Shown piece after piece: positions 1-64,000 of a DNA stretch of 64,000 nucleotides. Both the position numbers and the translations under genes were made by a program. The notes beneath the pieces are model-generated. The model worked only from the letters and a program-made list of their open reading frames with translations. It searched no databases and had not been told where the DNA came from. How positions within the stretch are numbered: position 1 is the first letter of the stretch; every line of letters starts with the position of its first letter. The stretch comes from an uncultured Actinomycetota bacterium. GTDB lineage: Bacteria > Actinomycetota > Acidimicrobiia > Spongiisociales > UBA4744. Location of the stretch: NCBI GenBank assembly GCA_963718995.1, contig CAVRAP010000008.1:1236-65235 (forward strand), written 5' to 3'.

Positions 1-2
1 CC

Positions 3-1316
3 CCGGAGATCCACGTGCCCCCACCGCTTCCAGACCGCTTCAGCCTAGAAGTCCGGCTGGGCCGCGATCACGACGTTGAGGAATGGCTTGCCACGGATAC
101 GGCCCTTGACCGACCGGTACTCATCCGGGTGCTCGGCCCGGAAACCTCAATCGATCGAAGGCAGGCCTTCGTCGACGATACGCGCTCCGGGGCAGCCCCA
201 ACGCACGTGCACCTCGTCTCCGTCTACGCAGCCGGTCTGATCGAAGAAGGCGCCTATTCGGTCACCGAGTGGGCAGGTGGTGTCTCCATGGCCGACCGCC
301 TCGCCGCCGGAGAGACGATCCCCGCAGCAGAATTCCTCCCCAACGCCGCCGGGCTGGCCGACGGACTCGCGGCTTTCCATCAGGCCGGTGGGATTCACGG
401 GGCGATAAGTGCGCGAGCGATCTACTACTCCGGGTCACACCCGGCCAAACTCGGTTCGTTTGGCCGCCCTCACTCCGGAGCGTCCGTTGCCGAAGACACA
501 CGCGCCCTGGCAGAGACCCTCGAGACCTGCATAACCGGTCGCCCGGTTGGAACGGCGACACCTTCCCAGGTGGTCGATGGGATTCCGGCGACGGTCGACG
601 AGGCCCTGCAGGCTGCCCGCGTGGGGAACCTCGATGCCGCCGGTCTCGCTCAGGTACTCCACGCCACGACGCAGAATCCACCGACGAAGCCGCCCGAGCC
701 AAAGTGGTCGTGGCGGTGGTTGGCCCCGGCCACCCTCCTCTCCTTCCTAGCCGTCGGGATCGTGGCCATTGGCCTGGTCCTTCCCTCCGGGCCCGGCTCG
801 CCGATTCTGTTCCCGGATACGCCTGCTGCCAGCACAACCACCCTCACGCTGGCCACGACCTCGACCTCCGTCTCCGTCGTTGACGGCAGCCCGGCCCTGA
901 CCGTACGGGCCTTCTCCTACGACCCGGAAGGCGACGGTAGCGAGCACGACGAGAACGTTCCGCTGGTGATCGACGGTGATCCCGCCACCAGCTGGCGAAC
1001 CGAGCGGTACTTCGACCCCCTTCCCCGCCTCAAGAGGGGGGTCGGCATCGTGTTCGAACTGACCGGTCGACCAAACCAGTTCCTGGCGACCGGCGTCAGC
1101 AACGCAACCGCCTACACCCTGATGTGGGCCGCCGAGTTACCGGCCAACGGTATCGAAGGATGGGAACGTCTGGCCAGCGGCACCGTGTCGGGAGAGCGTC
1201 TGAGTGCACAGATCCCGGAGCGGGAGAACGGTTATTGGCTGCTCTGGTTCACCGATCTCCCCACCCAGGAGGACGGCTTCTACGCATCGGTTGCGGAAGT
1301 ACGCTTCCTTCCATGA
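3..1316 (+). CDS. MviN/MurJ-associated pseudokinase domain, TM segment and extracytoplasmic C-terminal domain; frame is open to the window edge, so the 5' end is probably outside
   Basis: Kinase-like fold but catalytic motifs are degenerate: no VAIK lysine (VLIRVL), HRD loop replaced by IHGAISARAIYY, DFG replaced by KLGSFGR. One TM helix (WSWRWLAPATLLSFLAVGIVAIGLV) then a ~170-aa domain. No stop upstream in frame. Synteny with mycobacterial mviN-sigM-antisigM-trxB-trxC-cwlM. Confidence 0.6.
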   Translation, partial: PEIHVPPPLPDRFSLEVRLGRDHDVEEWLATDTALDRPVLIRVLGPETSIDRRQAFVDDTRSGAAPTHVHLVSVYAAGLIEEGAYSVTEWAGGVSMADRLAAGETIPAAEFLPNAAGLADGLAAFHQAGGIHGAISARAIYYSGSHPAKLGSFGRPHSGASVAEDTRALAETLETCITGRPVGTATPSQVVDGIPATVDEALQAARVGNLDAAGLAQVLHATTQNPPTKPPEPKWSWRWLAPATLLSFLAVGIVAIGLVLPSGPGSPILFPDTPAASTTTLTLATTSTSVSVVDGSPALTVRAFSYDPEGDGSEHDENVPLVIDGDPATSWRTERYFDPLPRLKRGVGIVFELTGRPNQFLATGVSNATAYTLMWAAELPANGIEGWERLASGTVSGERLSAQIPERENGYWLLWFTDLPTQEDGFYASVAEVRFLP

Positions 1317-1894
1317 GTTTTCGGGCCGTCGAAGATGCAGAACTGGTTGCGGCGTTCCTCGCGGGCGATCAACGAGCTTTCGATTCGCTCATGCGGGCCC
1401 ACGAAGACCGGGTCTTTGCCATCTGCCTCCGCATCCTCACCCATCGGGACGCCGCCCTGGATGCTGTTCAAGAGACCTTCATCACCGTGTACCGGAAGGC
1501 TCAGCAGTTTTCGGGTGCTTCGGCTTTCAGCACCTGGTTGTACCGGATTGCGGTCAACACGTGTTACGACCAACTTCGTCGCAGCAAACGCCACCAGGCC
1601 CAGCCTCTCCCGGAAACCAGCGATCCGGCCGATGCTCGTTCCCAGGACCTCCTCGGATCGGTCGAACTACGACCCGACCTCGAACATGCCCTCGCGACGC
1701 TGGCCCCAGAGTTTCGCGTGGCCGTGGTGTTGAGCGACCTCGAAGGCCTCCCTCTCCAGGCGATAGCGGAAGCACTCGATGTGCCCATCGGAACGGTGAA
1801 GTCGCGGGTCTTTCGCGGCAGGCGACTTCTCGCTGAACATCTCAGGAACTTTTCGGGTCCCTCGGTTCATCAAAGAGGTGAACATGATGCATGA
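1313..1894 (+). CDS. ECF (sigma-70 family) RNA polymerase sigma factor, SigM-like by synteny
   Basis: Regions 2 and 4 recognisable (FITVYRKAQQF...STWLYRIAVN; LSDLEGLPLQAIAEALDVPIGTVKSRVFRGRRLL). ATG at 1313 overlaps the upstream stop (ATGA). Confidence 0.85.
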   Translation: MSFRAVEDAELVAAFLAGDQRAFDSLMRAHEDRVFAICLRILTHRDAALDAVQETFITVYRKAQQFSGASAFSTWLYRIAVNTCYDQLRRSKRHQAQPLPETSDPADARSQDLLGSVELRPDLEHALATLAPEFRVAVVLSDLEGLPLQAIAEALDVPIGTVKSRVFRGRRLLAEHLRNFSGPSVHQRGEHDA

Positions 1895-2681
1895 GCACGA
1901 CTTCGATGTGATCGCCGCTATCGCCGAGGGCGACCTGGGACCCGCACAACAACAAGCCGCGGAGGCCCAACTCGAGTCTTGCCAGGATTGCCGCAAGGAT
2001 CTGCAACTCCAACGGGAGGCGCTCGTTCTCCTTCGGTCGGCCCCGACGGTGAACATGACCGATCTCGAGCGAGCTTCGGTACACAGAGCCGTTGCACAGC
2101 ACGTTGGCCCGGCCGCCCCAACGTCGCGCCTTCAGCCAAAAGCGCCGTGGTTCCAACGTTTGATGCCGGTGATGACCGCCGCTGCGGCCCTCCTGGTCGT
2201 CGTCGGGGTTGGTTCGGTTCTCGTCAGCGGCTCGAACGACGCCGGGTCTTCCTCCGAAACAACCTCCGCCGCGACCAGTGGTAGCGCAGAAAACAGCAAC
2301 ACCGAAGAGATGGCTGAGATCTCCGGGGCTCTCAGCGATGACGGTGCCGAGATGACGACCACAACCATGGCTTTGGCAGCACCAGGCGTTTCCACTATCC
2401 AAGAGTTTGGCTCTATTTCCCGAACCGATCTGGCAGATATCGCCACACAACTGAAGCAGTCGGAGCCAACCGCAACGGAGGATGACTACTCCGCTGACAA
2501 CCTCCGCTCGCTCAGCCTCGAACCGGCTCTCGTCTGCTCCGACGTAGCCATAGCCGATGGCAGTGTCACGGCCATTGGGCGAGCGATCGTCGACGGTGAC
2601 CCTGTTGAGATCTATCGAATCGCTGACCTCGTTGCGGTGTACTCCACTACGGATTGCAGCTTGATCGACCAATTCAAGTGA
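1884..2681 (+). CDS. anti-sigma factor, zinc-binding N-terminus plus single TM and extracytoplasmic domain
   Basis: HEHD...CQDCRKD H/C motif immediately downstream of and overlapping the ECF sigma; TM segment VMTAAAALLVVVGVGSVLV; SD AAGAGG 5 nt upstream of the ATG at 1884 (GTG at 1878 also possible). Confidence 0.7.
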   Translation: MMHEHDFDVIAAIAEGDLGPAQQQAAEAQLESCQDCRKDLQLQREALVLLRSAPTVNMTDLERASVHRAVAQHVGPAAPTSRLQPKAPWFQRLMPVMTAAAALLVVVGVGSVLVSGSNDAGSSSETTSAATSGSAENSNTEEMAEISGALSDDGAEMTTTTMALAAPGVSTIQEFGSISRTDLADIATQLKQSEPTATEDDYSADNLRSLSLEPALVCSDVAIADGSVTAIGRAIVDGDPVEIYRIADLVAVYSTTDCSLIDQFK

Positions 2682-2723
2682 TCGGCCGAAAATCCGTCCA
2701 GAGATCAAGCTAACCTGCAATCC

Positions 2724-3014
2724 ATGGACGAACTTGCCACGCGCTTTGCTGATTTGCTCGAAAACACCGCGCTCAAGGTGCGGTCACTGACAATCGATCG
2801 CCTCGATCGGGCCGTCAAGCTCACGGCCCTGGGGATCATCGCCGCCACGCTCGGCGCCATTGCCGTCGTATTTCTGATTCGCGCCGTATTTCAAGCCGTA
2901 GCGGTTCCGCTCGGCGTGCTCGGCGCCTACGCCCTGTTCGGGGGACTTTTTGTGGTCGGCGGTGCGTTCATGTGGGCGATACGCAAGCGCCAACCGAAAG
3001 AAGACAATGGCTGA
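2724..3014 (+). CDS. small hypothetical membrane protein (2 predicted TM helices)
   Basis: 96-aa ORF with two hydrophobic helices between the anti-sigma gene and trxB; 8-nt overlap with the trxB start. Confidence 0.45.
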   Translation: MDELATRFADLLENTALKVRSLTIDRLDRAVKLTALGIIAATLGAIAVVFLIRAVFQAVAVPLGVLGAYALFGGLFVVGGAFMWAIRKRQPKEDNG

Positions 3015-3927
3015 AAAAGTAATCATTATCGGCTCCGGGCCGGCCGGGTTGACCGCGGCCATCTACGCCGCCCGGGCCGACCTCGACCCCCTGCTGTTCG
3101 AAGGAAGCCAGGCCGGTGGACAGCTGATGCTGACGACCGAAGTCGAGAATTATCCGGGTTTCCCCGATGGGATCCTCGGACCCGATCTGATGGATCACAT
3201 GCGCAAACAGGCGCAACGGTTTGAAACCCGGATCCAAACCGCCGACGTCAGCAAGGTCGATTTCAGCTCGCGTCCGTTCAAGGTGTGGGTCGGCGGTGAT
3301 GAACACCTCGCAGAGTCGGTCATCATCTCAACGGGGGCGTCCGCCCGGTGGCTTGATGTTCCCGGAGAAGAACGGCTGCGTGGTCGCGGAGTTTCGGCCT
3401 GTGCAACGTGCGATGGTTTCTTCTTCCGCGACCGGCAGATCGCCGTCGTGGGTGGGGGCGACTCGGCCATGGAAGAGGCGATGTTTCTCACCAAGTTCGC
3501 TTCGAAGGTGACGATCATCCACCGCCGGGATGAATTTCGCGCCTCGGCCATCATGGCCAAGCGGGCTCTCGAACATCCCAAGATCGAAGTGATTTGGGAT
3601 ACCGTCGTCGAGGCGATGCTCGGAGATGATGAAATCTCCGGGCTCACCCTCCGCAACCTGAAGACCAACGAGATCACCGATTTCCCCACTGAGGGTGTCT
3701 TCGTTGCCATCGGCCACACCCCCAACACCGAGATCTTCCAGGGACAACTCGCCATGGACGCGGTGGGCTATCTGGCCCTGCGGGGCGACGGTTCCACGGC
3801 CACATCAGTCGAAGGGGTATTTGCGGCAGGCGACGTTGCAGATTCGATCTACCGACAAGCGGTTACGGCCGCCGGGACCGGATGCCAGGCGGCCATCGAC
3901 GTGGAACGCTGGCTCGACCAGGAATGA
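3007..3927 (+). CDS. trxB: thioredoxin-disulfide reductase
   Basis: GSGPAG FAD motif, CATC redox-active disulfide, GGGDSA NADPH motif; ATG at 3007 (internal to a longer track ORF). Confidence 0.9.
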   Translation: MAEKVIIIGSGPAGLTAAIYAARADLDPLLFEGSQAGGQLMLTTEVENYPGFPDGILGPDLMDHMRKQAQRFETRIQTADVSKVDFSSRPFKVWVGGDEHLAESVIISTGASARWLDVPGEERLRGRGVSACATCDGFFFRDRQIAVVGGGDSAMEEAMFLTKFASKVTIIHRRDEFRASAIMAKRALEHPKIEVIWDTVVEAMLGDDEISGLTLRNLKTNEITDFPTEGVFVAIGHTPNTEIFQGQLAMDAVGYLALRGDGSTATSVEGVFAAGDVADSIYRQAVTAAGTGCQAAIDVERWLDQE

Positions 3928-3957
3928 ACCCGCGTCGTTTGCTGTTTCTGGGTACTC

Positions 3958-4305
3958 ATGAGCAAAGGGAGAATTTTGATGGGTGAAAACGCTATGACGG
4001 TTACCGACGCGAACTTTGAGGAGTCCGTCGCCGGGGATAAGGCCGTACTGGTCGATTTCTGGGCTGAATGGTGCGGGCCGTGCAGGATGGTTGCCCCTGT
4101 CCTGGAAGAAATAGGCAAGGAATATCCGGATCAGATCACCATCGCCAAACTGAATGTCGACGAAAATCCTGCCGTTGCGGCCAATTACGACGTGATGTCG
4201 ATCCCAACCATGATCGTTTTCCAACAGGGCGTCGAAAAGAAACGCATCGTGGGAGCCCGACCCAAGCACATGATGGTGTCGGAACTCGCCCAGTTTCTGA
4301 ACTGA
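3958..4305 (+). CDS. trxA: thioredoxin
   Basis: WCGPC active site, ~108-aa thioredoxin fold; alternative starts at 3979 or 3994. Confidence 0.9.
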   Translation: MSKGRILMGENAMTVTDANFEESVAGDKAVLVDFWAEWCGPCRMVAPVLEEIGKEYPDQITIAKLNVDENPAVAANYDVMSIPTMIVFQQGVEKKRIVGARPKHMMVSELAQFLN

Positions 4306-4459
4306 GCCGTCGTATCTGCTCCGACGAGCGCTGGGACGTCGCCGCGCCCGTCGCGGCTTCTCGGGTCGCCTTTCCCTGGCCGGGTGCTGAACCGTCCTGA
4401 GCACCATCCGATCTTCGCCCATCTATCCGCGTATCAACCAAACCTGCGACGATAGAGAC

Positions 4460-5470
4460 ATGAGGCTCTACCGTTTGGGAGACGCGGGGACTGCGGTGCG
4501 GGATATCCAGGACCGGCTCAGCGCACTCGGCTACCCGTGCAGCGCGGACCCGCGCAGCGAGTACGGCCAAGCCACCCTTTCTGCGGTTGTTGGTTTCCAG
4601 CGCCGTCGCGGCCTTCCCGCTGATGGAATCGTCGGGTCGGAGACCTGGAGAGCGATCTACGAGGCCGGGTTTCGCCTGGGTGACCGTTTGCTCTACCTCC
4701 GCCGTCCGATGCTGCGCGGTGATGATGTCGCCGAACTTCAACGCAGGCTCAACTCACTCGGGTTTGATGCCGGCAAGATCGACGGGATACTCGGTTCCAA
4801 TACGTTGCGGGCCCTGGTCGACTTCCAGCAGAACCGGCGAATGGCAGAAGACGGCATCGCAGGACCCCGCACGCTCGCCGAGCTTCGCCTCGTGGCAAGA
4901 GCCACGCAGAAGACGGGTCGCGAGGCTATCCGCGAGCGCGAGTGGCTCCGCGAACTTCCCCACTCGGTAGTCGGGGCCCACATCTTCCTCGATCCAGCCT
5001 GCCGTGACACAGACGAGGCCGACCGGACCTGGTCGGCGGCCAGCGCAACCGCCTCGATTTTGCAGCAACTGGGAGCAATCCCGCTCCTGTCACGAAGCAG
5101 CGACACCACGCTCCCCGAGCGGATTCGAGCGCGTCGCGCGAACCGCCTCGGCGCGTCGCTCATTGTCTCGTTTCAGCTTCCCTATGCCGAACCGGCGTCC
5201 GTATTCTTCTTCGCCTCACCGATGAGCAGGAGTGAGGCGGGGGCCATGCTGGCTGCGGCCATCTCCGAACGGCTCGGTCTGCCCGTCGAAGGCCGCGCCC
5301 ACCCGATCCTCAAGGAGACGAGAGCGCCGGCCGTCGTGGTGGCGACCGACACAATGAACGAGGCAGCGGGCAAGGTCGTGGCTGAGGCGATCAGCGGGTT
5401 CTTCTCTTCCGCCCAGACCGACGTCGACAACCCTCCCCCCCACGGTTCTGGACTATCGGGCCTCCTCTAG
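4460..5470 (+). CDS. cwlM: N-acetylmuramoyl-L-alanine amidase (CwlM-like): two peptidoglycan-binding repeats plus an amidase_3 domain
   Basis: Two PG_binding_1-like repeats (ALGY...GxxT / LGFDAGKIDGILGSNT) followed by an amidase_3-like region; synteny with mycobacterial cwlM. Confidence 0.8.
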   Translation: MRLYRLGDAGTAVRDIQDRLSALGYPCSADPRSEYGQATLSAVVGFQRRRGLPADGIVGSETWRAIYEAGFRLGDRLLYLRRPMLRGDDVAELQRRLNSLGFDAGKIDGILGSNTLRALVDFQQNRRMAEDGIAGPRTLAELRLVARATQKTGREAIREREWLRELPHSVVGAHIFLDPACRDTDEADRTWSAASATASILQQLGAIPLLSRSSDTTLPERIRARRANRLGASLIVSFQLPYAEPASVFFFASPMSRSEAGAMLAAAISERLGLPVEGRAHPILKETRAPAVVVATDTMNEAAGKVVAEAISGFFSSAQTDVDNPPPHGSGLSGLL

Positions 5471-5480
5471 GCTTTCACTA

Positions 5481-5498
5481 TTACGTCACGTGACGTAA
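5481..5498. repeat. perfect 18-bp palindrome TTACGTCACGTGACGTAA between convergent cwlM and parB; candidate bidirectional terminator hairpin or protein-binding site
   Basis: Equals its own reverse complement; sits in the 42-bp gap between two convergent stop codons. Confidence 0.4.
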
Positions 5499-5512
5499 TG
5501 CTCCCTGAGCCA

Positions 5513-6373
5513 TTAGGCCGAAAAGAACTGCCGATAGATCCGCTCGAGATCGTCGAGGGAGCTGAAATCGATGACCAGCTTGCCGCGATCGTTGGCGTAC
5601 TTGATCTTCACCCTGGTCGACAACTGGTTGCGAAGTCGCTGCTCGAGCTCGACGATGGCGGCCGGCCGCGCCGGGGTCGCCCGCCGGCCGCTGTGATCCT
5701 CGGACACTGCCTGGTTGCGCGATCGGACCGCATCCTCTACTTGACGTACAGACCAACCTTCTTCGACTGCCCGATCGGCGATGTGCTCTGCAAATTTACG
5801 GTCCTCGAGACCAAGCAACGCCCGTGCATGTCCCGCCGACAGCTCACCCCGTTCCAGCTTCCCCTGGATGGCAGCCGGAAGTTGCAGGAGACGGAGAGAG
5901 TTGGTGATCGCCGACCGACTCTTCCCAACCCGGTTGCCCACCTCTTCGTGGGTAAGCCCGAAATCTTCTAACAACTCCTGGTAGGCAGTGGCTTCCTCGA
6001 GAGCGCTGAGATCCTCCCGCTGGAGGTTTTCCACCAGAGCCTCGGTAAGAAGCGACCGATCGTCGCTCTCCCTGATAATGGCAGGGATTTCCGTGAGACC
6101 GACCTTCCTGGCAGCTCTCCACCGTCGTTCGCCGGCAACCAGCGTGTATGAACCCTCTTCCGCTTCGCGAACGATGATGGGCTGCAAAACCCCGACCTCT
6201 ACGATCGACGCAGCCAATGAAGCGAGGGCCTCTTCGTCGAACATGGACCGGGGCTGATGGGGGTTTGCCGAGACACGGTCGATCGGAATAACCGCAAAGC
6301 CGAGGTGGTTCTCCTCGCCTTTCGGGATGAGCGCCTCGAGTCCTCGTCCAAGTCCACTCCTACGCGTTGCCAT
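5513..6373 (-). CDS. parB: chromosome partitioning protein ParB
   Basis: GLGRGLEALI N-terminus, ParB box II (GERRWRAA), HTH; SD GGAGG 9 nt upstream of the ATG. Confidence 0.9.
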   Translation of the reverse strand: MATRRSGLGRGLEALIPKGEENHLGFAVIPIDRVSANPHQPRSMFDEEALASLAASIVEVGVLQPIIVREAEEGSYTLVAGERRWRAARKVGLTEIPAIIRESDDRSLLTEALVENLQREDLSALEEATAYQELLEDFGLTHEEVGNRVGKSRSAITNSLRLLQLPAAIQGKLERGELSAGHARALLGLEDRKFAEHIADRAVEEGWSVRQVEDAVRSRNQAVSEDHSGRRATPARPAAIVELEQRLRNQLSTRVKIKYANDRGKLVIDFSSLDDLERIYRQFFSA

Positions 6374-6386
6374 GGGTAGATGCCTC

Positions 6387-7174
6387 CTAGTCGCGACCGT
6401 GTCGCCTGCGAAACTCTCGTCCCAGTTCCCGATACACGATCGCCGCCCCTACTCATTGGATCAAATGCCTCGATGGGTTCTCCATAGGATGGCGCCTCGG
6501 ACAAACGCACCGATCGGGGAATGACGGTCTTGAACGCCACATCGCCAAAGAAGTTCCTGACTTGCGCCACCACATCTCTCGAGAGGTTCGTGCGACCATC
6601 GAACATAGTCAGAACGACCCCGCCGATCTTGAGATCACGATTGAGGTTGCCGGAAACGAGTTCAATATTCTTCATCAATTGGCTGAGTCCCTCGAGGGCG
6701 TAGTACTCGCACTGAATCGGGATCAAAACTTCGCTCGAGGCGGCCAGGGCATTGATCGTCAAGAGGCCCAGGGATGGTGGGCAATCGATCAGAACGAAAT
6801 CGAAGTCCTTCTCAATATGGGAAAAGGCTTCCCGTAGGCGCAATTTCGCGGGAGAACATCGAAACCAGTTCGATTTCCGAGCCTGCCAGGTCGATCGTAG
6901 CCGGAACAACAAAGAGATCACGGACGCTCGTTGGTTCGATAACATCCACCAGGGGAGCGTTCCGAATGATGACGTCGTAAATTGAAGAGGTTATGGCAGA
7001 TCGGTCGATGCCGAGACCGGAGGTGCTGTTTCCCTGGGGATCGAGATCGACCACGAGGACCCGCTCGCCCTGATAGGACAGGGCGGCAGCCAGATTGATC
7101 GCGGTGGTTGACTTCCCCACGCCACCCTTCTGGTTGGTGATAGCGACAACGGTGAAGTCGTGTTCAGTGTTCAC
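6387..7174 (-). CDS. parA: chromosome partitioning ATPase ParA/Soj, interrupted in this sequence by two apparent +1 frameshifts (near 6844 and near 6445)
   Basis: N-terminal Walker A (KGGVGKST) and C-terminal part lie in different frames; removing one base from the aaa/ttt run at 6844-6846 restores SRELRLREAFSHIEKDFDFVLIDCPPSLG. A third frame gives the canonical C-terminus SRGAIVYRELGREF ending in a TAG that overlaps the parB SD. GTG start at 7174. Confidence 0.75.
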
Positions 7175-7817
7175 TGGGCTCCATGATAAGAAGTGAGACG
7201 GCGCCGTCAAGGACCGTTGCCGGAACCTCAACAATCCGCAGCGATCGTCCCGAGGCCGAAGGTCCGGCCACCGAGAGAACCGACCGCCGGCCGCGGATGC
7301 CCACCACGGCTCTGCCCTCCGGACGACACAACGCATCGGCAACGTCCCGCGCCCGGGCGGGTGGGAAAACAGCCCTGAATACGGCGCTTTCCCACCCCGA
7401 AGGCTCCTCGAGGGCGTCGCCCCGCTGCACATCGACATTCTCGAGGCCCAGTCGCCGTACGGCCCGCCGGGCCAGATCGAGTCGGCGGTCCGACCGATCC
7501 AAGAGGATGATCTGGGTCTGTGGCCAGAGAATCGCCAGGGGAATACCAGGGAGGCCAACGCCCGCACCAACGTCGAGCACCTGGCTAGGAGGACCATCCG
7601 GCCATCCGACGGCAAAACTGAGGGAGTCGGCGATATGGCGGGTCCAGATCCGCTCAGACTCGTGCGGTCCGATGCCCCCGGCTCGCACGGCCTCGTCGTT
7701 CAACCACGTCACGAATGATTCGAGTTGCGTCCACTGCGCTGAGGCCAGGGGTTCCGGCCATTTCAGCCAGCCGAGGATCCGCCCGACAGCCTCACGGCCC
7801 TCCTCAGCATGTTTCAC
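7164..7817 (-). CDS. rsmG: 16S rRNA (guanine527-N7)-methyltransferase RsmG (GidB)
   Basis: SAM-binding LDVGAGVGLPG motif; conserved position between jag and parA. Confidence 0.85.
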   Translation of the reverse strand: MKHAEEGREAVGRILGWLKWPEPLASAQWTQLESFVTWLNDEAVRAGGIGPHESERIWTRHIADSLSFAVGWPDGPPSQVLDVGAGVGLPGIPLAILWPQTQIILLDRSDRRLDLARRAVRRLGLENVDVQRGDALEEPSGWESAVFRAVFPPARARDVADALCRPEGRAVVGIRGRRSVLSVAGPSASGRSLRIVEVPATVLDGAVSLLIMEPSEH

Positions 7818-7825
7818 GTGAAACT
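7810..7825. promoter_or_regulatory. parS centromere-like site (TGTTTCACGTGAAACT)
   Basis: 15/16 match to the parS consensus TGTTNCACGTGAAACA; overlaps the rsmG start codon. Confidence 0.75.
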
Positions 7826-7841
7826 CGAGGGATGCCCCTAC

Positions 7842-8771
7842 TTACTCGTCGGCCGCAATGACGACCGAGCGCCGTGGCTCTTCGCCTTCCGAATAGGTCC
7901 GGAGGCCTTCCATCTCGCCAATGGTGTCGTGAATGACCTTGCGCTCCGCAGCATTCATGGGTTCGACCATGACTTCACCGCCCTCGTCTAGGACCTGTTG
8001 GCCCAAGCGCTGGGCATAGATCTTCAGCGCTTCGCGCCGACGCTCTGCATATCCGGCAATATCGAGTCTGATTCGGGCAGATTCCTGGGTCTTTCGCTGC
8101 ACAACCGTCTTGGCCAACTCGTGAATGGACTGCAGAATCACGCCTCGCGACCCCACCAGCGCCTCGGTTTCGCTCCCGAGCACATCCGCGTAGATGATAT
8201 CGTCGTCAACTCGTGTCTCAACGGTTCCCTCGAGGCCGAACGCTCCGAGCAGACCCTCGAGGAATTCGCCCACGACGCTGGCCTGCTCTTCTCGGCTCAC
8301 GCTTTTCTCCTTTGGTTGTGTATCAGATGTTTTGCCGTCGCCGGCCTTGGCGGAACTTGCTGGAGTTCGTTGCTTGCCCGACGGGTTCGACCGACGAGAG
8401 GACCCCGCTTGTTGGGCCTGGCCGGACTTCTTTTGTTGATCGCGCCCCTGCCCGGAACGGCCCACCCGGTCTCGACCTTGGCCAGAAGCTGATCGCTGAT
8501 CGCCTCTTTGCCTGGAGCTGCCTGCTTGGGAACGCTCTTCCCGGGTGCCGTCGCCCTTACCCTTGGCAGAACGGGTGCGGCGCCGCTTCTTCGGACGGGG
8601 TTTCACACGGACGACGGCGTCGGTACGGCCAATGCCCAGAAAGCCTTTTTCGGGCTCCTGGAGCACCTCGACGTCTACATCATCACGGGATTCGATGCCC
8701 AACTCAGCCAACGCGGCCTCAACGGCTACCTCAACGGAAGGTCCTTTGACTTCTACCCACTCCACGGTCAC
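7842..8771 (-). CDS. jag: Jag/KhpB-family RNA-binding protein (Jag_N, KH, R3H) with a long basic low-complexity linker
   Basis: Jag N-terminal domain, C-terminal KH-R3H (GSRGVILQSIHELA...RKVIHDTI); conserved yidC-jag-rsmG order. Confidence 0.8.
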   Translation of the reverse strand: MTVEWVEVKGPSVEVAVEAALAELGIESRDDVDVEVLQEPEKGFLGIGRTDAVVRVKPRPKKRRRTRSAKGKGDGTREERSQAGSSRQRGDQRSASGQGRDRVGRSGQGRDQQKKSGQAQQAGSSRRSNPSGKQRTPASSAKAGDGKTSDTQPKEKSVSREEQASVVGEFLEGLLGAFGLEGTVETRVDDDIIYADVLGSETEALVGSRGVILQSIHELAKTVVQRKTQESARIRLDIAGYAERRREALKIYAQRLGQQVLDEGGEVMVEPMNAAERKVIHDTIGEMEGLRTYSEGEEPRRSVVIAADE

Positions 8772-9619
8772 TTCCTCCTGCGCCGTTTGCGCTTCTTGGC
8801 TGACACCGGCTGCGAGACCGGCTTAGGCGGTGTTTCTACGGGATCGGGTTCCGGTTCCCGGGGGGCCGGTGTTGGACGGCCATCCATCTTGAAGATCAAC
8901 GCCTGTTGGCCGATCCGGAAGAAGTTGGCCGTGATGAAGTAGACGTTCAACCCTGCCGGGAAGGTGTACGCAAAGAAGCCGAACATCAGGGGCATGATCT
9001 TCGTGATCATTTGCATCTGCCGAGCCTGGTCGCTGTCCTGTTTCTGCCCGCGCGTCGTCTGCCATTGCTGGAAGTACGCGGTGCCCAGGACGACGAGCAC
9101 GGCCGCGAAATAGGGGAGGGCCGTGCCGAGGTCGAAGCCCGTGTCGGCACCGACGATCTCGCTTGGCGCCTTGCTGAGGTCCATGCCGAGGAACCTCTGC
9201 GGCGCCGTACTCAGTGCCTGGTAGAGAGCGGAATCCGCCGGAACGAAGGGAATCTGCTCAACACCGTCGGTGGACACATTGAGCGGGTTTCTGAGCAACC
9301 GGAATAGCCCGAACCAGATAGGCATTTGGATCAGCATCGGGAAGAGGCAGCCGGCCGGGTTGACGCCCTTTTCCTTGTAGAGCGCCATCATCTCTTTCTG
9401 GAGCGTCTCCTGCTCGTCCTTGTATTTCTTCTGGAGTTTCTTGACTTCCGGCTGGATTTCGGTCATGGCCCTCGTCGAACGCGTCTGTTTGAGGGTCAAG
9501 GGGAACATCAGCACATTGACCACGAGCGTCAGGAAAATTATGGAAAGCCCGTAGTTTGGGATGATTTCGTAGAAGAACGTCATCGGAACGGCGATGATCC
9601 TGGCCAGTGTGTCGAGCAT
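8768..9619 (-). CDS. yidC: membrane protein insertase YidC (short actinobacterial form)
   Basis: 60 kDa inner-membrane insertase core with five TM helices; 4-nt overlaps with neighbours. Confidence 0.9.
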   Translation of the reverse strand: MLDTLARIIAVPMTFFYEIIPNYGLSIIFLTLVVNVLMFPLTLKQTRSTRAMTEIQPEVKKLQKKYKDEQETLQKEMMALYKEKGVNPAGCLFPMLIQMPIWFGLFRLLRNPLNVSTDGVEQIPFVPADSALYQALSTAPQRFLGMDLSKAPSEIVGADTGFDLGTALPYFAAVLVVLGTAYFQQWQTTRGQKQDSDQARQMQMITKIMPLMFGFFAYTFPAGLNVYFITANFFRIGQQALIFKMDGRPTPAPREPEPDPVETPPKPVSQPVSAKKRKRRRRK

Positions 9620-9882
9620 TAGCGGTCTTTCCTAGAGGTGGCGGGTACCGGGTCGTATCCGCCCTCAGCGAGCGGATGGCACCGGCCGATTCGTTTCATT
9701 CCCATCCACGTTCCCCGCATCAGCCCGAAACGGCCAATGGCCTCGTAGGAATAGCTGGAACAGGTAGGGGAGTAACGGCAGTTCTTGCCCATGGAGGGCG
9801 AAAAGGCTTTCTGGTAGGTGCGAATAGCGGCGCGCCCCAACCAGGCCGCCGGCCCGGTTCTTCTTGCTTCGAGATCATCCAC
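9619..9882 (-). CDS. yidD: membrane protein insertion efficiency factor YidD
   Basis: [10 protein letters not shown]...[15 protein letters not shown] signature; GTG start at 9882 (alternatives 9897 or 9933) overlapping the rnpA 3' end. Confidence 0.75.
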
Positions 9883-10240
9883 CTGGTGTCTCCTCACCAA
9901 CCGCCCCTTGCAACCATCGCACAACTTCGCCAAACGGTGCGGTCAGCACCGTTTCTGAAGCAATGACCACATAGTCATGGCCGTCTCGCAGGGGTATCCC
10001 CACAAGCGCTTCCCTGAGGCGGCGTTTCGCACGGTTGCGTTGCACGGCGCCGCCTATTCTCTTCTTCCCGGCCACCACGCCAACGCGCGGAGGACCCGGA
10101 TCGCCCGATGCCACGATAACGACCACACCGCCCCTACGAAGACGTCTTCCTCTACGAAAGACCCGCTGGAAGGCGACACGACCACGAAGAGGAGCGTACG
10201 GCCGGCCGCTAGGCGGAGATACGCTGACGACCTTTGGCAC
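9875..10240 (-). CDS. rnpA: ribonuclease P protein component
   Basis: Basic RnpA motif ([11 protein letters not shown]...[19 protein letters not shown]); position between rpmH and yidD. Confidence 0.8.
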
Positions 10241-10343
10241 GCCTGCGCTTCAGGATCGCCCGTCCGGAACGTGTACGCATCCGGGAACGAAAGCCATGCT
10301 TTCTCTTGCGTCGCCGAACGTTGGGTTGGTAGGTACGTTTCAT
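10209..10343 (-). CDS. rpmH: 50S ribosomal protein L34
   Basis: [44 protein letters not shown], 44 aa from the internal ATG. Confidence 0.9.
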
Positions 10344-10765
10344 CGAGACCCCGGTTTCGAAAGAAGAGGCAAACGAAAAGGTTACTGCGGGCTGGTCACT
10401 TGTCAAAGGCGTGGACGCCGGGCGACCGGCCGGTCAGGGCTACGGGTCGTGACGGAACGACCACCCGGGGAGGACCCCGCGAAGACTTTTCCTAGTGCGC
10501 GAAAAGCAGTCTTGCCCTGATTCGTGGGGGTAAGGGGGGGTTCGAGGGTTGTTCCAATCCGGCGAAAAGGAGTCCCAAGCTGGGCAAACTTAATCCGTCA
10601 TAGCGTCGGAAAAGTCTGGGAAGAGCCGATTTCGCGTTTTTGTGGGTCACCCGGTCACGTCATATACTCGCTCACCGTTGGCACCCGTGGAGTGGCCCCA
10701 CTTCCCCCGGATGGAATACATCCGGCTGTGGCCGCTTCGCCTGAGGGACCGACGTGCAGGCTGGT

Positions 10766-10798
10766 TTCTCCACATATTGTGGACAGGTCTGTGGATAG
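10766..10798. promoter_or_regulatory. cluster of three DnaA boxes in the dnaA promoter region (TTCTCCACA, TTGTGGACA, TGTGGATAG)
   Basis: Matches to the actinobacterial DnaA-box consensus TTGTCCACA 40-70 bp upstream of the dnaA GTG; typical autoregulatory arrangement. Confidence 0.5.
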
Positions 10799-10837
10799 AG
10801 ATGTTGTAAGCAGACGTAGTGACTCGGGAGGGGACAC

Positions 10838-12208
10838 GTGGCGGAACCTCAGTCGCTGACGGGGGAAGTGGACTACTTCAGAAACGCGGTGCAATCCCGT
10901 GTGAGTCCCGTCAACTGGCAAACCTGGCTGGCTCCACTTGGAGTACGACCGAACGATGGTTCGGTCAGCATCACCGCACCAAGCGAATTCCATCTGCGGT
11001 GGGTCCGTGAGAAGCACTTGGCCGTTCTCGAGGAGGCCGCACTGGCAACGTTCGGGCCCGGGAGCGAACTGATCTTCGATATCGATCTCACCGACCTGGC
11101 GATGAGGGATACCAACTTCGAGGACGAGGAGGAAGGGCCGCCGGTCAGTGCCAACAGCCGCCCGCCCGAATTGGCGCCGGCAGAGCGGCGCCTCCAGGCC
11201 AAATACACCTTCGAAAATTTCGTCGTAGGACAATCAAACCGGTTCGCTCATGCAGCCGCGATGGCCGTCGCCGAACAACCCGGCGGGCATTACAACCCCC
11301 TCTTCATCTACGGCGGCGCCGGGCTGGGGAAGACCCATCTCCTCCACGCCGTCGGGCACCATGCTCTCGAGCTGCGGCCGGCCGCCGTTGTTCGCTACGT
11401 ATCTTCAGAGAACTTCTTCAATGAATTCATCGACGGGATCCGCAAGAAACGCATGGATGAGTTCAAAGCCCGATATCGCACGACCGATGTATTGCTCCTC
11501 GACGACGTGCAGTTCTTTGAGCGGAAGGAACAGATCCTCGAGGAGTTCTTCCACACCTTCAACGACCTGTACGAGGCCGGCAAGCAAATGGTCATCAGCT
11601 CCGACCGGCATCCCAAACACCTCGCGACCCTCGAAGACCGTCTGCGGAGCCGGTTCGAGTGGGGCCTCCTGACCGATATCCAACCACCCGACGTGGAGAC
11701 CCGTATTGCGATCCTTCGCAAGAACGCGGAGTTTGCTCCCAAGCCGGTTGGGGCCGACGTTCTTCATTTCATCGGTGAGCATGTCCAGGACAACATCCGG
11801 GAACTCGAAGGCGCTCTGACCCGCGTCACTGCTTATGCGGCCCTCACCAATCAGACCATTTCCCTCGAGATGGCCAAGGATGTACTGCAGGATCTGGTGC
11901 CGGCCGCATCACAACGACCCGTCACGGCCGAAGACATCATCAACGCCACTGCTGCTGCCTTCGGATTCTCTCCAGACGATCTCCGGAGCCCGAGCCGGCG
12001 TCAGCCCCTTGTCCTGTCTCGCCAGGTTGCGATGTACGTGTGTCGCGAACAAACCGATCTGTCTCTCCCGAAGATCGGGGCCCTGTTTGGCGGCCGGGAC
12101 CACACCACCGTCATGCACGCCATCGACAAAGTGAAGCGACTCTTGCTCACCGATCACCAGGTCTTTGAGCGAGTCACCGCTCTCTCCCAACAGCTGAGGA
12201 GAACGTGA
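10838..12208 (+). CDS. dnaA: chromosomal replication initiator protein DnaA
   Basis: AAA+ Walker A ([13 protein letters not shown]), Walker B (LLLDDVQF), DnaA signature, C-terminal DNA-binding domain (VAMYVCRE...[20 protein letters not shown]); GTG start with SD GGGAGGGG. Confidence 0.95.
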
Positions 12209-12397
12209 TCTTGTCCACACGAAGCTGCGGTCTTGTCGCGGGTGCGGTGGATAACGCCGACACCTGTCCCCATGGGGTGTGGACGGACCGCAGGTAAGGT
12301 GACCAGCCCTTTTGGTGAGTTCTCCCCAATCCACAGGGCCTACTACAACTACTACCGTTTAGTTACAAAAACATAGAAGCAGAAGGGATGGGACAAC
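12209..12397. other. oriC, chromosomal origin of replication in the dnaA-dnaN intergenic region
   Basis: At least five DnaA boxes (TTGTCCACA at 12211, GTGGATAAC at 12248, TGTCCCCA, TGTGGACGG at 12277, ATCCACAGG at 12329), then an AT-rich stretch (12341-12385) as a candidate DNA unwinding element. Confidence 0.7.
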
Positions 12398-13484
12398 TTG
12401 CGGATTCGAGCTGAAAGAGACGACCTGGCCGATGTGTTCTCGAGAGCCAATCGAGGAGTCGGGGTACGTCCTGCCCAGGCCATCCTGCAAGGCGTCTTGT
12501 GCGAGGTACAGGGCAACAACCTCAAAGTCACCGGGACCGACCTGGAGATGACCGTCAGGACCACCACAGAAGTGGAAGTCCTGGAGGAAGGTTCCATCGT
12601 GATCCCTGCCCGTTTGGCTACGGAGGCCATCAAGAAGATGCCGATCGGAGCAGTCACGCTTTCCTCGAGCGACGGCGAGGTCGAGATCATGGGAGCGGGA
12701 CCGCGCTTCAGCCTGCGGGAGCTGCCGGTGGACGAATTCCCCCATCTCGGTGAGGTGGACTTCACAGGAGCGGTTGACGCCGATGGCGACGAGTTGATTG
12801 CCGCCATTGCCCAGGCCACCGTGGGAGCTTCGATTGACTCAGCCCGACCCATCTTGACCGGGGTTCTCTTTGAGAAAGACGACGAGGGCGTCCGCCTGGT
12901 CGCGACCGACTCGTATCGGTCTGGCTGTTCGCAAGCTGCCCGGCGTTGCTTTGAAAGATTCGGGACTCGTGCCCGCTCGCGGGCTGCGGGAAATGAGCCG
13001 GACGGTCGGCGCCGCCAAGATGCAGTTCTCGATCCAGCAGCGAGAGGCCGTCTTCGGCTCCTCGCGCGGGTCGCTGACCTTGCGCCTCATCGAGGGAACC
13101 TTCCCCAACTACCGGCAGCTCCTTCCCGAGTCCTACCCCAATCGCGTGGTTGTTACCAAGGAAGGGTTGCTCGAAGCGCTCGGAAGGGCGTCCCTTGTGG
13201 CCGAGGATCACATTCCGGTGCGGCTCCGGTTGATGGAAGGTGGCGTCGAGGTCACGGTCACCCGCCAGGACGTTGGAGGCGAAACGGAACACATCCCCGG
13301 CGAGTATCAGGGCGAAGCTGAGGACGTGACCATTGCGTTCAACCCGCGTTACCTGACGGACGGGGTAGCGGCTATCGATTCGGACAAGGTGCAGATCGAG
13401 GTCACCGATGGACTCAAGCCAAGCGTGATCCGCGGCGTTGATGATGATCGGTTCACCTATCTGTTGATGCCCGTTCGCATCTGA
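12398..13484 (+). CDS. dnaN: DNA polymerase III beta sliding clamp; one apparent single-base insertion near 12920 splits it into two track ORFs
   Basis: N-terminal 175 aa in ORF 12398..13321 and C-terminal 190 aa in ORF 12870..13484 are colinear DnaN; deleting one T after cgg at ~12920 gives VATDSYRLAVRKLPG; TTG start with SD AAGGGA. Confidence 0.85.
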
Positions 13485-14579
13485 ATGGAGTTCTCCTGGC
13501 TCGAGCTCAGGGATTTCCGCTCGTACCGTGAACTTCGGATCGAACCCGATCCCTCCATCAACGTGCTGGTTGGGGCAAATGGTGCGGGGAAAACCAACCT
13601 CCTCGAGGGTGCTGCGTATCTCAGCGCCCTCCGTTCGTTCCGGGGGGCACCCGACGAAGCCTTGATCAACGACGAGTCTGAAGCAGCGGTAGTTCGGGGT
13701 GAGGTGCGACATGCGGAAAGCACCTCACTCATCGAACTCGAGCTCCCGCGCAGCGGCCGGCGGCGTGTCCGGGTGAACGGCCAGCGTCCGGCTCGTTCGA
13801 CAGATCTCCTGGGTCATGTGCGGGCGGTCATGTTCCTTCCCGATGACCTCGACATCGTCAAGAGGGGCCCGGCCTACAGACGGGACTTCCTCGATGCGGT
13901 CGCGGTGCAGCTCTGGCCGGGGGCCTACCTCGACCAGCAGGAATACGATCGGGCGTTGCGTCAGCGAAACTCACTGCTGCGGCAGTCGGGCTGGGACGTG
14001 GATCGGCCCACGCTGGCCGTCTGGGATCAACGGCTGTCACAGGCAGCCGGCAAAATGATGGTGCGTCGCGCCGGCGCAGCCGCTGCCCTGCGGGAACGTG
14101 TTGCGGAAACCTATGCCCGCCTTTCGGGGGCGGGGACGCCTGTTGAGATGCTCTATGCCTCGAAGTGGGGAGGCTCGTTGGAGGGACAACCAGCGGAGCA
14201 TACGGCGGTCCGGCTGGCCGAAGCCCTGGAAGGCAGCCGTCGGGCGGATACCGAACGGAGGGTGACGACCATGGGACCCCATCGAGACGAACCCTGGTTC
14301 ACGGTGGCGGGCCGCGACGCCAGGACCCGGGCCAGCCAAGGGGAGCAGCGAACGCTGGCCCTGAGCCTGCGCCTGGCTTCGCATGCGGCCATCAGTGAGG
14401 CCACCGGGGAAACGGCCTTGCTGCTCCTTGACGACGTTTTCTCCGAGTTGGATATGGAGCGAGCCAATGCATTGGCCGGCATGCTGCCACCGGCCCAGAC
14501 TTTCATAACGACGGCTCGGGAAGAGGAAGTGCCGGTGCACGGCCGCACCTTCGTGGTCGAGCCGGGGAGGATCCGATGA
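13485..14579 (+). CDS. recF: DNA replication and repair protein RecF
   Basis: Walker A (GANGAGKTNLLEG), SMC-like signature and Walker B (LLLDDVFSELD). Confidence 0.9.
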   Translation: MEFSWLELRDFRSYRELRIEPDPSINVLVGANGAGKTNLLEGAAYLSALRSFRGAPDEALINDESEAAVVRGEVRHAESTSLIELELPRSGRRRVRVNGQRPARSTDLLGHVRAVMFLPDDLDIVKRGPAYRRDFLDAVAVQLWPGAYLDQQEYDRALRQRNSLLRQSGWDVDRPTLAVWDQRLSQAAGKMMVRRAGAAAALRERVAETYARLSGAGTPVEMLYASKWGGSLEGQPAEHTAVRLAEALEGSRRADTERRVTTMGPHRDEPWFTVAGRDARTRASQGEQRTLALSLRLASHAAISEATGETALLLLDDVFSELDMERANALAGMLPPAQTFITTAREEEVPVHGRTFVVEPGRIR

Positions 14580-14887
14580 GCAAACTCGAACCGATGGGCG
14601 GCCTGGTAGCCCGGGCCCTGAAGAACCTCGGCGTCGAGCGACTCGATGTGACGCTCAGTCTGGTCGCCGAGTGGGACGAGCTCACGCCCGAACCGTGGCG
14701 GTCGCACGCTACGCCGCTGCTCCTCAAGGGAGGAGAGCTTCTCGTCGAAGCAGACTCTCCGCCGGCGGTCAGTCTCCTCCGGTACGCCGTCGGCGACCTC
14801 CTGCGGAGCCTCGATGAACGCTTTGGCGAGGGCGTCATCGGGTCGGTCCGCGTGCAGTCTCCGCCCCCGGCGGGTCGACGCGCCTAG
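14576..14887 (+). CDS. DUF721 (DciA-like) protein in the conserved recF-gyrB gap
   Basis: 103-aa ORF with 4-nt overlap to recF; same position as the mycobacterial DUF721 gene. Confidence 0.7.
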   Translation: MSKLEPMGGLVARALKNLGVERLDVTLSLVAEWDELTPEPWRSHATPLLLKGGELLVEADSPPAVSLLRYAVGDLLRSLDERFGEGVIGSVRVQSPPPAGRRA

Positions 14888-15054
14888 AGAGGGTCAAAGC
14901 ATTTGGAATGGTCCGTAGGTATTGGCGTTTTCGCCTCTTCAGAGCTTGGGGTAGTCGGCCCAAACGGGTATACTTACATGCGTGTAAACAAGGGCTCTGG
15001 CGAGACTCGTCGGGTGGTTTCGCTGTCGGCCCGTTTTCTTTTTGAAGGAGCGTT

Positions 15055-16978
15055 GTGAGTACTGCGAATCGCGCCTCTGAGAGGTACGAGGCCGCCGATA
15101 TCACCGTCCTCGAAGGCCTCGAGGCGGTCCGGCGCCGTCCGGGCATGTATATCGGATCGACCGGACCACGGGGCCTCCACCATCTCTTGTGGGAAGTGGT
15201 GGACAACTCGGTCGACGAGGCGATGGCCGGCTTCTGCACGCGTATTGATGTGACCATCCGCGAAGACGAAAGCGTGCAAGTACGGGACAACGGTCGCGGC
15301 ATCCCGGTCGACAGACACAAGAAGACCAAACAGTCGGCACTGACCACCGTTCTGACCACCCTGCACGCCGGGGGTAAGTTCGAAGCGGGCGCCTACCAGG
15401 TCTCCGGCGGCTTGCATGGCGTCGGCGTTTCGGTCGTCAACGCCTTGTCGGCTCGACTTGAAGCCGAGATTGTGCGCGACGGGTTCCAATGGACGCAGAT
15501 CTTCGAGGAAGGCTATCCCGATCGGTCCCGTCAAGAAGGGCAAACCCGCCAAACGGACCGGCACCCAGATCACCTATTGGCCGTCGCCGAAAACGTTCGT
15601 TGAAACCCGGTCCCTGGACCTGAGTATCGTGACGGCCCGGCTCCGCGAGATGGCATTCCTCAATCGGGGCCTGGAGATTCGACTCGTCGACGAACGAGAA
15701 GAAGAACCTGTCGAAGAGGTCTTTCACTACAAGGGTGGCCTGATCGACTACATCAAGCACCTCAACGCAACGAAGGATCCGCTGCACGCCCACATCATCT
15801 ACTTCGACGATCAGAGCGAAGATGCCGAAGTCGAGGTGGCGATGCAGTGGACGTCCTCATATACCGAGACGGTTCTGAGCTTCGCCAACAACATCAACAC
15901 CCATGAAGGCGGTACGCACGAGGAAGGGTTCAGAAAGGCACTGACGAGGGCGCTCAACGACTTCGCCAGATCCAAGGGGCTCCTCAAGGAGAAGGACGAA
16001 AACCTCACAGGCGAGGACGTGCGAGAAGGTTTGACGGCGGTGGTTTCGGTCAAGGTGCGCTCTCCGCAATTCGAGGGACAAACTAAGACCAAACTGGGGA
16101 ACACCGAGATCCGTGGCTATGTAGAGAAGACGCTCAATCGCCTCCTGCCCGAATGGCTGGAGAGGTACGGCGGCGAGGGACGCTCGATTGCGGACAAGAG
16201 CCTCATGGCTTCCCGGGCCAGGTTGGCAGCCCGCAAGGCAAGGGAGCTGACCCGGCGCAAGAGCATGCTCGAGTCGGCCAGCCTGCCCGGCAAGCTCGCC
16301 GATTGTTCATCGCGCGACGCATCGGTGAGTGAATTGTTCATCGTCGAGGGGGACAGCGCCGCCGGTCCCGCCAAGCAGGGACGAAACAGCGAAACTCAGG
16401 CAATCCTCCCCATTCGCGGCAAGATCATCAACGTTGAGAAGGCCCGTCTCGCGAAAGCCCTGCAAAACACGGAGATCCAGTCGCTGATAACCGCCATCGG
16501 GACGAGCATCGGCGAGGAATTCGATATCGCGAAGGCTCGCTACCACAAGGTGATTTTGCTGACCGACGCCGACGTAGACGGGGCTCATATCCGCACCCTG
16601 CTGCTGACGTTCTTCTTCCGTCATATGCGGCCCCTCATCGAGGCCGGGTACGTCTACTTCGCCCAACCCCCGCTCTATAGGGTCAAGGCCGGCAAAGAAG
16701 TTCACTACCTCGGGTCCGACGAGGAACTCGAGCAGCTCAGAGAAGAACTGAGCGGGAGAAAGCTCGACGTCAGCCGATTCAAAGGCCTTGGTGAAATGAA
16801 TGCCTCTGAGCTGCGAGACACCTCCATGGATCCCGCCCTGCGACATCTCGTCAGGGTCGAACTGGAGGACGCTGCGCTGTCGGAGGAGGTCTTCTCAACG
16901 CTGATGGGGGATGACGTCGCTTCCCGTAAACACTTTATCCAGCGCAATGCCAAGGACGTCCGGTTCCTCGACGTCTGA
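15055..16978 (+). CDS. gyrB: DNA gyrase subunit B; one apparent single-base insertion near 15520 splits it into two track ORFs
   Basis: N-terminal ATPase (ORF 15055..15603) and remainder (ORF 15416..16978) are colinear GyrB in frames offset by one; the junction reads ...QIFEEGYP / [26 protein letters not shown]; GTG start with SD GAAGGAG. Confidence 0.9.
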
Positions 16979-16993
16979 TAGGGAGAGACGAAC

Positions 16994-19447
16994 ATGGTCG
17001 ATGAAAGAACCTACGAAGAGAACAACCTCGTCGTCGACATCAACGATGAGGTCAAGAAGTCCTTTCTCGACTATGCCATGTCGGTCATCGTGTCGCGAGC
17101 CCTCCCCGACGTTCGGGACGGTTTGAAGCCGGTACAGCGTCGGATCGTGTATGCCATGTTCGAGGCCGGAATGCGGCCGGGGACCAGCTTTCGAAAGTGC
17201 GCGACCGTGGTCGGCAACGTCATGGGCAGCTATCACCCCCATGGCAACGATGCCATCTACGACGCCCTGGTTCGTCTCGGACAGGATTTCAGCTCTCGCT
17301 ATCCCTTGATCTCGCCCCAGGGCAACTTCGGGACCATCGACGACCCGCCGGCGGCCATGCGGTACACCGAGAGTCGCCTGTCGCCGATTGCCATGCACCT
17401 GCTGGAAGGAATTCGCGAGAACACGGTCGACTTTCAGGACAACTACAGCGGCGAATCATCGGAGCCGATCGTCTTGCCCGCCCGATACCCGAACCTTCTG
17501 GCCAACGGGGCCACCGGGATCGCCGTAGGCATGGCTACCAACATCCCACCCCACAACCTCGGCGAAGTGATTGATGCGGTCATTTTTGCGATCGATAACC
17601 CGGACGCACCGATCGAGGACTTCCTGAAGATCGTTAAGGGGCCGGACTTCCCGACGGGCGCCTACCTGGTCGGTACGAGCGGCATCCGCGATGCGCTGAC
17701 CACGGGACGAGGCTCGGTGAAGATGCGGGCCGTTACGGACGTTCAAGAGATCCGCAAGGGCCGCACGGCCATCATTGTCACCGAGCTGCCCTATCAGGTC
17801 TCTCAGGATCGGGTCCTGGCCAAGATCGCCGACCTCGTCCACGAGAAGAAGATCGCCGGAATATCCGATCTGCGCAACGAGAGTTCGGCCCGGCTCGGCA
17901 CCCGGTTGGTCATCGAACTCAAGCGGGACGCCGTCCCGCAGGTGGTGGTCAACCAGCTCTTCAAGATGACCCAGCTGCAGGAGACATTCGGGGTGAACGC
18001 GGTAGCGCTGGTCGACGGCGTCCCGCGCACCTTGAATATCGCCGAGATGGTCGGTTACTACATCGACCATCAGATGGAAGTAGTTGAACGGCGCACGCTC
18101 CATCGATTGGAGGACGCGAAGGCGAAAGCACATGTCCTCGAAGGGCTGATTATTGCCGTCGACAACATCGACGAAGTTGTGCAGATCATTCGTTCGTCCG
18201 AAGACACCCCGACGGCCAAAAGCCGCTTGATCGAGCGGTTCGGGCTCTCGGAGATCCAGGCGAACGCCATCCTGGAGATGCCCCTCCGTCGTCTGACTGC
18301 CCTGGAAACGGGGAAACTACGCGAGGACCTGCAGCAATTGAAGGACCTCGTCGCCGAGCTGGAGGCCATTTTGGCCGATCCCGCTCGCCGGCGGTCCATC
18401 ATCGTTGAGGAATTGACCGAAATCCGCCAGAAGTTCGCCGACAAGCGCCGGAGCAGGATCATTCCCGACGAAGGAGATCTCTCTCTGGAAGACCTCATTG
18501 CCGACGATGACCTCGTCGTGACGGTCTCCGCCAATGGATACCTCAAATCCGTGGAGGCCAGTATCTATCGAACCCAGGGCCGGGGGGGCCGGGGAGTCAA
18601 GGCGGCTTCGCTTCACGAGGACGACGTCGTCAACAAGCTCGTCCATACAACGGCGCATGCCTACCTGTTGTTCTTCACCAACCAGGGCAAGGTTCATCGG
18701 ATCAGGACGCACGAAATCCCCCGCAAAGACCGAACCGCGAAGGGTGTGTTGGCGCAATCGGTGCTTCCCCTCGAACCCGAAGAACGGATCGAGGCCGTGA
18801 TCGATACGCGCAACTATGAGACGTCGCGCTTTCTCGTGATGGTCACCAAGAAAGGCCTGGTCAAGAAGACGCCATTCAGCGACTACGACTCCCGGAATTC
18901 GACCCTGGTCGCCATCAACCTGGTTGAGGGAGATGAGCTGGTCGCCGTCCGTACCACCAATGGTGAGAACGACATGCTCCTATTCACCGAAATGGGCCAG
19001 GGGATCCGCTTCTCAGAGAAGGACCTGCGGCCGATGGGGCGGGCAACCCGTGGAGTGCGGGGCGTCAAGCTTCGTGAAGGAGACCGGGTCATCGGGGCCG
19101 CGTCGAGTTCCGATGGAGAGCAGGTCTTGCTCATCACCTCGGGCGGCTACGGAAAGCGCGTTGCGATGAGCGGGTTTCCCAATCAACGTCGCGGCGGTCT
19201 GGGAGTGAAGGCCATCAAGCTGACCAAGGTGCGCGGGACGCTCGTCGGTGCTCGAGCGATTCTCGACGGTACGCAGATCTTCGTTATCTCCTCGGACGGG
19301 GTGGTCATCCGGACCAAGGTGAATCAGATCAGCCGTCAGAAGCGGGAAGCCAGTGGTGTCAAGGTGATGAACATGCCTGCCGGTACGACCATCTCGGCAT
19401 TTGCACCTATCCCGAAGGAAGAAGAGGAAGAGGTTCCGGGGAACTAG
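16994..19447 (+). CDS. gyrA: DNA gyrase subunit A
   Basis: 817 aa with catalytic Tyr region, QRDR ([13 protein letters not shown]) and a GyrA-box-type C-terminal beta-pinwheel. Confidence 0.95.
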
Positions 19448-19538
19448 TCGACGGGCGACGTCGTTGCGTCGGGGGATGGATCACCGGGGTTACCGAGGTT
19501 GGGCGTTACACTCGCCCCCACACGAGGAGTTGGTGGAT

Positions 19539-20057
19539 ATGACATCCGTGCGGCGAGTACGCAGGGTCATACGAAAATTCGATCCGTGGACTGTTTTGAA
19601 GGTCTCGATCGTCTTCTACGCCGTGATGGCCGTTGCCATCGTTCTCGGCCTGGTCATCCTTTGGGCGGTGGTCAACAACGCCGGTATTCCCCAGGCCATC
19701 GAAGACTTCGGCAAGAAGATCACGCTGCTCGAGGCGGATGCGGAGTTGTTTGCCGACGGCGAGCGTTATCTGCGAGTCGCCGTCTTCCTCGGCGTCGTGT
19801 GGACCGTTCTCTTTACGGGGTTCACGACCCTGGCAGCCGTCATGTACAACCTCATCTCCGACATCGTCGGCGGGATTGAGATTGTCGTTCTGGAAGAGAC
19901 CCTCAACGCTCCGCAGGGCATGCAATCGGGCGTTCGCATTCCGCGTAGCTGGCAGACGACTACTCCTCCACCCCCCTCAGCCCTCCCGGCCGATCAGGTC
20001 GACCTGGCGACCGAAGAAGTGGTACTCAGCGAAGAACCTGCCGCGGTCTTCTTTTGA
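19539..20057 (+). CDS. DUF3566-family membrane protein conserved downstream of gyrA
   Basis: Internal ATG at 19539 with SD GAGGAG; two TM helices; position equals mycobacterial Rv0007. Confidence 0.65.
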   Translation: MTSVRRVRRVIRKFDPWTVLKVSIVFYAVMAVAIVLGLVILWAVVNNAGIPQAIEDFGKKITLLEADAELFADGERYLRVAVFLGVVWTVLFTGFTTLAAVMYNLISDIVGGIEIVVLEETLNAPQGMQSGVRIPRSWQTTTPPPPSALPADQVDLATEEVVLSEEPAAVFF

Positions 20058-20117
20058 GGTGCGCAGCTCGTAACGCACCCCGTCCTCCACGCGGCCGCAG
20101 TCGAGCGGCCGCTTTCG
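20058..20117 (+). terminator. GC-rich hairpins followed by TTTCG; candidate bidirectional terminator between convergent genes
   Basis: GGTGCG...CGCACC and GCGGCCGC-agtcgag-CGGCCGC stems followed by a T-tract, immediately after the stop at 20057. Confidence 0.5.
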
Positions 20118-20133
20118 AGGCTGACGGCCCCGG

Positions 20134-20892
20134 CTATCGGTGCTCGACGAACGTTGCGACTTCCAAACCGGCTCTCACAGCCCCGTCGACATACGCACGG
20201 AAGGCAGCCGTTGGATAGTTGATTCCTACCGGGTACGCCCCCGACCCGGCCGCCAGGACTGCTGCGGCGAAGGCAATTCCCGCCAGGAAGGCAGCGTCGT
20301 CCGCCACACCCAGGGTTCGTACTTCAACTCCCGCCGAGGTTGCCGCCGTAACCCTGACGGCTAGTCCCATCCAGGGCCCTTCGACCGGTGCAACCAGGAA
20401 CCGGGTAGCAGGAGGCGCTCCCGGCCACAGGTCTTGGCCCGGCTGAGCCCAGAGGTTTCCCACTGGTTGAGGAAATGCGAGCGGCTCGCCGCGCCGCAGG
20501 GGGCGACCCGGTTCCGTCCATCCGACGACGGTCTCCATGGTGGTGTCGTGGCGCGAGCACTCGTGAGCCGCCAGGCCGGCCGCCAGACCAAAGCTCGGGT
20601 TGGCACCCACAACGAATGGGATGTCGGGTGCAAACGAAAAGACCGCATCGCTGGTCGGGACAACGAGAGGAATGCCATGATCCGAAGCTTGCCGGTAACG
20701 ACGTTCGAGGTGCTGGAGGTCGTCGCTGGCGACCACGTCCCACCCGGCGAGGTTGGTGATGGTGCTCACGCGAGGATCGCCGGATGTTGCACGACGACCG
20801 ATGAGGCCGATCGCTTCCACCGATCGTTCGGCCAGAAGCACCCGGGCGGCTCGCGAACCGGTCTTGCCGGTGGCCTCCAGTGCAATCTTCAT
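20134..20892 (-). CDS. hypothetical protein, possible N-terminal NAD(P)-binding Rossmann-like fold
   Basis: 252-aa ORF; N-terminal MKIALEATGKTGSRAARVLL resembles a dinucleotide-binding beta-alpha-beta; no further recognisable motifs. Confidence 0.5.
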   Translation of the reverse strand: MKIALEATGKTGSRAARVLLAERSVEAIGLIGRRATSGDPRVSTITNLAGWDVVASDDLQHLERRYRQASDHGIPLVVPTSDAVFSFAPDIPFVVGANPSFGLAAGLAAHECSRHDTTMETVVGWTEPGRPLRRGEPLAFPQPVGNLWAQPGQDLWPGAPPATRFLVAPVEGPWMGLAVRVTAATSAGVEVRTLGVADDAAFLAGIAFAAAVLAAGSGAYPVGINYPTAAFRAYVDGAVRAGLEVATFVEHR

Positions 20893-20902
20893 GGGTGTTT
20901 GG

Positions 20903-21025
20903 TCACCGTTCGAGGTCGACCGGTTCCCAGGCCCCGGTTTTCCCGGGAGGGCTGACCTGTCGCTTCTTGAATGCCAGGATGGCGGCGACCAACGCAGCCA
21001 CGATCAAGATGGGTTTGCGGATCAT
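20903..21025 (-). CDS. possible small membrane protein (40 aa) translationally coupled to the downstream hypothetical gene
   Basis: MIRKPILIVAALVAAILAFKKRQVS...; its stop lies 10 nt upstream of the ATG at 20892; too short for the ORF track. Confidence 0.3.
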   Translation of the reverse strand: MIRKPILIVAALVAAILAFKKRQVSPPGKTGAWEPVDLER

Positions 21026-21099
21026 CGGGCCAGTGTAGGGAGATTCTCTTGCCGGTCGGCAGGCGGCTAATCTTTGGACTGTCCGGTTGAGCCGGACAC

Positions 21100-21230
21100 C
21101 GTGAAGGTCCCATCAGTGGCTAAGAGCGAAGTCCGGTGCAAATCCGGCGCTGTCCCGCAACTGTGATGCCCTCTCTGGAGGGATGAGCCAGGTCGCCTGC
21201 CGTCACGGTCACGAAAGTGCTCTCGTAGGA
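21100..21230 (+). promoter_or_regulatory. cobalamin (B12) riboswitch in the leader of the btuFCD-like operon
   Basis: GGTGCAAATCCGGCGCTGTCCCGCAACTGTGA core plus B12 box GAGCCAGGTCGCCTGCC; SD GGAGGA of the downstream gene 5 nt before the GTG at 21286. Confidence 0.7.
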
Positions 21231-21285
21231 AGGGCGCTCGTGCGACCGTGTCGGACGAAGCGTTCTCCGAAGGATTGGAGGACTA

Positions 21286-22155
21286 GTGAAACGTCCGATG
21301 GGTTGCCTTCTGGCATTGGGTCTCCTGCTCGCCGCATGTGCGTCTCCCATCACGGTCGATAGTGATGGCGGCCGGGTGACACTTGACGATAACCCCGGGC
21401 GGATTGTCTCTCTATCGGCAACGCATACGGAGATGCTCTATGCGATCGATGCCGCCGAGTTGATCGTTGCCACAGACCTCACCTCGAATTACCCGGCCGC
21501 GGCCCAAACGACCACCAAGGTGGACGCCTTCAATTTCAACGTCGAAGAGATCGCGGCCGTCGAACCCGATCTTGTCGTGACCGGATTCAACTTCCAGGGA
21601 GAACTCGAAGCGCTCGAGGCGATCGGGATTCCGGTTCTGCTGCTCGCCCCGGCGGCGAACCTGGAGGAGGCCTACGAGCAAATCGAGATACTGGGTTCAG
21701 TCACGGGCAGGGAGCGGGAAGCTGCCGGCTTGATCTCGTCCATGCAGGCCAGGATCGACGCCCTGACCGGGTCGACTCCGGGGGGGTCGCTGACGGTGTA
21801 TCACGAAGTCGATAACACCCTCTTCTCCGCTAGTTCAGCGACGTTCCTCGGGGACATCTACCGCCGGCTCGGAATGTCGAATATCGCCGACGCGGTCCCC
21901 GACGAATTCGGATCCGGGTATGTGCAGTTGTCGGAGGAGTACCTTTTCTCCGAAGATCCGGACCTGATCTTCCTCGGCGATGCTGGGTTCGGGGAGAGTT
22001 TGGAATCGGTCACCGCTCGCCCCGGTTGGGGCTCTCTCACTGCGGTCCAGAACGGTGCCGTGTTTGAACTGGACGGCGATATCGCAGGACGGTGGGGCCC
22101 GCGGACCGTTGATCTCGTCGAGGAGATCGTTGCGGCGATCAAGGCTGCTCCCTAG
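21286..22155 (+). CDS. ABC transporter substrate-binding lipoprotein, cobalamin/iron-siderophore (BtuF/FecB) family
   Basis: Lipoprotein signal with lipobox LLAAC; periplasmic binding protein type III fold; downstream of the B12 riboswitch. Confidence 0.85.
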   Translation: MKRPMGCLLALGLLLAACASPITVDSDGGRVTLDDNPGRIVSLSATHTEMLYAIDAAELIVATDLTSNYPAAAQTTTKVDAFNFNVEEIAAVEPDLVVTGFNFQGELEALEAIGIPVLLLAPAANLEEAYEQIEILGSVTGREREAAGLISSMQARIDALTGSTPGGSLTVYHEVDNTLFSASSATFLGDIYRRLGMSNIADAVPDEFGSGYVQLSEEYLFSEDPDLIFLGDAGFGESLESVTARPGWGSLTAVQNGAVFELDGDIAGRWGPRTVDLVEEIVAAIKAAP

Positions 22156-23186
22156 TGGCTACCCCGGCCGCAGTTCCGTCGAGCCGTCGGAAGCGCGCCT
22201 ATGTCCTGGCTGTCTTGTCTCTCGTGGCGATGGCCATCCTGGGAGTCACGATTGGTCCTGTGCGAATCGGAGCCGGCGCTGCCCTTATGGAAATCGCCGA
22301 CCGGGTGTTGCCACTGAACATCGATTCTGGTCTCAGCGATCAGGAGGCAGCGATCGTGTGGCAACTGCGCGCTCCTCGCGTTGTTTTGGGGAGCCTCGTC
22401 GGGGCGATGCTGGCGATTGCCGGGGGCGCTTACCAGGGAGTGTTCCGGAACCCGCTGGCGGATCCCTACCTGCTCGGTGTCGCCGCCGGAGCAGGTTTGG
22501 GAGCAACGGCCGCTCTAGCTTTCGGAGCAGGCGCCGTCGCCCTGCCGCCGGCGGCCTTTCTGGGTGCGGTCCTGGCCGTGGGGGCTACCTACTTCTTCGC
22601 CCGTGCGGCAGGCGGCCGCCGGACGGCCGCAACACTGATCCTGGCGGGAGTTGCTGTTGGGTCATTCCTGACGGCTATCCAGACCTTCGTGCAACAACAA
22701 TCGTCCGACCGGATCAGAGAGGTCTTCACCTGGCTCCTGGGCCGTCTCAGCGCCGCCACCTGGTCGCAGGTCCGTACGGTGCTGCCCTATGTGGTTGTTG
22801 CCCTGGTTGTCCTGCTCGCCTACCGCAGGGTCCTCGACGTTCTCTCGGTTGGCGAAGAGGAGGCAGCGACTCTCGGTGTACGTCCGGCCAAAGCCCGTCT
22901 GGTGATTATCGGAGCCGCCACCCTTGGTTCGGCAGCCGTTGTTTCCGTCACAGGGCTGATCGGATTTGTCGGGATCGTGGTTCCGCACGCCGTGCGGTTG
23001 GTGGCCGGGGTGAGTTACCGGGTGATCCTGCCCCTCTCGATGGTTATCGGAGCGGGGTTCTTGCTGGCTGCGGACCTCCTGGCCCGTACGGTGATCTCTC
23101 CCGGCGAGTTGCCAATCGGCGTGGTGACGGCCTTCGTGGGAGCACCGTTCTTTGCCATCATTCTGCGACGGCGGGAGCCTGTCTGA
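22155..23186 (+). CDS. ABC transporter permease, FecCD/BtuC family
   Basis: About 10 TM helices with the FecCD signature; overlapping stop/start with neighbours. Confidence 0.85.
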   Translation: MATPAAVPSSRRKRAYVLAVLSLVAMAILGVTIGPVRIGAGAALMEIADRVLPLNIDSGLSDQEAAIVWQLRAPRVVLGSLVGAMLAIAGGAYQGVFRNPLADPYLLGVAAGAGLGATAALAFGAGAVALPPAAFLGAVLAVGATYFFARAAGGRRTAATLILAGVAVGSFLTAIQTFVQQQSSDRIREVFTWLLGRLSAATWSQVRTVLPYVVVALVVLLAYRRVLDVLSVGEEEAATLGVRPAKARLVIIGAATLGSAAVVSVTGLIGFVGIVVPHAVRLVAGVSYRVILPLSMVIGAGFLLAADLLARTVISPGELPIGVVTAFVGAPFFAIILRRREPV

Positions 23187-23995
23187 TGTCTCGCCTCGAG
23201 TGCTTCGGGTTGCGGGCCGGGTACGGCCAGAAGGAGGTGCTGCACGGGGTCGACCTCGATGTCGCAGAGGGCGAGTTTGTGGTGGTTATCGGGCCGAACG
23301 GATCCGGGAAATCGACGTTGCTGCGAGTGGTGGCCGGAACGTTGCCCGCAACCGCCGGCGAAGTGCGGGTCGCCGGTGGCCCGGGTGAGGGAGCCGGCGG
23401 GAAGCGCCGATCTCGTCAGATAGCCATGGTTCCGCAGAACCCCGTGATTCCAGATGGCATGACCGTGCTGGATTACGTTCTGCTGGGTCGGACCCCATAC
23501 ATCCCCTTCTGGGGGACGGAATCCGGCAGCGATCTGCGGGTCGCCGGGCGAGTCCTTGCGGAGCTCGATCTTGGACCCATGACGGATCGGGTGCTGCAGT
23601 CGCTCAGCGGAGGTGAGTTGCAGCGGGTGATTTTAGCCCGGGCCCTTGCTCAGGAAGCCCCGGTCTTGTTGCTCGACGAGCCGACCACGGCCCTGGACAT
23701 TGGCCATCAGCAGCAGGTCCTCGAACTGGTCGACCAGTTGCGTGCGACCCGGTCAATCGCAGTCCTGGCTGCCATGCATGACCTCACCCTGGCCGCCCAG
23801 TACGCCGATCGTCTGGTGTTGCTCGTTGATGGACGCACCGCGGCTGCGGGGCCGGCAGAAGTGGTGCTCACCTCCGCCCTGCTCCGCCAGCATTACAGCG
23901 CCGAGGTGAACATCTTGAGAAGTCCGGATGGGAGCGTTGTGGTTGCGCCGAAACGAAAGACCGAATCAGCCCCGATCAGAGGTCGAACCCCCTAA
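23186..23995 (+). CDS. ABC transporter ATP-binding protein (BtuD/FecE-like)
   Basis: Walker A GPNGSGKST, signature LSGGELQRV, Walker B LLLDEPT; only the C-terminal 270 aa of the 671-aa track ORF is real. Confidence 0.85.
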   Translation: MSRLECFGLRAGYGQKEVLHGVDLDVAEGEFVVVIGPNGSGKSTLLRVVAGTLPATAGEVRVAGGPGEGAGGKRRSRQIAMVPQNPVIPDGMTVLDYVLLGRTPYIPFWGTESGSDLRVAGRVLAELDLGPMTDRVLQSLSGGELQRVILARALAQEAPVLLLDEPTTALDIGHQQQVLELVDQLRATRSIAVLAAMHDLTLAAQYADRLVLLVDGRTAAAGPAEVVLTSALLRQHYSAEVNILRSPDGSVVVAPKRKTESAPIRGRTP

Positions 23996-24018
23996 CCTGA
24001 GGGCTCGGGAGGGATGCA

Positions 24019-24918
24019 TTGGAAGCGCTAGCGGAGACCCTGGGTCTCTCGACCGGTCAATTGAAAGCGATTCAGTCGACCGTAGTGATTCTGGTCCTGG
24101 TCTTGCTTCGCTGGGTGGTGCTGCGCATCATCCACCGCCGGATTCAGGATCCTGAGGTTTGGTACCGGGCCCGCAAGATCGCCACCTATACGGTGACCTT
24201 CCTGGCGCTCTTCTTCCTTCTGCGAATCTGGTTGATCCAGTTCGAGAACTTCGCCACCTTTCTCGGCCTCCTCTCGGCAGGTGTCGCGATTGCCCTCTCC
24301 GACGTCCTGAAGAACATGGCCGGATGGGCCTATATCCTCACCCGTCGGCCGTTCCGGACCGGCGACCGGATTGAGATCGGCGACCATGCCGGGGATGTGA
24401 TCGACATTCGGGTCTTTCGCTTCAGCATTCTCGAGATCGGCAACTGGGTCCATGCCGATCAGTCGACGGGTCGGATCATCCATGTTCCGAACGGGCTCGT
24501 GTTCACGTCGCCGGTTGCCAACTTCACGGAGGGGTTCAGCTTCATCTGGCATGAAATCCCGTTCTTGATCACCTTCGAATCAGATTGGAAGCGGGCCGAA
24601 GTGGTCTTTGGCGCAGTTCTCGAAGAAGTTGCGCCGGGGATCACAGGAAAGGCCGCCGAGCGGATCAAGGCAACCGCCCGGGAGTATCGGATCAAGTACA
24701 CCCACCTGACCCCAACGGTGTATGTGACCGTTCGGGACAGCGGCGTGCTGCTCACCGGCCGGGTCCTCGTCTCCGCCCGGCAACGCCGCGGCGTCGATCA
24801 GGACGTCTGGAAGAGGCTTCTGAACGCGATCGCCGTCGAACCGAACATCGAGCTCGCCTACCCAACCGTCCGTACGGTCCTCCAGGATCCCATCAGGCTC
24901 CAAGAGCCAGAGGCTTGA
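24019..24918 (+). CDS. small-conductance mechanosensitive channel (MscS family)
   Basis: Three N-terminal TM helices then the MscS beta-domain (GDRIEIGDHAGDVIDIRVFRFSILEIGNWV); TTG start with SD GGGAGGGA. Confidence 0.8.
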   Translation: MEALAETLGLSTGQLKAIQSTVVILVLVLLRWVVLRIIHRRIQDPEVWYRARKIATYTVTFLALFFLLRIWLIQFENFATFLGLLSAGVAIALSDVLKNMAGWAYILTRRPFRTGDRIEIGDHAGDVIDIRVFRFSILEIGNWVHADQSTGRIIHVPNGLVFTSPVANFTEGFSFIWHEIPFLITFESDWKRAEVVFGAVLEEVAPGITGKAAERIKATAREYRIKYTHLTPTVYVTVRDSGVLLTGRVLVSARQRRGVDQDVWKRLLNAIAVEPNIELAYPTVRTVLQDPIRLQEPEA

Positions 24919-24982
24919 GGCAAGGGGAACCCTCCAGCAGGTTGCTGCTGTAACCATGCTCAGGCTCGTCTAGCCTGAAGGC

Positions 24983-25720
24983 ATGGACCTATATGCTCGT
25001 GTCAATATTCTCGACGGACGGGCCGTGCGTCTACCGCACGGCGACGTCCACGAAGCCGCCATTGCTCTCGATGCCGATCCCGTCGCCCGGGCCCAGGGAT
25101 GGGAGGCAAAGGGAGCCGATCACCTCCTGGTTGTGGACTTGAACGCCGCGGCCTACGGGGACTACTCAAACCGGCCGTTGATCGATCTGATTGTTTCCGA
25201 AGTCGAGATCCCGGTGCTCGTAGCCGGCGGAGTTCGGTCGCTTCAAGAAGTGGAGCGTCGCCTCGCGGCGGGTGCCTGGCGCATTGCGATGGGGACCACC
25301 GCGATCGAGGATCAGGTGGCTACCTGGGAGATCTGCCGGGCGTTCCCCGGCCAGGTCATGATCACCATGGATGTGAAACCCGACGAGGAGCTCATTGTGC
25401 GAGGTTGGACGGCGCATAGCGGCCGATATCTCGAAGAGGTGATCATCGAGCTGTCCTCGGCAGGGGCCGCCGGATTCATGGTCGCGGAAGCCAATCGCGA
25501 TGCGCTTGCAGAACCGCCCAACTTCTTCATTCTGCGTGAAGCGATGTCGTATGTGGAAGATCCGGTCATTGCCGCCGGTGGCGTGCGTCACCTGTCCGAC
25601 CTAAAAGGGTTGACCGAATTGGAGACGGACGGCAAGCACCTGGGCGGGGTGGTAGTTGGACGCGAAGTCACCGAAGGCCGATTCACGATGGAAGAGGCTG
25701 CCGGGCTCCTTTCCGGCTGA
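24983..25720 (+). CDS. HisA/PriA-family (beta/alpha)8-barrel protein; divergent paralog with altered catalytic residues
   Basis: Colinear with ProFAR isomerase HisA/PriA (VNILDGRAVRL...GGVRS...AGGVR), but the first catalytic Asp is Asn (RVNIL) and the conserved VTDI motif is VAEA. Confidence 0.65.
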   Translation: MDLYARVNILDGRAVRLPHGDVHEAAIALDADPVARAQGWEAKGADHLLVVDLNAAAYGDYSNRPLIDLIVSEVEIPVLVAGGVRSLQEVERRLAAGAWRIAMGTTAIEDQVATWEICRAFPGQVMITMDVKPDEELIVRGWTAHSGRYLEEVIIELSSAGAAGFMVAEANRDALAEPPNFFILREAMSYVEDPVIAAGGVRHLSDLKGLTELETDGKHLGGVVVGREVTEGRFTMEEAAGLLSG

Positions 25721-25800
25721 GGACGTCTGATTTCCGCACTCGAGCGGCGGTGACGAACTGAGGAGAGGAACCCCCTGCTTGCGAGGGCTATCCGTCTAGG

Positions 25801-25884
25801 CCGTTCTCGCCCGGAGGCGAGTAGGCAGCGACCGGATTCTGTTAGGTCGTTCTACTCGCCCGGAGGCGAGCAGGAAGCGACCGG
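25801..25884. repeat. two tandem imperfect 35-38-bp direct repeats, each containing the hairpin CTCGCC-cgga-GGCGAG, just 3' of tRNA-Ile
   Basis: ccgttctcgcccggaggcgagtaggcagcgaccgg versus tcgttctactcgcccggaggcgagcaggaagcgaccgg. Confidence 0.5.
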
Positions 25885-25886
25885 CG

Positions 25887-25961
25887 TGGGCCCACCTGGA
25901 CTTGAACCAGGGGCCTCATCCTTATCAGGGATGCGCTCTAACCAGGCTGAGCTATGGGCCC
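25887..25961 (-). tRNA. tRNA-Ile (anticodon GAT)
   Basis: Cloverleaf GGGCCCATAGCTCAGCCTGGTTAGAGCGCATCCCTGATAAGGATGAGG...GGTTCAAGTCCAGGTGGGCCCA; anticodon loop CTGATAA. Confidence 0.9.
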
Positions 25962-26015
25962 AAAACGGGAGCGTTATGGTAGCAAGCCAGGTGAACGACG
26001 AAAGCGGGTAACGCG

Positions 26016-26621
26016 ATGGACCACGAGAGTTGGAACAGCCGCTATCAGGGGCGTGAGTTGGTCTGGACCGCTTCACCAAACCAGTTCCTGGTAGCTGAAG
26101 TTGATTCGCTCGTCCCCGGGCGGGCCTTGGACCTCGGCTGCGGTGAGGGTCGAAACTCCGTGTGGCTGGCGGAACAAGGTTGGACCGTCACCGCCGTTGA
26201 CTTCTCCGATGTTGGTATCTCCAAAGGCCGGGAGATGGCGTCCAAGCGCGGGGTAGAGGTCACCTGGGTTGTTGAGGATCTCAATCGCTATGAACCGGCG
26301 GTGCAGGCCTTTGATCTGGTTATCGACTTCTACATACACATTCCCCCCGACCAGCGGAAGGCCCTGTTGCGCAAAGCCGCCGGGGCCGTCGCACCGGGGG
26401 GAACCCTGCTGGTAGTCGGTCACGATCTCACCAACCTGAAGGATGGATACGGCGGTCCCCAGGACCCGACCCTCTTGTTCACGCCGGACGAGGTCGGCGC
26501 AGCTCTGAGCGACCTGAAGGTGGTCACTTCCACCCGGGTCGGGCGGACCGTCGAGAACGAAGCAGGGCAGTTCGCGGCAGTCGATGCCCTCGTTCGAGCC
26601 GAACGGGTGCTCGTGCCCTAG
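26016..26621 (+). CDS. class I SAM-dependent methyltransferase (TehB/TPMT-like)
   Basis: Motif I LDLGCGEGRNSVWLAE, post-I acidic and motif II regions. Confidence 0.8.
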   Translation: MDHESWNSRYQGRELVWTASPNQFLVAEVDSLVPGRALDLGCGEGRNSVWLAEQGWTVTAVDFSDVGISKGREMASKRGVEVTWVVEDLNRYEPAVQAFDLVIDFYIHIPPDQRKALLRKAAGAVAPGGTLLVVGHDLTNLKDGYGGPQDPTLLFTPDEVGAALSDLKVVTSTRVGRTVENEAGQFAAVDALVRAERVLVP

Positions 26622-26939
26622 CCGATGGTTCACCGGGTGAGCTGTTCGGCAAACCAGAGATCGGCGTGGGAGTTCGTCTCGAATGTGCGTGGTGCCTGGT
26701 AGGGCCGACCGTCGGGTCCCTTGGAGCGGCTTGGTAGTGGCCGGAGGGCTGTTGGGGTGGTTGGTGCGCTGTCGTCGGCCCAGGCGCCTGCAGCGCTCTT
26801 GAAAGTCGACCGACAAATAATACCAGCGGCCTGTCGCGCTGGAGCCTAATCCTGGTTAGCTTTTCTTTCCGGTCTTGCCCTAAGAATGAGTTCATTGGAC
26901 TCTGATCGTCGGGCACGCAACGGACGAGAATCTGAATCG

Positions 26940-27443
26940 ATGCGAGTTCACCTTGGCGGACAAGGCCTACGTTGGGCGCTGGCGCTATTGATCGGGTTGT
27001 CGGGGTGTAGTACGACGACCACCACCACGGCATTGACGACGACGACCACGGCACCCACGACAACCACTGTGGACCTGGATTCCACCTCTTCAGACCCGGA
27101 CGGAACACTCCACGCTCGTCTGATAGGCGAATGGGAACTCGTACAGGCCGAATCCGAAGCGTTCAACCCAGATGTTGAGTGGGTGTCCATCACCGCAACG
27201 TTTACAGACACGGAGATGACCGGCTGGGAGTCCTGTGCGCCCTACTCCGCCCACTATCAACTGGACGGCAGCAGGTTGGAGATAATCGACTGGGAATCAA
27301 CCGGCGAGGATTGTGGGGATTGGACCGATGACGGCGTATTCGTCAGGTCCCCAACCGAATCACTAACGGTTTCATTCGAGGGCTCCAGCCTGGTGCTCAC
27401 CAACAGCAGGTGGGCCTTCTTTTTCGAACGGGTCGGTCCGTAA
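26940..27443 (+). CDS. secreted lipoprotein with Thr-rich linker and a META/HslJ-like domain
   Basis: Signal peptide with lipobox LSGC, poly-Thr linker, then a LIGEWEL-type META-domain motif. Confidence 0.55.
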   Translation: MRVHLGGQGLRWALALLIGLSGCSTTTTTTALTTTTTAPTTTTVDLDSTSSDPDGTLHARLIGEWELVQAESEAFNPDVEWVSITATFTDTEMTGWESCAPYSAHYQLDGSRLEIIDWESTGEDCGDWTDDGVFVRSPTESLTVSFEGSSLVLTNSRWAFFFERVGP

Positions 27444-27715
27444 AGAGCCCCCTGTCCATGTGCGGTGCACGGCACTACTGCTCCGGTTGAAACTCGCCTA
27501 CCGATTGTTTCCGTCTCTGGTATCCAGATCATCGGACCAGCTTCGATCTGGTTACGTTCTTGGACGGAAACGAGTGCGTCGGCTACCAAGGTGGCCCGCC
27601 GCCCGGCAGCCTCGCCCGGGCCGATCTCTGGTGTGAGAACCTGTGCAGCTGGGGGGAGTCGGGAAAGGCCCGATACATGCAAGAATGTTGACGAACAGCG
27701 AAGTTCATTGACAAC

Positions 27716-27788
27716 GGGGATGTAGCTCAGTTGGAAGAGCACCTGCTTTGCAAGCAGGGGGTCGTCGGTTCAAGTCCGATCATCTCCA
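27716..27788 (+). tRNA. tRNA-Ala (anticodon TGC)
   Basis: GGGGATGTAGCTCAGTTGGAAGAGCACCTGCTTTGCAAGCAGG...; G3:U70 alanine identity pair visible in the acceptor stem. Confidence 0.9.
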
Positions 27789-27860
27789 CCCACCTCGCCC
27801 TCCTGGCGGCCTGCTCCTCGTGTGGCCCCTAGCATTGCCCCGGACGTAAAAGGAGCAACC

Positions 27861-29033
27861 ATGCAAACCGCCGTCATCGTTGACGCCGTCCGGACACCAA
27901 CCGGCAAACGCAACGGCAAGCTGAAGGATTGGCACGCGACGGACCTGGCCGCCCATTCGCTCGAGGCCCTGGTCGAGAGGAACGGGCTAGATCCCGGCTT
28001 GATCGACGACGTGATCATGGGGTGCGTTTCCCAAACTGGAGAACAGGGCGTCAACATCGGGCGCAATGCTGCTCTGGCGGCCGGGTTTCCCGAAGAAGTC
28101 CCGGGCATGACGATCGATCGTCAGTGTGGCTCGAGTCAGCAGGCCGCCCATTTCGCAGCTCAAGGGGTGATGGCCGGCGTCTATGACATCGCCATCGCCG
28201 CTGGAGTCGAATCCATGACGAGGGTACCGATGCTGGTCACCGCCCAGCAGGGTCCGGGTGTGCCGTTCGGGCCGAAGATGCTGGAGCGCTACGACCACGC
28301 GCTCGTCCCACAAGGGGTGAGCGCCGAGATGGTTGCAGAGAAGTGGAACATCGGCCGTGAGGAACTCGACCTTCTATCGCTGGAGTCGCACCACCGGGCG
28401 GCCCGGGCCACCAAGGAGGGACGTTTCGAAGGCCAGATCATCCCCGTGCCCGTCACGGTTGACGGCACCGCCGAACGGATGACCGTCGATGAGGGGATCC
28501 GTTGGGAGACGTCACTGGAGAAGCTGGCCTCGCTCAAGCCTGCGTTCAAGATGGACGGCGTGATCACCGCCGGGAACTCGTCGCAGATCTCCGACGGGTC
28601 CGCCGCCGTCTTGATCATGAGCGAGCAGAAGGCGGAGGACCTCGGCCTCCGGCCCCGGGCGCGATTCGTGAGTTTTGCCCTGGCCGGGGTCGATCCCGTG
28701 ATGATGCTCACCGGCCCCATTCCGGCCACCCGGAAGGTGCTGGAACGGGCCGGACTCTCTATCGACGATATCGACCTCTTCGAGATCAACGAAGCCTTCT
28801 CGTCGGTTGTCGCTGCTTGGAAACGGGAGATGCCCGGCGACGCGACCGACCTCATGGAGCGCACGAATGTCAACGGCGGTGCCATTGCCCTTGGACATCC
28901 GCTCGGCTGTAGCGGCGCCAAGCTCTTGACCACGCTGGTCCACGAGCTCGAGCGGACCGGTGGCCGCTACGGGTTGCAGGCCATGTGCGAAGGGGGCGGC
29001 ATGGCCAACGCCCTGATCATCGAAAGGATCTGA
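27861..29033 (+). CDS. acetyl-CoA C-acyltransferase (thiolase)
   Basis: Thiolase active-site Cys region (DRQCGSSQQA), C-terminal NVNGGAIALGHPLGCSGA; SD AAAGGAG before the ATG at 27861. Confidence 0.9.
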   Translation: MQTAVIVDAVRTPTGKRNGKLKDWHATDLAAHSLEALVERNGLDPGLIDDVIMGCVSQTGEQGVNIGRNAALAAGFPEEVPGMTIDRQCGSSQQAAHFAAQGVMAGVYDIAIAAGVESMTRVPMLVTAQQGPGVPFGPKMLERYDHALVPQGVSAEMVAEKWNIGREELDLLSLESHHRAARATKEGRFEGQIIPVPVTVDGTAERMTVDEGIRWETSLEKLASLKPAFKMDGVITAGNSSQISDGSAAVLIMSEQKAEDLGLRPRARFVSFALAGVDPVMMLTGPIPATRKVLERAGLSIDDIDLFEINEAFSSVVAAWKREMPGDATDLMERTNVNGGAIALGHPLGCSGAKLLTTLVHELERTGGRYGLQAMCEGGGMANALIIERI

Positions 29034-29065
29034 GCAAGGCGCCGGTTCCGGGTACGCTGCGATCC

Positions 29066-29311
29066 GTGGGCGACATACTCATTGCGATTGCCATCGGGGT
29101 GATGATTCTCTGGGTGACCAGGAAGATCCTTGTCATGTTGGCGACCCCGCCGCCAGAAGTAGATCCTGACGAGATCATCGAGGTGGAGCGGCACTATCGC
29201 TGCTCGATCTGCGGGACGGAACTGATCGTCACAGCCGCCTCGACTACCGAGACTGAGCCCCCCAAGCATTGTCGCGACGAGATGACCCTGACCTGGCAGG
29301 CCGGGAGCTGA
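29066..29311 (+). CDS. small membrane protein with a C-terminal CxxC...HC zinc-ribbon-like motif
   Basis: TM helix ILIAIAIGVMILWV then YRCSICGTELIV...PKHCRDE; GTG start chosen to avoid overlapping the thiolase. Confidence 0.35.
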   Translation: MGDILIAIAIGVMILWVTRKILVMLATPPPEVDPDEIIEVERHYRCSICGTELIVTAASTTETEPPKHCRDEMTLTWQAGS

Positions 29312-29422
29312 TCCACAGGCTGTTGACAGTTTTGGGGAAAACTACACGCATGTAATTCCGTTCTTGCGTGAGAAACCGCGACATAGTGCAGGAAAGTCAC
29401 GCAAGAACGGAATGAGACGAGC

Positions 29423-29674
29423 CTATCGGTAGTTCGTCGTCATCAGGAACCCGGCGGCGATACCGAGCAGGCCCACCCACAGTCCCCATCCACCGAAGAC
29501 GTCGGTGATCACGTAGTTCAGAACCACCAGTATGACTCCGAGAGCCATCAATCCGAACATCGTCACGACGTACCACATGGGCGATTCGCCCTTGACTTTT
29601 GAGGCCGGCGTCGAGGGGGGAGTCGGTCGTCCCGGCTGGCCCTTCTTCTTCTTGCGAACCTTGGATTTCGGCAT
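29423..29674 (-). CDS. crgA: cell division protein CrgA
   Basis: MPKSKVRKKKKGQ... N-terminus and two TM helices typical of CrgA; synteny next to trpG and pknB. Confidence 0.8.
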   Translation of the reverse strand: MPKSKVRKKKKGQPGRPTPPSTPASKVKGESPMWYVVTMFGLMALGVILVVLNYVITDVFGGWGLWVGLLGIAAGFLMTTNYR

Positions 29675-29737
29675 GGCGGCAAGCGTAGTCCGCCATGATG
29701 GACCTGTCAGCCTCGGAGCAGGTAGGCTCACCGACCC

Positions 29738-30298
29738 ATGAGAGTCCTCGTTCTCGACAATTACGACTCCTTCACCTTCAACCTGGTCCAATACTTGGGC
29801 GAGCTGGGAGCCGAGCCGCTCGTGGTTCGGAACGACGCGCTGGCACCGGCTGAGGCGCAGCTACTCAAACCTGATCGTCTGGTGGTCTCTCCGGGACCTG
29901 GCCGGCCGGAAGATGCCGGTTATTCGATCGAGTACATCAAGGAGCTTGGGCCAACCGTCCCCACTCTGGGAGTGTGCCTCGGCCATCAGGCGATCGTCGT
30001 CGCCTACGGGGGAGCGGTCGACCGGGCCCCGGAAATCCGTCATGGCAAGACTTCGGAGATCACGCACGACGGGCTAGGTGTGTTTGCGGGGCTCAGCAAC
30101 CCATTCACGGCGACTCGCTATCACTCGTTGGCGACCACCCTCGTTCCCGATGAGCTGGAGGAGTGCGCATGGAGCGAGGAGGGGGTTGTACAAGGAGTCC
30201 GCCACCGGGAGCATCCGGTGGCAGGCGTCCAGTTCCACCCCGAGAGCATCCTCACTGTGGAGGGGAAAGCTCTGCTCGCGAACTTCCTCTCCGGATAG
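29738..30298 (+). CDS. trpG: anthranilate / aminodeoxychorismate synthase glutamine amidotransferase component
   Basis: Class I GATase triad context (GVCLGHQ...HPE); 186 aa; same position as mycobacterial Rv0013. Confidence 0.85.
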   Translation: MRVLVLDNYDSFTFNLVQYLGELGAEPLVVRNDALAPAEAQLLKPDRLVVSPGPGRPEDAGYSIEYIKELGPTVPTLGVCLGHQAIVVAYGGAVDRAPEIRHGKTSEITHDGLGVFAGLSNPFTATRYHSLATTLVPDELEECAWSEEGVVQGVRHREHPVAGVQFHPESILTVEGKALLANFLSG

Positions 30299-31138
30299 TC
30301 AGGAGCCGGGCAGCCGGAAGGATCCGGATTCAGTCTCCTCAATCATTCGGTCCTCCACAAGTGTTTTGAGAGCGGTATTCAGGCGTTGGCGATCCAGACC
30401 GGTTTCCCTGGATATCCGGGTCAGCGTTGCCGGGCCCCGCTGGACGAGGTGACGGATGATCGCTCCCCGGCTTTCCCGGTTGGAGCCCCGGAATCGGCCC
30501 TGGGGGGGCGGGGCCACGTAGGTTGTGGGTCCGGCACACCACCGCGCGACGGGACAATCGCCGCACAGGGGTTCGGTGGGTCGGCAGAGCCCGGCACCCA
30601 GATCCATAACGGCCTGATTCCAATCTGCTGCTCGACCCTCCGGCAGTTCGTTTCGGGCCGTCTCGGTCAACGAGCTTCCGCTCAAGGGCCGTCCATACCA
30701 GCGACTCACCACGCGCCGCACGTTGGTGTCTACAGCTGGTATCTGTTCCCCGAAGGCGAAACACGCCACGGCAGCCGCCGTATACGGGCCGATCCCCGGC
30801 AGCGCCTGCAAGCCGGCCGTGTCGGTTGACCATCCCCCGGCGGCGATGCGCCCGGCTGCTTCCTGCAGCCGCAGAGCGCGGCGGTTGTAGCCGAGGCCCG
30901 ACCACAGGGCGAGGATCTCGCCAACCGTTGCCTCGGTGAGGGCCACCGGTGTTGGAAACCGGGCTATGAAGCGCTCGAAATAAGGCACAACGCGTCCGGC
31001 CTGAGTTTGCTGCAGCATCACTTCGCTGACCAGCACGGGCCAGGGTTCGCGGTTCGCCCGCCAGGGAAGTTCCCGCCGGTGGTCTCGGTACCACTCAAGG
31101 AGCGCGAGAGCCCTTCGGTCGCGGTCCGGGACGTTCAA
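30299..31138 (-). CDS. HhH-GPD base-excision DNA glycosylase (MutY/Nth-like) with a 4Fe-4S cluster loop and a C-terminal winged-helix domain
   Basis: HhH motif (LQALPGIGPYTAAAV), CRPTEPLCGDCPVARWC cluster ligands, C-terminal wHTH. Confidence 0.7.
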   Translation of the reverse strand: MNVPDRDRRALALLEWYRDHRRELPWRANREPWPVLVSEVMLQQTQAGRVVPYFERFIARFPTPVALTEATVGEILALWSGLGYNRRALRLQEAAGRIAAGGWSTDTAGLQALPGIGPYTAAAVACFAFGEQIPAVDTNVRRVVSRWYGRPLSGSSLTETARNELPEGRAADWNQAVMDLGAGLCRPTEPLCGDCPVARWCAGPTTYVAPPPQGRFRGSNRESRGAIIRHLVQRGPATLTRISRETGLDRQRLNTALKTLVEDRMIEETESGSFRLPGS

Positions 31139-31142
31139 GTTC

Positions 31143-33056
31143 CTAAGGGGCGGCGGTCGTGGTGGTCGTTGCCTGGGTTGTTGTGGTCACGGGTGCCCTC
31201 CCGAGCGTGATCGAGATCGTGCTGCCCGGCTCTACCTTTGCTCCGGCTGCGGGCAGTTGCTCGGCGACCAATCCGTCCTTGTCGGGCGCCACCTCAATCT
31301 TGGTCGCGTTGACCCTCAGAACAAGGCCGAGTGCTTGCAGAGCGGACCGCGCCTGGTCTTCCGTTGATCCGATGAGGTTGGGCACATCGACCGGTTCCGG
31401 GCCTTTCGAGACGTATACCGTAATCCGGTCGGCCTTGTTGACCGTAGCCCCGGCCGCCGGATCGGTTCTGATCACAAAACCTTTGAGAACCTCTGATGAG
31501 AACTCGGTATCGAATACAACCGTGAGGCCCAGATTGCCGAGAATGAATCCGACATCGCCCTCCGACCGGCCGGTCAGATCGTTGGGAACCGGGAATTCTT
31601 CGAGACCCGTGGAGACGACCAGATCGATAGCAGTGCCGGGGGCGGCATCCTCCCCGGCGGGCGGGTTCTGGGAGATCACTTGCCCCGCGGGTATCGCATC
31701 GTCGGGAATCTGCTCCACGGTACCCAGGACGAACTCGGCCTTCTCGATGAGCTCGGTCGCCCGGATCAAGTCCTGTCCGACCACGGGAGGAACCGGGAAG
31801 GCTTCCGCTCCGAGCGAAACGTAGACGATGATGAACGATCCGTCCTCGGCCTCCTCGCCGGCGGCGGGTTTGGTACCGATGACCCGGCCTTCCTCGACGG
31901 TTTCGCTGGCGTTGGGTTCGGGGATCACATTGAAACCCAGTTGCTGCAACTCCAACAACGCTTCAGCCTGAGTCATACCGGCCACATCAGGAATCAAGAT
32001 GAGGGTTTGGTCGGGTGTCCCGGGCGCCAAAGCCCTGAGGAGCAGGAAGATGCCAACAGCCAACGCAATCACCAGGGCGAACGTGGTGATGATGAAGGGC
32101 AGTTGGCTGCTGTTGGGCTCGGTAGGGGCCACCTGGCGGTAGATCTCGTCGGGGGTGGCGGTGGCTGGCGGGATGGGCGCTGCTTGGATCAGGCGCGTTG
32201 GTGCCTCGGCTGATGGGACCGCAGCAGGGGTCTCGCCGCGTAGGAAGAGCAGGAGCGCCTGGCGCATATCGTCGGCCGTCTGATAGCGAGCGTCGGGGTT
32301 CTTGTCGATGGCCCGCATCACAATTGCGTCTAGCTCGGGGGGCACATCCGGGTTGTCTATGGACGGTTGAGCAGCCAGCGACGAAACGTGTTGATAGGCG
32401 ACGGCCACCGGACTATCGCCCGAGAAGGGGGGCCGTCCGGTGAGCATCTCATACATGACCACACCGAGGGCGTAGATATCCGAGCGTTCGTCGGCGGGGG
32501 TTCCCTGCGCCTGTTCCGGGCTGAAGTACGTGGCCGTTCCGATGACGGCGCCGGTCTTGGTCAGCTCGGAAGAGTCGTCCCAGGCCCGTGCGATTCCGAA
32601 GTCGGTTACCTTCACCGTCCCATCCGAAGTCAGGAGCATGTTTCCGGGCTTGATATCACGGTGGACGAGACCGGAGCGGTGGGCCACACTCAACGCAGCC
32701 GCCACTTCAGCACTGATTTCGACGGCGCGACGCGGGAGAAGCGGGCCTTCGGCCCGCAGCACATCTCGCAGAGATCTGCCCTCGATCAGTTCCATCACGA
32801 TGAAGTAGGTCGATCCTTCCTGTCCCCAGTCGTAGATGCCGACGATGTTGGGATGGCTGAGGTTGGCGGCGGCCTGGGCCTCCCGCCGGAATCGTTTGAC
32901 GAAGGCTTCGTCGGAACTGAATTGTGAGTGGAGTACTTTGACCGCAACCCGGCGGCCCAGCAACGTGTCACGGGCCTCATAGACGTCGGCCATACCACCG
33001 CGAGCGATATGCCCGAGCAGTTCGTAGCGGTCGGCGAGCGTGCGGGAAGGTTCCAT
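31143..33056 (-). CDS. pknB: serine/threonine protein kinase PknB with C-terminal PASTA repeats
   Basis: GGMADVYEA glycine loop, VAVK, HRDIKPGNMLL, DFG, APE motifs; TM; PASTA repeats; start could also be the upstream ATG at 33086. Confidence 0.9.
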   Translation of the reverse strand: MEPSRTLADRYELLGHIARGGMADVYEARDTLLGRRVAVKVLHSQFSSDEAFVKRFRREAQAAANLSHPNIVGIYDWGQEGSTYFIVMELIEGRSLRDVLRAEGPLLPRRAVEISAEVAAALSVAHRSGLVHRDIKPGNMLLTSDGTVKVTDFGIARAWDDSSELTKTGAVIGTATYFSPEQAQGTPADERSDIYALGVVMYEMLTGRPPFSGDSPVAVAYQHVSSLAAQPSIDNPDVPPELDAIVMRAIDKNPDARYQTADDMRQALLLFLRGETPAAVPSAEAPTRLIQAAPIPPATATPDEIYRQVAPTEPNSSQLPFIITTFALVIALAVGIFLLLRALAPGTPDQTLILIPDVAGMTQAEALLELQQLGFNVIPEPNASETVEEGRVIGTKPAAGEEAEDGSFIIVYVSLGAEAFPVPPVVGQDLIRATELIEKAEFVLGTVEQIPDDAIPAGQVISQNPPAGEDAAPGTAIDLVVSTGLEEFPVPNDLTGRSEGDVGFILGNLGLTVVFDTEFSSEVLKGFVIRTDPAAGATVNKADRITVYVSKGPEPVDVPNLIGSTEDQARSALQALGLVLRVNATKIEVAPDKDGLVAEQLPAAGAKVEPGSTISITLGRAPVTTTTQATTTTTAAP

Positions 33057-33078
33057 CGGCTGAGATTGTAGAGGGGGT

Positions 33079-34539
33079 TTATCCATTCGTTTGAACCCAG
33101 TAGGCAAGAATCTCTTGGGCGATGGGCGCTGCCACCGATCCACCCGTCGCGTTTTCACCCGCTTCGCCTCCCGATTCGACGAGGACGGCGAGCGCAATCG
33201 TTGGTTGTTCAACCGGGGCGAACCCGATGAACCACACGTGGGGAGGACCAATTCCGGTTTCAGCAGTACCGGTCTTTCCCGCTACTCGAACGCCGGGGAC
33301 GGTCGCCCGGGTTCCCGTTCCCGACGCGACGACTCGCTCCATCAAGTCCGAGATGATGGCGGCAGTAGATGGCGACACGGCTCGTTGCAGCAGGGCCGGT
33401 TGGTTCTCGGTGAGTACGGCGCCCTCAACATCGAAGATGCGGGAGACCAGTCTCGGTTCCATGATGATGCCGTCGTTGGCGATGGCCGATGCTACGAGGG
33501 CCATCTGGAGGGGTGTGGCCCGTACGTCCCGCTGCCCGATGGCGCTCTGCGCCAGGGCAGGCAGATCGTTGGAGAATGCCGACGGTTGCGGGAAAACGGA
33601 ATTGAGGACCGGAATCTCGAAGGGTGTGTCCTGATTGAATCCGAATGCTTCCGCTTCTGTGGTGAGCGCTTCAGCGCCCAGGAGCAATCCGAGTTCCCCG
33701 AAAACCGTGTTGCACGATCGGCGGAAAGCGGTCTGCAAGCTCACTTCGGGGCCATCGCTGCAAGTTTGTCGGTCGAAGTTTCGGATGACTTCTACGGTGC
33801 CAGGGAGTTCCAACTCGAGTGGATCGGGCAGCAGGGTTTCCGGCCCGGCCGTCCCGGACTCGATGGCGGCCGCCGCGACCACGACCTTGAAAGTCGAACC
33901 CGGTGGGTAGGTGCGATTGGTAGACCGGTTGGCGAGCGGTTCGAGTGGGTCGGCCAGCAGAAGGTCCCTGGCAGGAATGGCGTCCGGGCCTAGGAACACA
34001 TTGGGGTCGAAGGAGGGCCGAGAAACCATGGCCAGAATCTCGCCCGTGTCGGGTCTGATCGCGACCACAGAGCCCCGCTGGTTTCCGAGAGCCTCGTAGG
34101 CGATCCTTTGGAGGTTGTGGTCGATGGTCAACTGGATGCTCTTCGGCCTGAGGTCGCCTCCGAGGAGAGCGCTCAAGAGGTCGGACACCGTCAGGTCTCG
34201 TTTTGACCGAAGGTCGGAGGCGTACACGAGCTCGAGGCCGTCATCGCCGAAGTTCAGCGACGAGAAGCCGATCAGGTGCGCGTACAGCTCCGCTTCGGGG
34301 TAGATCCGGCTGAACCTTTGCGGGTCACCGGGATCGGCTACCGACTGCGCCAGGATCTGCTCATCAGCCGAGAGGATAAGACCGCGCTCCTTCCCGGTGC
34401 GGCTGGCGATGACGCGGGGATTCCGCTCATCATCTCGATAGCGGGGTCCGGCGACGACCTGCAGGTACGTCACGTCGAGGATGAGCACCGCAAAAGCAAC
34501 AAAGAGGACGGCGGCGAGGCGTCGCAACGGTTGGTTCAT
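33079..34539 (-). CDS. pbpA: penicillin-binding protein A (class B transpeptidase)
   Basis: N-terminal TM, STFK active-site motif (PPGSTFKVVVAAAA), SxN and KTGT motifs. Confidence 0.85.
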   Translation of the reverse strand: MNQPLRRLAAVLFVAFAVLILDVTYLQVVAGPRYRDDERNPRVIASRTGKERGLILSADEQILAQSVADPGDPQRFSRIYPEAELYAHLIGFSSLNFGDDGLELVYASDLRSKRDLTVSDLLSALLGGDLRPKSIQLTIDHNLQRIAYEALGNQRGSVVAIRPDTGEILAMVSRPSFDPNVFLGPDAIPARDLLLADPLEPLANRSTNRTYPPGSTFKVVVAAAAIESGTAGPETLLPDPLELELPGTVEVIRNFDRQTCSDGPEVSLQTAFRRSCNTVFGELGLLLGAEALTTEAEAFGFNQDTPFEIPVLNSVFPQPSAFSNDLPALAQSAIGQRDVRATPLQMALVASAIANDGIIMEPRLVSRIFDVEGAVLTENQPALLQRAVSPSTAAIISDLMERVVASGTGTRATVPGVRVAGKTGTAETGIGPPHVWFIGFAPVEQPTIALAVLVESGGEAGENATGGSVAAPIAQEILAYWVQTNG

Positions 34540-35831
34540 GCTCGTTCCTCATGAGAGACTCGGGCCAGGAGTGCCAGGAGGAGGAAATTTGCAACGAGCG
34601 AGGACCCGCCGTAGGACATGAAGGGCAGGGTGATGCCGGTGAGCGGCAACAGGCGCGTTACCCCGCCGATAATGAGGAAGGTTTGCAGACCGAGTACGAA
34701 CGCCAAGCCGCCGGCTAGAAGTTTGCGAAAGGTGTCCCGGGAACGGAGGGAGATCCCGAACCCGACCGCCACGAGCAACGCATAGGTAGCGATCACGGCC
34801 ACACTTCCGGCCAGGCCGAGCTCCTCCCCGACGGCGGCAAAGATGAAGTCCGTTGCCGCATTGGGGATCCGATCCGGGGCGCCCAGCCCCAATCCTGATC
34901 CAGACAGGCTTCCGCTTCCGAATGCAAACAGGCTCTGCGCGATCTGGTAGCCGGTGTCGGCGAAGTCGGCAAACGGGTCCAGCCAGGCACTGACTCGACG
35001 CTGGACGTGGGAGAACGAAAACCAAGCGGCGAAACCTCCTGCTGCGAAGAGGAGTCCGCCGCTGGTCAGATAGACAGCCCGCCCGGTTGATGCGTAGAGC
35101 ATGGCAATGAACAGCGCGAAGAGGAGCAGGGATGCCCCGAGATCCCGTTGGTAGATGAGCACAACAAAGCTGGCCGCCCAGGCGATCACGAGCGGGGTCA
35201 GCTGGCGCATTTCGGGGAGTCGGTAGCGGCGCAGGGGGCGGGTCTGAACGCCAAGCACGGCCTGGCGTTCGCTGAGGTAGGACGCCAGAAACGTGGCCAG
35301 AACCAACTTGGCGATCTCGCCCGGCTGGAACTGCAAACGAAGCGGTCCGGCTTCGAATCGAATCCACAAGCGGGAACCGTTCTGCTCGAAGCCTCGCAAC
35401 GGCAGGGACCAGTCGGTCGGGAGGAGCGGGAGGAGGAGCAACAGCAATCCCGAGAACAGAAATACGTATCGGTAGCGCCGAAGTGGAGCCAATCCGGTAT
35501 TCCGGATGGCCAGCAGAAGCGACACGGCCAGGACGGTTGCAATGAGCAGCCACCACCGTTGCAGGGAGGCAAGTCCCGGGTCGAGTCGGTACACCTCGAC
35601 GAATCCAATGGCGGTGAGGATGGCCGCCAGCGGCAGGAGATACGGGCTGGCTTCGGACGACCACTGTCGAATGGCCAGGTGGAAGCCACCAAACGAAGCG
35701 ATCATCACGATGAACGTGAGGGCAACCTGCGCGTCAAGTCCGGCACCCCTGGCGAGGTTCACGAGGGCAACACCAAAGGCAGCAACGGCTGCCGCGCCGA
35801 CCAGAAGCGCAGCTTCAGCGTTTCTGGTCAC
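34536..35831 (-). CDS. rodA: peptidoglycan glycosyltransferase RodA/FtsW (SEDS family)
   Basis: SEDS fold with about 10 TM helices; GTG at 35831 forms a GTGA overlap with the pstP stop. Confidence 0.85.
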   Translation of the reverse strand: MTRNAEAALLVGAAAVAAFGVALVNLARGAGLDAQVALTFIVMIASFGGFHLAIRQWSSEASPYLLPLAAILTAIGFVEVYRLDPGLASLQRWWLLIATVLAVSLLLAIRNTGLAPLRRYRYVFLFSGLLLLLLPLLPTDWSLPLRGFEQNGSRLWIRFEAGPLRLQFQPGEIAKLVLATFLASYLSERQAVLGVQTRPLRRYRLPEMRQLTPLVIAWAASFVVLIYQRDLGASLLLFALFIAMLYASTGRAVYLTSGGLLFAAGGFAAWFSFSHVQRRVSAWLDPFADFADTGYQIAQSLFAFGSGSLSGSGLGLGAPDRIPNAATDFIFAAVGEELGLAGSVAVIATYALLVAVGFGISLRSRDTFRKLLAGGLAFVLGLQTFLIIGGVTRLLPLTGITLPFMSYGGSSLVANFLLLALLARVSHEERA

Positions 35832-36538
35832 GGACCCACATCGACGATGGCCACCGTGATGTTGTCGTGGCCACCAGCTTGGTTGGCCGCCTCGATCAAC
35901 GTCCACACTGCCTCTTCGGGAGCGCCAAGCCCGAGGGCACCGGTGAGCCGCTGGTGGTCGATCATGTTGGTCAACCCGTCCGAGCAAATCATCAACCGGT
36001 CGCCCTGGCGGGTCCTCGTCTCGAGGAGATCGACCTCGATGTGAGGATAGAGACCGAGCGCCCGGGTGAGCATGCTTCGCTGGGGATGGGTGGCAACGTC
36101 TTCCGGTCGAATGCTGCCTGCTCGCAGGTACTCGGCGACCACCGTGTGGTCACTCGTGAGCTGTTCGAGGATTTCGCTGCGCAAGAGATAGGCCCGGCTG
36201 TCGCCGACATGCGCGACGATGAGTGATCCATCCGGCGAAAGCTCCGCCGCGGTCAGGGTCGTACCCATTCCCCGCAGCTCTGGATTGGCCTGCACCTCCG
36301 CCAGGACCAGGTCATTGGCGGCCGACACGCGGCGAGCGATTGGCTCCTCCTTCCCCGTGGCGATCGCCTCGATGGCAATGCGGCTTGCGACCTCACCCCC
36401 GACGTGGCCACCCATGCCGTCGGCGACGGCTACCACGAGCGGGCCGTCGGTCTTGCCCCCGTTCTTGGGGTAGACAGAGTCTTCGTTGTTATCCCGGATA
36501 CGGCCGCGGTGCGATCCGGTAGCCCATGTGAAGGTCAT
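35828..36538 (-). CDS. pstP: PP2C-family serine/threonine phosphatase (PstP-like, no membrane anchor)
   Basis: PP2C motifs (VAVADGMGGH, HVGDSRAYLL, CSDGL, GGHDNITVAIVDV); 236 aa with no TM segment. Confidence 0.85.
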   Translation of the reverse strand: MTFTWATGSHRGRIRDNNEDSVYPKNGGKTDGPLVVAVADGMGGHVGGEVASRIAIEAIATGKEEPIARRVSAANDLVLAEVQANPELRGMGTTLTAAELSPDGSLIVAHVGDSRAYLLRSEILEQLTSDHTVVAEYLRAGSIRPEDVATHPQRSMLTRALGLYPHIEVDLLETRTRQGDRLMICSDGLTNMIDHQRLTGALGLGAPEEAVWTLIEAANQAGGHDNITVAIVDVGP

Positions 36539-36948
36539 CGGACCTCCATGATGGTCTTGCCAACCTGGATGGCGTCTCCCTGGCTCAAAGCGACCGGCGG
36601 CCCGACCCGCCGCCCGTTGACGTAGGTTCCGTTCGTGCTTCCGAGGTCGTGCAGAACAATGCCGCCGTCCTGTCGTACCAGCCTCATATGGAACTCCGAC
36701 GCATAGGGGTCTTCGAGCACGATATCTGCTTCGGCGCTCCGCCCCAATACGACTGCGTCCCGGACCGCGATATCCAGGCCGGCCTGAGTTTCAGATTTGA
36801 TGATCACTACCTGTTTGCTGGGTCTGCGGCGCCGCGCCGTCTCACTGGTTCCCACGTGTGAGCCAACCGCTCTCGCGACCTGCCAAACGAAGAGGTAGAC
36901 GAAGGCAACAAAGATGAACTTGAGAAGGGTCAGGAGAAGAGCGGGCAT
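36535..36948 (-). CDS. fhaB: FHA-domain protein FhaB (FoxA-like): N-terminal TM helix plus C-terminal FHA
   Basis: TM ALLLTLLKFIFVAFVYLFVW then an FHA domain (VVLGRSAEADIVLEDPYASEFHMRLV...STNGTYVNGRRV). Confidence 0.7.
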   Translation of the reverse strand: MPALLLTLLKFIFVAFVYLFVWQVARAVGSHVGTSETARRRRPSKQVVIIKSETQAGLDIAVRDAVVLGRSAEADIVLEDPYASEFHMRLVRQDGGIVLHDLGSTNGTYVNGRRVGPPVALSQGDAIQVGKTIMEVR

Positions 36949-37006
36949 CAGAGGGTCACGAGGGTCTTGATGGAGAAGGCAGGGCCGACCGAAGCGTCGT
37001 GCATGA

Positions 37007-37666
37007 TCAGTTGTCTCCAAGACGGAAAGCGAAACCGACGGGACCGAACGTGATGATCGAGTCGTCCGAGAGGACGAGGGGAGCATGGGAGGACCGACCG
37101 TCCACCCGGGTGCCATTCGCTGAGTTGAGGTCAAGGGCCCAGGCTTCGCCGCCCTCTCTCCACAGCAAGGCGTGCGTGCGGCTCACCCCGGGATCCACGA
37201 TGGCGATGTCCGAGCTTTCGCCGCGCCCGACGATGCATCGGTTGTAGTGGAGCTCACGCCTCTCGCCGTCCGAAGATGTGAGGTCGGCCCACGATGGGCG
37301 CCGGCCTGGTGATCGATCGGTCCGGCAATCGACTGTGCCCGGCGAAACGGTCTCGGTGGGTTCCAGGGTTACTCGCACGGGTCCGTCCAGTCGCCACCCC
37401 CGGTCGGCCGCGGTTGACTCCAGCATCTTTTCCAGTTCGCTCACGAGCCCGGGAGGAACCGCGAAGTCGAGATCACGTGGATTGACCCGCAGGTTGTACA
37501 CGTTGGCAACCGTTGGCCCGGCGGCGCTGTCCTCGACCGAAAGGTCGGCCTCTCGCACGAGCCGGGTTGCCAGCTCGACAGGTTGCAGCTTTCCCCGGAA
37601 GACTTTGCCCGCCATGCCGTCAACGAGCCTTTCGAGGCGTCTCTCGAAGTCGCGTACGAGCTTCAT
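37007..37666 (-). CDS. fhaA: FHA-domain protein FhaA (N-terminal DUF3662 plus C-terminal FHA)
   Basis: MKLVRDFERRLERLVDG DUF3662 start; C-terminal FHA (IVGRGESSDIAIVDPGVSRTHALL...SANGTRVDG). Confidence 0.75.
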   Translation of the reverse strand: MKLVRDFERRLERLVDGMAGKVFRGKLQPVELATRLVREADLSVEDSAAGPTVANVYNLRVNPRDLDFAVPPGLVSELEKMLESTAADRGWRLDGPVRVTLEPTETVSPGTVDCRTDRSPGRRPSWADLTSSDGERRELHYNRCIVGRGESSDIAIVDPGVSRTHALLWREGGEAWALDLNSANGTRVDGRSSHAPLVLSDDSIITFGPVGFAFRLGDN

Positions 37667-37817
37667 AGGGGTCAGTCTACGGCACGTGCGTCGGCTGATC
37701 GTGGCCCGGTCCACTCGATTGTCGACCGTGGAGCCGCCCATTTTCGGGCGTGGTACGATGCTCCCCCTCACAGATTCTGTGTCTCGTAACGACCGTGTGC
37801 GTGGATCGCAGGATTAG

Positions 37818-37904
37818 GGGCGAGTGGCGGAATTGGCAGACGCGCAGGCTTCAGGTGCCTGTGAGCTCAGGCTCGTGGGGGTTCAAGTCCCCCCTCGCCC
37901 ACCA
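37818..37904 (+). tRNA. tRNA-Leu (anticodon CAG), type II with long variable arm, CCA encoded
   Basis: GGGCGAGTGGCGGAATTGGCAGACGCGCAGGCTTCAGGTGCCTG...GGTTCAAGTCCCCCCTCGCCCACCA; same position after fhaA as mycobacterial leuT. Confidence 0.9.
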
Positions 37905-37905
37905 C

Positions 37906-38916
37906 GTGTATCCCACGTATCCAAACCGTCGGCGCCGGCGCGGCGCGTTGTTAGTGCTGGTGCTCGTGTCGATCGTTGCGGTGGTGATCGTTGCGGCGGG
38001 CAGCCTGCGCTCCGACACGCGCGCCCTCGTTGCCTATCTCGAAGAAGCACGATCGTCGGCTCTCGATCACAGTGAGCGGTCGATCGACTTCACGAACCAG
38101 GTGATTTCGGGCCTGCAGAACCTCGACAGGGACCGGCTTGCTACCTTGATGACGCAGATGGTTGAGACGGCAACGGCAGTTACTGCCCGGCTGGATTCGA
38201 TCGAAGTCCCACCCGCGGCCGCCGGCTCCGCAGCTGCGCTGACTCTGGCTACTTCGTCCTGGGAGACGGGGTTGACTGAATTCGAGGGGGCCTTGCTGGA
38301 CGCAGTGGACGATCCCGAGAATGGCGTGGTGGTCGGGCGACTTGCGGAGGTGTTGGTCGATCTGGAGGTCGGCGACCGCGCCTATGCGCGCTTCGTAGCG
38401 GAAGCGGACAGGCTCCGCAGCGAGGCAGACGTTGAGATCGGCCAGTTCCCCGACGTCGGCTATGTGTCGGTGGCCCTTTCGTCATTGACCTATGCCGAAC
38501 GGTTGGCGGGAGTCGCGTCTCGCTCAGAGGGTTTGGTGCTGAGCCGGGATCTGGCGATAGCCACGGTCCGGTTGGATCCCGAGGAGACCGGTGGGGTAAC
38601 CGATGGAGCTCCCATTATCCCGAACACGGATACCTTGCTCATCCAGGTCGTCGTGGTGAATCAGGGCAATCGCGACGAGCAGGGCTTGACGGTCTCGCTG
38701 CTCATGCAGGACCAGGCAGGTGTCACGCTCGAGGACCGATCTGAGGAACTAGCCGAATTGAAGGCGGGGGGAAGCGTCACCATCGAGTTTGACCAATTGG
38801 CGGTGACGGCCGGCGAGAAGCTCACTGCGGTGATCAGCGTCACGCTCGTGAGCGGAGAATCGGACACAGACAACAACCGTCGCGAAGTCCCGTTCTTCGT
38901 TAATGAGCCGGCATGA
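37906..38916 (+). CDS. membrane-anchored hypothetical protein (basic N-terminus, one TM, ~300-aa extracytoplasmic domain)
   Basis: GTG just after the tRNA; NRRRRRGALLVLVLVSIVAVVIVAAG anchor; the track ORF start at 37750 overlaps tRNA-Leu and is rejected. Confidence 0.5.
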   Translation: MYPTYPNRRRRRGALLVLVLVSIVAVVIVAAGSLRSDTRALVAYLEEARSSALDHSERSIDFTNQVISGLQNLDRDRLATLMTQMVETATAVTARLDSIEVPPAAAGSAAALTLATSSWETGLTEFEGALLDAVDDPENGVVVGRLAEVLVDLEVGDRAYARFVAEADRLRSEADVEIGQFPDVGYVSVALSSLTYAERLAGVASRSEGLVLSRDLAIATVRLDPEETGGVTDGAPIIPNTDTLLIQVVVVNQGNRDEQGLTVSLLMQDQAGVTLEDRSEELAELKAGGSVTIEFDQLAVTAGEKLTAVISVTLVSGESDTDNNRREVPFFVNEPA

Positions 38917-39362
38917 ACACGGGCCTGTGGATTCTGGCGGGGGTGTTGACGATCGCCGTTGCCTGGTTGGCCTGGGAAGTCGTCAATCTGAAACAAGCTA
39001 TGTCCGGCGTGCCGATTGGCGACGATGAGCTGTACGACCTCATCCACCGGATCGATAACGAATTGGGGCTCCATTCCGCGGCGATTGCCGATCTGCAACA
39101 GCGATTGCTCTACGTCGAACAGCGATCCGTCACGTCCCTCCGACGGACCGGAGTGGTCAGCTACGACGCGTATGACAATGTCGGTGGGGCTCGTTCTCGT
39201 TCGATTGCCTTGTTGGACGACGAAGCCACTGGCCTGGTCGTGAGCGTTCTCGTCTCTCGAACCGAGACATCGTTCTACCTGAAGAGAATCGCGGCCGGGA
39301 CTCCCGAGGAGGCACTTTCGCCGGAGGAGCAGCAGGCAGTCAACAGGGCGTTGCAGCAGTAG
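38913..39362 (+). CDS. DUF4446-family protein
   Basis: N-terminal TM, VVSYDAYDNVGGARSRSIALLDDEATGLVVS core; ATGA overlap with the upstream stop. Confidence 0.6.
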   Translation: MNTGLWILAGVLTIAVAWLAWEVVNLKQAMSGVPIGDDELYDLIHRIDNELGLHSAAIADLQQRLLYVEQRSVTSLRRTGVVSYDAYDNVGGARSRSIALLDDEATGLVVSVLVSRTETSFYLKRIAAGTPEEALSPEEQQAVNRALQQ

Positions 39363-39375
39363 GATCCGAGGCGAC

Positions 39376-40632
39376 ATGATCGACCTGACCGTTTTGAGAG
39401 AAACTCCGACGGCTCTGCGCGAAGCCCTGCAACGCCGCCATTCCGATATTGACGTCGATCAGCTGATCGAGTTGGACGAGCGACGTCGGGAAGTGCGAAC
39501 CGAAGCAGAGCAGGTCCGGGCCGATCAGAAAGTGGCCGGAAAGGAGATCTCCGGCCTCGACGGTGAAGCCCGCCAGCAGGCCATTGTGAACGCCGGGCAG
39601 TTGGCCGAGTCCTACAAGCGACTCCTGACCGCTGCAGACGATCTCGACGACCAGTTCCAGAAGCTGTGGATCAACGTTCCCAATATGGCCCACCCGTCGT
39701 CACCCGACGGCACCACGGAAGAAGATGCGGTCGAGGTCCGGCGGTGGGGGAGTCCTGCCGATTTTGGGTTTCCCGTTCGGGATCATCAGGATCTGGGTGA
39801 ATCGCTCGGGATCATCGACATTGAGCGAGCCGTCCGGGTTTCCGGTTCGCGTTTTGCCTATCTGAAGGGGAGCGCCGCGGAACTGGAGCTCGGCTTGGTG
39901 CGGTTCGCCATGGACCGTCTCACCGCGAAGGGATTCACTCCTGTCATCCCTCCGGTGTTGGTGCGCGATGAGGCCCTGTTCGGTACCGGTTTCTTTCCCA
40001 CTGAGCGGGATCAGGTCTATGCGGTCGAACGCGATGAACTATTCCTTGTTGGCACTTCGGAGGTCTCGCTGGCCGCACTGCATCTCGATGAGATCCTCGA
40101 TGTCGACGAGCTCCCGATCCGGTACGCCGGGTATTCGAGCTGTTTTCGTCGGGAGGCGGGCACCTACGGCAAGGACACCCGGGGCATATTCCGGATGCAT
40201 CAGTTCAACAAGGTTGAGATGTTCTCGTTCTGTCATCCCGAATCATCGTGGGACGAACACGAGTACATGCTGTCGATTGAAGAGCAAGTTTTGCAGGACC
40301 TCGAGCTTCCGTATCGCGTCGTGAACGTTGCGGTCGGCGACCTCGGCGCTCCGGCTGCCAAGAAGTACGACATCGAGGTGTGGGTCCCCTCTCAGGAAGC
40401 TTTTCGGGAGATCACCTCTTGTTCGAATACGACCGACTATCAGGCCCGCCGTCTCCGGGCCAGGTTCCGCGACGAAGCGGGCAATCACCTGGTACACACC
40501 CTCAACGGGACGGTTGTGACCAGTTCCCGTACGATGCTGGCCATCATCGAGAACCACCAGCAGGAGGACGGTTCGGTGCGTATCCCTGCCGCGCTCCGGC
40601 CGTACGTTGGTTTCGACGCCATCAGACCGTGA
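39376..40632 (+). CDS. serS: serine--tRNA ligase
   Basis: N-terminal coiled-coil arm, class II motifs 1-3 (FRREAGTYGKDTRGIFRMHQF, GTVV...). Confidence 0.95.
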   Translation: MIDLTVLRETPTALREALQRRHSDIDVDQLIELDERRREVRTEAEQVRADQKVAGKEISGLDGEARQQAIVNAGQLAESYKRLLTAADDLDDQFQKLWINVPNMAHPSSPDGTTEEDAVEVRRWGSPADFGFPVRDHQDLGESLGIIDIERAVRVSGSRFAYLKGSAAELELGLVRFAMDRLTAKGFTPVIPPVLVRDEALFGTGFFPTERDQVYAVERDELFLVGTSEVSLAALHLDEILDVDELPIRYAGYSSCFRREAGTYGKDTRGIFRMHQFNKVEMFSFCHPESSWDEHEYMLSIEEQVLQDLELPYRVVNVAVGDLGAPAAKKYDIEVWVPSQEAFREITSCSNTTDYQARRLRARFRDEAGNHLVHTLNGTVVTSSRTMLAIIENHQQEDGSVRIPAALRPYVGFDAIRP

Positions 40633-41267
40633 ACGAGCGGGCCCAGGGCCAGGAGGTCTTCTCGGGGATCGCGGCTCGTTACGACACCCTGAACCGGATC
40701 CTCTCACTGGGGAGGGAGCAATCCTGGCGCCGGAGAGGTGCCGATCGGCTACCGCCCGGCCGGTTGCTCGATCTCGGCGCCGGGACGGGAGCAGCCCTGC
40801 CGGCTTTTGGCGATCGACACGTGGTCGCACTCGATCCGGTTTCCGAGATGCTGGCGCTCAACCCCGCCTCCGCGCGCGTTGTTGCCGTCGGCGAGGCGCT
40901 GCCCTTTGCCGACGGGTCGTTTGACGGTGTCTTCTCCGCGTTTGTATTCCGTAACCTGACGTCGATCCCTGCGACATTGCAGGAGATCGAGCGAGTGTTG
41001 CGTCCCGGCGGCAAGGTGGCTGTGATCGGATTGGGGCGACCGCAGGGTGCGGTAGCCGCAACGGTCCATCGTGCCGGTACCGCCGTGGTGCTGCCGCTGG
41101 CCGGGTCCCTCGTTGGGGCACGCCGGGAATACGCCTATCTCCACCAGTCCTTGGACAAGTTGCCACCACCGGAGGAGTTGTTCGGGTGCGGCCCCTTGCA
41201 GGTCGAGGACATATGGCGGATGGGTCCGCTCGGGTTTGTCTACGGCGCTCTCCTGGTCAAGCGCTAA
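40629..41267 (+). CDS. class I SAM-dependent methyltransferase, UbiE/MenG (demethylmenaquinone methyltransferase)-like
   Basis: VFSGIAARYDTLNRILSLGREQSWRR N-terminal signature and LLDLGAGTG motif I; GTG start overlapping the serS stop. Confidence 0.75.
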   Translation: MNERAQGQEVFSGIAARYDTLNRILSLGREQSWRRRGADRLPPGRLLDLGAGTGAALPAFGDRHVVALDPVSEMLALNPASARVVAVGEALPFADGSFDGVFSAFVFRNLTSIPATLQEIERVLRPGGKVAVIGLGRPQGAVAATVHRAGTAVVLPLAGSLVGARREYAYLHQSLDKLPPPEELFGCGPLQVEDIWRMGPLGFVYGALLVKR

Positions 41268-41409
41268 GGACCACACCGCTCCGGCAGGCTCGGACAACCC
41301 AGGTTTCCGAAACACGAGAACACGTACGGCTCATCAAAGGTGAGCGCATGTACGACCGTGCACCTGCCGTCGAATGCCACCACCCGGCGCTTTCCGAGTC
41401 GCCGGCTCC

Positions 41410-41510
41410 AGCCAGGCACTCCTGCAACACCCGGGACCGAGCGCTTAGGGCTGCTTCCTTCCGGACCTGACCCATTTCACGAAGTCCCGCCGCGCAGGAC
41501 CCGGCCTTCA
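41410..41510 (-). ncRNA. ffs: signal recognition particle RNA (4.5S / ffs), small bacterial type
   Basis: Minus-strand sequence has the invariant domain IV motif GGUCAGGUCCGGAAGGAAGCAGCC flanked by complementary arms (CCUGCGCGG...GCAGG; GGGAC...GUCCC); lies in an otherwise non-coding 380-bp gap. Confidence 0.6.
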
Positions 41511-41663
41511 ACGCTGCGTGCTCGGTGCTGACCCGAATGGCGGACACCCTCGGGCAGGGATTCGGCCCCGCTTGTAGAGGTTTTCGGGTACAGGGCACCC
41601 CTAGCGCCCCGCCTAGCACGATCGGAGAGAAGGGTACTACGTGCCTTGAAGTCATCGGTCGTT

Positions 41664-41686
41664 AGTTCTCAGTTCTCAGTTCTCAG
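41664..41686. repeat. heptamer tandem array (AGTTCTC)x3, equal to (CTGAGAA)x3 on the tRNA strand, 3' of tRNA-Ser(CGA)
   Basis: Three perfect 7-nt units; part of a ~120-nt element paralogous to the one after tRNA-Ser(GGA). Confidence 0.6.
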
Positions 41687-41788
41687 TCTGATTACTGAAA
41701 GTGAGGGGCTATCAGGCCCCGAGCGACTGACGGCTGAAAGCGGCCCGTCGGAGCGGGCCGCGAACTGAGGTCGGCCGAAGGCCGGCGT

Positions 41789-41882
41789 TGGCGGAGGGAG
41801 AGGGATTCGAACCCTCGAGGGCGGGTAAACGCCCTACGGCATTTCGAGTGCCGCGCACTAGGCCGGACTATGCGATCCCTCC
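41789..41882 (-). tRNA. tRNA-Ser (anticodon CGA), type II, CCA encoded
   Basis: GGAGGGATCGCATAGTCCGGCCTAGTGCGCGGCACTCGAAATGCCG...GGTTCGAATCCCTCTCCCTCCGCCA. Confidence 0.9.
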
Positions 41883-41967
41883 GGTGGCGAGGATTGTACC
41901 GTGGGTTCGCCTGGCCTAAGAAGCCGACGGCGTGACACAATGGCCGTAACCAGGTGAGGAGCAGCAA

Positions 41968-43179
41968 ATGGGTGGCGAGATTCGTTCCGAAGTGGGGCCG
42001 TTGCAGTCGGTCATCGTTCATCGTCCTGATCTGGAACTGCACCGTTTGACTCCGGGCAACAAGGATGAGTTGCTCTTCGATGAGCTGGTATGGGTCGAAA
42101 AAGCTCGCGAAGAGCACGATGTCTTCAGCGCAACGATTGCTCGGGCGGGGGCCGAGGTCCTCTATTTGTCGAAGCTCCTCGAAGATGTTCTGACCGACGC
42201 GGAGTTGGCGCTCGAATTTGTCGAAACTCATGTCAGTGAAGATCTGTGCGGGCGGCGTCTCGCTAATCGGGTTCGGCGCTTCCTGATCGAGTTACCCGTC
42301 CCGGAATTGGTACGCCACCTCATTGGGGGAGTAACCCTCGAGGAGGTGGGGGAGGCGCAGGGCTTGGTAGCCGCGCTCCACGGTCCCGACGATTTCATCC
42401 TGACCCCTCTCCCGAATGCGGTTTTCATGAGGGATTCGTCGGTTTGGGTGGGTGACGGCGTCATTCTGAGCCCCATGAACCGGCCGGTTCGTCAGAGGGA
42501 GACGGATCTCCTTCGCCTGGTCTATGGCCTGCATCCGTTGTTCGCAGGCACTCCCATCTGGTTCGGCGATCAGCCGGGCGAGCATTACCCCGCGTCTGTG
42601 GAGGGTGGCGACATCCTGGTGGTGGGCGAGCGGGGGCTCGCCATTGGGATCTCGGAGCGAACGACTCCATCGGGAGCGGCCGCGCTGGCAGCCCGTTTGT
42701 TCGATCAGAATGTGGTCGATCGGATTCTGGCGGTTGAGTTGCCGAAAGCCCGCAGCACCATGCACCTCGACACCGTGGTGACCATGGTCGACATCGACTC
42801 CGTTGTGCTCTATCCCAGGATCAGGCAGCAGGTGCGGTCGTTGGAGGTCACCCCCGGCGCCGAGGGGCATTTGAACGTATCGGAAGCACCCGATCTCCTA
42901 GCCGGGTTGAGGTGGGCGACGGGTCGCGGCGAGATTCACTCCATCGAGCCGCCGCTGCAGAGCGTTCAAGCCGAACGCGAGCAATGGAACGACGCCAATA
43001 ACACCTTTGCCCTGGCGCCGGGAGAGGTGGTTGCGTACGAGCGAAATGTGGCTACCAATGAAGTTCTCGAAGACGCGGGCATCACGGTGCATCGGATCCC
43101 GTCCTACGAGTTATCACGAGGCCGGGGAGGCCCCCGCTGCATGACCTGTCCGGTACGGAGGGAACCGCTGCCGCTTTAG
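41968..43179 (+). CDS. arcA: arginine deiminase
   Basis: ADI signature N-terminus (EVGPLQSVIVHRPDLEL...) and catalytic Cys (GGPRCMTCP) near the C-terminus. Confidence 0.9.
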   Translation: MGGEIRSEVGPLQSVIVHRPDLELHRLTPGNKDELLFDELVWVEKAREEHDVFSATIARAGAEVLYLSKLLEDVLTDAELALEFVETHVSEDLCGRRLANRVRRFLIELPVPELVRHLIGGVTLEEVGEAQGLVAALHGPDDFILTPLPNAVFMRDSSVWVGDGVILSPMNRPVRQRETDLLRLVYGLHPLFAGTPIWFGDQPGEHYPASVEGGDILVVGERGLAIGISERTTPSGAAALAARLFDQNVVDRILAVELPKARSTMHLDTVVTMVDIDSVVLYPRIRQQVRSLEVTPGAEGHLNVSEAPDLLAGLRWATGRGEIHSIEPPLQSVQAEREQWNDANNTFALAPGEVVAYERNVATNEVLEDAGITVHRIPSYELSRGRGGPRCMTCPVRREPLPL

Positions 43180-43637
43180 GCTCTGCGCGTTTCGAAGAAC
43201 TCCTGCAACTGGTGGGCGCATTCGCTTTCGAGGAGCCCGCCCACCAGATCGATGTGGTGGTTGAGCCTCCGGTCTTGCGGGATGTTGTACAGGCTCCAGG
43301 CGGCACCGGCTTTCAGGTCCGGGGCACCAAACACGATCCGTTCGAGACGCGCCAAGACGGCCGCCCCGGCACACATGGCGCACGGTTCGAGGGTGACGAC
43401 CAGGGTATGCCCGGTCATCCTCCAGTCGTCGCGGTTCCGGGCGGCTGCCGAGAGGACCAATATTTCCGCATGAGCGGTCGGGTCCTGCAGCTGTTCCCGA
43501 CGATTGTGATCGGAGGCAACGACGGTGCCTTGCGGATCGAGCAAGACGGCGCCGACCGGCACGTCACCGTGTTCGGTGGCCCGGCCGGCCTCTGTCAGGG
43601 CAGCTCGCATCGCGGTTTCGAGTTGGGCTTGGTCCAT
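43176..43637 (-). CDS. tadA: tRNA-specific adenosine deaminase TadA
   Basis: CDA-fold zinc ligands HAE and PCAMCAGA; 153 aa. Confidence 0.85.
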   Translation of the reverse strand: MDQAQLETAMRAALTEAGRATEHGDVPVGAVLLDPQGTVVASDHNRREQLQDPTAHAEILVLSAAARNRDDWRMTGHTLVVTLEPCAMCAGAAVLARLERIVFGAPDLKAGAAWSLYNIPQDRRLNHHIDLVGGLLESECAHQLQEFFETRRA

Positions 43638-43661
43638 GTCGCTTTACACTATGTCGCTGTT

Positions 43662-43752
43662 GGAGGGATCGCATAGTCTGGCCTAGTGCGCACGCCTGGA
43701 AAGCGTGTAGGGGGTTCACGCTCCCTCGAGGGTTCAAATCCCTCTCCCTCCG
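43662..43752 (+). tRNA. tRNA-Ser (anticodon GGA), type II
   Basis: GGAGGGATCGCATAGTCTGGCCTAGTGCGCACGCCTGGAAAGCGTG...GGTTCAAATCCCTCTCCCTCCG. Confidence 0.9.
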
Positions 43753-43858
43753 CGACGGGTCGGCCGTTGGCCGGCCCGAGTGCGCAGAGCGGCTAAGCCG
43801 ATCTGCTGTCAGTTGTCAGTCCGCTCGGGGCCGAGTGCCCCTCGCTTCAGTCGTCAGA

Positions 43859-43882
43859 CTGATAACTGATAACTGATAACTG
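43859..43882. repeat. heptamer tandem array (CTGATAA)x3 between tRNA-Ser(GGA) and tRNA-Ser(TGA)
   Basis: Three perfect 7-nt units, preceded by hairpins (GGCCG-ttgg-CCGGCC, GGGGCCgagtGCCCC); paralog of the element at 41664. Confidence 0.6.
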
Positions 43883-43903
43883 CGGTGGCGTGGCCACCGT
43901 TAT

Positions 43904-43992
43904 GGAGGGATGACCGAGCGGACGAAGGTGGCAGTCTTGAAAACTGCTGTGGGGTTCACGCCCTACCGTGGGTTCGAATCCCACTCCCTCCG
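43904..43992 (+). tRNA. tRNA-Ser (anticodon TGA), type II
   Basis: GGAGGGATGACCGAGCGGACGAAGGTGGCAGTCTTGAAAACTGC...GGTTCGAATCCCACTCCCTCCG. Confidence 0.9.
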
Positions 43993-44538
43993 CCGACCGC
44001 CTAGCTTCACGTAGCCGGATCCGAAGCGAAACGAGCACAACATCCGCTCGCACGGGATGGGGACTTCGGCGTTCGTTACCTGGGCTACTCGGGTCGCCGG
44101 GCTGGGGTACTGGGGATTGCCGGTCCTGGGAGGTGTTCAGTTGACTCGCGGCTCATCACCATCGGCCTGTTGGGCATTGCCGGTGTCGCCCTGGGCGGCC
44201 TCACCGCGGCCGTGCTGGGTGTTGTGGTGTGTCTGGTCGTTGTGACGGCCCTCAGCGTTGAGACGGTCCCACATCGGGATGCTCTCCGCCAGCTTCGGTG
44301 AGGGCGCTGCAAGACTGACGACGCACGATGACTAGAGCCAAAGGGGGCACCAAGGTTCTGTGAATCTGGGGTGTGACGGCGGCACCAAATACCTTCCCGG
44401 CGATAGCTACCACTGATCAGTGCCGACAAAGCGGATAGGTCACACCGGCGACCGGACCGTGATCAACTACCGTCTCTGTCGAGTGCTTTGAGAATTTCAG
44501 CACAGATTTGGGCAGACCGCCCGAGAGGAGATCCAGCC

Positions 44539-45348
44539 ATGCCGCTCTTTATGGACCGTCACGACACGCCGGGGGCGACGGCGGCGGAGATTGCGCAGGC
44601 CCACGCCAGTGATATCGAAGTGTCGGCGAAACATGACGTCCAATTCATGTCGTATTGGTTCGATGAGGAAAACGGTGGTGTGTATTGCTTCGCTAGGGCT
44701 CCCGGCAAAGAGAACCTGACCGCCGTCCATCGAGAATCGCACGGAATGCTGCCCAACGAGATAATCAGCGTTTCAGAAGATGACGTCTTTCGATTCCTCG
44801 GAGGGATTCATGACCCCGTGGACGATTCGGAACTCAAAAGCCCCTTCCGAACCGTTCTGTTCACCGATCTGGAAGGCTCGACGTCGCTCCTCCAGGAGGT
44901 CGGAGAAGCCGCATTCATGGTCTTGCTCACTGAACACGATCTGATCATTCGTCGTGCGCTAGTGGCTTCTCGGGGACGTGAGGTGAAGCACACCGGGGAC
45001 GGGATTATGGCCTCGTTCGAGGATGTGGGAGATGCCTTGACATGCTCCGTCGCCATTCAGGAAGGTTTTGAGGCGAGGGGGAACCAAGGAGGGACTCCGG
45101 AACTTCGAGTCCGTATCGGGCTGGCTGCGGGCGAGCCGGTCAGGCACAACGATGACATCTTTGGTTCGTCCGTGAACCTGGCGAGTCGGATCTGCGACGC
45201 TGCTAGTACCGGCGGCATTCTTGTGTCCGCTGTTGTCCACGACCTCGGGGTGGAGCAGGGGTTCTCCTTCGCAGTACCCGAAGAGCGAGTCCTGAAGGGC
45301 TTTGCCGGCCCCACCCAGGTCTTCGAGTTGGTGCCGAACCGGGGCTGA
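44539..45348 (+). CDS. class III adenylate/guanylate cyclase domain protein with an N-terminal DUF4242-like domain
   Basis: C-terminal cyclase motifs (RTVLFTDLEGSTSL, HTGDGIMASF, GLAAGEPV, GSSVNLASRI); N-terminal ~100 aa MPLFMDRHD... DUF4242-like; SD GAGAGGAG. Confidence 0.75.
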   Translation: MPLFMDRHDTPGATAAEIAQAHASDIEVSAKHDVQFMSYWFDEENGGVYCFARAPGKENLTAVHRESHGMLPNEIISVSEDDVFRFLGGIHDPVDDSELKSPFRTVLFTDLEGSTSLLQEVGEAAFMVLLTEHDLIIRRALVASRGREVKHTGDGIMASFEDVGDALTCSVAIQEGFEARGNQGGTPELRVRIGLAAGEPVRHNDDIFGSSVNLASRICDAASTGGILVSAVVHDLGVEQGFSFAVPEERVLKGFAGPTQVFELVPNRG

Positions 45349-45537
45349 GTATCGAGCATGTAGCCGATCGACACGCAGATGGGGTGTTCGTTGGCCATGT
45401 CACTGGGACAGGGGTATTGACCAGCGGTCTCATTGCTTGATCCAGGTTGACCTTGGCGGCCCGGCGGGCTGCCGGCATGCATGTCTGCCGGGCTGCGACA
45501 ATCGGGTGCAAGAAGAACCTCGGGGACCGCAACAACT

Positions 45538-46290
45538 ATGAAACGTCGACGAGCGAAGGCCTTGGAGGCTCCGTTTTCTGATTCGTGGCGCGCCCTGCTG
45601 GGCGAGAGGTTGACTTGGTGGCCGGCTCTCGACGCTACGGATCGCCTCAACATGGAGGATCTGATTCGTACCTTCCTGGCCGAGAAGCTTTTCGAAGGCA
45701 CCCGCGGATTTGAACCGACGGAAGACATGAAAGTCCTGGTCGCCGCCCAGGCATGTCTCCTGATCCTGGGTCTTGATTACGGCCTCTATCGCGACGTGAC
45801 TTCCGTGATCATTTCGCCAACGATTGTGCATCAGGCCGGGCCGCGCCATCTCGACGGCGGGATCGTCAGCGGCGACCCTACCGCTCTGGCGGGTCAGGCC
45901 ATGCTCCACGGCCCCGTCCTCATCGTCTGGGATCAGCTGTCCCGCCAATTTCGCCACCCCGGTCGAGGTCATAACGTGGTCTTTCACGAGTTTGCCCACA
46001 AGCTCGACATGCGAAATGGGGCCAGCGATGGGGTGCCACCTATGTCGGCAGAGCTGAAACGCCGCTGGGAACCGGCGCTGCGCTCGACCCTGCAACGGCT
46101 GCGGGACGGCGCACAGGTCGAGCTCGATGCGTATGCGGGCACGAATCCGGCCGAGTTGCTGGCAGTCGCCACCGAAGCATTCTTCGACACCCCCTCCCGC
46201 CTGTCGCAGGAGGAACCCGAGCTGTACGACCTGCTCAAGGCTTTCTACCGCCAGGATCCCGCCTCACGACGGGGAGACGACCGGTCCTGA
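45538..46290 (+). CDS. MtfA-family (M90) zinc-dependent peptidase
   Basis: HEFAH zinc-binding motif and MtfA-like core; internal ATG at 45538. Confidence 0.7.
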   Translation: MKRRRAKALEAPFSDSWRALLGERLTWWPALDATDRLNMEDLIRTFLAEKLFEGTRGFEPTEDMKVLVAAQACLLILGLDYGLYRDVTSVIISPTIVHQAGPRHLDGGIVSGDPTALAGQAMLHGPVLIVWDQLSRQFRHPGRGHNVVFHEFAHKLDMRNGASDGVPPMSAELKRRWEPALRSTLQRLRDGAQVELDAYAGTNPAELLAVATEAFFDTPSRLSQEEPELYDLLKAFYRQDPASRRGDDRS

Positions 46291-46520
46291 AGGCTTCGGG
46301 CGGGTCGGTCTACAACGGGAGCGAGGGCGGCCGGGCTGATCATGATGGTGAGCCGTCCCGGTTCGTGGATCACCCGTCAACCAGAGGTCAGTCCGGTCGT
46401 CGCGTCACGCTCCCGTTCTCTCTGTATGACGGAGTGCTGCCGGTTAGCCGGGGTCGAGGGTTGGAGCTTGGAGCGAGGAACTTGTAACTTGGTCAGGCCA
46501 CCGGTGAAAACCGGTGACCT

Positions 46521-46613
<93 letters not shown>

Positions 46614-46682
46614 GGTGCATGCCGTTGGCCTTGCTGGGCCGAAATCGGGGATACGGGCCTTTGGAAGGCGGTTGCCCTCCTC

Positions 46683-46850
46683 TCACCTCAGCAGCGGGCG
46701 GCCGTGGCGTTCTTCTATCTCGAGGATCGTCCGGTCCGCGAGATCGCTGGTCTGCTCGGCTGTTCCGAAGCCACGGCGAAAGTCCATCTTCACAAAGGGC
46801 GGTTGGCGCTCGCCACTGCCCTCGACCACAACCTCGCGAAGGAGCGGTGA
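46683..46850 (+). pseudogene. remnant of an ECF sigma factor (region 4 only), immediately 3' of tRNA-Ser(GCT)
   Basis: Translates as SPQQRAAVAFFYLEDRPVREIAGLLGCSEATAKVHLHKGRLALATAL, a region-4.2 HTH; no region 2 anywhere upstream; the frame runs into the tRNA. Confidence 0.5.
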
Positions 46851-47165
46851 TGAGCACCGACGACCGGAACCCGGATCCTCTCGACCGCAAGGTACAGCGA
46901 GGCGTTCCAAAGACAATCCAACCGTATCGCAGCTCACGTCGACGCCCGGGCCGGGCTCGAACACATAAAGGAGCCATCCACCATGGTCCGTCGTAATCTG
47001 ACAGCCGCTTTGGCCGGTGCCGCAGTCAGTCGTTCTGGTCACGGGCGCGGTGGTCCTGTTCAACCCGTTCGACGGGGGCGTCGACCCCGCCGGGCAGTCT
47101 TCGACAACCACAACCAGCGAGGCGACGGCATCTACCACTGAAATGAGCCGTCCGTTCCGGTAGCA
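46847..47165 (+). pseudogene. possible degraded anti-sigma factor (cytoplasmic N-terminus and a TM helix in different frames)
   Basis: MSTDDRNPDPL... starts with TGATG overlap on the sigma remnant stop; a TM-like segment (SVVLVTGAVVLFNPF) is found only after a frame change. Confidence 0.3.
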
Positions 47166-47196
47166 ACCTTTTCTGCGGAAGGTCAGTGTGTGTTCC

Positions 47197-48950
47197 TCAT
47201 CCCTGGCCGGCAACCCATTCATCGACCAGCCATTCGAGAGTCGACATGGTGACCGGGCCGGAGGTGAGGACGGTGTCGTGGAACCCTTTGATGTCGAATC
47301 GGTCCCCGAGGGCCGTGCGAGCCTTTTCGCGTAGGCGGAAGATCTCCCGCTGCCCGAGTCGGTAGGCGAGAGCCTGGCCGGGCCAGCCAACGTACCGGTC
47401 GACCTCCACTTCCGCTTCCGATCGGGCCACTGCGGTGTTCTCGACCAGGAAGTCGACCGCCTGATCGCGACCCCAGCCTTTGGCGTGCATCCCGGTGTCC
47501 ACAACCAGACGCCCGGCCCGCCACGAGTCGGCGGACAGCATGCCGAGTCGCTGCAGGTCGCTCGAGTACAAACCCATCTCGTCGGCCAGCCGCTCGGCGT
47601 ACAAACCCCAGCCCTCCATGAAGGAGGTGGCGCCCATGTACCGTTGGAAGGTGGGGATCTCCTCGAGTTCTCCTGCAATCGCCAGTTGGAGGTGGTGGCC
47701 CGGGATGGCCTCGTGGTATCCGATCGCCTCAGCCTGGAACTTCATCCGTTCGTGAGGGTCAACCAGATTCACGAAGTAGGTGCCGGGGCGTGATCCGTCC
47801 GGGGCCGGCGGCATGTAGTGCGCGGCCGGCAGATCCTTGGCCATGAACTCCGGGATGGCCGCAATCAGGCAGTCGGCTTGAGGGAGTACGCCGAACCAGT
47901 CCCCGATCGCTGCCTTGGCACGAGTCAGGATATTGCGGGCGGATTCCATGATTTCGTCGGCGGACGCGAAGCGGAGATCGAGGTCATCGCGAAGATGATC
48001 GAAGATCGCCGGCACCGAGCGGGTGCCGAAGACCTTTTCCCCAATCTCGGAGTATTCGGCTGCCAACCTGACCTCGATGTCGTCCATTCCGATCTCATGG
48101 ATCTCGTCGGGGGTCAGCTCGAGACCGGTGTGCTGGGTGACCGCGGAAGCGTAGATTTCGTCGCCGCCCTCGACCCAGGTGAGTCCGCACCGATCATCCG
48201 GTCGTGCCACAGGTAGCAATTCGCTCTCAAAGGCGTCGCGGTAACGCTGAAAGGCCGGACGGAGGGTGCCGGCGACGATGGCGCCCAGCTCGTTCCGCCA
48301 GGCCGTTTCGCCGTCCCATTCCTGCGGTCCGCCGACCGTGGCAAACATGTCCGCGTCCGGAGGGGACGCAAGGTAGCCGTCCAGCATGCTGAGGCTACGG
48401 ACGACCGTGATCCGGGCGGGTGGTCGCCCTTTCCGTATCGCTGTGCGAAAGCGATCGAACGCCTGGTCCAGGGATGCCGGAATGGCCCGGAGACGCTCGA
48501 GATAGGCCCCGGCGTGCTCAGGCTCGGGGAACATCCACTGTGATACGACATGCATCAGCGAAGCGTGGGGTGAAACCAGCTGATCGCTCTGCATCTCGGC
48601 GATCTCACTGTCAATCGCGGCTACGTTCTTCCGGCACTCTCCGATCATCACTTCCCGAGTGACTTGCTCCGCATGACTGAGGGTGGTGGGATCGATGGCT
48701 GCGGCCCGGTTGGCGAAATCGCTGAGCTGCTCGCGCTGAATCCCTTCCTGCTCCTCGGAGTAGTCCTCGATCAGGTGGTCGAACCGGTGATCTCCGAGCA
48801 TCGTTGCCGAAGACGGTGAGTTCTCCAGACCGAAATTCCACAACTCGGTGGCGAGGCGGTCGAGTTCAGGATGCATCAGGTTCTCCCCGGGGTCGCGACG
48901 GGCGAAGTCTGGCACAGTCGCAGGCAGGTCGTTCTCCCAAGACCGCCGGA

Positions 48951-48954
<4 letters not shown>
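47197..48954 (-). CDS. DUF885-family protein (putative metallopeptidase-like), co-transcribed downstream of metH
   Basis: 585-aa ORF with the DUF885 core including the AIPGHHLQ motif; 4-nt overlap with the metH stop. Confidence 0.8.
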
Positions 48955-52412
<3,458 letters not shown>

Positions 52413-52530
52413 GCCGCTCCTTCGGATAGATCGAAGAGGAGCGAAAGCGCCACCTCATCGATCAGGCCTTGGCACCGTGATCCCGGGGATCGGTTGCCGC
52501 GGTTTCGTCGGGCCTGTCCCTCCACCGCTC
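52413..52530 (-). promoter_or_regulatory. SAM-I (S-box) riboswitch in the metH leader, with an SD-sequestering expression platform
   Basis: Minus strand: CUCAUCUUGAGCGGUGGAGGGACAGGCCCGACGAAACCGCGGCAACC...ACGGUGCCAAGGCCUGAUCGAUGAGG matches S-box P1-P4 conserved positions; downstream GCUCCU...GGAGCG hairpin occludes the SD before the ATG at 52412. Confidence 0.7.
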
Positions 52531-52640
52531 AAGATGAGTTCGCAGAAGCATACCCTCGGTCGATCGATGGTCAACATGCGGGGTTTTCGTTTACTCCGGG
52601 GTCGACTACCTTTAGCGAGCAAACCCCTCGTGGGGATTGT

Positions 52641-52715
52641 GCGCCCGTAGCTCAATTTGGATAGAGCGTCTGACTACGGATCAGGAGGTTGGGGGTTCGA
52701 GTCCCTCCGGGCGTG
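52641..52715 (+). tRNA. tRNA-Arg (anticodon ACG)
   Basis: GCGCCCGTAGCTCAATTTGGATAGAGCGTCTGACTACGGATCAGGAGGTTGGGGGTTCGAGTCCCTCCGGGCGTG; anticodon loop CTACGGA. Confidence 0.9.
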
Positions 52716-52912
52716 CGCCGTTCGCTGCGCTCACGAACCGAGTTCGGCTTCGCCGAACATCGCCTTGCGTGGGCTTTGCGTTGTCAATCTCCGATGGCGC
52801 TGCGGGGTTTCGGTCATCTCCCGCCGAGTTCCAGGCTGCCTGGCCGGCGACCCGGGCAGGTGGCTGGTCATCTCGCACAGGACGTACCCATCCCCGGTCC
52901 TACACTCCTGTG

Positions 52913-54160
52913 ATGCCCAATTCGTCCGCTGTTCCTGCGCGCTCCTTTGTGGGGTGGCGGATTCTTGCCTTGGCTGTTCTGACCGCCGCGTTGACCGGTC
53001 CGGGTCAGACCATCGGGGTCTCCGTCTTCGTTGACTCCTTCATCCAGGATCTCGACTTGCAGAGATCAGCGGTGGCCGCTGCCTATCTCATCGGAACACT
53101 GGCCGCTGCGCTTGCCTTGCCGACAGTGGGGCGCCGCATCGACTCGCTCGGCGTGCGCCGGGGCATGACGATCATTGGATCTGCCTTTGTATTGGCTCTC
53201 ATCCTGATGTCACGGGTGTCAGGGTTCGTAACCCTGACGGCCGGATTTGTGCTGATCCGCATGCTGGGTCAGGGTTCGTTGTCGTTGGTCTCGACCGTGG
53301 CGGTGACCCTGTGGTTCGAGAGGCACCGCGGTCTAGTACTCGGAGTCCTGGCCACCGGATCAGGCATGCTCATGACCTTGGTCCCGATCGGTTCGAACGC
53401 TCTCATCGACTCCATCGGTTGGCGATCCGCCTGGTTGGTGCTTGCCGGTGTCGTGGCGCTGACCGTGGTTCCCATCGGATGGTTCGGCATGATCGACAGG
53501 CCCTCCGACCGAGGCCTCGCTCCCTACGGCGTGAAATCGTCGGACTCGACCGAAAGGCGCAGCGTTCGCCGGTCGTTCACTCGGCCCGAAGCCGTGCGGA
53601 CTGCCCGATTCTGGATCCTCGTTGCGGGTTCTACGTCGGCTGGCATGCTCATCACCGCCCTGAACTTCCACCAGATCTCGCTGCTCGGGGACGCCGGCCT
53701 CACGACCGCCGAGGCGGCCGCTATGTTTCTCCCCCAGTTCGTCGGTACGGCCATGGCCGGGATCGCCTTCGGGTGGATCAGCGACAGGCTGACCGGTCGC
53801 ACGCTCATTCCGTTAGTCATGGCGGTTCTCGCGATCACCTTGCTCCTGGCGGGGACACTGACCGATGGCCCAATCGTCCTGGTCTATGCCCTCTTGCTCG
53901 GCGCCACGGGCGGAGCCTCCCGGAGTGTTGGGAGCACATTGATGCCCCGCTGGTTCGGCGTCGACCACATCGGGTCGATCACGGGATTGGCAACGCTGGT
54001 CTCGGTGGCCGGCACGGCGGTCGGCCCTGTCGCGTACTCGCTGGCCCGGGACGTGACCGGTACCTACACCACGGTTTCTCTGGTCATGGTTTCTGTGCCG
54101 CTGCTGGTCGCCTTGGCAGCCATCGCCGCCGGGCAAAGGATGACGGCCGGAGCCGGGTAG
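52913..54160 (+). CDS. MFS transporter (12 TM)
   Basis: Twelve predicted helices, MFS motif A-like GRRIDSLGVRRG; ATG at 52913; the longer track ORF overlaps the tRNA and is rejected. Confidence 0.8.
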   Translation: MPNSSAVPARSFVGWRILALAVLTAALTGPGQTIGVSVFVDSFIQDLDLQRSAVAAAYLIGTLAAALALPTVGRRIDSLGVRRGMTIIGSAFVLALILMSRVSGFVTLTAGFVLIRMLGQGSLSLVSTVAVTLWFERHRGLVLGVLATGSGMLMTLVPIGSNALIDSIGWRSAWLVLAGVVALTVVPIGWFGMIDRPSDRGLAPYGVKSSDSTERRSVRRSFTRPEAVRTARFWILVAGSTSAGMLITALNFHQISLLGDAGLTTAEAAAMFLPQFVGTAMAGIAFGWISDRLTGRTLIPLVMAVLAITLLLAGTLTDGPIVLVYALLLGATGGASRSVGSTLMPRWFGVDHIGSITGLATLVSVAGTAVGPVAYSLARDVTGTYTTVSLVMVSVPLLVALAAIAAGQRMTAGAG

Positions 54161-54327
54161 CGAGTCTGTTACCCATGCTGCACCAGTGGTTGGTGGAGCG
54201 GGTGGTCACGTGGGTGGCCCGCTGGTCAGGGGTCGACAGGCCGTTTGAGTGAGGAACTCGGTCGAAACGGAATCCCCCTCGCTGGTGTGCCCGCCGCAGC
54301 CGTCAAGGTCCGTGTACGGATGTTTCC

Positions 54328-55735
54328 TTAGGGTTGCCGGAAAGGGACGGAGTCGGCGATCGGCAAAGAGATCCGGACTGTTGCGCCCCCGCCGGGCGTG
54401 CCGGTGATGGCGACGTCACCCTGGTGCGATGAGACAACCTCGCGGACGATGGCCAGTCCGAGGCCGGCGCCTCCCTTGGTTCGGTCCCGGCCCCGATCCG
54501 GTCGTGCGAATCGGTCGAACACCAACTCGCGTTCGGATTCGGCTATCCCCGGTCCATGGTCGGCGACGGTGATGTGAGCGTGGGCATCGGTGCGATGCGC
54601 CTCCAGCTCAATCGGGGTAGACGCTCCGCCGTAGGCGACGGCGTTGGTGATGAGGTTTTCGATGGCCTGCCGCAACCAGACGGGATCGGCGTCGACCATG
54701 ATTGATCCGTCGGTGTCGACACGGATGTCGCAACCGGTGGAGATACGCATATCCTCGGCGATGTCCTTCACGAGGGCGCCGACATCCAGGCGCTCACGGC
54801 CGGAGCCGATCTCTCGATCGAGGCGGGCGAGCGCCAGCAGATCTTCAATCAACCGCCCGGCGCGATGGCTGGCTTCATTGATACGTTCCATCGCCCGATC
54901 GAGCTTCGGGCCCGGCTCCACCCCGCCTTCGGCGTAGAGCTCGGCGTATCCGGTGATGGCTGCAATCGGCGTCCGCAGCTCGTGGGAGGCATCGTCGGCA
55001 AAGCGGCGGAGGCGCTCGGCCTCGCGCAGGCGGTCCCGGTCGGCGCTCTCGATACGGGCGAGCATGTGGTCGAGTGCCGTCGCCAGTCTTCCGAGCTCGG
55101 TACTTGACTGGACCAGGTCGGCCCTTTTCGTGAGGTCACCCTCGGCGATGGCGCCGGCGGTGTCGATCATGTCGTCGACCGGTCGGAATCCTCTTCTGAG
55201 CAGCAACCACGCGACCGTGATTCCCGCCAGCGCCGCCATCAAGCTGACGGCCAGCGAGATCAAGACCGTTTGGCGGGCCGCCAAGTCCACTGAGTCCAGG
55301 GACCGGGCGAGCAGCTCATATCCATCGGGGCTCTCCCGGACCAAGGCGCGCACCGATCCCGAACCATCGATTGTCGCCCAGCGTGACGAAGGTTCCGGCG
55401 CTTCCACCCAGGTCTGCCTCGGTCAGATTGCTCACGTCCGGCAGGGGTTCAGGCTCGTCGGCGTACCCGGCGGGCTGTTCGAAGACGACCTCGCCATTCT
55501 GGTTGAAGCGAATCAGAGCGAAAGGTTGGAAGGGCTCGTCGCCGGGGGCGGGCACGGCCGGACTGGGACCGGGACCGGGTCGGGTGGAGAAGGCCAGCAG
55601 GTCTTCGTCCACCCGATCGATGAGAACCCGTCTGGTCGTCAGCGAAACGGCGGCGGCGATAGAGGCGCTGACAATGAGGATGATGAGCCCGACCACGATG
55701 GTCAGGCGACGCCGCAGCGTCCACGGCCGGCTCAT
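54328..55735 (-). CDS. two-component sensor histidine kinase (TM sensor, HAMP, HisKA, HATPase); one apparent frameshift between 55316 and 55407
   Basis: N-terminal TM plus sensor in ORF 55316..55756, remainder in ORF 54328..55407 (H-box DDASHELRTPIAAITGYAEL; N, G1, G2 boxes); ATGA overlap with the response regulator stop. Confidence 0.8.
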
Positions 55736-56424
55736 GGACCGGAGGAGCGCAGGCAATAGCCGAACCCGCGCACGGTGTGGATGAGCTTGGGACGGCCTTC
55801 GTCGACCTTCTTGCGGAGCTGTGACACCGCGGTCTCGATCACCGAGTCGCTGTACTCGTACCCCCAGACGGCTTCCAGGATCTGCGCCCGGGACAGGACT
55901 TGTTCGGCGTTCGCCAGGAGGTAGCGGAGCAAACGGTATTCGACCGGCGAAAGGCTGATTTCGTCGTCTCCCCGCGACACGCGATGCTGCGCATCGTTCA
56001 GGACCAGATCGGCACAGATCAGCTCGATCGTTGGCCGCCGGATTCCGCCGCTACGCCGCAGGAGGGCCTCCACCCGCAACCGCAGTTCCTCCAGCCTGAA
56101 CGGCTTCGTGAGGTAGTCATCGCCGCCGGCCTCAAACCCGGCTCGCAGGTCCTCGATGTTGGATCGGGCGGTGAGGAACAGCACCGGCAGGTCCGGGTCG
56201 GTGCTGCGCAAGCTCCTGGCCACCTGAAAGCCGTCGGGTTCTGGCATGTTGACGTCCAGAATCACCAGGTCCGGCCGCTGAGTTCGCACGGTGTTGAGGG
56301 CTGCGAGGCCGTCGGTCGCTACCACGATGTCGTACCCGGCGAAGCTCAGCGCGTCGCTGACCATGTCGAGCAGCATCTGCTCGTCGTCCACAACGAGGAT
56401 CTGTGCCTTGGCAGCATCGGTCAT
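55732..56424 (-). CDS. OmpR/PhoB-family response regulator
   Basis: Receiver domain (ILVVDDE, phospho-acceptor D in LVILDVNMP, K in YLTKPF) plus winged-helix trans_reg_C. Confidence 0.85.
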   Translation of the reverse strand: MTDAAKAQILVVDDEQMLLDMVSDALSFAGYDIVVATDGLAALNTVRTQRPDLVILDVNMPEPDGFQVARSLRSTDPDLPVLFLTARSNIEDLRAGFEAGGDDYLTKPFRLEELRLRVEALLRRSGGIRRPTIELICADLVLNDAQHRVSRGDDEISLSPVEYRLLRYLLANAEQVLSRAQILEAVWGYEYSDSVIETAVSQLRKKVDEGRPKLIHTVRGFGYCLRSSGP

Positions 56425-56499
56425 CGCCACAACTCTAGGGTCGCCGGCTGCGTCCCCTTCATCGTTCGGTAGCGATCGCGATCGGCCAAACATCCCGGC

Positions 56500-57945
56500 C
56501 TACCTCTCGACCACGGTCTCGAGGAACGCCATCCGATCAGCGACCCATTGACGTTTCGCCGCTGCGGCTCTTTCGAGCTCGGTATCGGTCACGAACTGCC
56601 GGTCGGCATTGCTTGTAACCAGTAGCCCCGAGTACTCGTCGATGAGATCGGCGACGCCATCACCCGCAAACAGGATCTCGTAGAGCTCGGCGTAGCGCTG
56701 CTCGTAGGCAGCCAGGAACGAGTCGGTGGCCAGGAACCGATCGACCAGGGGGTTGTTGTAGTCGAAGGTCACGTCACCACCACCGACTCCGGGCTCATTG
56801 GCGATCCCGTCGAGGGGTGGGCCACCTCCTCCCGGCCCTGCCGGCCTCTCGCCGCCCGCACCATCTGCACCGCCGGCGCCGGATCCGGTGAGGTTGCTCC
56901 AATCTGGCAGCAACACGGTGCTGGGTTCGGTCGAGGCCATCCAGAAGCCGCCGAAGCTCTCGTTGAGGTCCCAGGCCAACACCGTGGACCGGTCATCACC
57001 GGCGTCGTACCACAGGTAGTAGTTGTTGCCGTTCCCGGGCATCGAATCGACGCTGACCAGCAGGTTGTTGACGGCGACGTAGTTCACGAACGATTCGATG
57101 TCGAGCCAGTCCTCCAGCTCGGCCTCGAACTCCTCGTCGGTGGAGGTGTCGACGAACTCGAGGAAGTCGATCAACGGCTCCAGATCCGCCTCATTCGTGG
57201 CGGTCTCCTGGGTGAAGGCGCCTTCATAGGCGGTCGGGTCGTGGCCGAGATAGGTGAACGAGTCCCCCGATTGGGCCTTGTAGAGCACTCCGTCATCGTC
57301 GAAGAGCCGTTCGACGTAGCCGTTGTCGAGGAGTTCGACCACCACCCGCAGGGTCTCGGCTTCACCGTTGATGGAGAGCCCGGTGTAGCTCGTCCCGGGG
57401 AACGGCAGTCCGGCGATCTCGAGGACCTCGGCGGTCACCATCTCCTCGAGAATCAGTTCATCTCCCCGGGGTCCCTCGGTGCGGAGGGCCAGTTCCGAGA
57501 ACCCCTGATAGGTGACGCCCGAGGTGTACTCGTCCAGCTTCACCAGAAACGGAATGTCGTCGGGGTCGGCACCGCCCTGCAGCGCCGTGCGGAGCGTCGA
57601 GTTTCCCTTGATGCGCACTCCGACGTCTTCGATGGTGACGCCGTCGATGGTGATGTCGGCGAGGAAATACTCCTTCTCACCGGTCTGTGTGTAGATGGTG
57701 ATGGCGGCCTCTAGATCGGACTGATCGAAGTCGAGCGCGATCGTGTGCACCACGGAGTCGTCGAATAGGTCAACAACATTGGTGTAGTCGACGCCAACGC
57801 TGGTGGATGACCCCGCCTCGTTGTCGCCTCCTGTACCTACATAGGCAATGATGCGCGTCTGGCCGCCCACCAGTGCCAGGGTCACCGCCAGCGCCACCAT
57901 GCCCAGCGGGATCTTCCAATGTCTGCGCCACCTTGTGCTCATCAT
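56500..57945 (-). CDS. CotH-family protein (atypical secreted kinase fold) with signal peptide and Gly-rich low-complexity insert
   Basis: Signal peptide MMSTRWRRHWKIPLGMVALAVTLALVGG; CotH motifs NNYYLWYD and WDLNESFGG. Confidence 0.75.
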   Translation of the reverse strand: MMSTRWRRHWKIPLGMVALAVTLALVGGQTRIIAYVGTGGDNEAGSSTSVGVDYTNVVDLFDDSVVHTIALDFDQSDLEAAITIYTQTGEKEYFLADITIDGVTIEDVGVRIKGNSTLRTALQGGADPDDIPFLVKLDEYTSGVTYQGFSELALRTEGPRGDELILEEMVTAEVLEIAGLPFPGTSYTGLSINGEAETLRVVVELLDNGYVERLFDDDGVLYKAQSGDSFTYLGHDPTAYEGAFTQETATNEADLEPLIDFLEFVDTSTDEEFEAELEDWLDIESFVNYVAVNNLLVSVDSMPGNGNNYYLWYDAGDDRSTVLAWDLNESFGGFWMASTEPSTVLLPDWSNLTGSGAGGADGAGGERPAGPGGGGPPLDGIANEPGVGGGDVTFDYNNPLVDRFLATDSFLAAYEQRYAELYEILFAGDGVADLIDEYSGLLVTSNADRQFVTDTELERAAAAKRQWVADRMAFLETVVER

Positions 57946-57951
57946 GTTCTC

Positions 57952-58635
57952 CTACAGATCAGAGCTGCCGTATCCCGTGAGCAGCGTCACCTTCTGGTTC
58001 TCGTTGAGGCGCTTGATCTCAGCCAGGAAGGCTTGCCGGTTGGTCGATGGTTTCAGGGCGATGGCGTACACCACCTCGGTCAACATCCCGCCGCGGACCG
58101 AATCGACGCTCACCAATTCGGCCCGTTCGGTGTTCCTGGTCAGGAGGTCGTCGAGCACCGTCTCGAAGGGGATGTCATTGGTGACCTGCACCTTCAGCAT
58201 CTGGGAGACGCTGGTGCGGTCATACCAGTTGAACCTGCTCATCAGCATCACAACCATCGAGATGACGGCGGTGGCGATGATGGCCAGCAGGTAGAAGCGG
58301 GTGCCGGCGGCCATGCCGATGGCCATGGCAAAGAACACGAATCCGACATCGCGGGTCTCTTTGATCGCATTGCGGAACCGGATGATGGAAAGCGCACCGA
58401 CCAGCGAAAAGGCCCGGGCGATGTTCGAGCCAACTACCAGCATGATGACACTGACGATCATTCCCATCAGTACCAGGGTCTGCACGTAGCTCTTCGTGTA
58501 CGACGCTCCCTCGTGGGTGCGCATGTACACCCACCCGACGATGGCCGTGAGCACAAAGCTCAGGACCATGCTGATCACTACATCCGCCACCGTGAAGGTG
58601 CTGGTCAGGTCCTCGAACAGAAATAGCTCATCCAT
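57952..58635 (-). CDS. DUF4956-family integral membrane protein
   Basis: Three or four TM helices and the conserved LVGALSIIRFRNAIKETRDVGFVFFAMAIGMAAG segment. Confidence 0.75.
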   Translation of the reverse strand: MDELFLFEDLTSTFTVADVVISMVLSFVLTAIVGWVYMRTHEGASYTKSYVQTLVLMGMIVSVIMLVVGSNIARAFSLVGALSIIRFRNAIKETRDVGFVFFAMAIGMAAGTRFYLLAIIATAVISMVVMLMSRFNWYDRTSVSQMLKVQVTNDIPFETVLDDLLTRNTERAELVSVDSVRGGMLTEVVYAIALKPSTNRQAFLAEIKRLNENQKVTLLTGYGSSDL

Positions 58636-59433
58636 GGGTTCTTACCTTTCGTAGGTTCAGTCGTTGGTCGTCAAAGAAGAAAATCGAGCGGGGGGTCAGT
58701 TCGGCCGCTTCGAGGCTCTGGCAATACTTCGAGATCCGGATCAGCTCGCAGTCGTGGCGGGCAACCAGCTCGGTCAGCCAGAAGGGGATGCGTTCATTGA
58801 CCTTGACCTCCATGACCTCCCACGAAGGGTTGATGGCCGGCAGGCCCGGCCCGGGAGAGGTCAGGTCGAGGTCCCGGGAGCGGTACCGGATGTCTTTGTC
58901 GAAGGTGACCCGGAGGCCTGGATCGGGCTCCCGGCCCACGTACGCCTCTCTCTCGTAGAGCGTGATCACCGCCCGCCGTAAGTCGTAGTACAGGGTCATG
59001 GAGGCAATCTCGTCATAGGTGGCCGTGTCCCTCGGGTCATGTGGGGGGACGATCCCGGAACCACACAGCGCCAGCGCCTCGGCGAGTGGCGCGACGATGC
59101 GCCGTTTCTGGGTCACCCGATTGACCCGCTGCTTGATCTCGGCGAACACCATGGTCGATGGCTCCGGAGCCGGGTCGTAGGAGCGGATTCTGAGCTTCCG
59201 ACGGAACTTGATCCCGTCGAGTTTTTCCCAATAGAACCGGTGGTCTTCGGTGTCGTAGTACAACGATGCCAACGGATACGAACCGGTCGGTCCTGCGTGC
59301 GGGTCGAGGTCGACGTAGTGCACCAAGTCATCCCGAAAGGCGTTCGCCTGGTCCGACGTCAACAGATATTTGAGCTCGAACCGGTTGAACGACCGCACCG
59401 CGCTCGTCGGGTTGGGGTTGATGCTCAGGTGCG
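58590..59433. repeat. copy A of a >=844-bp near-identical direct repeat (partner at 63157..64000)
   Basis: Covers the first 15 codons of the DUF4956 gene plus most of the VTC gene; one nucleotide difference seen (58682 A versus 63249 G, synonymous). Confidence 0.85.
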
Positions 59434-59476
59434 GTTGGGGTTTCTGGCGCGTCGTCATGCCACCACTGTCCACCAC
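58628..59476 (-). CDS. VTC-domain (CYTH-like triphosphate tunnel, polyphosphate-polymerase-domain) protein
   Basis: Hallmark FNRFELKYLL start, YYDT, FAEIKQR, EVKVNE motifs of PF09359; start could be ATG 59476, ATG 59458 or GTG 59431. Confidence 0.8.
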   Translation of the reverse strand: MVDSGGMTTRQKPQPHLSINPNPTSAVRSFNRFELKYLLTSDQANAFRDDLVHYVDLDPHAGPTGSYPLASLYYDTEDHRFYWEKLDGIKFRRKLRIRSYDPAPEPSTMVFAEIKQRVNRVTQKRRIVAPLAEALALCGSGIVPPHDPRDTATYDEIASMTLYYDLRRAVITLYEREAYVGREPDPGLRVTFDKDIRYRSRDLDLTSPGPGLPAINPSWEVMEVKVNERIPFWLTELVARHDCELIRISKYCQSLEAAELTPRSIFFFDDQRLNLRKVRTHG

Positions 59477-59611
59477 GCAACTGGTGGCCCCCCAAGCGCA
59501 AGCTCAGCGTTCCCTCACGATCGTGAATCGAGCGCGGTATCCAAAAGGAACGCCACGGTCGGTTCAACCTGGGAAGCGCCCCCGCCGGGAGCCAAGTTGG
59601 GAGCCATTCGC

Positions 59612-59700
59612 AGTGGACCTGTGTGGACGGCTGTGGACGCCGGTGAAATCGAAAGCCTTTCATTTCGGGCTGTGTGGACGTCTGTGGACGTCTGTGGACG
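59612..59700. promoter_or_regulatory. two clusters of three 10-bp-phased direct repeats (TGTGGACG; CGTCCACAGA on the operon strand) upstream of the VTC operon
   Basis: Units at 59612 (variant AGTGGACC), 59622, 59632 and at 59673, 59683, 59693; phasing typical of OmpR/PhoB-family tandem half-sites; also resembles the DnaA box (CGTCCACA versus TTGTCCACA). Confidence 0.5.
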
Positions 59701-59715
59701 CTGCTTGGAGATCTG

Positions 59716-59755
59716 CGGATCAGGAGGTTGGGGGTTCGAGTCCCTCCGGGCGTGC
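59716..59755 (+). repeat. 40-bp exact copy of the tRNA-Arg 3' half (anticodon loop to acceptor stem); attR-like
   Basis: cggatcaggaggttgggggttcgagtccctccgggcgtgc identical to 52677-52716. Confidence 0.8.
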
Positions 59756-60059
59756 TAGTGAAACCCCTGCGAGAGCGGGGGTTTCGTCGCGAGCAGGGGT
59801 TGGCTCCCGGAAGCAGGTGGACCTTGGGAGCCTTTCTCCATCTGAGGCGGCTTTCGCTTCGAGGTTGCGGCTTGGTGAAGCGTGATATATGCGGATGCGT
59901 GAAGACGCTATTCCCGCCCGGGATCGGCCGTTTCGCCGAGCGACCGGACAATCTTGCGAGCCTCCTCGCCCCGAAGGGATTGAGACACGATCTTGGGCGT
60001 AATGTTGTTCGTGTTCAGGTTTTGGCCGCATTCGCTCCCTGTATAAGTGGAGGATCAGA

Positions 60060-60557
60060 GTGGTCGAGGCGCTCAACCGGGAGATCAACGTTTCGAGAGG
60101 GTCGGAACTCGATGGTTTCGACCGGCTGTATAGAGAACAGGCATCTCGCTTGTGGCGGGCGCTTACCGCGTACACGGGCAGTCGCGACGTGGCACAGGAT
60201 GCGGTCGCTGAGGCTTTCGCGCAAGCGATTGCGCGCGGCGGAGAGATTCATTCACCGCTGCAGTGGGTGTGGAAGTCCGCATATCGAATCGCAGCTGGTG
60301 AGCTGAAGCGACGTGGAGCATTCACCGAGTTGGTGACCGATCATCCGACGACGGCAGACGAACCAGCGTCGGAGGTTCGAGCGGCGTTGATGAAGCTGTC
60401 GCCGATGCAGCGCTCGGCGGTGGTGTTGCACTACTACGCGGGTTATCCGGCTGCCGAGATCGCCCGAATCACCGGCTCGACCGCCGCTGCAGTGTGGGTG
60501 CACTTGAGTCGGGGACGGCGCCACATGGCCCAGTTGCTGGAGGTAGACGATGACTGA
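60060..60557 (+). CDS. ECF sigma factor
   Basis: Region 2 (DVAQDAVAEAFAQA) and region 4 (LSPMQRSAVVLHYYAGYPAAEIARITGSTAAAVWVHLSRGRRHM); GTG start with SD GGAGGA. Confidence 0.8.
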   Translation: MVEALNREINVSRGSELDGFDRLYREQASRLWRALTAYTGSRDVAQDAVAEAFAQAIARGGEIHSPLQWVWKSAYRIAAGELKRRGAFTELVTDHPTTADEPASEVRAALMKLSPMQRSAVVLHYYAGYPAAEIARITGSTAAAVWVHLSRGRRHMAQLLEVDDD

Positions 60558-62061
60558 CTTGCGGGAACGCCTCAGCGAATTGGATCGGCTCGATGCACCT
60601 GATATGCGGGTGAGCATCGATCGGCGTGTCGGCGAACTCCAATCTGCCACCCGTGTGTCACTTGTCCATTCAGCAAGTCCGGTGTGGCGGGGTCCGCTGA
60701 TCGCATTGGCGACGGCTGTTGCGGCCATCCTGGTGGTTGCCGCGTCGATGCTGGTGTTGCGGACGGAACAGCCGGACATGGTCGACGAACCGGCTCCCAC
60801 CTCTCCGACAACGATCGAGGCGCCCGAGACGAGCTCTCCGTCGGCGAATCAGGCTCCTCCGAGATCCCCGGCTTATTACGGTGCAGCCCTCATCGAGTGG
60901 ATGTATGGCGTATGTGACGTTGCGGTTGCGCCGGATGGTCTGGTGTACGCGGCGGCCCCGGCGGGGATCGGCTCAATGGACGCAGCGGGCGAGTGGACCC
61001 TGATCGACATTGCCGGACTCCCGCAGGGCAGACCTCTGGACAACGGGTGGCCGGCTCCGAGGATCGGAAACGTCGCCATCGGCCCCGACGGCGCTCTGTG
61101 GGCGGGCGGCACCTCCTGGTCCACCGTCGACGATGAGGAGTTCGGGGGAGTTATCGCCGAGCCGTTGGGCTCCATGGCGCCGGCGGCCCGGTTCAAGACG
61201 TGGGCGGCACGCTACGACTGCGGTCGGGAACCATGCTCGTGGACGGTGTTCACTACGGACGTGGCTCCCGGAACGGACTTCGACATCGGCGATATGGCGG
61301 TGTCGAGCGACGGAACCGTCTACCTCACCACCGGTGACAACCTGTTGCTCATTCTCGACGGGACCGAATGGGAATCCCACACCGTCCCGGGGCTCCCGAC
61401 CGGCTTCGGTAGCGGCGTGTCGCCGTGGTCGAGTTCGCTGGCGATCGATGCCGATGGTGTCGTGTGGGTGGGCACCAACGCCAATGACGATCCGGGGTGG
61501 GGGATCCCCAGCAGCGACTTTCGCGAAGGGCGCGGTCTGTTCGCTTTCGACGGTACCGATTTCACTCGATACACCACCGAGGACGGGCTTCCCAGCGATC
61601 GCGCCTTCCAGGTGTCGGTCGATGCAGATGGAACTATCTGGGTCGCCACCGACGGCCCTGATCACGTGAATCGGATCGTCGGGGAATATGGGTTTGTATG
61701 GTACGAGGGCCCTAACACGAGCCTGCCGCCGGAAGCAGCAGCCGGGATCGCCGGCTTCGACGGCACCACCTGGACCCCTTACACGGCCGCCGACGGACTG
61801 CTGTCGAACAACGCCGTACTGGCTGCAAGCCCTGACGGGACCATGTGGGCTCTTCACTCTGCGACAACCCCCTACGGGTACTCCCACTTCGACGGCACCG
61901 CATGGACCGCCTATCCGGCCGAACTCCCGGCTGGTGCGTTCCGGACCTTCCGGGCAGAAGTTGCTCCCGACGGGACCCTGTGGACGATCTCAGATCAGGG
62001 TGTGGGTAGCTTCGACGGCATCACCCCAACGATCCACACATCACTGTTTCCCCGCCCGTGA
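60550..62061 (+). CDS. anti-sigma-like membrane protein fused to a two-component-regulator-propeller (Reg_prop) beta-propeller domain
   Basis: 8-nt overlap with the ECF sigma; cytoplasmic N-terminus, one TM (LIALATAVAAILVVAASMLVL), Pro/Ser linker, then ~8 repeats of the DG(T/A)(L/V)W...FDG..WT.Y propeller type. Confidence 0.7.
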   Translation: MTDLRERLSELDRLDAPDMRVSIDRRVGELQSATRVSLVHSASPVWRGPLIALATAVAAILVVAASMLVLRTEQPDMVDEPAPTSPTTIEAPETSSPSANQAPPRSPAYYGAALIEWMYGVCDVAVAPDGLVYAAAPAGIGSMDAAGEWTLIDIAGLPQGRPLDNGWPAPRIGNVAIGPDGALWAGGTSWSTVDDEEFGGVIAEPLGSMAPAARFKTWAARYDCGREPCSWTVFTTDVAPGTDFDIGDMAVSSDGTVYLTTGDNLLLILDGTEWESHTVPGLPTGFGSGVSPWSSSLAIDADGVVWVGTNANDDPGWGIPSSDFREGRGLFAFDGTDFTRYTTEDGLPSDRAFQVSVDADGTIWVATDGPDHVNRIVGEYGFVWYEGPNTSLPPEAAAGIAGFDGTTWTPYTAADGLLSNNAVLAASPDGTMWALHSATTPYGYSHFDGTAWTAYPAELPAGAFRTFRAEVAPDGTLWTISDQGVGSFDGITPTIHTSLFPRP

Positions 62062-62086
62062 CAACAAACAGCTAGGAGGTGTGAAC

Positions 62087-62668
62087 GTGCCGGGCCAACT
62101 CCGCACCCCGACCAGGAGATGGATGTCATGGAGGCACTTTGTGAGACATCGTGCGGTTCTTCTACTGCCTGTTCTTACCCTGATTCTTGGAGCGTGTGGC
62201 GCCAGTTCCATCACAGGAGATCGGACCTTCGTCTACGGGACTGGCAACTGCGACTGCAACTTCGCTTCGGCGACCGCCGAGGGTGATACACAGATCCTCA
62301 ATGGAACGTGTGTCTGCATAACTCACCTATCCGACCCGAGAGTCAATGGGTACGAAGAAATCCCTATGACCCTGACCATGTTTCCGGACCAGACCCCGGA
62401 AGTGCACTGGTTCGAGTACAACGACGCAACCCTCACCAGCGAAGAAGCCACATGGGGCAAAGGCGAGGGCTTCGGCAGTGAGTTCTTCGACAAGAGTGGC
62501 GGCTTGCTGACTAGTGGATACGCCAGATACCTCGGTGAAGGTACGTTTGACGGTCTCGTGTACGAGTACTTCTACTCGCAGGCTCCCGCCTTCGCTTCGG
62601 AGGACGACCCCCACGAGGGCTATCGGATCTCTGGATGGATCATGCAGGTCCCGGACGAAAAAAACTGA
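62087..62668 (+). CDS. secreted lipoprotein, Cys-rich N-terminal region (function unknown)
   Basis: Signal peptide with lipobox LILGAC; CDC/C.C motifs; start GTG 62087 or ATG 62123. Confidence 0.55.
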   Translation: MPGQLRTPTRRWMSWRHFVRHRAVLLLPVLTLILGACGASSITGDRTFVYGTGNCDCNFASATAEGDTQILNGTCVCITHLSDPRVNGYEEIPMTLTMFPDQTPEVHWFEYNDATLTSEEATWGKGEGFGSEFFDKSGGLLTSGYARYLGEGTFDGLVYEYFYSQAPAFASEDDPHEGYRISGWIMQVPDEKN

Positions 62669-62804
62669 ACCGCCCCATATCACGGGAATCTCGCACCAAA
62701 AAGAGCATGTCGCCGAGTGTCCCCGAGCGGCACGTCGGCGTGTGCTCGTCTGGGGCCTCATCCGCTCCCGGACATTCGTCACAGCATTACCGAGATGTGG
62801 AATC

Positions 62805-63134
62805 ATGCGCAACGTGATGCAACCTACGCTTCGCGCTACCACGGAGTCCGGGGCCGTCTGGGACGATCCTTCGGAGGATCTGCTCTTCGAACTGCTCTCC
62901 GATGTGGAACAAGGAAGAGAGTTGTTTCTCGTTATTCACCGACTCGGCGCTACCGACATGTACATCCAGGTCTTATTGCAAGACGAATGGACTTACCTCG
63001 TCGAGCACCGTGATGGGGGACCGTCATCGCATTTCGCTGCGACGTCCCACGACAAGCGGACCGTGCACGAGGTCCTCACGACATGGGCCTACCAGCTTCC
63101 CGGTGGACGAGCCTGCTCGGTTGGACGTCCGTGA
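62805..63134 (+). CDS. hypothetical small cytoplasmic protein (109 aa)
   Basis: ORF from an internal ATG; no recognisable domain. Confidence 0.45.
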   Translation: MRNVMQPTLRATTESGAVWDDPSEDLLFELLSDVEQGRELFLVIHRLGATDMYIQVLLQDEWTYLVEHRDGGPSSHFAATSHDKRTVHEVLTTWAYQLPGGRACSVGRP

Positions 63135-63156
63135 GTTTCTAGCTAGAGCCGTCACG

Positions 63157-63204
63157 CCGTGAAGGTGCTGGTCAGGTCCTCGAACAGAAATAGCTCATCC
63201 ATGG
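63157..63204 (-). pseudogene. 15-codon remnant of a DUF4956 gene N-terminus (MDELFLFEDLTSTFT-A-stop) at the boundary of the duplicated segment
   Basis: Identical to codons 1-15 of the gene at 58635, then diverges into a stop. Confidence 0.5.
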
Positions 63205-64000
63205 GTTCTTACCTTTCGTAGGTTCAGTCGTTGGTCGTCAAAGAAGAAGATCGAGCGGGGGGTCAGTTCGGCCGCTTCGAGGCTCTGGCAATACTTCGAG
63301 ATCCGGATCAGCTCGCAGTCGTGGCGGGCAACCAGCTCGGTCAGCCAGAAGGGGATGCGTTCATTGACCTTGACCTCCATGACCTCCCACGAAGGGTTGA
63401 TGGCCGGCAGGCCCGGCCCGGGAGAGGTCAGGTCGAGGTCCCGGGAGCGGTACCGGATGTCTTTGTCGAAGGTGACCCGGAGGCCTGGATCGGGCTCCCG
63501 GCCCACGTACGCCTCTCTCTCGTAGAGCGTGATCACCGCCCGCCGTAAGTCGTAGTACAGGGTCATGGAGGCAATCTCGTCATAGGTGGCCGTGTCCCTC
63601 GGGTCATGTGGGGGGACGATCCCGGAACCACACAGCGCCAGCGCCTCGGCGAGTGGCGCGACGATGCGCCGTTTCTGGGTCACCCGATTGACCCGCTGCT
63701 TGATCTCGGCGAACACCATGGTCGATGGCTCCGGAGCCGGGTCGTAGGAGCGGATTCTGAGCTTCCGACGGAACTTGATCCCGTCGAGTTTTTCCCAATA
63801 GAACCGGTGGTCTTCGGTGTCGTAGTACAACGATGCCAACGGATACGAACCGGTCGGTCCTGCGTGCGGGTCGAGGTCGACGTAGTGCACCAAGTCATCC
63901 CGAAAGGCGTTCGCCTGGTCCGACGTCAACAGATATTTGAGCTCGAACCGGTTGAACGACCGCACCGCGCTCGTCGGGTTGGGGTTGATGCTCAGGTGCG
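63195..64000 (-). CDS. second copy of the VTC-domain protein gene (5' end may run off the window)
   Basis: Protein identical to copy A over 256 aa; GTG at 63965 corresponds to internal Val of copy A; the upstream ATG of copy A would lie at ~64010. Confidence 0.75.
   Translation of the reverse strand, partial: HLSINPNPTSAVRSFNRFELKYLLTSDQANAFRDDLVHYVDLDPHAGPTGSYPLASLYYDTEDHRFYWEKLDGIKFRRKLRIRSYDPAPEPSTMVFAEIKQRVNRVTQKRRIVAPLAEALALCGSGIVPPHDPRDTATYDEIASMTLYYDLRRAVITLYEREAYVGREPDPGLRVTFDKDIRYRSRDLDLTSPGPGLPAINPSWEVMEVKVNERIPFWLTELVARHDCELIRISKYCQSLEAAELTPRSIFFFDDQRLNLRKVRTHG

What the first reader, a model, noticed from the sequence alone, without database searches (positions are those of the whole stretch)
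6387..7174. parA (soj) carries two apparent +1 frameshifts, yet its canonical stop still overlaps the parB SD
The ParA N-terminus (Walker A KGGVGKST), middle (DFDFVLIDCPPSLG) and C-terminus (SRGAIVYRELGREF) lie in three different frames. Removing one A from the AAA run (+ strand TTT at 6844-6846) and one G/C from the GGGGCGGCG run (~6441-6449) restores a textbook 262-aa ParA. Its TAG is embedded in the GGAGG SD of parB. Both lesions sit in homopolymer or GC runs, and dnaN, gyrB and a histidine kinase show the same lesion type. Sequencing indels are therefore far more likely than a true pseudogene, though a real parA loss with retained parB-parS would be biologically notable.
Basis: seen in the sequence. 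Interest (0 to 1): 0.55.

Follow-up and report, generated by a model that had tools for sequence, protein, structure and literature searches.

The report
parA split by assembly indel errors
An ordinary chromosome-partitioning gene (parA) looks broken by two extra bases, but the same one-base insertions also break the essential genes dnaN and gyrB in this uncultured-bacterium assembly, so these are almost certainly sequence-consensus errors and not a real gene loss.

Summary
parA (minus strand, GTG 7174 to TAG 6389-6387) lies in three frames, with a +1 switch at ~6844-6848 and another at ~6443-6445. Removing one base at each site gives a 261-aa ParA that aligns without gaps to solved ParA/Soj structures. 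Its TAG does overlap the AGGAGG in front of parB.

- Nine related Acidimicrobiia MAGs all have an intact parA, and the window differs from them by exactly two private one-base insertions.
- Purifying selection is equally strong before, between and after the breaks (pN/pS 0.01-0.15), and there is no excess of private substitutions.
- The same lesion, a window-private one-base insertion, interrupts dnaN (12919-12921), gyrB (15519-15521) and a histidine kinase (55375-55379).
- Related Nanopore-only MAGs carry their own frame breaks in housekeeping genes, while three of the four short-read MAGs show none.

One correction: the lesions sit in runs of only 1-3 bases, and no 7-base homopolymer coincides with any of the five detected frame breaks.

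I could not inspect reads, and no second assembly of the same species exists in the collections. The verdict therefore stays an inference, at about 0.9 confidence. Low interest; an artefact.

The parts
6849..7174 (-). parA segment 1: GTG start at 7174 (overlaps the rsmG 3' end by 11 nt), deviant Walker A KGGVGKST, through ...ELVSMFSR
   Evidence: HSP 7174-6842, frame -1
6844..6848 (-). Lesion 1: one extra base. Window reads CGCGAAATTG where relatives read CGNGAATTG. Most simply AA->AAA at 6844-6846; MAFFT places the gap at 6848.
   Evidence: DNA alignment to 9 relatives; repair
6446..6843 (-). parA segment 2 (+1 frame): LRLREAFSHIEKDFDFVLIDCPPSLG ... EAFDPMSRG
   Evidence: HSP 6846-6442, frame -2
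6443..6445 (-). Lesion 2: one extra base. Window reads AGGGGCGGCGATC where relatives read AGGGGC-GCGATC. Deleting any base in 6437-6452 restores the frame; deleting 6443-6445 gives the conserved SRGAI.
6387..6442 (-). parA segment 3 (second +1 frame): AIVYRELGREFRRRHGRD plus TAG stop (6389-6387)
   Evidence: HSP 6443-6390, frame -3
6383..6388 (-). AGGAGG Shine-Dalgarno of parB, overlapping the parA TAG; 9-nt spacer to the ATG at 6373
   Evidence: read directly
5513..6373 (-). parB, intact, 286 aa
   Evidence: (TIGR00180 192.6 bits, cutoff 58.45); 88-96% identical to relatives
7810..7825 (.). parS-like site TGTTTCACGTGAAACT at the jag/rsmG boundary; its 14-bp core is conserved at the equivalent position in 7 relatives
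12919..12921 (+). Same lesion type in dnaN (gene 12398-13484): window CGGTCTGG where relatives read CGGT-TGG or CGGC-TGG; splits the beta-clamp central domain
15519..15521 (+). Same lesion type in gyrB (gene 15055-16978): window CCCGATCGG where relatives read CCC-ATCGG or CCG-GTCGG; splits the HATPase_c domain
55375..55379 (-). Same lesion type in a HAMP histidine kinase (gene 55735-54328): frame changes between ...TFVTLG and TIDGSGSVRALV...

Best explanation
The locus is an ordinary, functional chromosomal parA (soj) of an uncultured Acidimicrobiia bacterium. It sits in the standard origin-proximal array rnpA-yidD-yidC-jag-rsmG-parA-parB, with a parS site upstream. The two +1 'frameshifts' are single-base insertion errors in the consensus of the deposited metagenome assembly. 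They are not mutations in the organism.

Shown:
- Exactly two window-private extra bases.
- A gapless full-length match to ParA once they are removed.
- Undiminished purifying selection across all three segments.
- Three further private one-base insertions in dnaN, gyrB and a histidine kinase of the same contig.

Inferred:
- The contig comes from an error-prone long-read (probably Nanopore-only) metagenome assembly of modest coverage.
- The extra bases arose in consensus calling or polishing. Possible causes are low coverage, strain microdiversity (at four of the five sites the extra base plus its neighbour look like two alternative alleles of a variable codon position) or a methylation-motif effect (two sites abut CGATCG).
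For: -: three frames.
- one-base repairs give a 261-aa ORF.
- residues 9-257 align without gaps to ParA 8ray_B residues 5-253 (E 1.8e-87), across both junctions. Soj 1wcv gives E 8e-65.
- all 9 related loci encode parA in a single frame (87-98% aa identity). Only the window is split.
- the DNA alignment shows two window-specific insertion columns, no window-specific deletions and no other indels.
- pN/pS is 0.01-0.11 in segments 1 and 2 and 0.07-0.18 in the 17-codon segment 3.
- only one window-private substitution at a conserved column (A246V). Intact neighbours carry 1-5.
- private single-base insertions in dnaN and gyrB.
- the same in the histidine kinase. An intact 468-aa homologue matches the repaired length exactly.
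- the 120-aa N-terminal fragment is on record from the 103,138-bp public contig, so the break is in the deposited assembly.
- related 'MFD' MAGs L003, L006 and L009 have their own frame breaks in dnaN, recF, rnpA, trxB and parB. Short-read MAGs L002, L004 and L005 have none.
- (PMC12313526): MFD MAGs are Nanopore-only Flye assemblies with one Medaka round.
- (PMC9262707): Nanopore consensus indels cause frameshifted gene calls, and bins below 40x still need short-read polishing.
Against: - No reads were available, so the extra bases were never shown to be absent from the underlying data.
- The platform and identity of the window's own assembly could not be established. Only sources 'NCBI, ENA' and a 103,138-bp contig are known.
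- The sites are not long homopolymers, the classical Nanopore failure mode. None of the six 7-nt runs in the window lies at any of the five detected frame breaks.
- All five lesions are insertions, and four of the five lie within 9 kb. A simple uniform random-error model does not predict this (roughly P~0.06 each by my own estimate).
- Two hits in one 0.8-kb gene is mildly unexpected at 5 lesions per 64 kb.
- The one independent assembly of this population (Logan contig L025) matches the window perfectly, but it covers only 59733-62885 and none of the lesions.
Confidence: 0.9

Rival explanations
1. Genuine, very recent pseudogenisation of parA in this population, with parB and parS retained. 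The lesions in dnaN, gyrB and the kinase would be unrelated assembly errors.
For: The breaks are present in the deposited record. Two lesions in one 0.8-kb gene is more than the window-wide rate of 5 per 64 kb predicts. parB and parS are intact. From my own knowledge, not tested here: some bacteria such as Streptococcus pneumoniae naturally keep ParB-parS without ParA, so loss is biologically possible.
Against: There is no relaxation of selection in any segment and no excess of private substitutions. All nine relatives are intact. The lesions are of exactly the same kind as those in the essential genes dnaN and gyrB on the same contig, so an assembly error process is demonstrably active here. 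This rival needs two independent inactivating events with zero subsequent decay.
Confidence: 0.05
2. Programmed recoding: two +1 ribosomal frameshifts or transcriptional slippage events produce full-length ParA from the sequence as written.
For: Both shifts are +1 and restore a perfect protein. Lesion 1 lies at a short A run, where slippage is conceivable.
Against: Neither site is conserved; nine of nine orthologues encode the protein in-frame at both positions. The five lesion contexts share no slippery motif. No chromosomal ParA is known to need recoding (own knowledge). The same 'recoding' would have to apply to dnaN, gyrB and a kinase.
Confidence: 0.01
3. The sequence is correct but represents a chimeric consensus of co-existing strains. 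Real SNP alleles were merged side by side into the contig, so no single cell carries the extra bases. This is a sub-type of artefact with a different cause from random read error.
For: At dnaN the window has T and C where relatives have T or C (CGG[T/C]TG). At gyrB it has G and A where relatives have GTC or ATC. At parA lesion 2 and the kinase it has GGC+G at a Gly wobble position. Lesions are concentrated in the most conserved genes. PMC9262707 treats microdiversity as a factor to evaluate for MAG quality.
Against: Lesion 1 (AA->AAA) does not fit. At this divergence (pS 0.4-0.7) nearly every wobble position varies among relatives, so the 'both alleles' pattern is expected by chance. There are no read data to show polymorphism.
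Confidence: 0.25

Closest known systems
Chromosomal ParA/Soj partition ATPases (solved: 8ray 'ParA family protein'; Thermus thermophilus Soj 1wcv/2bek; Helicobacter pylori Soj 6iub)
   Same: Deviant Walker A KGGVGKST. Full-length collinear match (E 1.8e-87 to 8ray_B, gapless over residues 9-257). The gene lies immediately upstream of parB with a parS site nearby in the origin region.
   Different: As deposited, the reading frame is interrupted twice by one extra base. Nothing else distinguishes it.
Frameshifted gene calls caused by residual indels in long-read (Nanopore) consensus assemblies (PMC9262707; proovframe preprint 10.1101/2021.08.23.457338; MFD-LR catalogue PMC12313526)
   Same: Isolated single-base indels split otherwise perfectly conserved genes, including essential ones. 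Sister MAGs from a Nanopore-only catalogue show the same phenomenon.
   Different: The literature emphasises long homopolymers. Here the contexts are runs of 1-3 bases and all five events are insertions. The platform of this particular contig is not established.
Natural ParB-parS systems without ParA (e.g. Streptococcus pneumoniae; own knowledge, not tested here)
   Same: Intact parB and parS next to a non-functional or absent parA would resemble this.
   Different: Those lineages lack the gene altogether. Here a fully conserved parA under strong purifying selection is present.

Membership tests
Chromosomal ParA/Soj (deviant Walker A partition ATPase) | Deviant Walker A motif KGGxGK[ST] near the N-terminus | tested here: met
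   KGGVGKST at residues 16-23 of the protein starting at GTG 7174
Chromosomal ParA/Soj (deviant Walker A partition ATPase) | Full-length collinear similarity to experimentally solved ParA/Soj proteins | tested here: met
   8ray_B E 1.8e-87, residues 9-257 to 5-253 with no gaps; 1wcv Soj E 8.2e-65. Valid only after removing the two extra bases.
Chromosomal ParA/Soj (deviant Walker A partition ATPase) | Operon with parB and a parS site in the origin-proximal region | tested here: met
   parB at 5513-6373 (TIGR00180 192.6 bits against cutoff 58.45). parS-like site at 7810-7825, conserved in relatives. dnaA-dnaN-recF-gyrB-gyrA are adjacent.
Chromosomal ParA/Soj (deviant Walker A partition ATPase) | Uninterrupted reading frame | tested here: not met
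   Three frames in the deposited sequence. The frame is restored by deleting one base at each of two sites.
Chromosomal ParA/Soj (deviant Walker A partition ATPase) | ATP-dependent dimerisation, non-specific DNA binding, ParB-stimulated ATPase activity | not testable with these tools
   Biochemical properties
Genuine pseudogene | Relaxed selection: elevated pN/pS downstream of the lesion and excess lineage-private substitutions | tested here: not met
   pN/pS is 0.01-0.18 in all segments against 8 relatives. One private change at a conserved column, compared with 1-5 in intact neighbours.
Genuine pseudogene | Lesions specific to a dispensable gene while essential genes of the same genome are intact | tested here: not met
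   dnaN and gyrB carry the same private one-base insertions
Genuine pseudogene | Lesion supported by independent sequence data from the same organism | not testable with these tools
   No reads. No same-species second assembly. Logan contig L025 does not cover the gene.
Programmed +1 frameshift / transcriptional slippage | Frameshift site conserved in orthologues | tested here: not met
   Nine of nine orthologues are in-frame at both sites
Programmed +1 frameshift / transcriptional slippage | Recognisable slippery or stimulatory motif at the shift site | tested here: not met
   The contexts are CGCGAAATTG, GGGGCGGCGATC, CGGTCTGG, CCCGATCGG and CTGGGCGACA, with no shared motif
Long-read assembly consensus indel artefact | Multiple isolated single-base indels scattered over unrelated, otherwise perfectly conserved genes, including essential ones | tested here: met
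   Five lesions in four genes. Twenty other large ORFs are complete.
Long-read assembly consensus indel artefact | Assembly produced from error-prone long reads without short-read polishing | tested here: inconclusive
   The source record is not identifiable (NCBI/ENA, one 103,138-bp contig). The closest relatives are Nanopore-only MFD MAGs and show similar breaks.
Long-read assembly consensus indel artefact | Lesions located in long homopolymers | tested here: not met
   Runs of 1-3 bases only. The six 7-nt runs in the window lie at none of the five detected frame breaks.
Long-read assembly consensus indel artefact | Reads or short-read data disagree with the consensus at the site | not testable with these tools
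   No read access

The most novel reading that the evidence does not exclude
The two insertions in parA are real. An uncultured soil Acidimicrobiia population has just inactivated ParA while keeping ParB and parS, caught before any further decay. It would be a natural snapshot of a ParABS system turning into a ParB-parS-only (condensin-loading) system.
Probability: 0.03. Interest if true: 0.4.

Novelty: not a real feature. Interest (0 to 1): 0.06.

Why it matters
There is no biological discovery here. The practical value is as a caution. This contig carries at least five one-base insertions in 64 kb, two of them in essential replication genes. Any 'pseudogene', 'split gene' or 'gene loss' called from this assembly should therefore be treated as suspect until polished; the same likely applies to the related long-read MAGs L003, L006 and L009, which show their own frame breaks. 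The non-homopolymer context of the errors means homopolymer-aware filters would not catch them. If the parA lesions were real, they would document very recent ParA loss with retained ParB-parS, which would be of moderate interest to chromosome-segregation researchers.

Tried and rejected
1. Exact-protein look-ups for an intact allele. Four repaired ParA variants, repaired DnaN, two GyrB variants and the repaired kinase are all absent from the 15-billion-protein collection. ParB is not retrievable through the look-up of encoding contigs.
2. Independent assembly. The only Logan contig of this population (run ERR12040029, L025) is 100% identical to window 59733-62885 but covers no lesion.
3. Scan of JGI metagenome contigs with a pattern accepting lesion 1 with or without the extra A: no match.
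4. Search for a same-species genome. The best relatives have parA only 88.5% nt identical (L009). The 161,890-bp contig seen in protein clusters is equally distant.
5. Resolving ERR12040029 or the sample through the MFD paper: no supplements are held.
6. GATC/CGATCG proximity as evidence for methylation-linked error. GATC occurs once per 113 bp, so proximity to it is uninformative. Two of four sites lie within 2 nt of CGATCG, a zone that covers 1.1% of the window. This is suggestive but post hoc, and 68 other CGATCG sites are clean.
7. Intrinsic codon-usage Viterbi segmentation. It recovered four of the five breaks, including the kinase junction. It missed the 54-nt last parA segment, so short terminal frame breaks elsewhere could remain undetected.
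8. Programmed frameshifting: rejected for lack of conservation.
9. Clustering of private substitutions around the lesions: only A246V next to lesion 2, too few to conclude anything.

Full report
**Observation.**
- The N-terminal part runs in one frame, from the GTG at 7174 through KGGVGKST to ...ELVSMFSRE.
- The middle part, ...LRLREAFSHIEKDFDFVLIDCPPSLG...EAFDPMSRG, is in the +1 frame.
- The C-terminus, AIVYRELGREFRRRHGRD*, is in the next +1 frame.

tblastn of the repaired protein against the window gives three collinear HSPs in frames -1, -2 and -3 (7174-6842, 6846-6442, 6443-6390). Deleting one A of the AAA at 6844-6846 together with any single base in 6437-6452 yields one ORF. That ORF is 261 aa, not 262 unless the stop is counted. 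The stop TAG (6389-6387) overlaps AGGAGG (6388-6383), nine bases ahead of the parB ATG at 6373.

**What the gene is.** The repaired protein matches the solved ParA 8ray_B at E 1.8e-87. Residues 9-257 align to 5-253 with no gap, straight across both junctions. It matches Thermus Soj (1wcv) at E 8e-65. Each lesion is therefore exactly one surplus base. The neighbours are:
- RsmG, a weak hit (73.5 bits, below the 99.5 cutoff);
- ParB (TIGR00180 192.6 bits against a cutoff of 58.45);
- upstream on the same strand, ORFs I read as jag, yidC, yidD and rnpA (named from ORF translations and gene order, not family-tested);
- divergently, the dnaA, dnaN, recF, gyrB, gyrA cluster (dnaN and gyrB supported by Pfam; dnaA, recF and gyrA named by cluster annotations).

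A parS-like site, TGTTTCACGTGAAACT, lies at 7810-7825. Its core is conserved at the equivalent place in seven relatives. This is the textbook origin-proximal ParABS locus.

**Comparison with relatives.** A scan of species-representative genomes with ParB returned nine Acidimicrobiia MAG loci with 88-96% ParB identity. All nine encode parA as one uninterrupted frame, 87-98% identical to the repaired protein. In the DNA alignment the window has exactly two private insertion columns, no private deletions and no other indels.
- At lesion 1 the window reads CGCGAAATTG and the relatives read CGNGAATTG.
- At lesion 2 the window reads AGGGGCGGCGATC and the relatives read AGGGGC-GCGATC.

The best intact database homologue is 95% identical (P0001).

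**Selection.** Nei-Gojobori-type counts on the repaired alignment give pN/pS of 0.01-0.11 before and between the breaks, and 0.07-0.18 in the 17 codons after the second break, against eight relatives. The repaired ParA has a single window-private change at a conserved column, A246V, two residues after lesion 2. Intact neighbours carry between 1 and 5: ParB 2, YidC 2, TrxB 3 and RsmG 5. The frame has therefore been maintained up to the present. An old pseudogene is excluded.

**The same lesion elsewhere.**
- *dnaN.* It is split within the beta-clamp central domain. PF02767 positions 4-48 of 116 are in one ORF, and the C-terminal domain is in the next.
- *gyrB.* It is split inside HATPase_c. Positions 3-93 of 111 are in one ORF; the DNA_gyraseB, Toprim and C-terminal domains are in the next.
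- *Extra bases.* DNA alignments locate one private extra base in each gene: 12921, CGGTCTGG against CGG[T/C]-TGG, and 15520, CCCGATCGG against CCC-ATCGG or CCG-GTCGG.
- *Histidine kinase.* The kinase downstream of an OmpR-type regulator has TM1 and its sensor domain in one frame, and TM2-HAMP-HisKA-HATPase in the +1 frame. Removing one base at 55375-55376 gives a 468-aa protein. Its best homologue, P0211 (93% identity, 100% coverage), is also 468 aa and aligns gaplessly through ...TLGTIDGSGSVRALV....

All five events are one-base insertions. Twenty further large ORFs between 19 and 64 kb show complete Pfam domain coverage. The detectable load is thus about 5 per 64 kb, with four events within 6.4-15.5 kb. 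The beta clamp and gyrase B are essential in bacteria (established knowledge), and these are the canonical copies beside dnaA. Their 'inactivation' cannot be real, which shows that an artefactual insertion process operates on this contig.

**Provenance.** Exact look-ups show that the window's proteins, including the 120-aa N-terminal ParA fragment, are on record from a single 103,138-bp contig held by NCBI and ENA. The breaks are therefore in the deposited assembly and were not introduced afterwards.

The closest relatives are 'MFD' MAGs with Flye-style contig names. [quoted passage not shown] The same group reported that Nanopore consensus indels cause frameshifted gene calls, and that bins below roughly 40x still need short-read polishing (PMC9262707).

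Consistent with this, the MFD loci L003, L006 and L009 carry their own frame switches:
- in dnaN, recF, rnpA and trxB;
- in parB of L009, where the match spans 859 nt for 286 aa;
- at many further L009-only sites.

The short-read-style MAGs L002, L004 and L005 show none. L008 shows one, in the low-complexity Jag linker. I could not prove that the window's own contig is an MFD or Nanopore assembly.

**Error context.** The runs involved are 1-3 bases long. None of the six 7-nt homopolymers lies at any of the five detected frame breaks; the G7 at 18582 lies inside the intact 817-aa gyrA ORF. Two alternative causes are possible but untested.
- At four of the five sites the extra base plus its neighbour look like two alleles of a variable codon position, as if strain variants had been merged. 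At this divergence that pattern is also expected by chance.
- Lesion 2 and the gyrB lesion lie within 2 nt of CGATCG, a zone covering 1.1% of the window. This is post hoc, and 68 other CGATCG sites are clean.

**Attempts at direct confirmation.** None of the repaired ParA, DnaN, GyrB or kinase sequences is on record. A Logan assembly of run ERR12040029 reproduces window 59733-62885 with 100% identity but does not reach any lesion. A JGI metagenome scan for the lesion-1 region, with or without the extra A, found nothing. No same-species genome is available.

**Verdict.** This is an ordinary chromosomal parA whose apparent double frameshift is, with about 0.9 confidence, an assembly-consensus artefact. 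A genuine, very recent parA inactivation cannot be strictly excluded without reads. It would require two independent hits with no subsequent decay, in a contig that demonstrably contains the same kind of false insertions in essential genes. Programmed recoding is rejected because the sites are not conserved in any orthologue.

Noticed in passing
window 12919-12921 (dnaN), 15519-15521 (gyrB), 55375-55379 (histidine kinase): Three further window-private single-base insertions split the essential genes dnaN and gyrB and a HAMP histidine kinase. All five lesions in the window are insertions; none is a deletion.
   Followed up: yes
window 6400-15600: Four of the five lesions cluster in about 9 kb around the replication-origin genes, and only one lies in the remaining 55 kb. 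This could reflect locally poorer consensus in highly conserved genes shared with co-occurring relatives. It could also partly reflect my better detection power where related loci were available.
   Followed up: partly
window 7810-7825; L001 8551-8564 and equivalents in L003, L005-L009: parS-like site TGTTTCACGTGAAACT at the jag/rsmG boundary, about 640 bp upstream of parA. The 14-bp core GTTTCACGTGAAAC is conserved at the same relative position in seven Acidimicrobiia relatives.
   Followed up: partly
window 5480-5499: Perfect 20-bp palindrome ATTACGTCACGTGACGTAAT, 14 nt downstream of the parB stop. It has a CACGTG core like parS but different arms. Its 16-bp core has no exact match in any of the 25 fetched loci. 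Its function (terminator stem or protein-binding site) is unknown.
   Followed up: partly
L009 (CAVQSB010000007.1), L003, L006: Related long-read 'MFD' MAGs have their own frame breaks in conserved genes. In L009 the parB match spans 859 nt for 286 aa, and there are L009-only frame switches in trxB and other genes. L003 has breaks in dnaN and recF, and L006 in recF and rnpA. The short-read MAGs L002, L004 and L005 show none.
   Followed up: partly
window 6436-6438 (ParA residue 246) and 15512-15514 (GyrB Tyr where relatives have His/Arg): Window-private amino-acid changes lie within 2-3 codons of lesion 2 (A246V; GTG where relatives have GCC/GCT, two base changes) and of the gyrB lesion (TAT where relatives have CAT/CAC/CGN). 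They hint at small local patches of poor consensus rather than isolated indels.
   Followed up: partly
window, whole: GATC occurs 568 times (1 per 113 bp). My own arithmetic from base composition predicts about 220, so it is roughly 2.6-fold enriched. The parA lesion 2 and gyrB lesions abut CGATCG (70 sites in the window).
   Followed up: partly
window 59733-62885 = L025: A Logan assembly contig from public run ERR12040029 is 100% identical to this stretch over 3,153 bp. The same population is therefore present in an independently assembled dataset, which could be used for read-level checks.
   Followed up: partly
window 3-1313 (+): This 437-codon open frame matches only positions 25-147 of 258 of the protein-kinase profile (PF07714, E 1e-6). 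It may be a degenerate or pseudokinase domain, a gene running off the window start, or another undetected lesion.
   Followed up: no
window 31143-37771 (-): The conserved actinobacterial cell-envelope and division cluster is intact: FhaA-like (FhaA_N+FHA), FHA protein, PP2C phosphatase, FtsW/RodA, a PBP transpeptidase and a PASTA Ser/Thr kinase (PknB-like). All have full domain coverage.
   Followed up: no

Follow-up and report, generated by a model that had tools for sequence, protein, structure and literature searches.

Single-base insertions splitting dnaN, gyrB and a histidine kinase gene in an uncultured Acidimicrobiia contig: probable long-read consensus errors

Introduction

Nanopore-only assemblies carry single-base indels that split conserved genes into open reading frames (ORFs) in adjacent frames, a truncated-protein or IDEEL-type signature that is expected at low coverage (PMC9262707, PMC13087279, PMC12313526). 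ONT-only bins below about 40x keep frameshifting indels (PMC9262707), and residual frameshifting indels are also documented in ONT soil assemblies (PMC13087279). The metagenome-assembled genomes (MAGs) of Microflora Danica are Nanopore-only and were produced by Flye assembly and one Medaka round (PMC12313526).

Interrupted frames are also found in other settings. In programmed +1 frameshifting of the prfB / RF2 type, a +1 shift is needed to read through a gene whose halves are intact. In endosymbionts, transcriptional slippage on long poly-A/T tracts rescues essential genes that are frameshifted in the DNA. In true bacterial pseudogenes, the interrupted frame is deposited as split proteins. 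The locus described here resembles each of these systems in the respect given. It lies in a 64-kb stretch of DNA from an uncultured Acidimicrobiia bacterium, which is called the window below, and contains frameshifts in two essential replication genes.

Results

Frameshifts in dnaN and gyrB

The features of the two replication genes are as follows:

12398..13484, + strand: dnaN (DNA polymerase III beta clamp), one surplus base, read in two frames; 361 aa when repaired
12918..12921, + strand: dnaN insertion site GGTC, from alignment; removing any single base restores TDSYR followed by LAVRK
15055..16978, + strand: gyrB (DNA gyrase subunit B), one surplus base, read in two frames; 640 aa when repaired
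15517..15521, + strand: gyrB insertion site CCCGA, from alignment; relatives have CCG-GTC, CCC-CTC or CCC-ATC

The dnaN ORF at 12398..13321 consists of 174 native residues followed by 133 out-of-frame residues, and the remainder of the gene lies in the next frame at 12921..13484. The two pieces match positions 1-175 and 193-366 of the NCBIfam profile TIGR00663 (367 positions) with scores of 108.7 and 124.2 bits; the cut-off is 137.65, which neither deposited fragment reaches. Only the repaired gene gives the colinear full-length match, at about 360-370 aa, by which a DnaN is recognized; it shares 94% identity over 100% coverage with its best homologs, which are also 361 aa long, and the intact protein P0250 is 99.4% identical to it. 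The gyrB ORF at 15055..15603 is likewise composed of 155 native and 27 out-of-frame residues, with the remainder in 15521..16978, and the pieces match positions 4-153 and 157-641 of NF004189 (641 positions) with 262.9 and 716.5 bits (cut-off, 740). The colinear full-length match to NF004189/TIGR01059 in a conserved gene context identifies the gene as gyrB, as the order dnaA-dnaN-recF-gyrB-gyrA is confirmed in the window and is syntenic with eight relatives. The 643-codon gyrB ORFs of relatives match both halves with 92-98% identity.

In the multiple alignment, all eight aligned relatives have one base fewer at each of the two sites. This agrees with the sequence-only reading, which had placed the shifts at ~12920 and ~15520 by one extra base each, and had described the halves of both genes as colinear with full-length orthologs in adjacent frames; the TIGR00663 and NF004189 matches are colinear across the junctions. 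The identity of the surplus base is ambiguous at both sites. The same DnaN (SYR followed by LAV) is obtained by deleting G12918/9, T12920 or C12921, and the surplus base of gyrB is one of C15517-9, G15520 or A15521. At the dnaN site, the closest haplotype, L137, has TATCG-TCTGG (CGT CTG), and the other relatives have CGG (T/C)TG. The L137 sequence indicates that the surplus base of dnaN is G, and not T as had been proposed.

Further Lesions and Their Sequence Context

The frame of a distant kinase gene and three further regions are also affected:

54328..55735, - strand: sensor histidine kinase, HAMP/HisKA/HATPase, extra base at 55375/6; 468 aa when repaired
6387..7174, - strand: parA/soj, one +1 insertion at 6443 and another at 6844; 261 aa when repaired
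19539..20073, + strand: conserved membrane-protein gene downstream of gyrA, +1 insertion at 20043
12261, no strand: private +1 insertion between dnaA and dnaN (oriC region); a DnaA-box-like 9-mer lies 7 nt away

Over 54324-56575 (2.25 kb), the window and the short-read contig L054 share 95.0% identity with a sole gap at 55375/6, which locates the kinase shift that had previously been confined to 55316-55407; intact orthologs of 468 aa, such as P0001, are equal in size to the repaired kinase. The insertion at 20043 alters the last ~9 codons of the membrane-protein gene and shifts its stop from 20071-73 to 20055-57. The insertion at 12261 may be an error or real because it is non-coding. The insertion at 6844 in parA, a gene that is dispensable in many bacteria, is also found in L137, within a block of ~550 nt over which the two assemblies are 100% identical, and could represent either true damage to a non-essential gene or a systematic error that recurs.

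In total, the 39.7 kb covered by comparators contains seven lesions; all are +1 and six break a CDS. The three lesions of the sequence-only reading (dnaN, gyrB and the kinase) are thus all real features of the record, but its list lacked four more, and its rate of about one indel per 10-15 kb was too low, since the density is about one per 6 kb in the 39.7 kb compared and at least one per 9 kb in the whole window. Six of the seven lesions are concentrated in 6.4-20.1 kb, and the CDSs in 27.7-44.1 kb are free of them. The error rate is therefore strongly uneven along the window, for which an explanation is available by inference only and which weighs against the consensus-error reading. A burden of seven +1 insertions, of which six fall in 13.6 kb, with two essential genes struck, is improbable, which counts for an artefact.

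When reading frames were traced along the whole window with a Viterbi scan based on codon usage, the shifts in dnaN, gyrB, parA (6844) and the kinase gene were recovered, with no additional mid-gene shift; two shifts near gene ends were missed by this method. Three groups of candidate splits were rejected on inspection: the FHA-domain gene pair at ~37.0 kb is an ordinary gene boundary, the candidates at 21286, 22155 and 23183 are also ordinary boundaries in the window with the shifts belonging to L009, and the ECF sigma gene at 60060 has no region-2 match in any other frame.

The sites do not coincide with homopolymers, a check that had been suggested from the sequence, as the longest run within ±10 nt of all seven sites is 2-4 bases. 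Homopolymer miscounting was accordingly rejected as the cause, with no run longer than 4 at any site and with homopolymer-type insertions depleted in the larger set described below. No motif is shared by the seven insertion sites. The sequence CGATCG adjoins two of the seven insertions, a post hoc observation in a window with 70 CGATCG sites. A methylation-motif cause is kept as a lead only, on the grounds that the CGATCG at the gyrB site is itself a product of the insertion and that the association is post hoc.

Public Records and Relatives

The lesions are part of the public record and were not introduced later. The separate protein entries comprise a GyrB stub of 182 aa, a C-terminal DnaN fragment of 163 aa and two kinase fragments, P0255 and P0257, of 139 and 338 aa between them, and these fragments sit on a 103,138-bp contig of NCBI/ENA. 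The repaired DnaN, GyrB (in Ile and Val versions), kinase and ParA have no exact match in a collection of 15 billion proteins, the best match being P0250 at 99.4%. Exact look-ups of RecF, GyrA and the kinase N-fragment of the window in a gene-position index returned none, and P0253 is likewise unrecorded. A degenerate 38-base pattern across the dnaN site, with 1-3 junction bases allowed, had no metagenome match.

All insertions other than that at 6844 in parA are private to the window assembly. Over dnaA-recF, the long-read haplotype L137, which is ERZ25039508 contig_24306, shares 97-98% identity with the window; its dnaN is intact (361 aa), and its dnaA, recF and yidC are split. No second copy of dnaN or gyrB was found within the 64-kb window.

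Selection on the Restored Frames

The ratio dN/dS, computed against L009, is 0.039 for dnaN and 0.038 for gyrB downstream of the shift and 0.004 for the mid-segment of parA, and is 0.026-0.069 for the intact genes dnaA, recF and gyrA. No stop is present in the restored frames. The restored frames are under purifying selection as strong as that in the intact neighboring genes, and neither the relaxed selection nor the further disabling lesions that mark a true pseudogene were found downstream of the shifts.

Dependence on Sequencing Technology

The genes dnaA, dnaN, recF, gyrB and gyrA were compared between sequencing technologies. In 11 sister loci of Nanopore-only Microflora Danica MAGs, 28 frameshifts were found in 86 kb, with 6 of the 11 loci affected, whereas 12 loci of short-read MAGs contained 0 frameshifts in 83 kb (Fisher p = 0.0046). 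Apparent frameshifts in gyrB and recF of L006 were discarded as NN scaffold gaps, which are not indels. Two traits expected of a long-read artefact are present: the lesions are private (save 6844), and their class is frequent in Nanopore loci and absent in short-read loci. The window contig is held by NCBI and ENA and clusters with Microflora Danica contigs. This source signature, the co-clustering and the error profile suggest a Nanopore-only assembly of the Flye plus Medaka type as the most likely source of the window record.

Relation of the Inserted Bases to Neighboring Polymorphisms

The set examined here was drawn from the window, L009, L018 and L005 and comprised 60 private single-base insertions, and its statistics come mostly from L018 and L009; the window gives only 4-6 sites, of which 4/6 fit. 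The inserted base is the allele of a relative at the adjacent site in 48 of the 60 cases (80%), compared with a null of 36% (p = 5e-12). Among the CDS insertions, 34/47 fit two synonymous alleles in tandem, compared with 45% expected (p = 1e-4), and homopolymer-type insertions are depleted, at 28% compared with 47% expected (p = 0.005). At the dnaN site of the window, both alleles are present among the relatives.

Since the extra base most often reproduces the other allele of an adjacent polymorphic site, the alleles of two co-assembled strains appear to have been written one after the other. The origin of the extra base in such tandem retention at a single-nucleotide polymorphism (SNP) is, on balance, the explanation that we favor. 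In this process, reads of two close strains or species that occur together and are 95-97% identical here would be collapsed into a single contig, and the consensus step would retain both SNP alleles side by side, giving a +1 insertion. The Arg codons CGT/CGG would become CGGT in dnaN, the Pro codons CCC/CCG would become CCCG in gyrB, and the Gly codons GGC/GGG would become GGCG in the kinase gene. The process would also account for the preferential involvement of conserved housekeeping genes, in which related populations cross-recruit reads.

Discussion

The frameshifts in dnaN, gyrB and the kinase gene are very probably single-base consensus errors of long-read metagenome assembly, and the organism itself almost certainly has intact copies of these genes. 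As consensus errors, the frameshifts are therefore a data-quality warning and not biology. The sequence-quality reading that had been proposed from the window is upheld in this respect: the insertions are private, selection is intact, the class of lesion tracks the technology, and other genes are broken in L137.

Genuine mutations would give the same deposited record, with dnaN, gyrB, parA and the kinase gene pseudogenized in the lineage or in a subpopulation and rescued by intact copies elsewhere; the recurrence of the 6844 insertion in long-read L137, the dispensability of parA and the fact that the inspection covered a 64-kb window of the genome are in accord with this possibility. However, this window holds no second dnaN or gyrB, secondary lesions are absent, and the dN/dS of 0.004-0.04 in the restored frames is that of intact genes. 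The nearest haplotypes are intact, for dnaN in L137 and for the kinase in L054, and the lesion class, frequent in Nanopore assemblies of relatives, is missing from the 12 made from short reads. Moreover, seven independent +1 changes with zero -1 changes in 40 kb are unlike the mutational spectrum of a living lineage, and we regard genuine mutation as very improbable. The intact, conserved halves of each gene and the uniform +1 sign of the lesions would also suit programmed +1 ribosomal frameshifting or transcriptional slippage, by which full-length DnaN and GyrB could be produced. This interpretation is already contradicted because the shift sites are not conserved, in any ortholog. The seven sites have no common motif, and no in-frame stop or rare codon is present at the shift, with the zero frame open for 133 codons past the dnaN site and for 27 past the gyrB site. 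A similar-looking insertion is found at the non-coding position 12261. Slippage tracts are absent because homopolymers within 10 nt of the sites reach 4 bases at most, and neither the features of a programmed +1 frameshift nor the long A/T homopolymer of slippage rescue were found; decoding of the shifts is therefore improbable in the extreme. It is scarcely more credible that the DNA truly contains the extra bases and that the lineage tolerates the +1 shifts of dnaN and gyrB through unrecognized recoding or duplicated replication genes.

If the insertions are artefacts, their cause may still be unrelated to polymorphism, namely random read noise at low coverage or a systematic basecalling error at a motif, such as a methylated site. 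ONT bins below ~40x retain indels (PMC9262707), the 6844 insertion, which turns TT into TTT, fits no two-allele model and is present again in L137, as a systematic error would give, and two of the seven insertions abut CGATCG, although this was noticed post hoc. Random noise does not predict the 80% match to the adjacent allele of a relative compared with 36%, and it predicts neither the enrichment at synonymous sites nor the depletion of homopolymer contexts. Such a cause is possible but rather unlikely. Tandem retention of alleles would make a wider statement, which we hold to be somewhat more probable than its opposite: Nanopore-only MAGs of strain-rich soils may systematically write SNP alleles in tandem, an under-described and predictable error class distinct from homopolymer errors.

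ORF oddities in the window, including truncations, splits and small ORFs, should be compared with relatives before they are interpreted, above all in 6-20 kb. Public protein databases already contain the resulting GyrB, DnaN and kinase stubs as separate proteins. If the pattern holds, polymorphic sites could become the target when frameshifts are corrected in strain-rich long-read metagenomes, and the conserved core genes common to co-occurring relatives would be the most error-prone, contrary to the usual assumption.

Comparison with Known Systems

In contrast to programmed frameshifting of the prfB / RF2 type, the lesions of the window have no conserved site or in-frame stop, occur in unrelated genes and include one in an intergenic position. 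The slippage rescue of endosymbionts needs tracts of ~9 or more bases, whereas the longest run near the sites of the window is 4. Unlike true pseudogenes, the affected genes show no extra lesions or relaxed selection, they include essential single-copy genes, and the closest haplotypes are intact. The indels of Nanopore-only assemblies share with the window the splitting of conserved genes by single bases. However, such indels are classically located in homopolymers, whereas the seven sites of the window lie in runs of 4 or fewer, all of its changes are insertions, and the base added in related MAGs most often repeats the other allele of a neighboring SNP.

Replication-gene layout and frame shifts

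The window lies close to the replication origin in the genome (62% GC) of an uncultured Acidimicrobiia bacterium; rsmG-parA-parB lie on the minus strand in the classical gene order, and the following features were located.

10838-12208, dnaA, which precedes dnaN
12398-13484, dnaN, in two frames
13485-14579, recF, after dnaN
between recF and gyrB, a DUF721-like gene
15055-16978, gyrB, in two frames
16994-19447, gyrA, after gyrB
41356-41621, minus strand, SRP RNA
48951-52412, minus strand, B12-dependent methionine synthase (1153 aa)
54328-55735, minus strand, histidine kinase

The dnaN ORF loses its native frame after ..TDSYR, and the remainder (LAVRKLPG...) is read in the next frame; in gyrB the break follows ..FEEGYP, and the next frame takes over with IGPVKKG.... 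The NCBIfam profiles run colinearly through both junctions (1-175 and 193-366 of 367 for dnaN, 4-153 and 157-641 of 641 for gyrB), so the sequence-only reading, which had placed a single-base insertion in each gene with the two halves in adjacent frames, was right in coordinates and description. The exact placement of the extra base is ambiguous, with 4-5 candidate positions per site. All eight aligned relatives have one base fewer at both sites, and removal of one base gives exactly the ortholog lengths of 361 aa for DnaN, 640 aa for GyrB and 468 aa for the kinase. A second copy of dnaN or gyrB was not found within the 64-kb window.

The cumulative GC skew reaches its minimum and turns at about 10-12 kb, which is consistent with oriC. 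DnaA-box-like 9-mers lie on both sides of dnaA (10766-10798 and 12211-12254). Just 3' of parB, a perfect 14-bp palindrome, ACGTCACGTGACGT (5483-5496), occurs once in the window and is kept in most of six aligned relatives, with one-base variants in loci L005 and L003; with its CACGTG core it resembles a parS-type centromere site. The gene at 21286 is preceded by a cobalamin riboswitch (21088-21218, plus strand) and the methionine synthase gene by a SAM riboswitch (52452-52540, minus strand); eight tRNAs are present, including four tRNA-Ser within 41.8-46.6 kb.

Census of the insertions

Colinear loci were collected by scanning one genome per GTDB species with RecF as the anchor. The closest, L009, shows 92.6% nucleotide identity over 3513-24574 and 95-98% over 10.7-20 kb. 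Its identity is mosaic, with 73-90% across the PG-binding gene, parB, parA and rsmG (4100-8000) against 95-98% from dnaA to gyrA (10700-20000), and dS is 0.6-0.76 for parA, several-fold above the 0.09-0.25 of dnaN and gyrB. In a seven-sequence alignment, six single-base insertions occur in the window alone.

6443, parA
6844, parA, also present in L137, a long-read contig (ERZ25039508 contig_24306) of the closest haplotype
12261, dnaA-dnaN spacer, 7 nt from one DnaA-box-like 9-mer
12921, dnaN
15517, gyrB
20043, last codons of the membrane-protein gene 3' of gyrA

The kinase frameshift proposed from the sequence also holds, as the short-read contig L054, 95.0% identical over 54324-56575, has its sole gap at 55375/6, and intact 468-aa orthologs align unbroken through the junction. 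The synteny of L054 ends exactly at 54324, the 3' end of the kinase gene and of the two-component pair, beyond which L054 has TetR and ABC-transporter genes and the window an MFS transporter; this position is where the gene content of these close relatives parts.

In total, the 39.7 kb that could be compared contain seven +1 insertions. Six of the seven interrupt a CDS, and six fall within 6.4-20.1 kb. The earlier estimate of about one indel per 10-15 kb is thus borne out in that indel errors are present; its density was too low and the clustering was missed. No private frameshifting indel was found in any CDS of 27.7-44.1 kb against nine short-read JGI contigs. Pfam domains are full length where comparator sequences were lacking, and a codon-usage frame scan of the whole window found no further mid-gene shifts.

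Selection, recoding and sequencing technology

Relative to L009, dN/dS in the restored frames is 0.039 for downstream dnaN, 0.038 for downstream gyrB and 0.004 for the middle of parA, compared with 0.026-0.069 for the intact dnaA, recF and gyrA, and no additional stops occur; in these respects the restored frames behave as living genes do. L137, a Flye-style contig that shares 97-98% identity with the window from dnaA to recF, encodes an intact 361-aa DnaN (P0250, a cluster member) with 99.4% identity to the repaired DnaN. Its own dnaA, recF and yidC are broken; therefore, the lesion positions change between assemblies. Recoding is not supported, because the sites lack a common motif, conservation, a stop at the shift and a slippery homopolymer, and the like-looking insertion at 12261 is intergenic.

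In dnaA, dnaN, recF, gyrB and gyrA, 28 frameshifts were counted across 11 loci of Microflora Danica MAGs and none across 12 loci of short-read MAGs (Fisher p=0.0046), that is, the lesion class tracks sequencing technology. The two apparent shifts of locus L006 are NN gaps. The Microflora Danica MAGs derive from Nanopore reads alone, with Flye as the assembler and a single round of Medaka polishing (PMC12313526). Private non-triplet indels number 57 over the 21 kb of locus L018; L018 and L048 have 8 and 13 frameshifts, respectively, in the five genes, and both stand as species representatives in the genome collection scanned. The retained purifying selection, the ortholog-length products, and lesions that follow technology and differ between assemblies support the original interpretation as sequence error.

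Origin of the extra bases

A coincidence with homopolymers, which had been raised from the sequence, is not borne out: runs within 10 nt of the lesions are at most 2-4 bases long, and homopolymer-type events make up 28% of 47 private CDS insertions pooled from the window, L009, L018 and L005, fewer than the 47% expected (p=0.005). Together these results rule out homopolymer miscounting as the cause. The inserted base equals a relative's allele at the adjoining column in 48 of 60 insertions, compared with 36% for random slots (p=5e-12), and the two neighboring bases are synonymous alternatives in 34 of the 47 CDS cases (45% expected, p=1e-4). The insertions thus tend to add the other allele of the site next to them, as the individual sites illustrate.

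dnaN, CG-G-T CTG: CGT in L137 and L005, CGG in L009, L001 and L002
gyrB, CC-C-G: CCC or CCG in relatives
kinase, GG-C-G: GGG in L054
spacer 12261, G-A-C-ACC: A in L009, C in L001

Near 6443, the window and L137 carry one +1 insertion each, 6 nt apart, each on a different SNP between the two haplotypes. Three Nanopore MAGs, each from another sample, have one +1 insertion apiece within the same 25 nt near the 3' end of gyrB (CTCCGC[G]GTC in L019 at ~13300 and L048 at ~13305; GAGGA[C]GG in L013 at ~13290-13310), where the doubled bases are two synonymous alleles of sister genomes and the short-read sister L012 is intact.

The simplest reading, and a reasonably probable one, is a merging of reads from close populations that occur together, in which the consensus step retained both alleles of a SNP; this would give a +1 insertion. 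Read noise, whether random or linked to motifs, is the main rival, and the TT-to-TTT event at 6844 suits it better than allele doubling. Two of the seven insertions touch CGATCG (6437-6442 and 15519-15524), which, as a post-hoc observation, could point to a bias of basecalling or consensus tied to the motif; the window has 70 such sites, and the one in gyrB is made by the insertion itself.

The event at 6844 lies in a parA block of about 550 nt (6450-7000) over which the window and L137 show 100% identity, extra T included. The flanking sequence diverges by 3-14%, and L137 is full of indels over 7.0-8.2 kb. The block may be a mosaic or chimeric consensus or a recent recombination. The insertion is either an error that recurs on one shared haplotype, perhaps through reads common to both contigs, or a real lesion of parA. 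Many bacteria can do without parA. This ambiguity leaves the conclusion on dnaN and gyrB unchanged.

Public record and comparison with known artefacts

One 103,138-bp contig in NCBI and ENA, whose sequencing platform we infer, carries the deposited RecF, GyrA and DUF721 products of the window together with both kinase fragments, a 163-aa C-terminal piece of DnaN and the 182-aa GyrB stub, which includes the out-of-frame residues; therefore, the errors are already in the public record. In practice, every ORF-level call in the window should be treated with caution, most of all at 6-20 kb, and the biological interest of the dnaN and gyrB frameshifts is low. Residual frameshifting indels are known in low-coverage bins of Nanopore-type data (PMC9262707) and in Nanopore soil data (PMC13087279), and the present frameshifts are almost certainly a sequence-quality artefact of this known kind with a somewhat unusual non-homopolymer signature.

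What the first reader, a model, noticed from the sequence alone, without database searches (positions are those of the whole stretch)
41664..43882. Paralogous ~120-nt elements with (CTGAnAA)x3 heptad arrays trail two different tRNA-Ser genes
The 3' flank of tRNA-Ser(CGA) (minus strand, 41664-41788) and that of tRNA-Ser(GGA) (plus strand, 43753-43882) share the same architecture, in tRNA orientation. Each has a GC hairpin (GGCC-ttcg-GGCC or GGCCG-ttgg-CCGGCC), then ...UCAGUCgCUCGGGGCC-loop-GCCCCUC...UCAGuaaUCAGACUGA, then three perfect heptads (CUGAGAA x3 versus CUGAUAA x3). This is a conserved composite element, not a plain terminator. It could be a tRNA-processing or termination module, a small regulatory RNA, or a miniature repeat that targets tRNA-Ser 3' flanks.
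Basis: seen in the sequence. Interest (0 to 1): 0.5.

Follow-up and report, generated by a model that had tools for sequence, protein, structure and literature searches.

The report
Paired heptad-repeat spacers after tRNA-Ser genes
Two related ~130-nt spacers follow two serine-tRNA genes in an Acidimicrobiia genome; they are fast-evolving stacks of GC hairpins plus a 7-nt microsatellite of an already described type (TAACTGA repeats), and look like spacers of stable-RNA gene clusters rather than a new RNA gene or a mobile element.

Summary
The 3' flanks of tRNA-Ser(CGA) (41664-41788, minus) and tRNA-Ser(GGA) (43754-43882, plus) align at 81% identity. Both carry GC hairpins, 7-nt-spaced UCAG motifs and three perfect heptads.

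New here:
- Element 1 lies between the tRNA and a large SRP RNA gene. Element 2 lies between two tRNA-Ser genes.
- (CTGATAA)n is the TAACTGA repeat of MacGregor 2015. (CTGANAA)x3 arrays turned up in over 120 genome loci from many phyla and over 120 viral contigs.
- In related Acidimicrobiia the tRNAs are identical but the spacers are hypervariable. At least three sequence types exist, each with a different heptad (CTGANAA, GTACTTY, TGTAACT). In most genomes with both spacers intact, the same type sits at both loci. Type does not follow the phylogeny of the flanking genes.
- Only the layout is constant: hairpin after the tRNA, period-7 AT-rich tract, hairpin before the next tRNA.

Best reading: paralogous spacers of stable-RNA gene clusters, shaped by 7-nt slippage and by recombination within and between genomes. 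They probably serve as hairpin-flanked endonuclease entry sites, which is inferred and untested. There is no Rfam match, no U-tract terminator and no further copy in the 64 kb. Interest is modest.

The parts
41789..41882 (-). tRNA-Ser(CGA), with CCA encoded. Its own -10-like box TACAAT lies at 41893-41898.
   Evidence: ARAGORN; Rfam tRNA 50.5 bits; -10 box read from the sequence and conserved across loci.
41772..41784 (-). Element 1, H1: GC hairpin CGGCC-UUC-GGCCG, 4 nt after the tRNA.
   Evidence: Folding; coordinates; a hairpin in the equivalent position follows the tRNA in every relative examined.
41740..41761 (-). Element 1, H2: hairpin GCGGCCCG-CUCCGA-CGGGCCGC.
   Evidence: The same module occurs in the mosaic spacer L122_CGA (90% over 30 nt). 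Copy 2 has a hairpin of different sequence at this position.
41687..41739 (-). Element 1 core: UUUCAGC-CGUCAGU (7-nt-spaced UCAG motifs), then H3 GGGGCC-UGAUA-GCCCC (41705-41720), then UUUCAGU-AAUCAGA.
   Evidence: (CTGAnnnCTGA on the opposite strand at 41688 and 41727).
41762..41770 (-). Element 1: CCUCAGUUC, which pairs with the heptads in the minimum-free-energy fold.
41666..41686 (-). Element 1: (CUGAGAA)x3, 43% GC.
41645..41665 (-). Element 1: degenerate heptads in the same register, CUAACGA CCGAUGA CUUCAAG. L122 has CUGACGA CUGAUGA here.
41631..41636 (-). TACCCT, the likely -10 box of a promoter belonging to the SRP RNA gene, 11 nt upstream of GTGCTAGG.
   Evidence: A TAnnnT hexamer (TACCCT, TACCAT or TAGCAT) sits at exactly this distance in all Acidimicrobiia loci. 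This includes L123, where no co-oriented tRNA precedes the SRP RNA.
41356..41621 (-). Bacterial large SRP RNA (context: the gene downstream of element 1).
   Evidence: Rfam RF01854, 169.9 bits, E = 1e-28.
43662..43753 (+). tRNA-Ser(GGA), without encoded CCA. Its -10-like box TACACT lies at 43645-43650.
43757..43777 (+). Element 2, H1: GGGUCGGCC-GUU-GGCCGGCCC.
   Evidence: In L209 and L214 a G-to-A change turns a U.G pair into U-A.
43784..43806 (+). Element 2, H2: GCAGA-GCGG-CUA-CCGA-UCUGC.
43807..43820 (+). Element 2, left arm (UGUCAGU)x2. It pairs with two of the CUGAUAA heptads to give a 14-bp heptad zipper.
   Evidence: helix 3 is 92.9% paired, with pair types GC, GU and UG at one position; the L214 changes keep the pairing.
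43823..43862 (+). Element 2: H3 GC-UC-GGGGC-CGAGU-GCCCC-UC-GC (43823-43845) and the small hairpin UCAGUC-GUCA-GACUGA (43847-43862).
43859..43879 (+). Element 2: (CUGAUAA)x3, which is the TAACTGA repeat in another register; 29% GC. The array ends in ACUGCGG.
   Evidence: Only 41 of 63,979 21-nt windows have a GC content this low.
43883..43899 (+). Terminal hairpin CGGUGGC-GUG-GCCACCG, 4 nt before tRNA-Ser(TGA). No TAnnnT hexamer lies between the heptads and the tRNA.
   Evidence: GCGGYGGC..GCCRCCGC is present in this position in the other Acidimicrobiia GGA-to-TGA spacers (diverged to GCGGCAAUACCGCUGC in L125), with stem changes that keep pairing.
43904..43994 (+). tRNA-Ser(TGA) (context: the gene downstream of element 2).
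46461..46516 (+). Related module upstream of tRNA-Ser(GCT): TTGGAGC TTGGAGC GAGGAAC TTGTAAC TTGGTCA, then the hairpin CCACCGGUG-AAAA-CCGGUG abutting the tRNA. TAACTT (46485-46490) is a possible -10 box.
   Evidence: The module is conserved in orthologous position in L121, L122 and L124, and its heptads resemble those upstream of tRNA-Ser(TGA) in L123 and L125.

Best explanation
The two elements are paralogous spacers of stable-RNA gene clusters. One lies in tRNA-Ser(GGA) -> spacer -> tRNA-Ser(UGA). The other lies in tRNA-Ser(CGA) -> spacer -> SRP RNA.

Origin. They probably descend from the spacers of an ancestral tandem tRNA-Ser cluster (GGA-CGA-UGA-GCU).

Layout. Each spacer is modular:
- a GC hairpin directly after the upstream tRNA (H1);
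- optional further hairpins (H2, H3);
- an AT-rich period-7 tract;
- in the tRNA-to-tRNA spacer, a GC hairpin abutting the next tRNA.

Evolution (shown by comparison). The heptad tract behaves as a heptanucleotide microsatellite. Copy number and unit sequence turn over, units are homogenised within an array, and the units resemble the last unit ACUGCGG at the foot of the terminal hairpin. Whole spacers are exchanged by recombination. In most genomes where both spacers are intact, both loci carry the same spacer type, while close relatives can carry unrelated types.

Function (inferred, not shown). The spacer folds on itself. An AT-rich tract with a cytidine in every 7-nt unit sits between a hairpin that protects the 3' end of the upstream RNA and a hairpin that protects the 5' end of the downstream RNA. 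This would be the entry or cleavage site for an endonuclease of the actinobacterial RNase E type, which cuts single-stranded RNA 5' of C. In variants where the heptads pair with inverted heptads into a long stem, a double-strand-specific nuclease would act instead. The precise heptad sequence (CUGAGAA or CUGAUAA) has no specific role at this locus.
For: Position and strand:
- Both elements lie between co-oriented RNA genes.
- No sigma-70-like promoter or U-tract terminator lies inside them.
- No TAnnnT hexamer lies between the heptads and tRNA-Ser(TGA).

Structure:
- Folding z-scores are -4.3 and -7.05.
- 89% of cells are paired on the window-type alignment, and the changes in L209 and L214 keep pairs (U.G to U-A, C-G to U.G, G.U to G-C).
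- All GGA spacers fold 5-16 kcal/mol better in the sense strand than in the antisense strand.

Layout conserved, sequence not:
- H1 + heptads + terminal hairpin is the whole spacer in L210-212, with (GTACTTT)x8.
- The same grammar with other heptads occurs in L121-125, L213, L135 and L136. It also occurs in the distant L152 (GC 51%, TadA 54%), where hairpins of up to about 40 bp made of inverted heptad arrays separate tRNA-Ser from tRNA-Ala and from the SRP RNA.

Period 7 specifically:
- 10 of 79 tRNA-Ser(GGA/CGA) flanks reach at least 16 of 21 matches at lag 7, against 0 or 1 at every other lag from 4 to 12.
- Tandem arrays in 438 kb by period: p7 = 28, p6 = 16, all others = 1 each.
- Heptanucleotides are reported as the commonest long simple-sequence repeats in most prokaryotic genomes (Mrazek 2007, as summarised in PMC4679880).

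Pairing of types and exchange:
- tRNA bodies and their -10 boxes are locus-specific and identical across genomes. The similarity between paralogous flanks starts exactly after ...CCCTCCGC.
- Within-genome flank identity is 73-89%, against 65% or less between the window and other genomes.
- L122_CGA is a mosaic of types A and B.
- L124 and L214 are nearest relatives (ArcA 98%, 90-100% DNA identity across tadA to serS) but carry type B and type A respectively at both loci.

Nuclease preference:
- Mycobacterial RNase E cleaves single-stranded RNA 5' of cytidines, motif RN|CNU (PMC10641625).
- The heptad units here carry one or two C, usually as A|CU.
Against: - There are no expression or RNA-end data, so co-transcription and cleavage are inferred only.
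- The SRP RNA very probably has its own promoter. Element 1 therefore need not be a processed internal spacer. Its predicted structure is more stable on the antisense strand (-82.8 against -62.0 kcal/mol).
- In the window copies the heptads are predicted to be paired, which does not suit a single-strand-specific nuclease.
- The RNase E motif is weak, so matching it means little.
- The covariation test is underpowered: 4 sequences, and 36 of 500 shuffles reach the observed count.
- The enrichment of period-7 arrays was measured against mostly coding DNA. Against other tRNA flanks it is 10/79 versus 0/29, which is not decisive.
- Matched types at both loci could reflect selection for a shared trans-acting factor rather than gene conversion.
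- Several relatives are metagenome contigs from one sample (ERZ25039508). A chimeric join at the identical tRNA genes could mimic the L124/L214 breakpoint.
Confidence: 0.5

Rival explanations
1. A cassette or miniature mobile element inserts at, or is exchanged at, the 3' end of tRNA-Ser genes. The mechanism would be site-specific or would use the tRNA as its target. This would explain why several tRNA-Ser genes in one genome carry the same flank.
For: - Similarity begins exactly at the tRNA 3' end. Only 17 nt are shared upstream between the GGA and CGA genes, and as few as 6 nt with the TGA and GCT genes.
- In L213 the same H1 follows all four tRNA-Ser genes; the GGA and CGA flanks share 84 nt, the TGA flank matches over about 75-105 nt, and only H1 follows GCT.
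- The T-loop G/A difference between the two tRNAs is not homogenised in any locus examined.
- Spacer type is incongruent with the phylogeny of the flanking genes.
- Inverted heptads could serve as terminal inverted repeats.
Against: - No copy lies away from a tRNA-Ser gene in the 64-kb window or in the roughly 440 kb of related loci.
- No target-site duplication was noted on reading the flanks (not systematically searched), no integrase or transposase appears among the called genes of the listed loci, and the distal ends are variable.
- The ultra-conserved tRNA and SRP genes on both sides are ideal homology arms for ordinary recombination, which gives the same pattern.
- Purifying selection on the tRNA bodies can explain the sharp boundary.
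Confidence: 0.15
2. The heptad array is a functional binding platform for a trans-acting factor with a 7-nt register, either a protein or an RNA. It would be the same kind of element as the TAACTGA repeats found upstream of genes in other phyla. The spacer, once released, would act as a regulatory or sponge RNA, or the array would control expression of the downstream gene.
For: - (CTGANAA)x3 is far commoner than chance.
- Arrays mix units with different N.
- MacGregor 2015 reports that most such repeats in the BOGUAY genome are oriented toward a downstream start codon; in my own survey an ORF of at least 60 aa starts within 40 nt downstream of 54 of 123 arrays, with no control run.
- Here both arrays also point toward the downstream gene.
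- Matched spacer types within a genome would fit co-evolution with a factor.
- Heptamer repeats affected reporter expression in Nostoc (bioRxiv 10.1101/2022.06.06.494920).
Against: - Close relatives with identical tRNAs have unrelated heptads (GTACTTY, TGTAACT, GGATAGC) at the same place. A conserved sequence-specific reader is therefore unlikely at this locus.
- Only two such arrays occur in 64 kb.
- The downstream genes are RNA genes, so the translational role proposed in the literature cannot apply.
- In the viral set the association with ORF starts was hardly above a random-position control (49 against 33).
Confidence: 0.15
3. The element acts at the DNA level. H1 and H2 would end tRNA transcription as U-less actinobacterial terminator hairpins. 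The AT-rich heptads would be part of the upstream region of the next promoter, either UP-element-like or a tandem set of -10-like boxes.
For: - The SRP RNA has a conserved TAnnnT box.
- By my count from the sequence, the (CTGAGAA)x3 array lies about -62 to -42 from the SRP start.
- Heptads in relatives contain TAnnnT hexamers (TACTTT, TAACTT). In L121 and L213 the GGATAGC units run into the TAGCAT box.
Against: - Neither window heptad contains TAnnnT, and no -10-like box lies before tRNA-Ser(TGA). That tRNA therefore needs read-through across H1 and H2.
- The position of the arrays relative to the -10 box differs between loci.
- The consensus scan found no promoter, although that scan is insensitive for Actinomycetota.
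Confidence: 0.1
4. The element is a neutral remnant. A duplicated tRNA-Ser flank drifts under slippage and recombination, and neither the hairpins nor the heptads do anything.
For: - The sequence is hypervariable.
- H2, H3 and most heptads are dispensable. The CGA spacer of L214 is only 79 nt.
- Heptanucleotide repeats are common in non-coding DNA generally.
Against: - The same layout (H1, period-7 tract, terminal hairpin) persists across spacer types and in distant lineages (L136, L152).
- Substitutions keep base pairs.
- Folding energies are well beyond those of shuffles.
- A 3- to 8-unit microsatellite is present at the same position in all close relatives.
Confidence: 0.1

Closest known systems
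TAACTGA direct repeats (MacGregor 2015, Front Microbiol 6:1397, PMC4679880)
   Same: Element 2 carries the same heptad, CTGATAA, in another register. The repeats are tandem and intergenic, and they are oriented toward the downstream gene. They give stop codons in all three frames. Their function is unknown.
   Different: - Described in Beggiatoaceae, Cyanobacteria and a few Bacteroidetes, not in Actinomycetota.
- There they number over a hundred sets per genome and mostly end within a few nt of a start codon.
- Here there are two arrays in 64 kb, upstream of RNA genes, embedded among hairpins and partnered by inverted UCAG heptads.
- The heptad is replaced by unrelated ones in close relatives.
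Heptanucleotide long simple sequence repeats (Mrazek, Guo and Shah 2007, as summarised in PMC4679880)
   Same: These are period-7 tandem arrays longer than chance would give. They are the commonest class of 5-11-nt repeats, and polymerase slippage is the proposed origin. Some Actinobacteria are rich in them.
   Different: That survey is genome-wide statistics. It does not, as far as I could read, describe arrays tied to tRNA or SRP RNA spacers, inverted array pairs that form hairpins, or matched turnover of paralogous spacers.
Cyanobacterial STRR heptamers, including those inside the RNase P RNA gene (Vioque 1997, NAR 25:3471; title seen in the reference list of PMC2858038; details from my memory)
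   Same: Tandem heptamers sit inside a stable-RNA transcription unit, where they extend a helix. They vary between strains and are not needed for the function of the RNA.
   Different: Different phylum and different heptads. Those repeats lie inside the mature RNA, whereas these lie in spacers between RNA genes.
Transcribed spacers of tRNA and rRNA operons, including the 3' external transcribed spacer of leuZ that acts as an sRNA sponge in E. coli (from my own knowledge, not checked here)
   Same: Non-coding segments between or after stable-RNA genes. They are removed by RNase E, RNase III or RNase P. They are often structured, evolve fast, and are homogenised among paralogous operons.
   Different: No processing data exist for this organism. 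A period-7 tract flanked by hairpins is not a described feature of such spacers.

Membership tests
TAACTGA direct repeats (MacGregor 2015) | Two or more tandem copies of the heptamer TAACTGA | tested here: met
   Window 43859-43879 is (CTGATAA)x3, which equals gaTAACTGATAACTGATAACTGc. Element 1 carries the one-base variant GAACTGA.
TAACTGA direct repeats (MacGregor 2015) | Intergenic, in forward orientation within a few nt of a start codon | tested here: not met
   The arrays are intergenic and point toward the downstream gene. Those genes, however, are tRNA-Ser(TGA), 24 nt away, and the SRP RNA, 44 nt away (from coordinates). No ORF start is involved.
TAACTGA direct repeats (MacGregor 2015) | Many sets per genome (169 in the BOGUAY genome) | tested here: inconclusive
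   Only two arrays occur in the 64-kb window.
Heptanucleotide long simple sequence repeat (microsatellite) | Tandem array of a 5-11-nt unit longer than expected by chance | tested here: met
   none of 100 shuffles reaches the observed counts.
Heptanucleotide long simple sequence repeat (microsatellite) | Copy number and unit vary between related genomes (slippage) | tested here: met
   Window has CTGATAA x3. L214 has CTGATAA CTGACAA. L210 has GTACTTT x8. L121-124 have 4-5 GTACTTY units. Three samples of one population (L210-212) are identical.
Intrinsic (Rho-independent) terminator | GC-rich hairpin followed directly by a U-tract | tested here: not met
   No terminator-like site lies inside either element. 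H1, H2 and H3 are followed by G/C-rich sequence.
Miniature inverted-repeat or other mobile element | Dispersed copies, terminal inverted repeats and target-site duplication | tested here: not met
   blastn finds no further copy in the window or in the related loci away from tRNA-Ser genes. Inverted heptads exist, but I noted no target-site duplication on reading the flanks (not systematically searched).
Any curated RNA family (Rfam 15) | Match to a covariance model | tested here: not met
   With E up to 1, only tRNA-derived matches and the SRP RNA are found. Nothing matches inside the spacers.
Processed internal transcribed spacer of a stable-RNA operon | Lies between co-oriented stable-RNA genes with no promoter or terminator in between | tested here: inconclusive
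   Met for element 2. For element 1 a conserved -10-like box precedes the SRP RNA, so co-transcription is optional.
Processed internal transcribed spacer of a stable-RNA operon | Co-transcription and endonucleolytic removal demonstrated | not testable with these tools
   This needs RNA-seq, RNA-end mapping or in vitro nuclease assays.

The most novel reading that the evidence does not exclude
The period-7 tract is a selected cis-module that tolerates many sequences. One possibility is a hairpin-flanked nuclease-entry cassette. Another is a landing pad for a factor that reads RNA or DNA in 7-nt steps. The module would be shared with the TAACTGA-type arrays now seen in at least six bacterial phyla and in their viruses. 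Because it precedes RNA genes here, its role would be independent of translation. The spacers of one genome would be kept matched because they co-evolve with a genome-specific partner.
Probability: 0.15. Interest if true: 0.7.

Novelty: new variant of a known kind. Interest (0 to 1): 0.35.

Why it matters
The finding links an unexplained repeat class to stable-RNA gene spacers in a little-studied actinobacterial class. That repeat class is tandem heptanucleotides, including TAACTGA.

At this locus the period and the layout are kept while the heptad sequence is not. This argues against a conserved sequence-specific reader here. It also argues against translation initiation as the general explanation for such repeats.

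The locus is also a compact example of paired evolution. Hypervariable spacers bracketed by invariant RNA genes keep the same type at two sites in a genome, yet the type switches between near-identical strains. This could be useful as a strain marker and as a test case for recombination at tRNA genes.

None of this changes current understanding unless a function of the heptad tract is demonstrated.

Tried and rejected
- **Rfam.** Searching with permissive thresholds found nothing in the spacers.
- **Promoter and terminator scan.** The consensus scan found nothing in the elements. It also missed the evident tRNA -10 boxes, so it is insensitive here.
- **Three-frame stop insulator.** This holds for CTGANAA and TGTAACT but not for GTACTTY in relatives, so I rejected it as a general explanation.
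- **Heptads as -10 boxes or an UP element.** This fits some relatives but not the window heptads.
- **RNase III-type stem between SRP leader and trailer, as for the Bacillus subtilis scRNA precursor (from memory).** The duplex energy is no better than for shuffled trailers (-32.6 against -32.9 +/- 5.5).
- **Sense versus antisense folding, to tell RNA structure from DNA structure.** The result is consistent for the GGA spacers, mixed for the CGA spacers, and reversed for element 1.
- **Covariation on window-type copies.** The direction is right, but there are only 4 sequences.
- **Resemblance of CUGA and CUGAUGA to box D and box C, and of UCAGU and CUGA to serine codons and the UGA anticodon.** I noted these by eye and took them as coincidence, because the motifs are absent from relatives.
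- **Association of CTGANAA arrays with ORF starts.** In genomes 54 of 123 arrays qualify, but no control was run. In the viral set the count is 49 against 33 for random positions, so my ORF test is weak.
- **Position-wise variability of units flanking the arrays.** The search pattern biases this test, so I did not use it.
- **Metagenome scan with TadA.** It returned mostly distant relatives.
- **Cluster look-up.** The assignment to Acidimicrobiia rests on the names given to TadA homologues at 76-84% identity.

Full report
**1.

ARAGORN places four tRNA-Ser genes in the region:
- tRNA-Ser(CGA) at 41789-41882 (-);
- tRNA-Ser(GGA) at 43662-43753 (+);
- tRNA-Ser(TGA) at 43904-43994 (+);
- tRNA-Ser(GCT) at 46521-46612 (+).

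Read in tRNA orientation, the 3' flanks 41640-41788 (-) and 43754-43903 (+) align with 81% mean column identity.

The two heptad arrays are the only perfect period-7 arrays of three or more copies in the 64 kb. CTGANAACTGANAA with up to 2 mismatches occurs 7 times against 2.2 expected, and all 7 lie in the two elements. CTGAnnnCTGA occurs 11 times against 2.1 expected, with 8 of 11 in the elements. Both flanks fold better than all 200 shuffles, with z = -4.3 and -7.05. The (CTGATAA)x3 array has 29% GC in a window of 62% GC. Only 41 of 63,979 21-nt windows are that AT-rich.

**2.

Element 1 is followed on the same strand by a bacterial large SRP RNA (RF01854, 169.9 bits, 41356-41621). Element 2 is followed by tRNA-Ser(TGA), 24 nt after the last heptad. 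Both elements are therefore spacers between stable-RNA genes.

Names given to TadA homologues at 76-84% identity place the organism in the Acidimicrobiia. The gene order is serS, methyltransferase, [SRP RNA <- element 1 <- tRNA-Ser(CGA)], arcA, tadA, [tRNA-Ser(GGA) -> element 2 -> tRNA-Ser(TGA)]. This order is shared by relatives. No Rfam family matches the spacers at E up to 1.

**3. Anatomy (coordinates, folds).**

Element 2, in order:
- H1, 43757-43777;
- H2, 43784-43806;
- a left arm (UGUCAGU)x2, 43807-43820;
- H3, 43823-43845;
- a small hairpin UCAGUC-GUCA-GACUGA, 43847-43862;
- (CUGAUAA)x3, 43859-43879;
- a terminal hairpin, 43883-43899, which ends 4 nt before the next tRNA.

In the minimum-free-energy fold the left arm pairs with two heptads. 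This gives a 14-bp stem that closes a three-way junction.

Element 1 has H1 (41772-41784), H2 (41740-41761) and H3 (41705-41720). It also has five UCAG motifs, (CUGAGAA)x3 (41666-41686) and three degenerate heptads in the same register (41645-41665). In element 1 the heptads pair best with CCUCAGUUC (41762-41770).

The UCAG motifs are themselves 7 nt apart. Each element thus carries inverted heptad arrays.

**4. The heptad is a known repeat type.**

(CTGATAA)n is the TAACTGA direct repeat described by MacGregor (2015, PMC4679880) in Beggiatoaceae, Cyanobacteria and a few Bacteroidetes. There it lies mostly just upstream of start codons, and its function is unknown. Binding by ribosomal protein S1, a cold-shock protein or a CsrA-like protein was proposed.

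That paper summarises Mrazek et al. 2007. Heptanucleotides are the most abundant long simple-sequence repeats in most prokaryotic genomes, and polymerase slippage is the proposed origin.

I estimate about 17 chance hits. The loci came from Acidobacteriota, Planctomycetota, Verrucomicrobiota, Cyanobacteria, Bacteroidota and others.

Those arrays are mostly not next to tRNAs. They mix units with different N. An inverted UCAG-heptad partner lies upstream in 23 of 123 arrays and downstream in 1.

**5. Relatives: invariant genes, hypervariable spacers.**

I fetched syntenic loci through TadA homologues. In the alignment of tRNA plus flank, the tRNA bodies and their -10-like boxes are locus-specific and identical across genomes. 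The boxes are GGTACAATCC for CGA and TTACACTATG for GGA.

Directly after ...CCCTCCGC the flanks differ between genomes. Within most genomes, the two flanks resemble each other.

At least three spacer types exist:
- Type A: window, L209 and L214, with CTGANAA heptads.
- Type B: L121, L122, L124, L213, and a minimal form in L210-212, with GTACTTY heptads.
- Type C: L125, with TGTAACT-like heptads. L123 has type-B hairpins with TGTAACT heptads.

Flank identity within a genome is 73% (window), 89% (L124) and 77% (L125). Between the window and other genomes it is 65% or less. The shuffle baseline is 43 +/- 15%. L122_CGA is a mosaic of type-B H1 and type-A H2. In L213 the type-B H1 follows all four tRNA-Ser genes, and three of those flanks (GGA, CGA, TGA) share a longer stretch of the module.

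**6. Spacer type does not follow the phylogeny of the flanking genes.**

L124 and L214 are nearest relatives. ArcA is 98% identical, TadA 93%, and DNA identity is 90-100% from tadA to serS. Yet L124 carries type B at both loci and L214 carries type A at both.

In L214 the GGA spacer, tRNA-Ser(TGA) and about 200 nt beyond are 85-97% identical to the window and cannot be aligned with L124. The CGA spacer alone is replaced, between flanks of 93-100% identity.

This points to recombination with breakpoints in the invariant RNA genes, plus some coupling between the two loci. Gene conversion is the simplest coupling. Selection for matched spacers cannot be excluded.

Two caveats apply. L121, L122, L124 and L214 come from one metagenome assembly, so a chimeric join at the identical tRNAs is possible. 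Also, the orthologous type-A spacers (window against L214, 92.6%) are more alike than the window paralogues (75-81%), so homogenisation is not recent in this lineage.

**7. What is conserved is the layout and the period.**

The minimal spacers of L210-212 are H1 + (GTACTTT)x8 + terminal hairpin -> tRNA-Ser(TGA), and H1 + five GTAYNNN units -> SRP RNA.

The same grammar appears in more distant Acidimicrobiia. In L136 it takes the form of roughly 30-bp hairpins made of inverted arrays GAGUCNU.../...ACUCANN. It also appears in L135.

The unrelated L152 (GC 51%, TadA 54% identical) has it too. There (AGUGAUC)n...(UCACUGA)n hairpins, up to about 40 bp in the tRNA-Ala spacer, separate tRNA-Ser(CGA) from tRNA-Ala and tRNA-Ser(GGA) from a large SRP RNA.

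Among 79 flanks of tRNA-Ser(GGA/CGA), 10 reach at least 16 of 21 matches at lag 7, against 0 or 1 at any other lag from 4 to 12. Other tRNA flanks give 0 of 29, and random segments give 3 of 270. Over 438 kb, tandem arrays by period are 28 for p7, 16 for p6, and 1 for each other period. The random control is mostly coding DNA, so the excess over other non-coding DNA is not established.

All arrays upstream of tRNA-Ser(TGA) share an (A/U)ACU anchor. They end in ACUGCGG or ACCGCGG, where GCGG opens the terminal hairpin. This suggests the arrays arise by 7-nt duplication of the sequence next to that hairpin.

A related run of heptads plus a hairpin precedes tRNA-Ser(GCT) in the window (46461-46516) and in L121, L122 and L124.

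**8. Promoters.**

A TAnnnT hexamer (TACCCT, TACCAT or TAGCAT) lies exactly 11 nt upstream of GTGCTAGG of the SRP RNA in all Acidimicrobiia loci. This includes L123, L131 and L140, where the upstream context differs. In the window it lies at 41631-41636 (-). The SRP RNA therefore very probably has its own promoter, and element 1 need not be co-transcribed with it.

No TAnnnT hexamer lies between the heptads and tRNA-Ser(TGA). That tRNA probably depends on read-through from tRNA-Ser(GGA) across element 2.

**9. Structure tests.**

On the type-A alignment (window GGA, L214 GGA, partial L209, window CGA) with the window GGA fold, 89% of cells are paired. Three pairs change on both sides. The heptad zipper is 92.9% paired, with GC, GU and UG at one position. 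With four sequences this is not significant, since 36 of 500 shuffles do as well, and the structure was derived from one of the rows.

GGA spacers of all types fold 5-16 kcal/mol better in sense than in antisense. CGA spacers are mixed, and element 1 folds better in antisense.

**10. Most likely mechanism (inferred).**

The constant design is a 3'-protective hairpin after the upstream RNA, an AT-rich period-7 tract with a cytidine in every unit, and a 5'-protective hairpin before the downstream tRNA. This is what one expects of a site where an endonuclease separates two stable RNAs while exonucleases are held off.

Actinobacterial RNase E cleaves single-stranded RNA 5' of cytidines, with motif RN|CNU (PMC10641625). 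The heptads offer A|CU once per unit. Where inverted arrays make long stems (L136, L152), a double-strand-specific nuclease is the likelier enzyme.

The heptad periodicity itself is best explained by mutation, namely 7-nt slippage, rather than by function.

None of this is shown. The window heptads are predicted to be partly paired, and the motif is weak.

**11. Comparison with known kinds, and verdict.**

The heptad part belongs to the heptanucleotide-repeat phenomenon. Element 2 carries the TAACTGA unit itself, but not the context that defines that family, which is immediately upstream of start codons with many sets per genome.

The closest analogues are cyanobacterial STRR heptamers inside the RNase P RNA gene (title seen, details from memory) and fast-evolving, homogenised transcribed spacers of tRNA and rRNA operons.

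The element is not an intrinsic terminator, not an Rfam family, and not demonstrably mobile.

I rate it a new variant of a known kind. There is an interesting evolutionary pattern of matched, hypervariable spacers between invariant RNA genes, but no evidence of a new mechanism.

Noticed in passing
L001-L120 (genome contigs) and the 120 viral loci fetched (L215 onward): (CTGANAA)x3 or longer arrays are widespread, far beyond the taxa listed by MacGregor 2015. They occur in Acidobacteriota, Planctomycetota, Verrucomicrobiota, Anaerolineae, Poribacteria and Latescibacterota, and in at least 120 IMG/VR viral contigs, some with five or more arrays. Units with different N are mixed within arrays. 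An inverted partner array lies upstream in 23 of 123 cases and downstream in 1.
   Followed up: partly
window 41356-41621 (-) and 41631-41636 (-): This actinobacterial lineage has the large, Alu-domain-containing type of SRP RNA. A conserved TAnnnT box lies 11 nt upstream of GTGCTAGG in all related loci. The serS / tRNA-Ser / tadA / SRP RNA neighbourhood resembles that of Bacillus subtilis (from memory).
   Followed up: partly
window 46461-46516 (+): A run of heptads (TTGGAGC TTGGAGC GAGGAAC TTGTAAC TTGGTCA) plus a hairpin abuts tRNA-Ser(GCT). It is conserved in orthologous position in L121, L122 and L124. TTGGAG-18 nt-TAACTT is a possible promoter.
   Followed up: partly
L213 89-179, 2245-2334, 2485-2576, 4335-4426 and their 3' flanks: In this relative the same type-B H1 hairpin follows all four tRNA-Ser genes. 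The GGA and CGA flanks share 84 nt and the TGA flank matches over about 75-105 nt; only H1 follows GCT. This holds even though the TGA and GCT tRNAs share only about 6 nt with the others at the junction.
   Followed up: partly
L152 3571-3683 and 3860-3949: In a distant genome (GC 51%), hairpins made entirely of inverted heptad arrays (AGUGAUC.../...UCACUGA), up to about 40 bp and near-perfect in the tRNA-Ala spacer, form the spacers tRNA-Ser(CGA)->tRNA-Ala and tRNA-Ser(GGA)->large SRP RNA. A short inverted pair also follows tRNA-Ser(GCT).
   Followed up: partly
L124 against L214 (both from ENA assembly ERZ25039508), left of tRNA-Ser(GGA): Sequence ancestry changes abruptly at tRNA-Ser(GGA). 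To the right the two contigs are 90-100% identical. To the left they cannot be aligned, while L214 matches the window at 85-97% through tRNA-Ser(TGA) and about 200 nt beyond. This is either a recombination or island breakpoint at the tRNA cluster or an assembly chimera.
   Followed up: partly
window 59620-59760 (+): Five copies of a decamer, TGTGGACGNC (two at 59623-59640 and three perfect at 59673-59700), are followed by a weak tRNA-like T-arm and acceptor end (Rfam tRNA 22.7 bits, below the threshold of 29, at 59688-59754) and then a GC hairpin. It may be a tRNA remnant or attachment-site relic.
   Followed up: partly
window 44080-44123 (+): A 22-nt unit (CTGGGCTACTCGGGATCGCCGGG) is repeated twice, about 90 nt downstream of tRNA-Ser(TGA). 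This flank is conserved in L122 and L214.
   Followed up: no
window 52452-52540 (-) and 21088-21218 (+): A SAM riboswitch (77.2 bits) and a cobalamin riboswitch (57.7 bits) lie elsewhere in the window.
   Followed up: no
L121, L213, L124 and L210, upstream of the SRP RNA; L123 1080-1098: Other heptad arrays lie directly upstream of, or run into, the -10 box of the SRP RNA: (GGATAGC)n into TAGCAT, and AACCTGC CACCTGC AACCTGG in L123.
   Followed up: no
window 27013-27067: A 21-nt period tandem repeat (2.6 copies, 76% matches) rich in CGACGACAACCACCAC. It is probably a coding repeat.
   Followed up: no

What the first reader, a model, noticed from the sequence alone, without database searches (positions are those of the whole stretch)
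52413..52530. SAM-I riboswitch with an SD-occluding platform controls a metH-DUF885 operon
The minus-strand leader of metH matches the S-box consensus (GGUGGAGGGAcaGGCCCGAcGAAaCCgcGGCAACC ... ACGGUGCCAAGGCCUG, with P1 closing CUCAU/AUGAG). It is followed by a GCUCCU...GGAGCG helix that sequesters the SD 6 nt before the ATG. That is the translational-control architecture typical of actinobacterial SAM riboswitches. The 585-aa DUF885 gene overlaps the metH stop by 4 nt, so it is co-regulated by SAM. This links this uncharacterised family to methionine/SAM metabolism.
Basis: partly seen in the sequence, partly recalled or inferred. Interest (0 to 1): 0.5.

Follow-up and report, generated by a model that had tools for sequence, protein, structure and literature searches.

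The report
SAM riboswitch controlling methionine synthase translation
This is an ordinary SAM-sensing RNA switch in front of the methionine synthase gene of an uncultured actinobacterium; it lacks one of the usual four stems (a known natural variant), and the claimed tie to the neighbouring unknown-function gene does not hold up.

Summary
The riboswitch is real. Rfam RF00162 (SAM-I) matches window 52540..52452 (-) at 77.2 bits against a gathering score of 44.4 (E 2e-16). It lies directly upstream of a bona fide metH (TIGR02082, 1265 bits). It is not a four-way junction. P4 is deleted, while P1, the P2 K-turn, the CAGG/CCUG pseudoknot and P3 are kept. The same P4-less form precedes metH in 12 related Acidimicrobiia genomes. 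It is a published natural variant of Actinomycetota SAM-I aptamers (PMC12714719).

The platform is a translational OFF switch. A Shine-Dalgarno (SD) sequestor hairpin (-13.0 kcal/mol) competes with an equally stable anti-sequestor (-13.1 kcal/mol) that uses the 3' strand of P1. No terminator is present. A conserved TTGACC-16-TATGCT promoter places the transcript start just before P1.

The DUF885 claim fails. Its conserved start is ATG 48876 with its own SD, 74 nt after the metH stop, so there is no 4-nt overlap. Synteny exists only in the four closest relatives: the gene is internally deleted in one, split over two reading frames with a body only 47% identical in another, and absent in L002. 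None of 80 metagenomic DUF885 loci carries metH or a SAM aptamer. More distant riboswitch loci carry an MTHFR-like gene after metH instead. Low interest.

The parts
52547..52574 (-). Sigma-70-type promoter-like site: -35 TTGACC (52574..52569), 16-nt spacer, -10 TATGCT (52552..52547). The predicted transcript start is about 52541, 2-3 nt before P1.
   Evidence: 9 of 12 matches; one site found in 5.8 kb, which is what chance gives.: -35 is invariant and -10 is TA(T/A/G)GCT in six relatives, while the spacer sequence varies at fixed length.
52452..52540 (-). SAM-I (S-box) aptamer of the P4-less subtype. P1 is 52538..52533 with 52459..52454. P2 carries a K-turn. P3 is GAUCC-CCG-GGAUC. The junction reads GGUGCCAAGGCCUGAUC.
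   Evidence: RF00162 at 77.2 bits, gathering score 44.4. Own model R1 gives 104.6 bits. 97.1% of pair cells are standard pairs in 13 homologues.
52513..52516 (-). P2-loop strand (CAGG) of the SAM-I pseudoknot. Its partner is CCUG at 52466..52463 in J3/4.
   Evidence: All four pairs are invariant and paired in 13 of 13 sequences (helix 4). No covariation.
52460..52468 (-). Site where P4 would be. Only GGCCUGAUC remains, with one possible G-C pair. The junction is therefore three-way.
   Evidence: cmscan alignment deletes 17 model positions. The same junction is seen in all 13 homologues.
52430..52462 (-). Anti-sequestor hairpin (ON state). AUCGAUGAGG, which contains the P1 3' strand, pairs with CCUCUUCGAU. 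An inner GGCG/CGCU stem is enclosed.
   Evidence: Appears in the MFE fold. Energy -13.1 kcal/mol. 91.6% paired in six relatives against 37-63% for slid controls, with four wobble-compatible single-sided changes.
52415..52443 (-). SD-sequestor hairpin (OFF state). CGCUCC..UUCG pairs with CGAA..GGAGCG. The SD GGAG is at 52420..52417.
   Evidence: Energy -13.0 kcal/mol. With P1 forced, the SD is unpaired only 0.00-0.17 in six of six relatives. The core CGCUCC/GGAGCG is conserved, 80% paired overall.
48951..52412 (-). metH, cobalamin-dependent methionine synthase, 1153 aa.
   Evidence: Five Pfam domains. TIGR02082 at 1265.3 bits against a cutoff of 1010.85. 65-90% identical to 80 Acidimicrobiia MetH sequences.
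48877..48950 (-). 74-nt metH-DUF885 spacer. It holds the conserved non-coding block TGTGCCAGACUUCGCC (48916..48901) and the DUF885 SD GGAG (48886..48883).
   Evidence: A weak conserved hairpin is predicted. No terminator-like site.
47197..48876 (-). DUF885 family protein, 559 aa from the conserved ATG. No signal peptide is evident by eye in the N-terminus; no predictor was run. It has HEAIPGHH rather than a strict HExxH motif.
   Evidence: PF05960 at 519.8 bits. PDB 3o0y at E 2e-70, structural-genomics entries only. Start established. Motif.

Best explanation
This is a SAM-I riboswitch of the naturally P4-less Actinomycetota subtype. It represses translation of metH when SAM is abundant.

Transcription starts a few nucleotides before P1, from a conserved TTGACC-16-TATGCT promoter.

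When SAM is bound, P1 (CUCAUC/GAUGAG) closes. The anti-SD segment CGCUCCUCUUCG is then free to pair with CGAAGGAGCG and buries the SD 4 nt upstream of the ATG. This is the OFF state.

Without SAM, the 3' strand of P1 with its flank (AUCGAUGAGG) pairs with CCUCUUCGAU instead. This anti-sequestor is transcribed before the SD and holds the anti-SD, so the SD stays open. This is the ON state.

Shown here: family membership, the conserved pairing potential of both helices, their equal stability and mutual exclusivity, and the absence of a terminator.

Inferred: SAM binding, the direction of regulation, and the kinetic order of folding.

DUF885 is a separately initiated downstream gene. At most, the switch affects it indirectly.
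For: - RF00162 matches at 77.2 bits, gathering score 44.4.
- The same aptamer precedes metH in 12 related genomes at 69-77 bits.
- P1, P2a, P2b and the pseudoknot are 100% paired in 13 sequences.
- The anti-sequestor is -13.1 kcal/mol and the sequestor -13.0 kcal/mol, and they share the CGCUCCUCUUCGAU segment.
- With P1 enforced, the SD is unpaired 0.00-0.17 in six of six relatives. With the P1 5' strand blocked it is unpaired 0.61-0.80 in four of six.
- Pairing is conserved at 91.6% and 80% against slid controls of 37-63%.
- There is no terminator-like site in the leader.
- The promoter hexamers are conserved with a variable spacer.
- P4-less natural SAM-I aptamers in Actinomycetota are documented, and aptamers without P4 function with lower affinity (PMC12714719).
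- Translation attenuation dominates outside Firmicutes (PMC2258182).
Against: - In the equilibrium model of the window itself (and of L002), the SD stays paired even when the P1 5' strand is blocked (unpaired 0.09 and 0.07). The ON state therefore relies on co-transcriptional folding order, which was not tested.
- Neither platform helix shows compensatory changes, because the six close relatives are about 90% identical there. The distal UUCG/CGAA part of the sequestor is specific to the window.
- The whole-leader MFE is no better than shuffles (z -0.12).
- Loss of P4 is reported to lower SAM affinity.
- No binding data exist for this RNA.
Confidence: 0.85

Rival explanations
1. The switch controls the whole metH-DUF885 transcript. 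Blocked metH translation would expose the mRNA to Rho-dependent termination or decay. DUF885 would then be SAM-repressed and functionally tied to methionine or SAM metabolism.
For: - Both genes are on the same strand, 74 nt apart, with no terminator-like site between them.
- The pair is flanked by opposite-strand tRNA genes.
- The adjacency is present in L001, L003, L004 and L005.
Against: - DUF885 has its own SD and a conserved non-coding block in the spacer, which suggests separate control.
- It is absent downstream of metH in L002 (87% MetH identity, riboswitch kept), in L006, and in the 74 more distant loci.
- It is internally deleted in L003, and in L005 the gene body is only 47% identical.
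- 0 of 80 metagenomic DUF885 loci have metH, and 39 of them have at least 1.5 kb of upstream sequence. None has a SAM aptamer; the best score is 19.7 bits.
- More distant riboswitch loci carry an MTHFR-like gene in that position instead.
Confidence: 0.12
2. The RNA belongs to SAM-IV or SAM-I/IV rather than SAM-I. The hairpin after P1 would be the relocated peripheral helix of those families, not merely an expression platform.
For: - There is no P4 in the junction, and a hairpin lies 3' of P1, as in SAM-IV and SAM-I/IV.
- One lower-scoring match from the same clan was suppressed by cmscan.
Against: - RF00162 is the best-scoring clan member.
- P2 keeps the SAM-I internal loop (GGAG...GACGAAAC), which SAM-I/IV variants lack (PMC2864571). 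In SAM-IV the corresponding turn has four nucleotides rather than six and a different backbone path (PMC6890682).
- The P3 loop is only 3 nt, so the PK-2 pairing that defines the SAM-IV and SAM-I/IV periphery cannot form.
- The hairpin contains the SD and competes with an anti-sequestor, which is typical platform behaviour.
Confidence: 0.03
3. The P4-less aptamer is a decayed remnant that no longer binds SAM, and the leader hairpins are constitutive.
For: - P4 is missing.
- The equilibrium model predicts the SD paired in both states for the window.
Against: - The aptamer is nearly invariant across genomes whose MetH proteins are only 67-90% identical to the window's. P1, P2, the pseudoknot and all consensus core positions are intact. 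This indicates purifying selection.
- Natural and designed P4-less SAM-I aptamers respond to SAM (PMC12714719).
Confidence: 0.04

Closest known systems
SAM-I (S-box) riboswitch, Rfam RF00162, in the Actinomycetota subgroup with a very short or absent P4
   Same: - Full-length covariance-model match.
- P1, P2 with K-turn, the P2-loop/J3-4 pseudoknot, P3 and the conserved core nucleotides are present.
- It sits upstream of a methionine-biosynthesis gene.
- OFF logic.
- The missing P4 matches the natural subgroup described in PMC12714719.
   Different: Nothing categorical. The host is an uncultured Acidimicrobiia lineage, and the platform is translational rather than the terminator/antiterminator of Firmicutes S-boxes.
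SAM-IV riboswitch (RF00634)
   Same: - Actinobacterial host.
- Same SAM-binding core motifs (GGCAACC...GGUGCC).
- No P4 in the junction.
- A hairpin lies 3' of P1.
- Presumed translational control.
   Different: - Here the SAM-I type P2 K-turn loop is kept.
- The P3 loop is 3 nt, so PK-2 cannot form.
- The 3' hairpin carries the SD and alternates with an anti-sequestor.
SAM-I/IV variant (RF01725)
   Same: SAM-I-like core, with the junction P4 missing.
   Different: SAM-I/IV lacks the internal loop in P2 (PMC2864571) and has the PK-2 subdomain. This RNA has the loop and lacks PK-2.
DUF885 (PF05960; PDB 3o0y, 3iuk, 3u24), assigned by Pfam to the Peptidase_MA clan
   Same: Full-length domain match at 519.8 bits. 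E 2e-70 to 3o0y.
   Different: - No signal peptide or lipobox is evident by eye in the N-terminus (no predictor was run), whereas 3o0y and 3u24 were deposited as lipoproteins.
- The motif is HEAIPGHH, not a strict HExxH.
- No function is known.

Membership tests
SAM-I riboswitch (RF00162) | Covariance-model score at or above the curated gathering score | tested here: met
   77.2 bits against 44.4, E 2.1e-16, model positions 1-108.
SAM-I riboswitch (RF00162) | P1 switching helix with conserved A-U/U-A pairs next to the junction | tested here: met
   CUCAUC/GAUGAG. Six pairs, 100% paired in 13 homologues.
SAM-I riboswitch (RF00162) | P2 with a K-turn internal loop (GA-rich) separating P2a and P2b | tested here: met
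   GCGGU-GGA-GGG...CCC-GACGAA-ACCGC aligns to the consensus loop columns. One P2a pair covaries, U-A to C-G.
SAM-I riboswitch (RF00162) | Pseudoknot between the P2 loop and J3/4 | tested here: met
   CAGG (52516..52513) with CCUG (52466..52463). Invariant and paired in 13 of 13 sequences. No covariation is available.
SAM-I riboswitch (RF00162) | Four-way junction with a P4 helix | tested here: not met
   All of P4 is deleted, 17 model positions. The same holds in all 13 homologues. This is a documented natural variation within RF00162 in Actinomycetota (PMC12714719), so it does not exclude membership.
SAM-I riboswitch (RF00162) | Selective binding of SAM | not testable with these tools
   Needs in-line probing, ITC or SHAPE with and without SAM.
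SAM-IV riboswitch (RF00634) | P5 hairpin 3' of P1, plus a PK-2 pseudoknot between the P3 loop and the 3' tail | tested here: not met
   The P3 loop is 3 nt (CCG) and the loops in relatives are short, so no complementary tail is possible. The feature definition comes from PMC6890682.
SAM-I/IV variant (RF01725) | P2 without an internal loop | tested here: not met
   The internal loop is present. The definition comes from PMC2864571.
Translational (SD-sequestering) expression platform | SD inside a helix that is mutually exclusive with a helix using the P1 3' strand, and no intrinsic terminator | tested here: met
   Regulation itself was not tested.
MetH, cobalamin-dependent methionine synthase (TIGR02082) | Equivalog HMM above its cutoff and the five-domain architecture | tested here: met
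   1265.3 bits against 1010.85. S-methyl_trans, Pterin_bind, B12-binding_2, B12-binding and Met_synt_B12 are all present.
metH-DUF885 operon as a conserved functional unit | Adjacency conserved across lineages, with coupled or overlapping cistrons | tested here: not met
   - 4 of 80 metH loci have DUF885 downstream, all among the five with the highest MetH identity (80-90%).
- 0 of 80 DUF885 loci have metH nearby.
- The spacer is 74 nt in the window, not an overlap.

The most novel reading that the evidence does not exclude
In this P4-less lineage, the SD-sequestor hairpin that follows P1 by 9-10 nt might stack on P1 in place of the missing P4. The expression platform would then be part of the ligand-stabilised fold. 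That would be a SAM-I architecture halfway towards SAM-IV and SAM-I/IV, where a helix 3' of P1 supports the core. The constant linker length in six relatives is compatible with this idea, but nothing here tests it.
Probability: 0.08. Interest if true: 0.4.

Novelty: new member of a known kind. Interest (0 to 1): 0.15.

Why it matters
The practical value is in annotation. The window gains a SAM-responsive metH leader in an uncultured Acidimicrobiia genome. The work also shows that the P4-less SAM-I form is fixed in a set of Acidimicrobiia metH leaders. In addition, it removes a tempting but unsupported functional hint for DUF885, because guilt by association with the riboswitch does not survive comparative analysis. 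The window also carries a cobalamin riboswitch on a B12-type ABC importer. Together these give a coherent but unsurprising picture of B12-dependent methionine synthesis under SAM feedback.

Tried and rejected
1. I tried to see the suppressed same-clan Rfam match by rescanning a 221-nt slice at E<=10. The tool still hides it, so SAM-IV and SAM-I/IV were excluded by features rather than by score.

2. I looked for compensatory covariation in the two platform helices and in the aptamer. The sequences are too similar. Only wobble-compatible changes and one U-A to C-G change in P2a were found, so support rests on conserved pairing and slid controls.

3. Equilibrium two-state modelling gives a clean switch in four of six close relatives. 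It does not for the window or L002. In the six loci with a different platform the model is uninformative: in five of them the SD pairing is essentially the same in both states, and in L006 it changes only from 0.01 to 0.25. I did not force a conclusion from it.

4. The whole-leader MFE z-score is -0.12, which is uninformative.

5. I considered that the 26-codon N-terminal extension of DUF885 might be real, because tblastn alignments reach residues 10-22. I rejected this. L004 has an in-frame TAA before its ATG, and L001's ORF also starts at the conserved ATG. The conservation is at the nucleotide level in a non-coding block.

6. I considered whether the spacer block is an ECF-type promoter (GGAAC/T-N15-17-GTG by eye). 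This is unverified and not claimed.

7. Weinberg 2008 (PMC2327355) is not held, and no full text of Trausch 2014 was found. Feature definitions were taken from PMC6890682 and PMC2864571.

Full report
**What is in the sequence**

On the minus strand, Rfam's SAM-I model RF00162 matches window 52540..52452. The score is 77.2 bits against a gathering score of 44.4, with E 2.1e-16, and the match covers the full model. A rescan of a 221-nt slice gives the same result.

The alignment shows these features:
- P1 is CUCAUC (52538..52533) paired with GAUGAG (52459..52454).
- P2 carries the K-turn loop.
- The conserved strings GGCAACC and GGUGCCAA flank P3.
- The pseudoknot partners are CAGG (52516..52513) and CCUG (52466..52463).

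The alignment also deletes 17 consecutive model positions, which is the whole of P4.

**The genes**

The ORF 52412..48951 is a complete cobalamin-dependent methionine synthase. It has all five Pfam domains and scores 1265 bits on TIGR02082 against a cutoff of 1011. The next ORF is a full-length DUF885 protein (PF05960, 519.8 bits).

**Relatives**

A scan of species-representative genomes with MetH returned 80 loci. Nearly all are labelled Acidimicrobiia or unclassified Actinomycetota; three records carry other labels. Identities range from 65 to 90%.

I built a covariance model from 11 leaders. It finds the aptamer upstream of metH in the window and in 12 loci at 80-108 bits: L001-L007, L013, L040, L047, L048 and L054. 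Nothing comparable appears in the other 68 loci.

Rfam confirms RF00162 at 69-76 bits in the seven of these loci that were tested. It finds no riboswitch in front of metH in six riboswitch-less loci.

All 13 aptamers share the P4-less junction CCAA-N-GCCUG-(A/C)-N-CGAUGAG. Across them, 97.1% of pair cells are standard pairs. P1, P2a, P2b and the pseudoknot are each 100% paired. One P2a pair changes from U-A to C-G. The rest is too conserved to covary.

**Is the missing P4 new?**

No. A 2025 study of RF00162 reports that [quoted passage not shown]. It also reports that SAM aptamers function without P4, with affinity falling as P4 shortens, and that designed P4-less aptamers respond to SAM (PMC12714719).

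The RNA is not SAM-IV. That family has a P5 hairpin and a PK-2 pseudoknot with the P3 loop, and its P2 turn differs from the SAM-I K-turn in length and backbone path (PMC6890682). Here the P3 loop is 3 nt and the K-turn loop is kept.

It is not the SAM-I/IV variant either, because that variant lacks the internal loop of P2 (PMC2864571).

**Expression platform**

Two hairpins downstream of the aptamer are mutually exclusive.

- *Anti-sequestor (52462..52430).* It pairs AUCGAUGAGG, which contains the 3' strand of P1, with CCUCUUCGAU.
- *Sequestor (52443..52415).* It pairs CGCUCC..UUCG with CGAA..GGAGCG and buries the SD GGAG (52420..52417). The SD ends 4 nt before the ATG.

Their computed energies are -13.1 and -13.0 kcal/mol.

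With P1 enforced, the SD is unpaired with probability 0.00-0.17 in six of six close relatives. With the P1 5' strand blocked, that probability is 0.61-0.80 in four of them. It is only 0.09 in the window and 0.07 in L002. The ON state in the window therefore depends on folding order, because the anti-sequestor is transcribed first. That is inference.

Pairing potential is conserved. The anti-sequestor is 91.6% paired against 37-63% for slid controls, with four wobble-compatible single-sided changes. The sequestor is 80% paired against 37-55% for slid controls. Neither shows compensatory double changes.

No terminator-like site lies in the leader, so control is translational. This is the usual arrangement outside Firmicutes (PMC2258182).

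A promoter-like site TTGACC-16-TATGCT lies at 52574..52547. The -35 hexamer is invariant and the -10 hexamer reads TA(T/A/G)GCT in six relatives, while the spacer sequence varies. This places the transcript start 2-3 nt before P1.

**DUF885**

The 4-nt overlap comes from taking the longest ORF. The relatives point to a different start:
- DUF885 begins at a conserved ATG (MHPELD...), which is ATG 48876 in the window. GGAG lies 6 nt upstream of it.
- L004 has an in-frame TAA four codons before its ATG.
- L001's ORF also starts at the conserved ATG.

This leaves a 74-nt spacer in the window. The spacer has no terminator-like site. It does contain a block, TGTGCCAGACUUCGCC (48916..48901), that is better conserved than its surroundings.

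Synteny is narrow. DUF885 follows metH only in L001, L003, L004 and L005.
- In L003, residues 183-524 are missing.
- In L005, the gene body is only 47% identical.
- In L002, the gene is absent although the riboswitch is kept.

Searching from the DUF885 side gives the same answer. None of 80 metagenomic homologue loci holds metH, and 39 of them have at least 1.5 kb of upstream sequence. None has a SAM aptamer; the best score is 19.7 bits, against at least 80 bits for true hits.

In the more distant riboswitch-bearing loci L007, L040, L047, L048 and L054, metH is followed within 6-18 nt by a divergent MTHFR-like ORF. The support is weak: PF02219 at E 8e-4 to 3e-3, and the MTHFR part of NF006396 at E 5.8e-10. 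This ORF is found only in riboswitch loci.

The riboswitch therefore travels with metH, not with DUF885.

A translational switch acts directly only on the first cistron. Any effect on DUF885 would need polarity or mRNA decay, and that was not tested.

DUF885 itself remains uncharacterised. Its only solved relatives are structural-genomics entries. Pfam places the family in the Peptidase_MA clan (PMC12572635). This protein has HEAIPGHH rather than a strict HExxH motif.

**Verdict**

This is a correctly spotted, ordinary SAM-I riboswitch of a known P4-less actinobacterial subtype. It most likely represses metH translation by SD sequestration. The proposed functional link to DUF885 is not supported.

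Noticed in passing
window 21088..21218 (+) and ORFs 21286..23995 (+): A cobalamin riboswitch (RF00174, 57.7 bits) lies upstream of a btuFCD-like ABC importer with Peripla_BP_2, FecCD and ABC_tran domains. This fits an organism that imports B12 for MetH.
   Followed up: partly
L007:7486-8277, L040 about 7471 onward, L047:4394-5203, L048 about 6733 onward, L054:3860-4663 (all +): A divergent MTHFR-like ORF of about 265 aa starts 6-18 nt after metH. The hits are sub-threshold for PF02219, and NF006396 gives E 5.8e-10. It occurs only in SAM-riboswitch-bearing Acidimicrobiia loci. In L006 it lies 2.6 kb away. It is absent from the window.
   Followed up: partly
window 48901..48916 (-); also L001:7498, L004:6547, L005:6882: The non-coding block TGTGCCAGACTTCGCC in the metH-DUF885 spacer is more conserved than its flanks, and it is identical in L005 where the DUF885 body is only 47% identical. 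RNAalifold draws a weak hairpin around it in which two pairs change on both sides. Its function is unknown; it could be a promoter, an operator or a 5'-UTR element.
   Followed up: partly
L007, L013, L040, L047, L048, L054, 30-60 nt after P1: The more distant riboswitch leaders have a longer platform than the window. It encloses a conserved hairpin of the form GCGCUC-(GNRA-like loop)-GAGCGC inside the SD-containing stem. The equilibrium model shows no SAM-state dependence there.
   Followed up: partly
window 52599..52614: The invariant 16-nt block TAAAGGTAGTCGACCC (minus-strand reading) lies between the metH promoter and the divergent tRNA-Arg(ACG) gene at 52641..52716. On the plus strand it contains TACCTT, so it may be the -10 of the tRNA promoter.
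   Followed up: no
window 41789..46612: Four tRNA-Ser genes with four different anticodons (CGA, GGA, UGA, GCU) lie within 5 kb, next to a bacterial large SRP RNA (41356..41621, 169.9 bits).
   Followed up: no
L003:5065-5720 and L005:6881-8687: The DUF885 copy next to metH is internally deleted in L003 (residues 183-524 missing). In L005 it is split over two reading frames, with an N-terminal stub 63% identical and a body 47% identical. This could be gene decay, gene replacement or assembly indels.
   Followed up: partly
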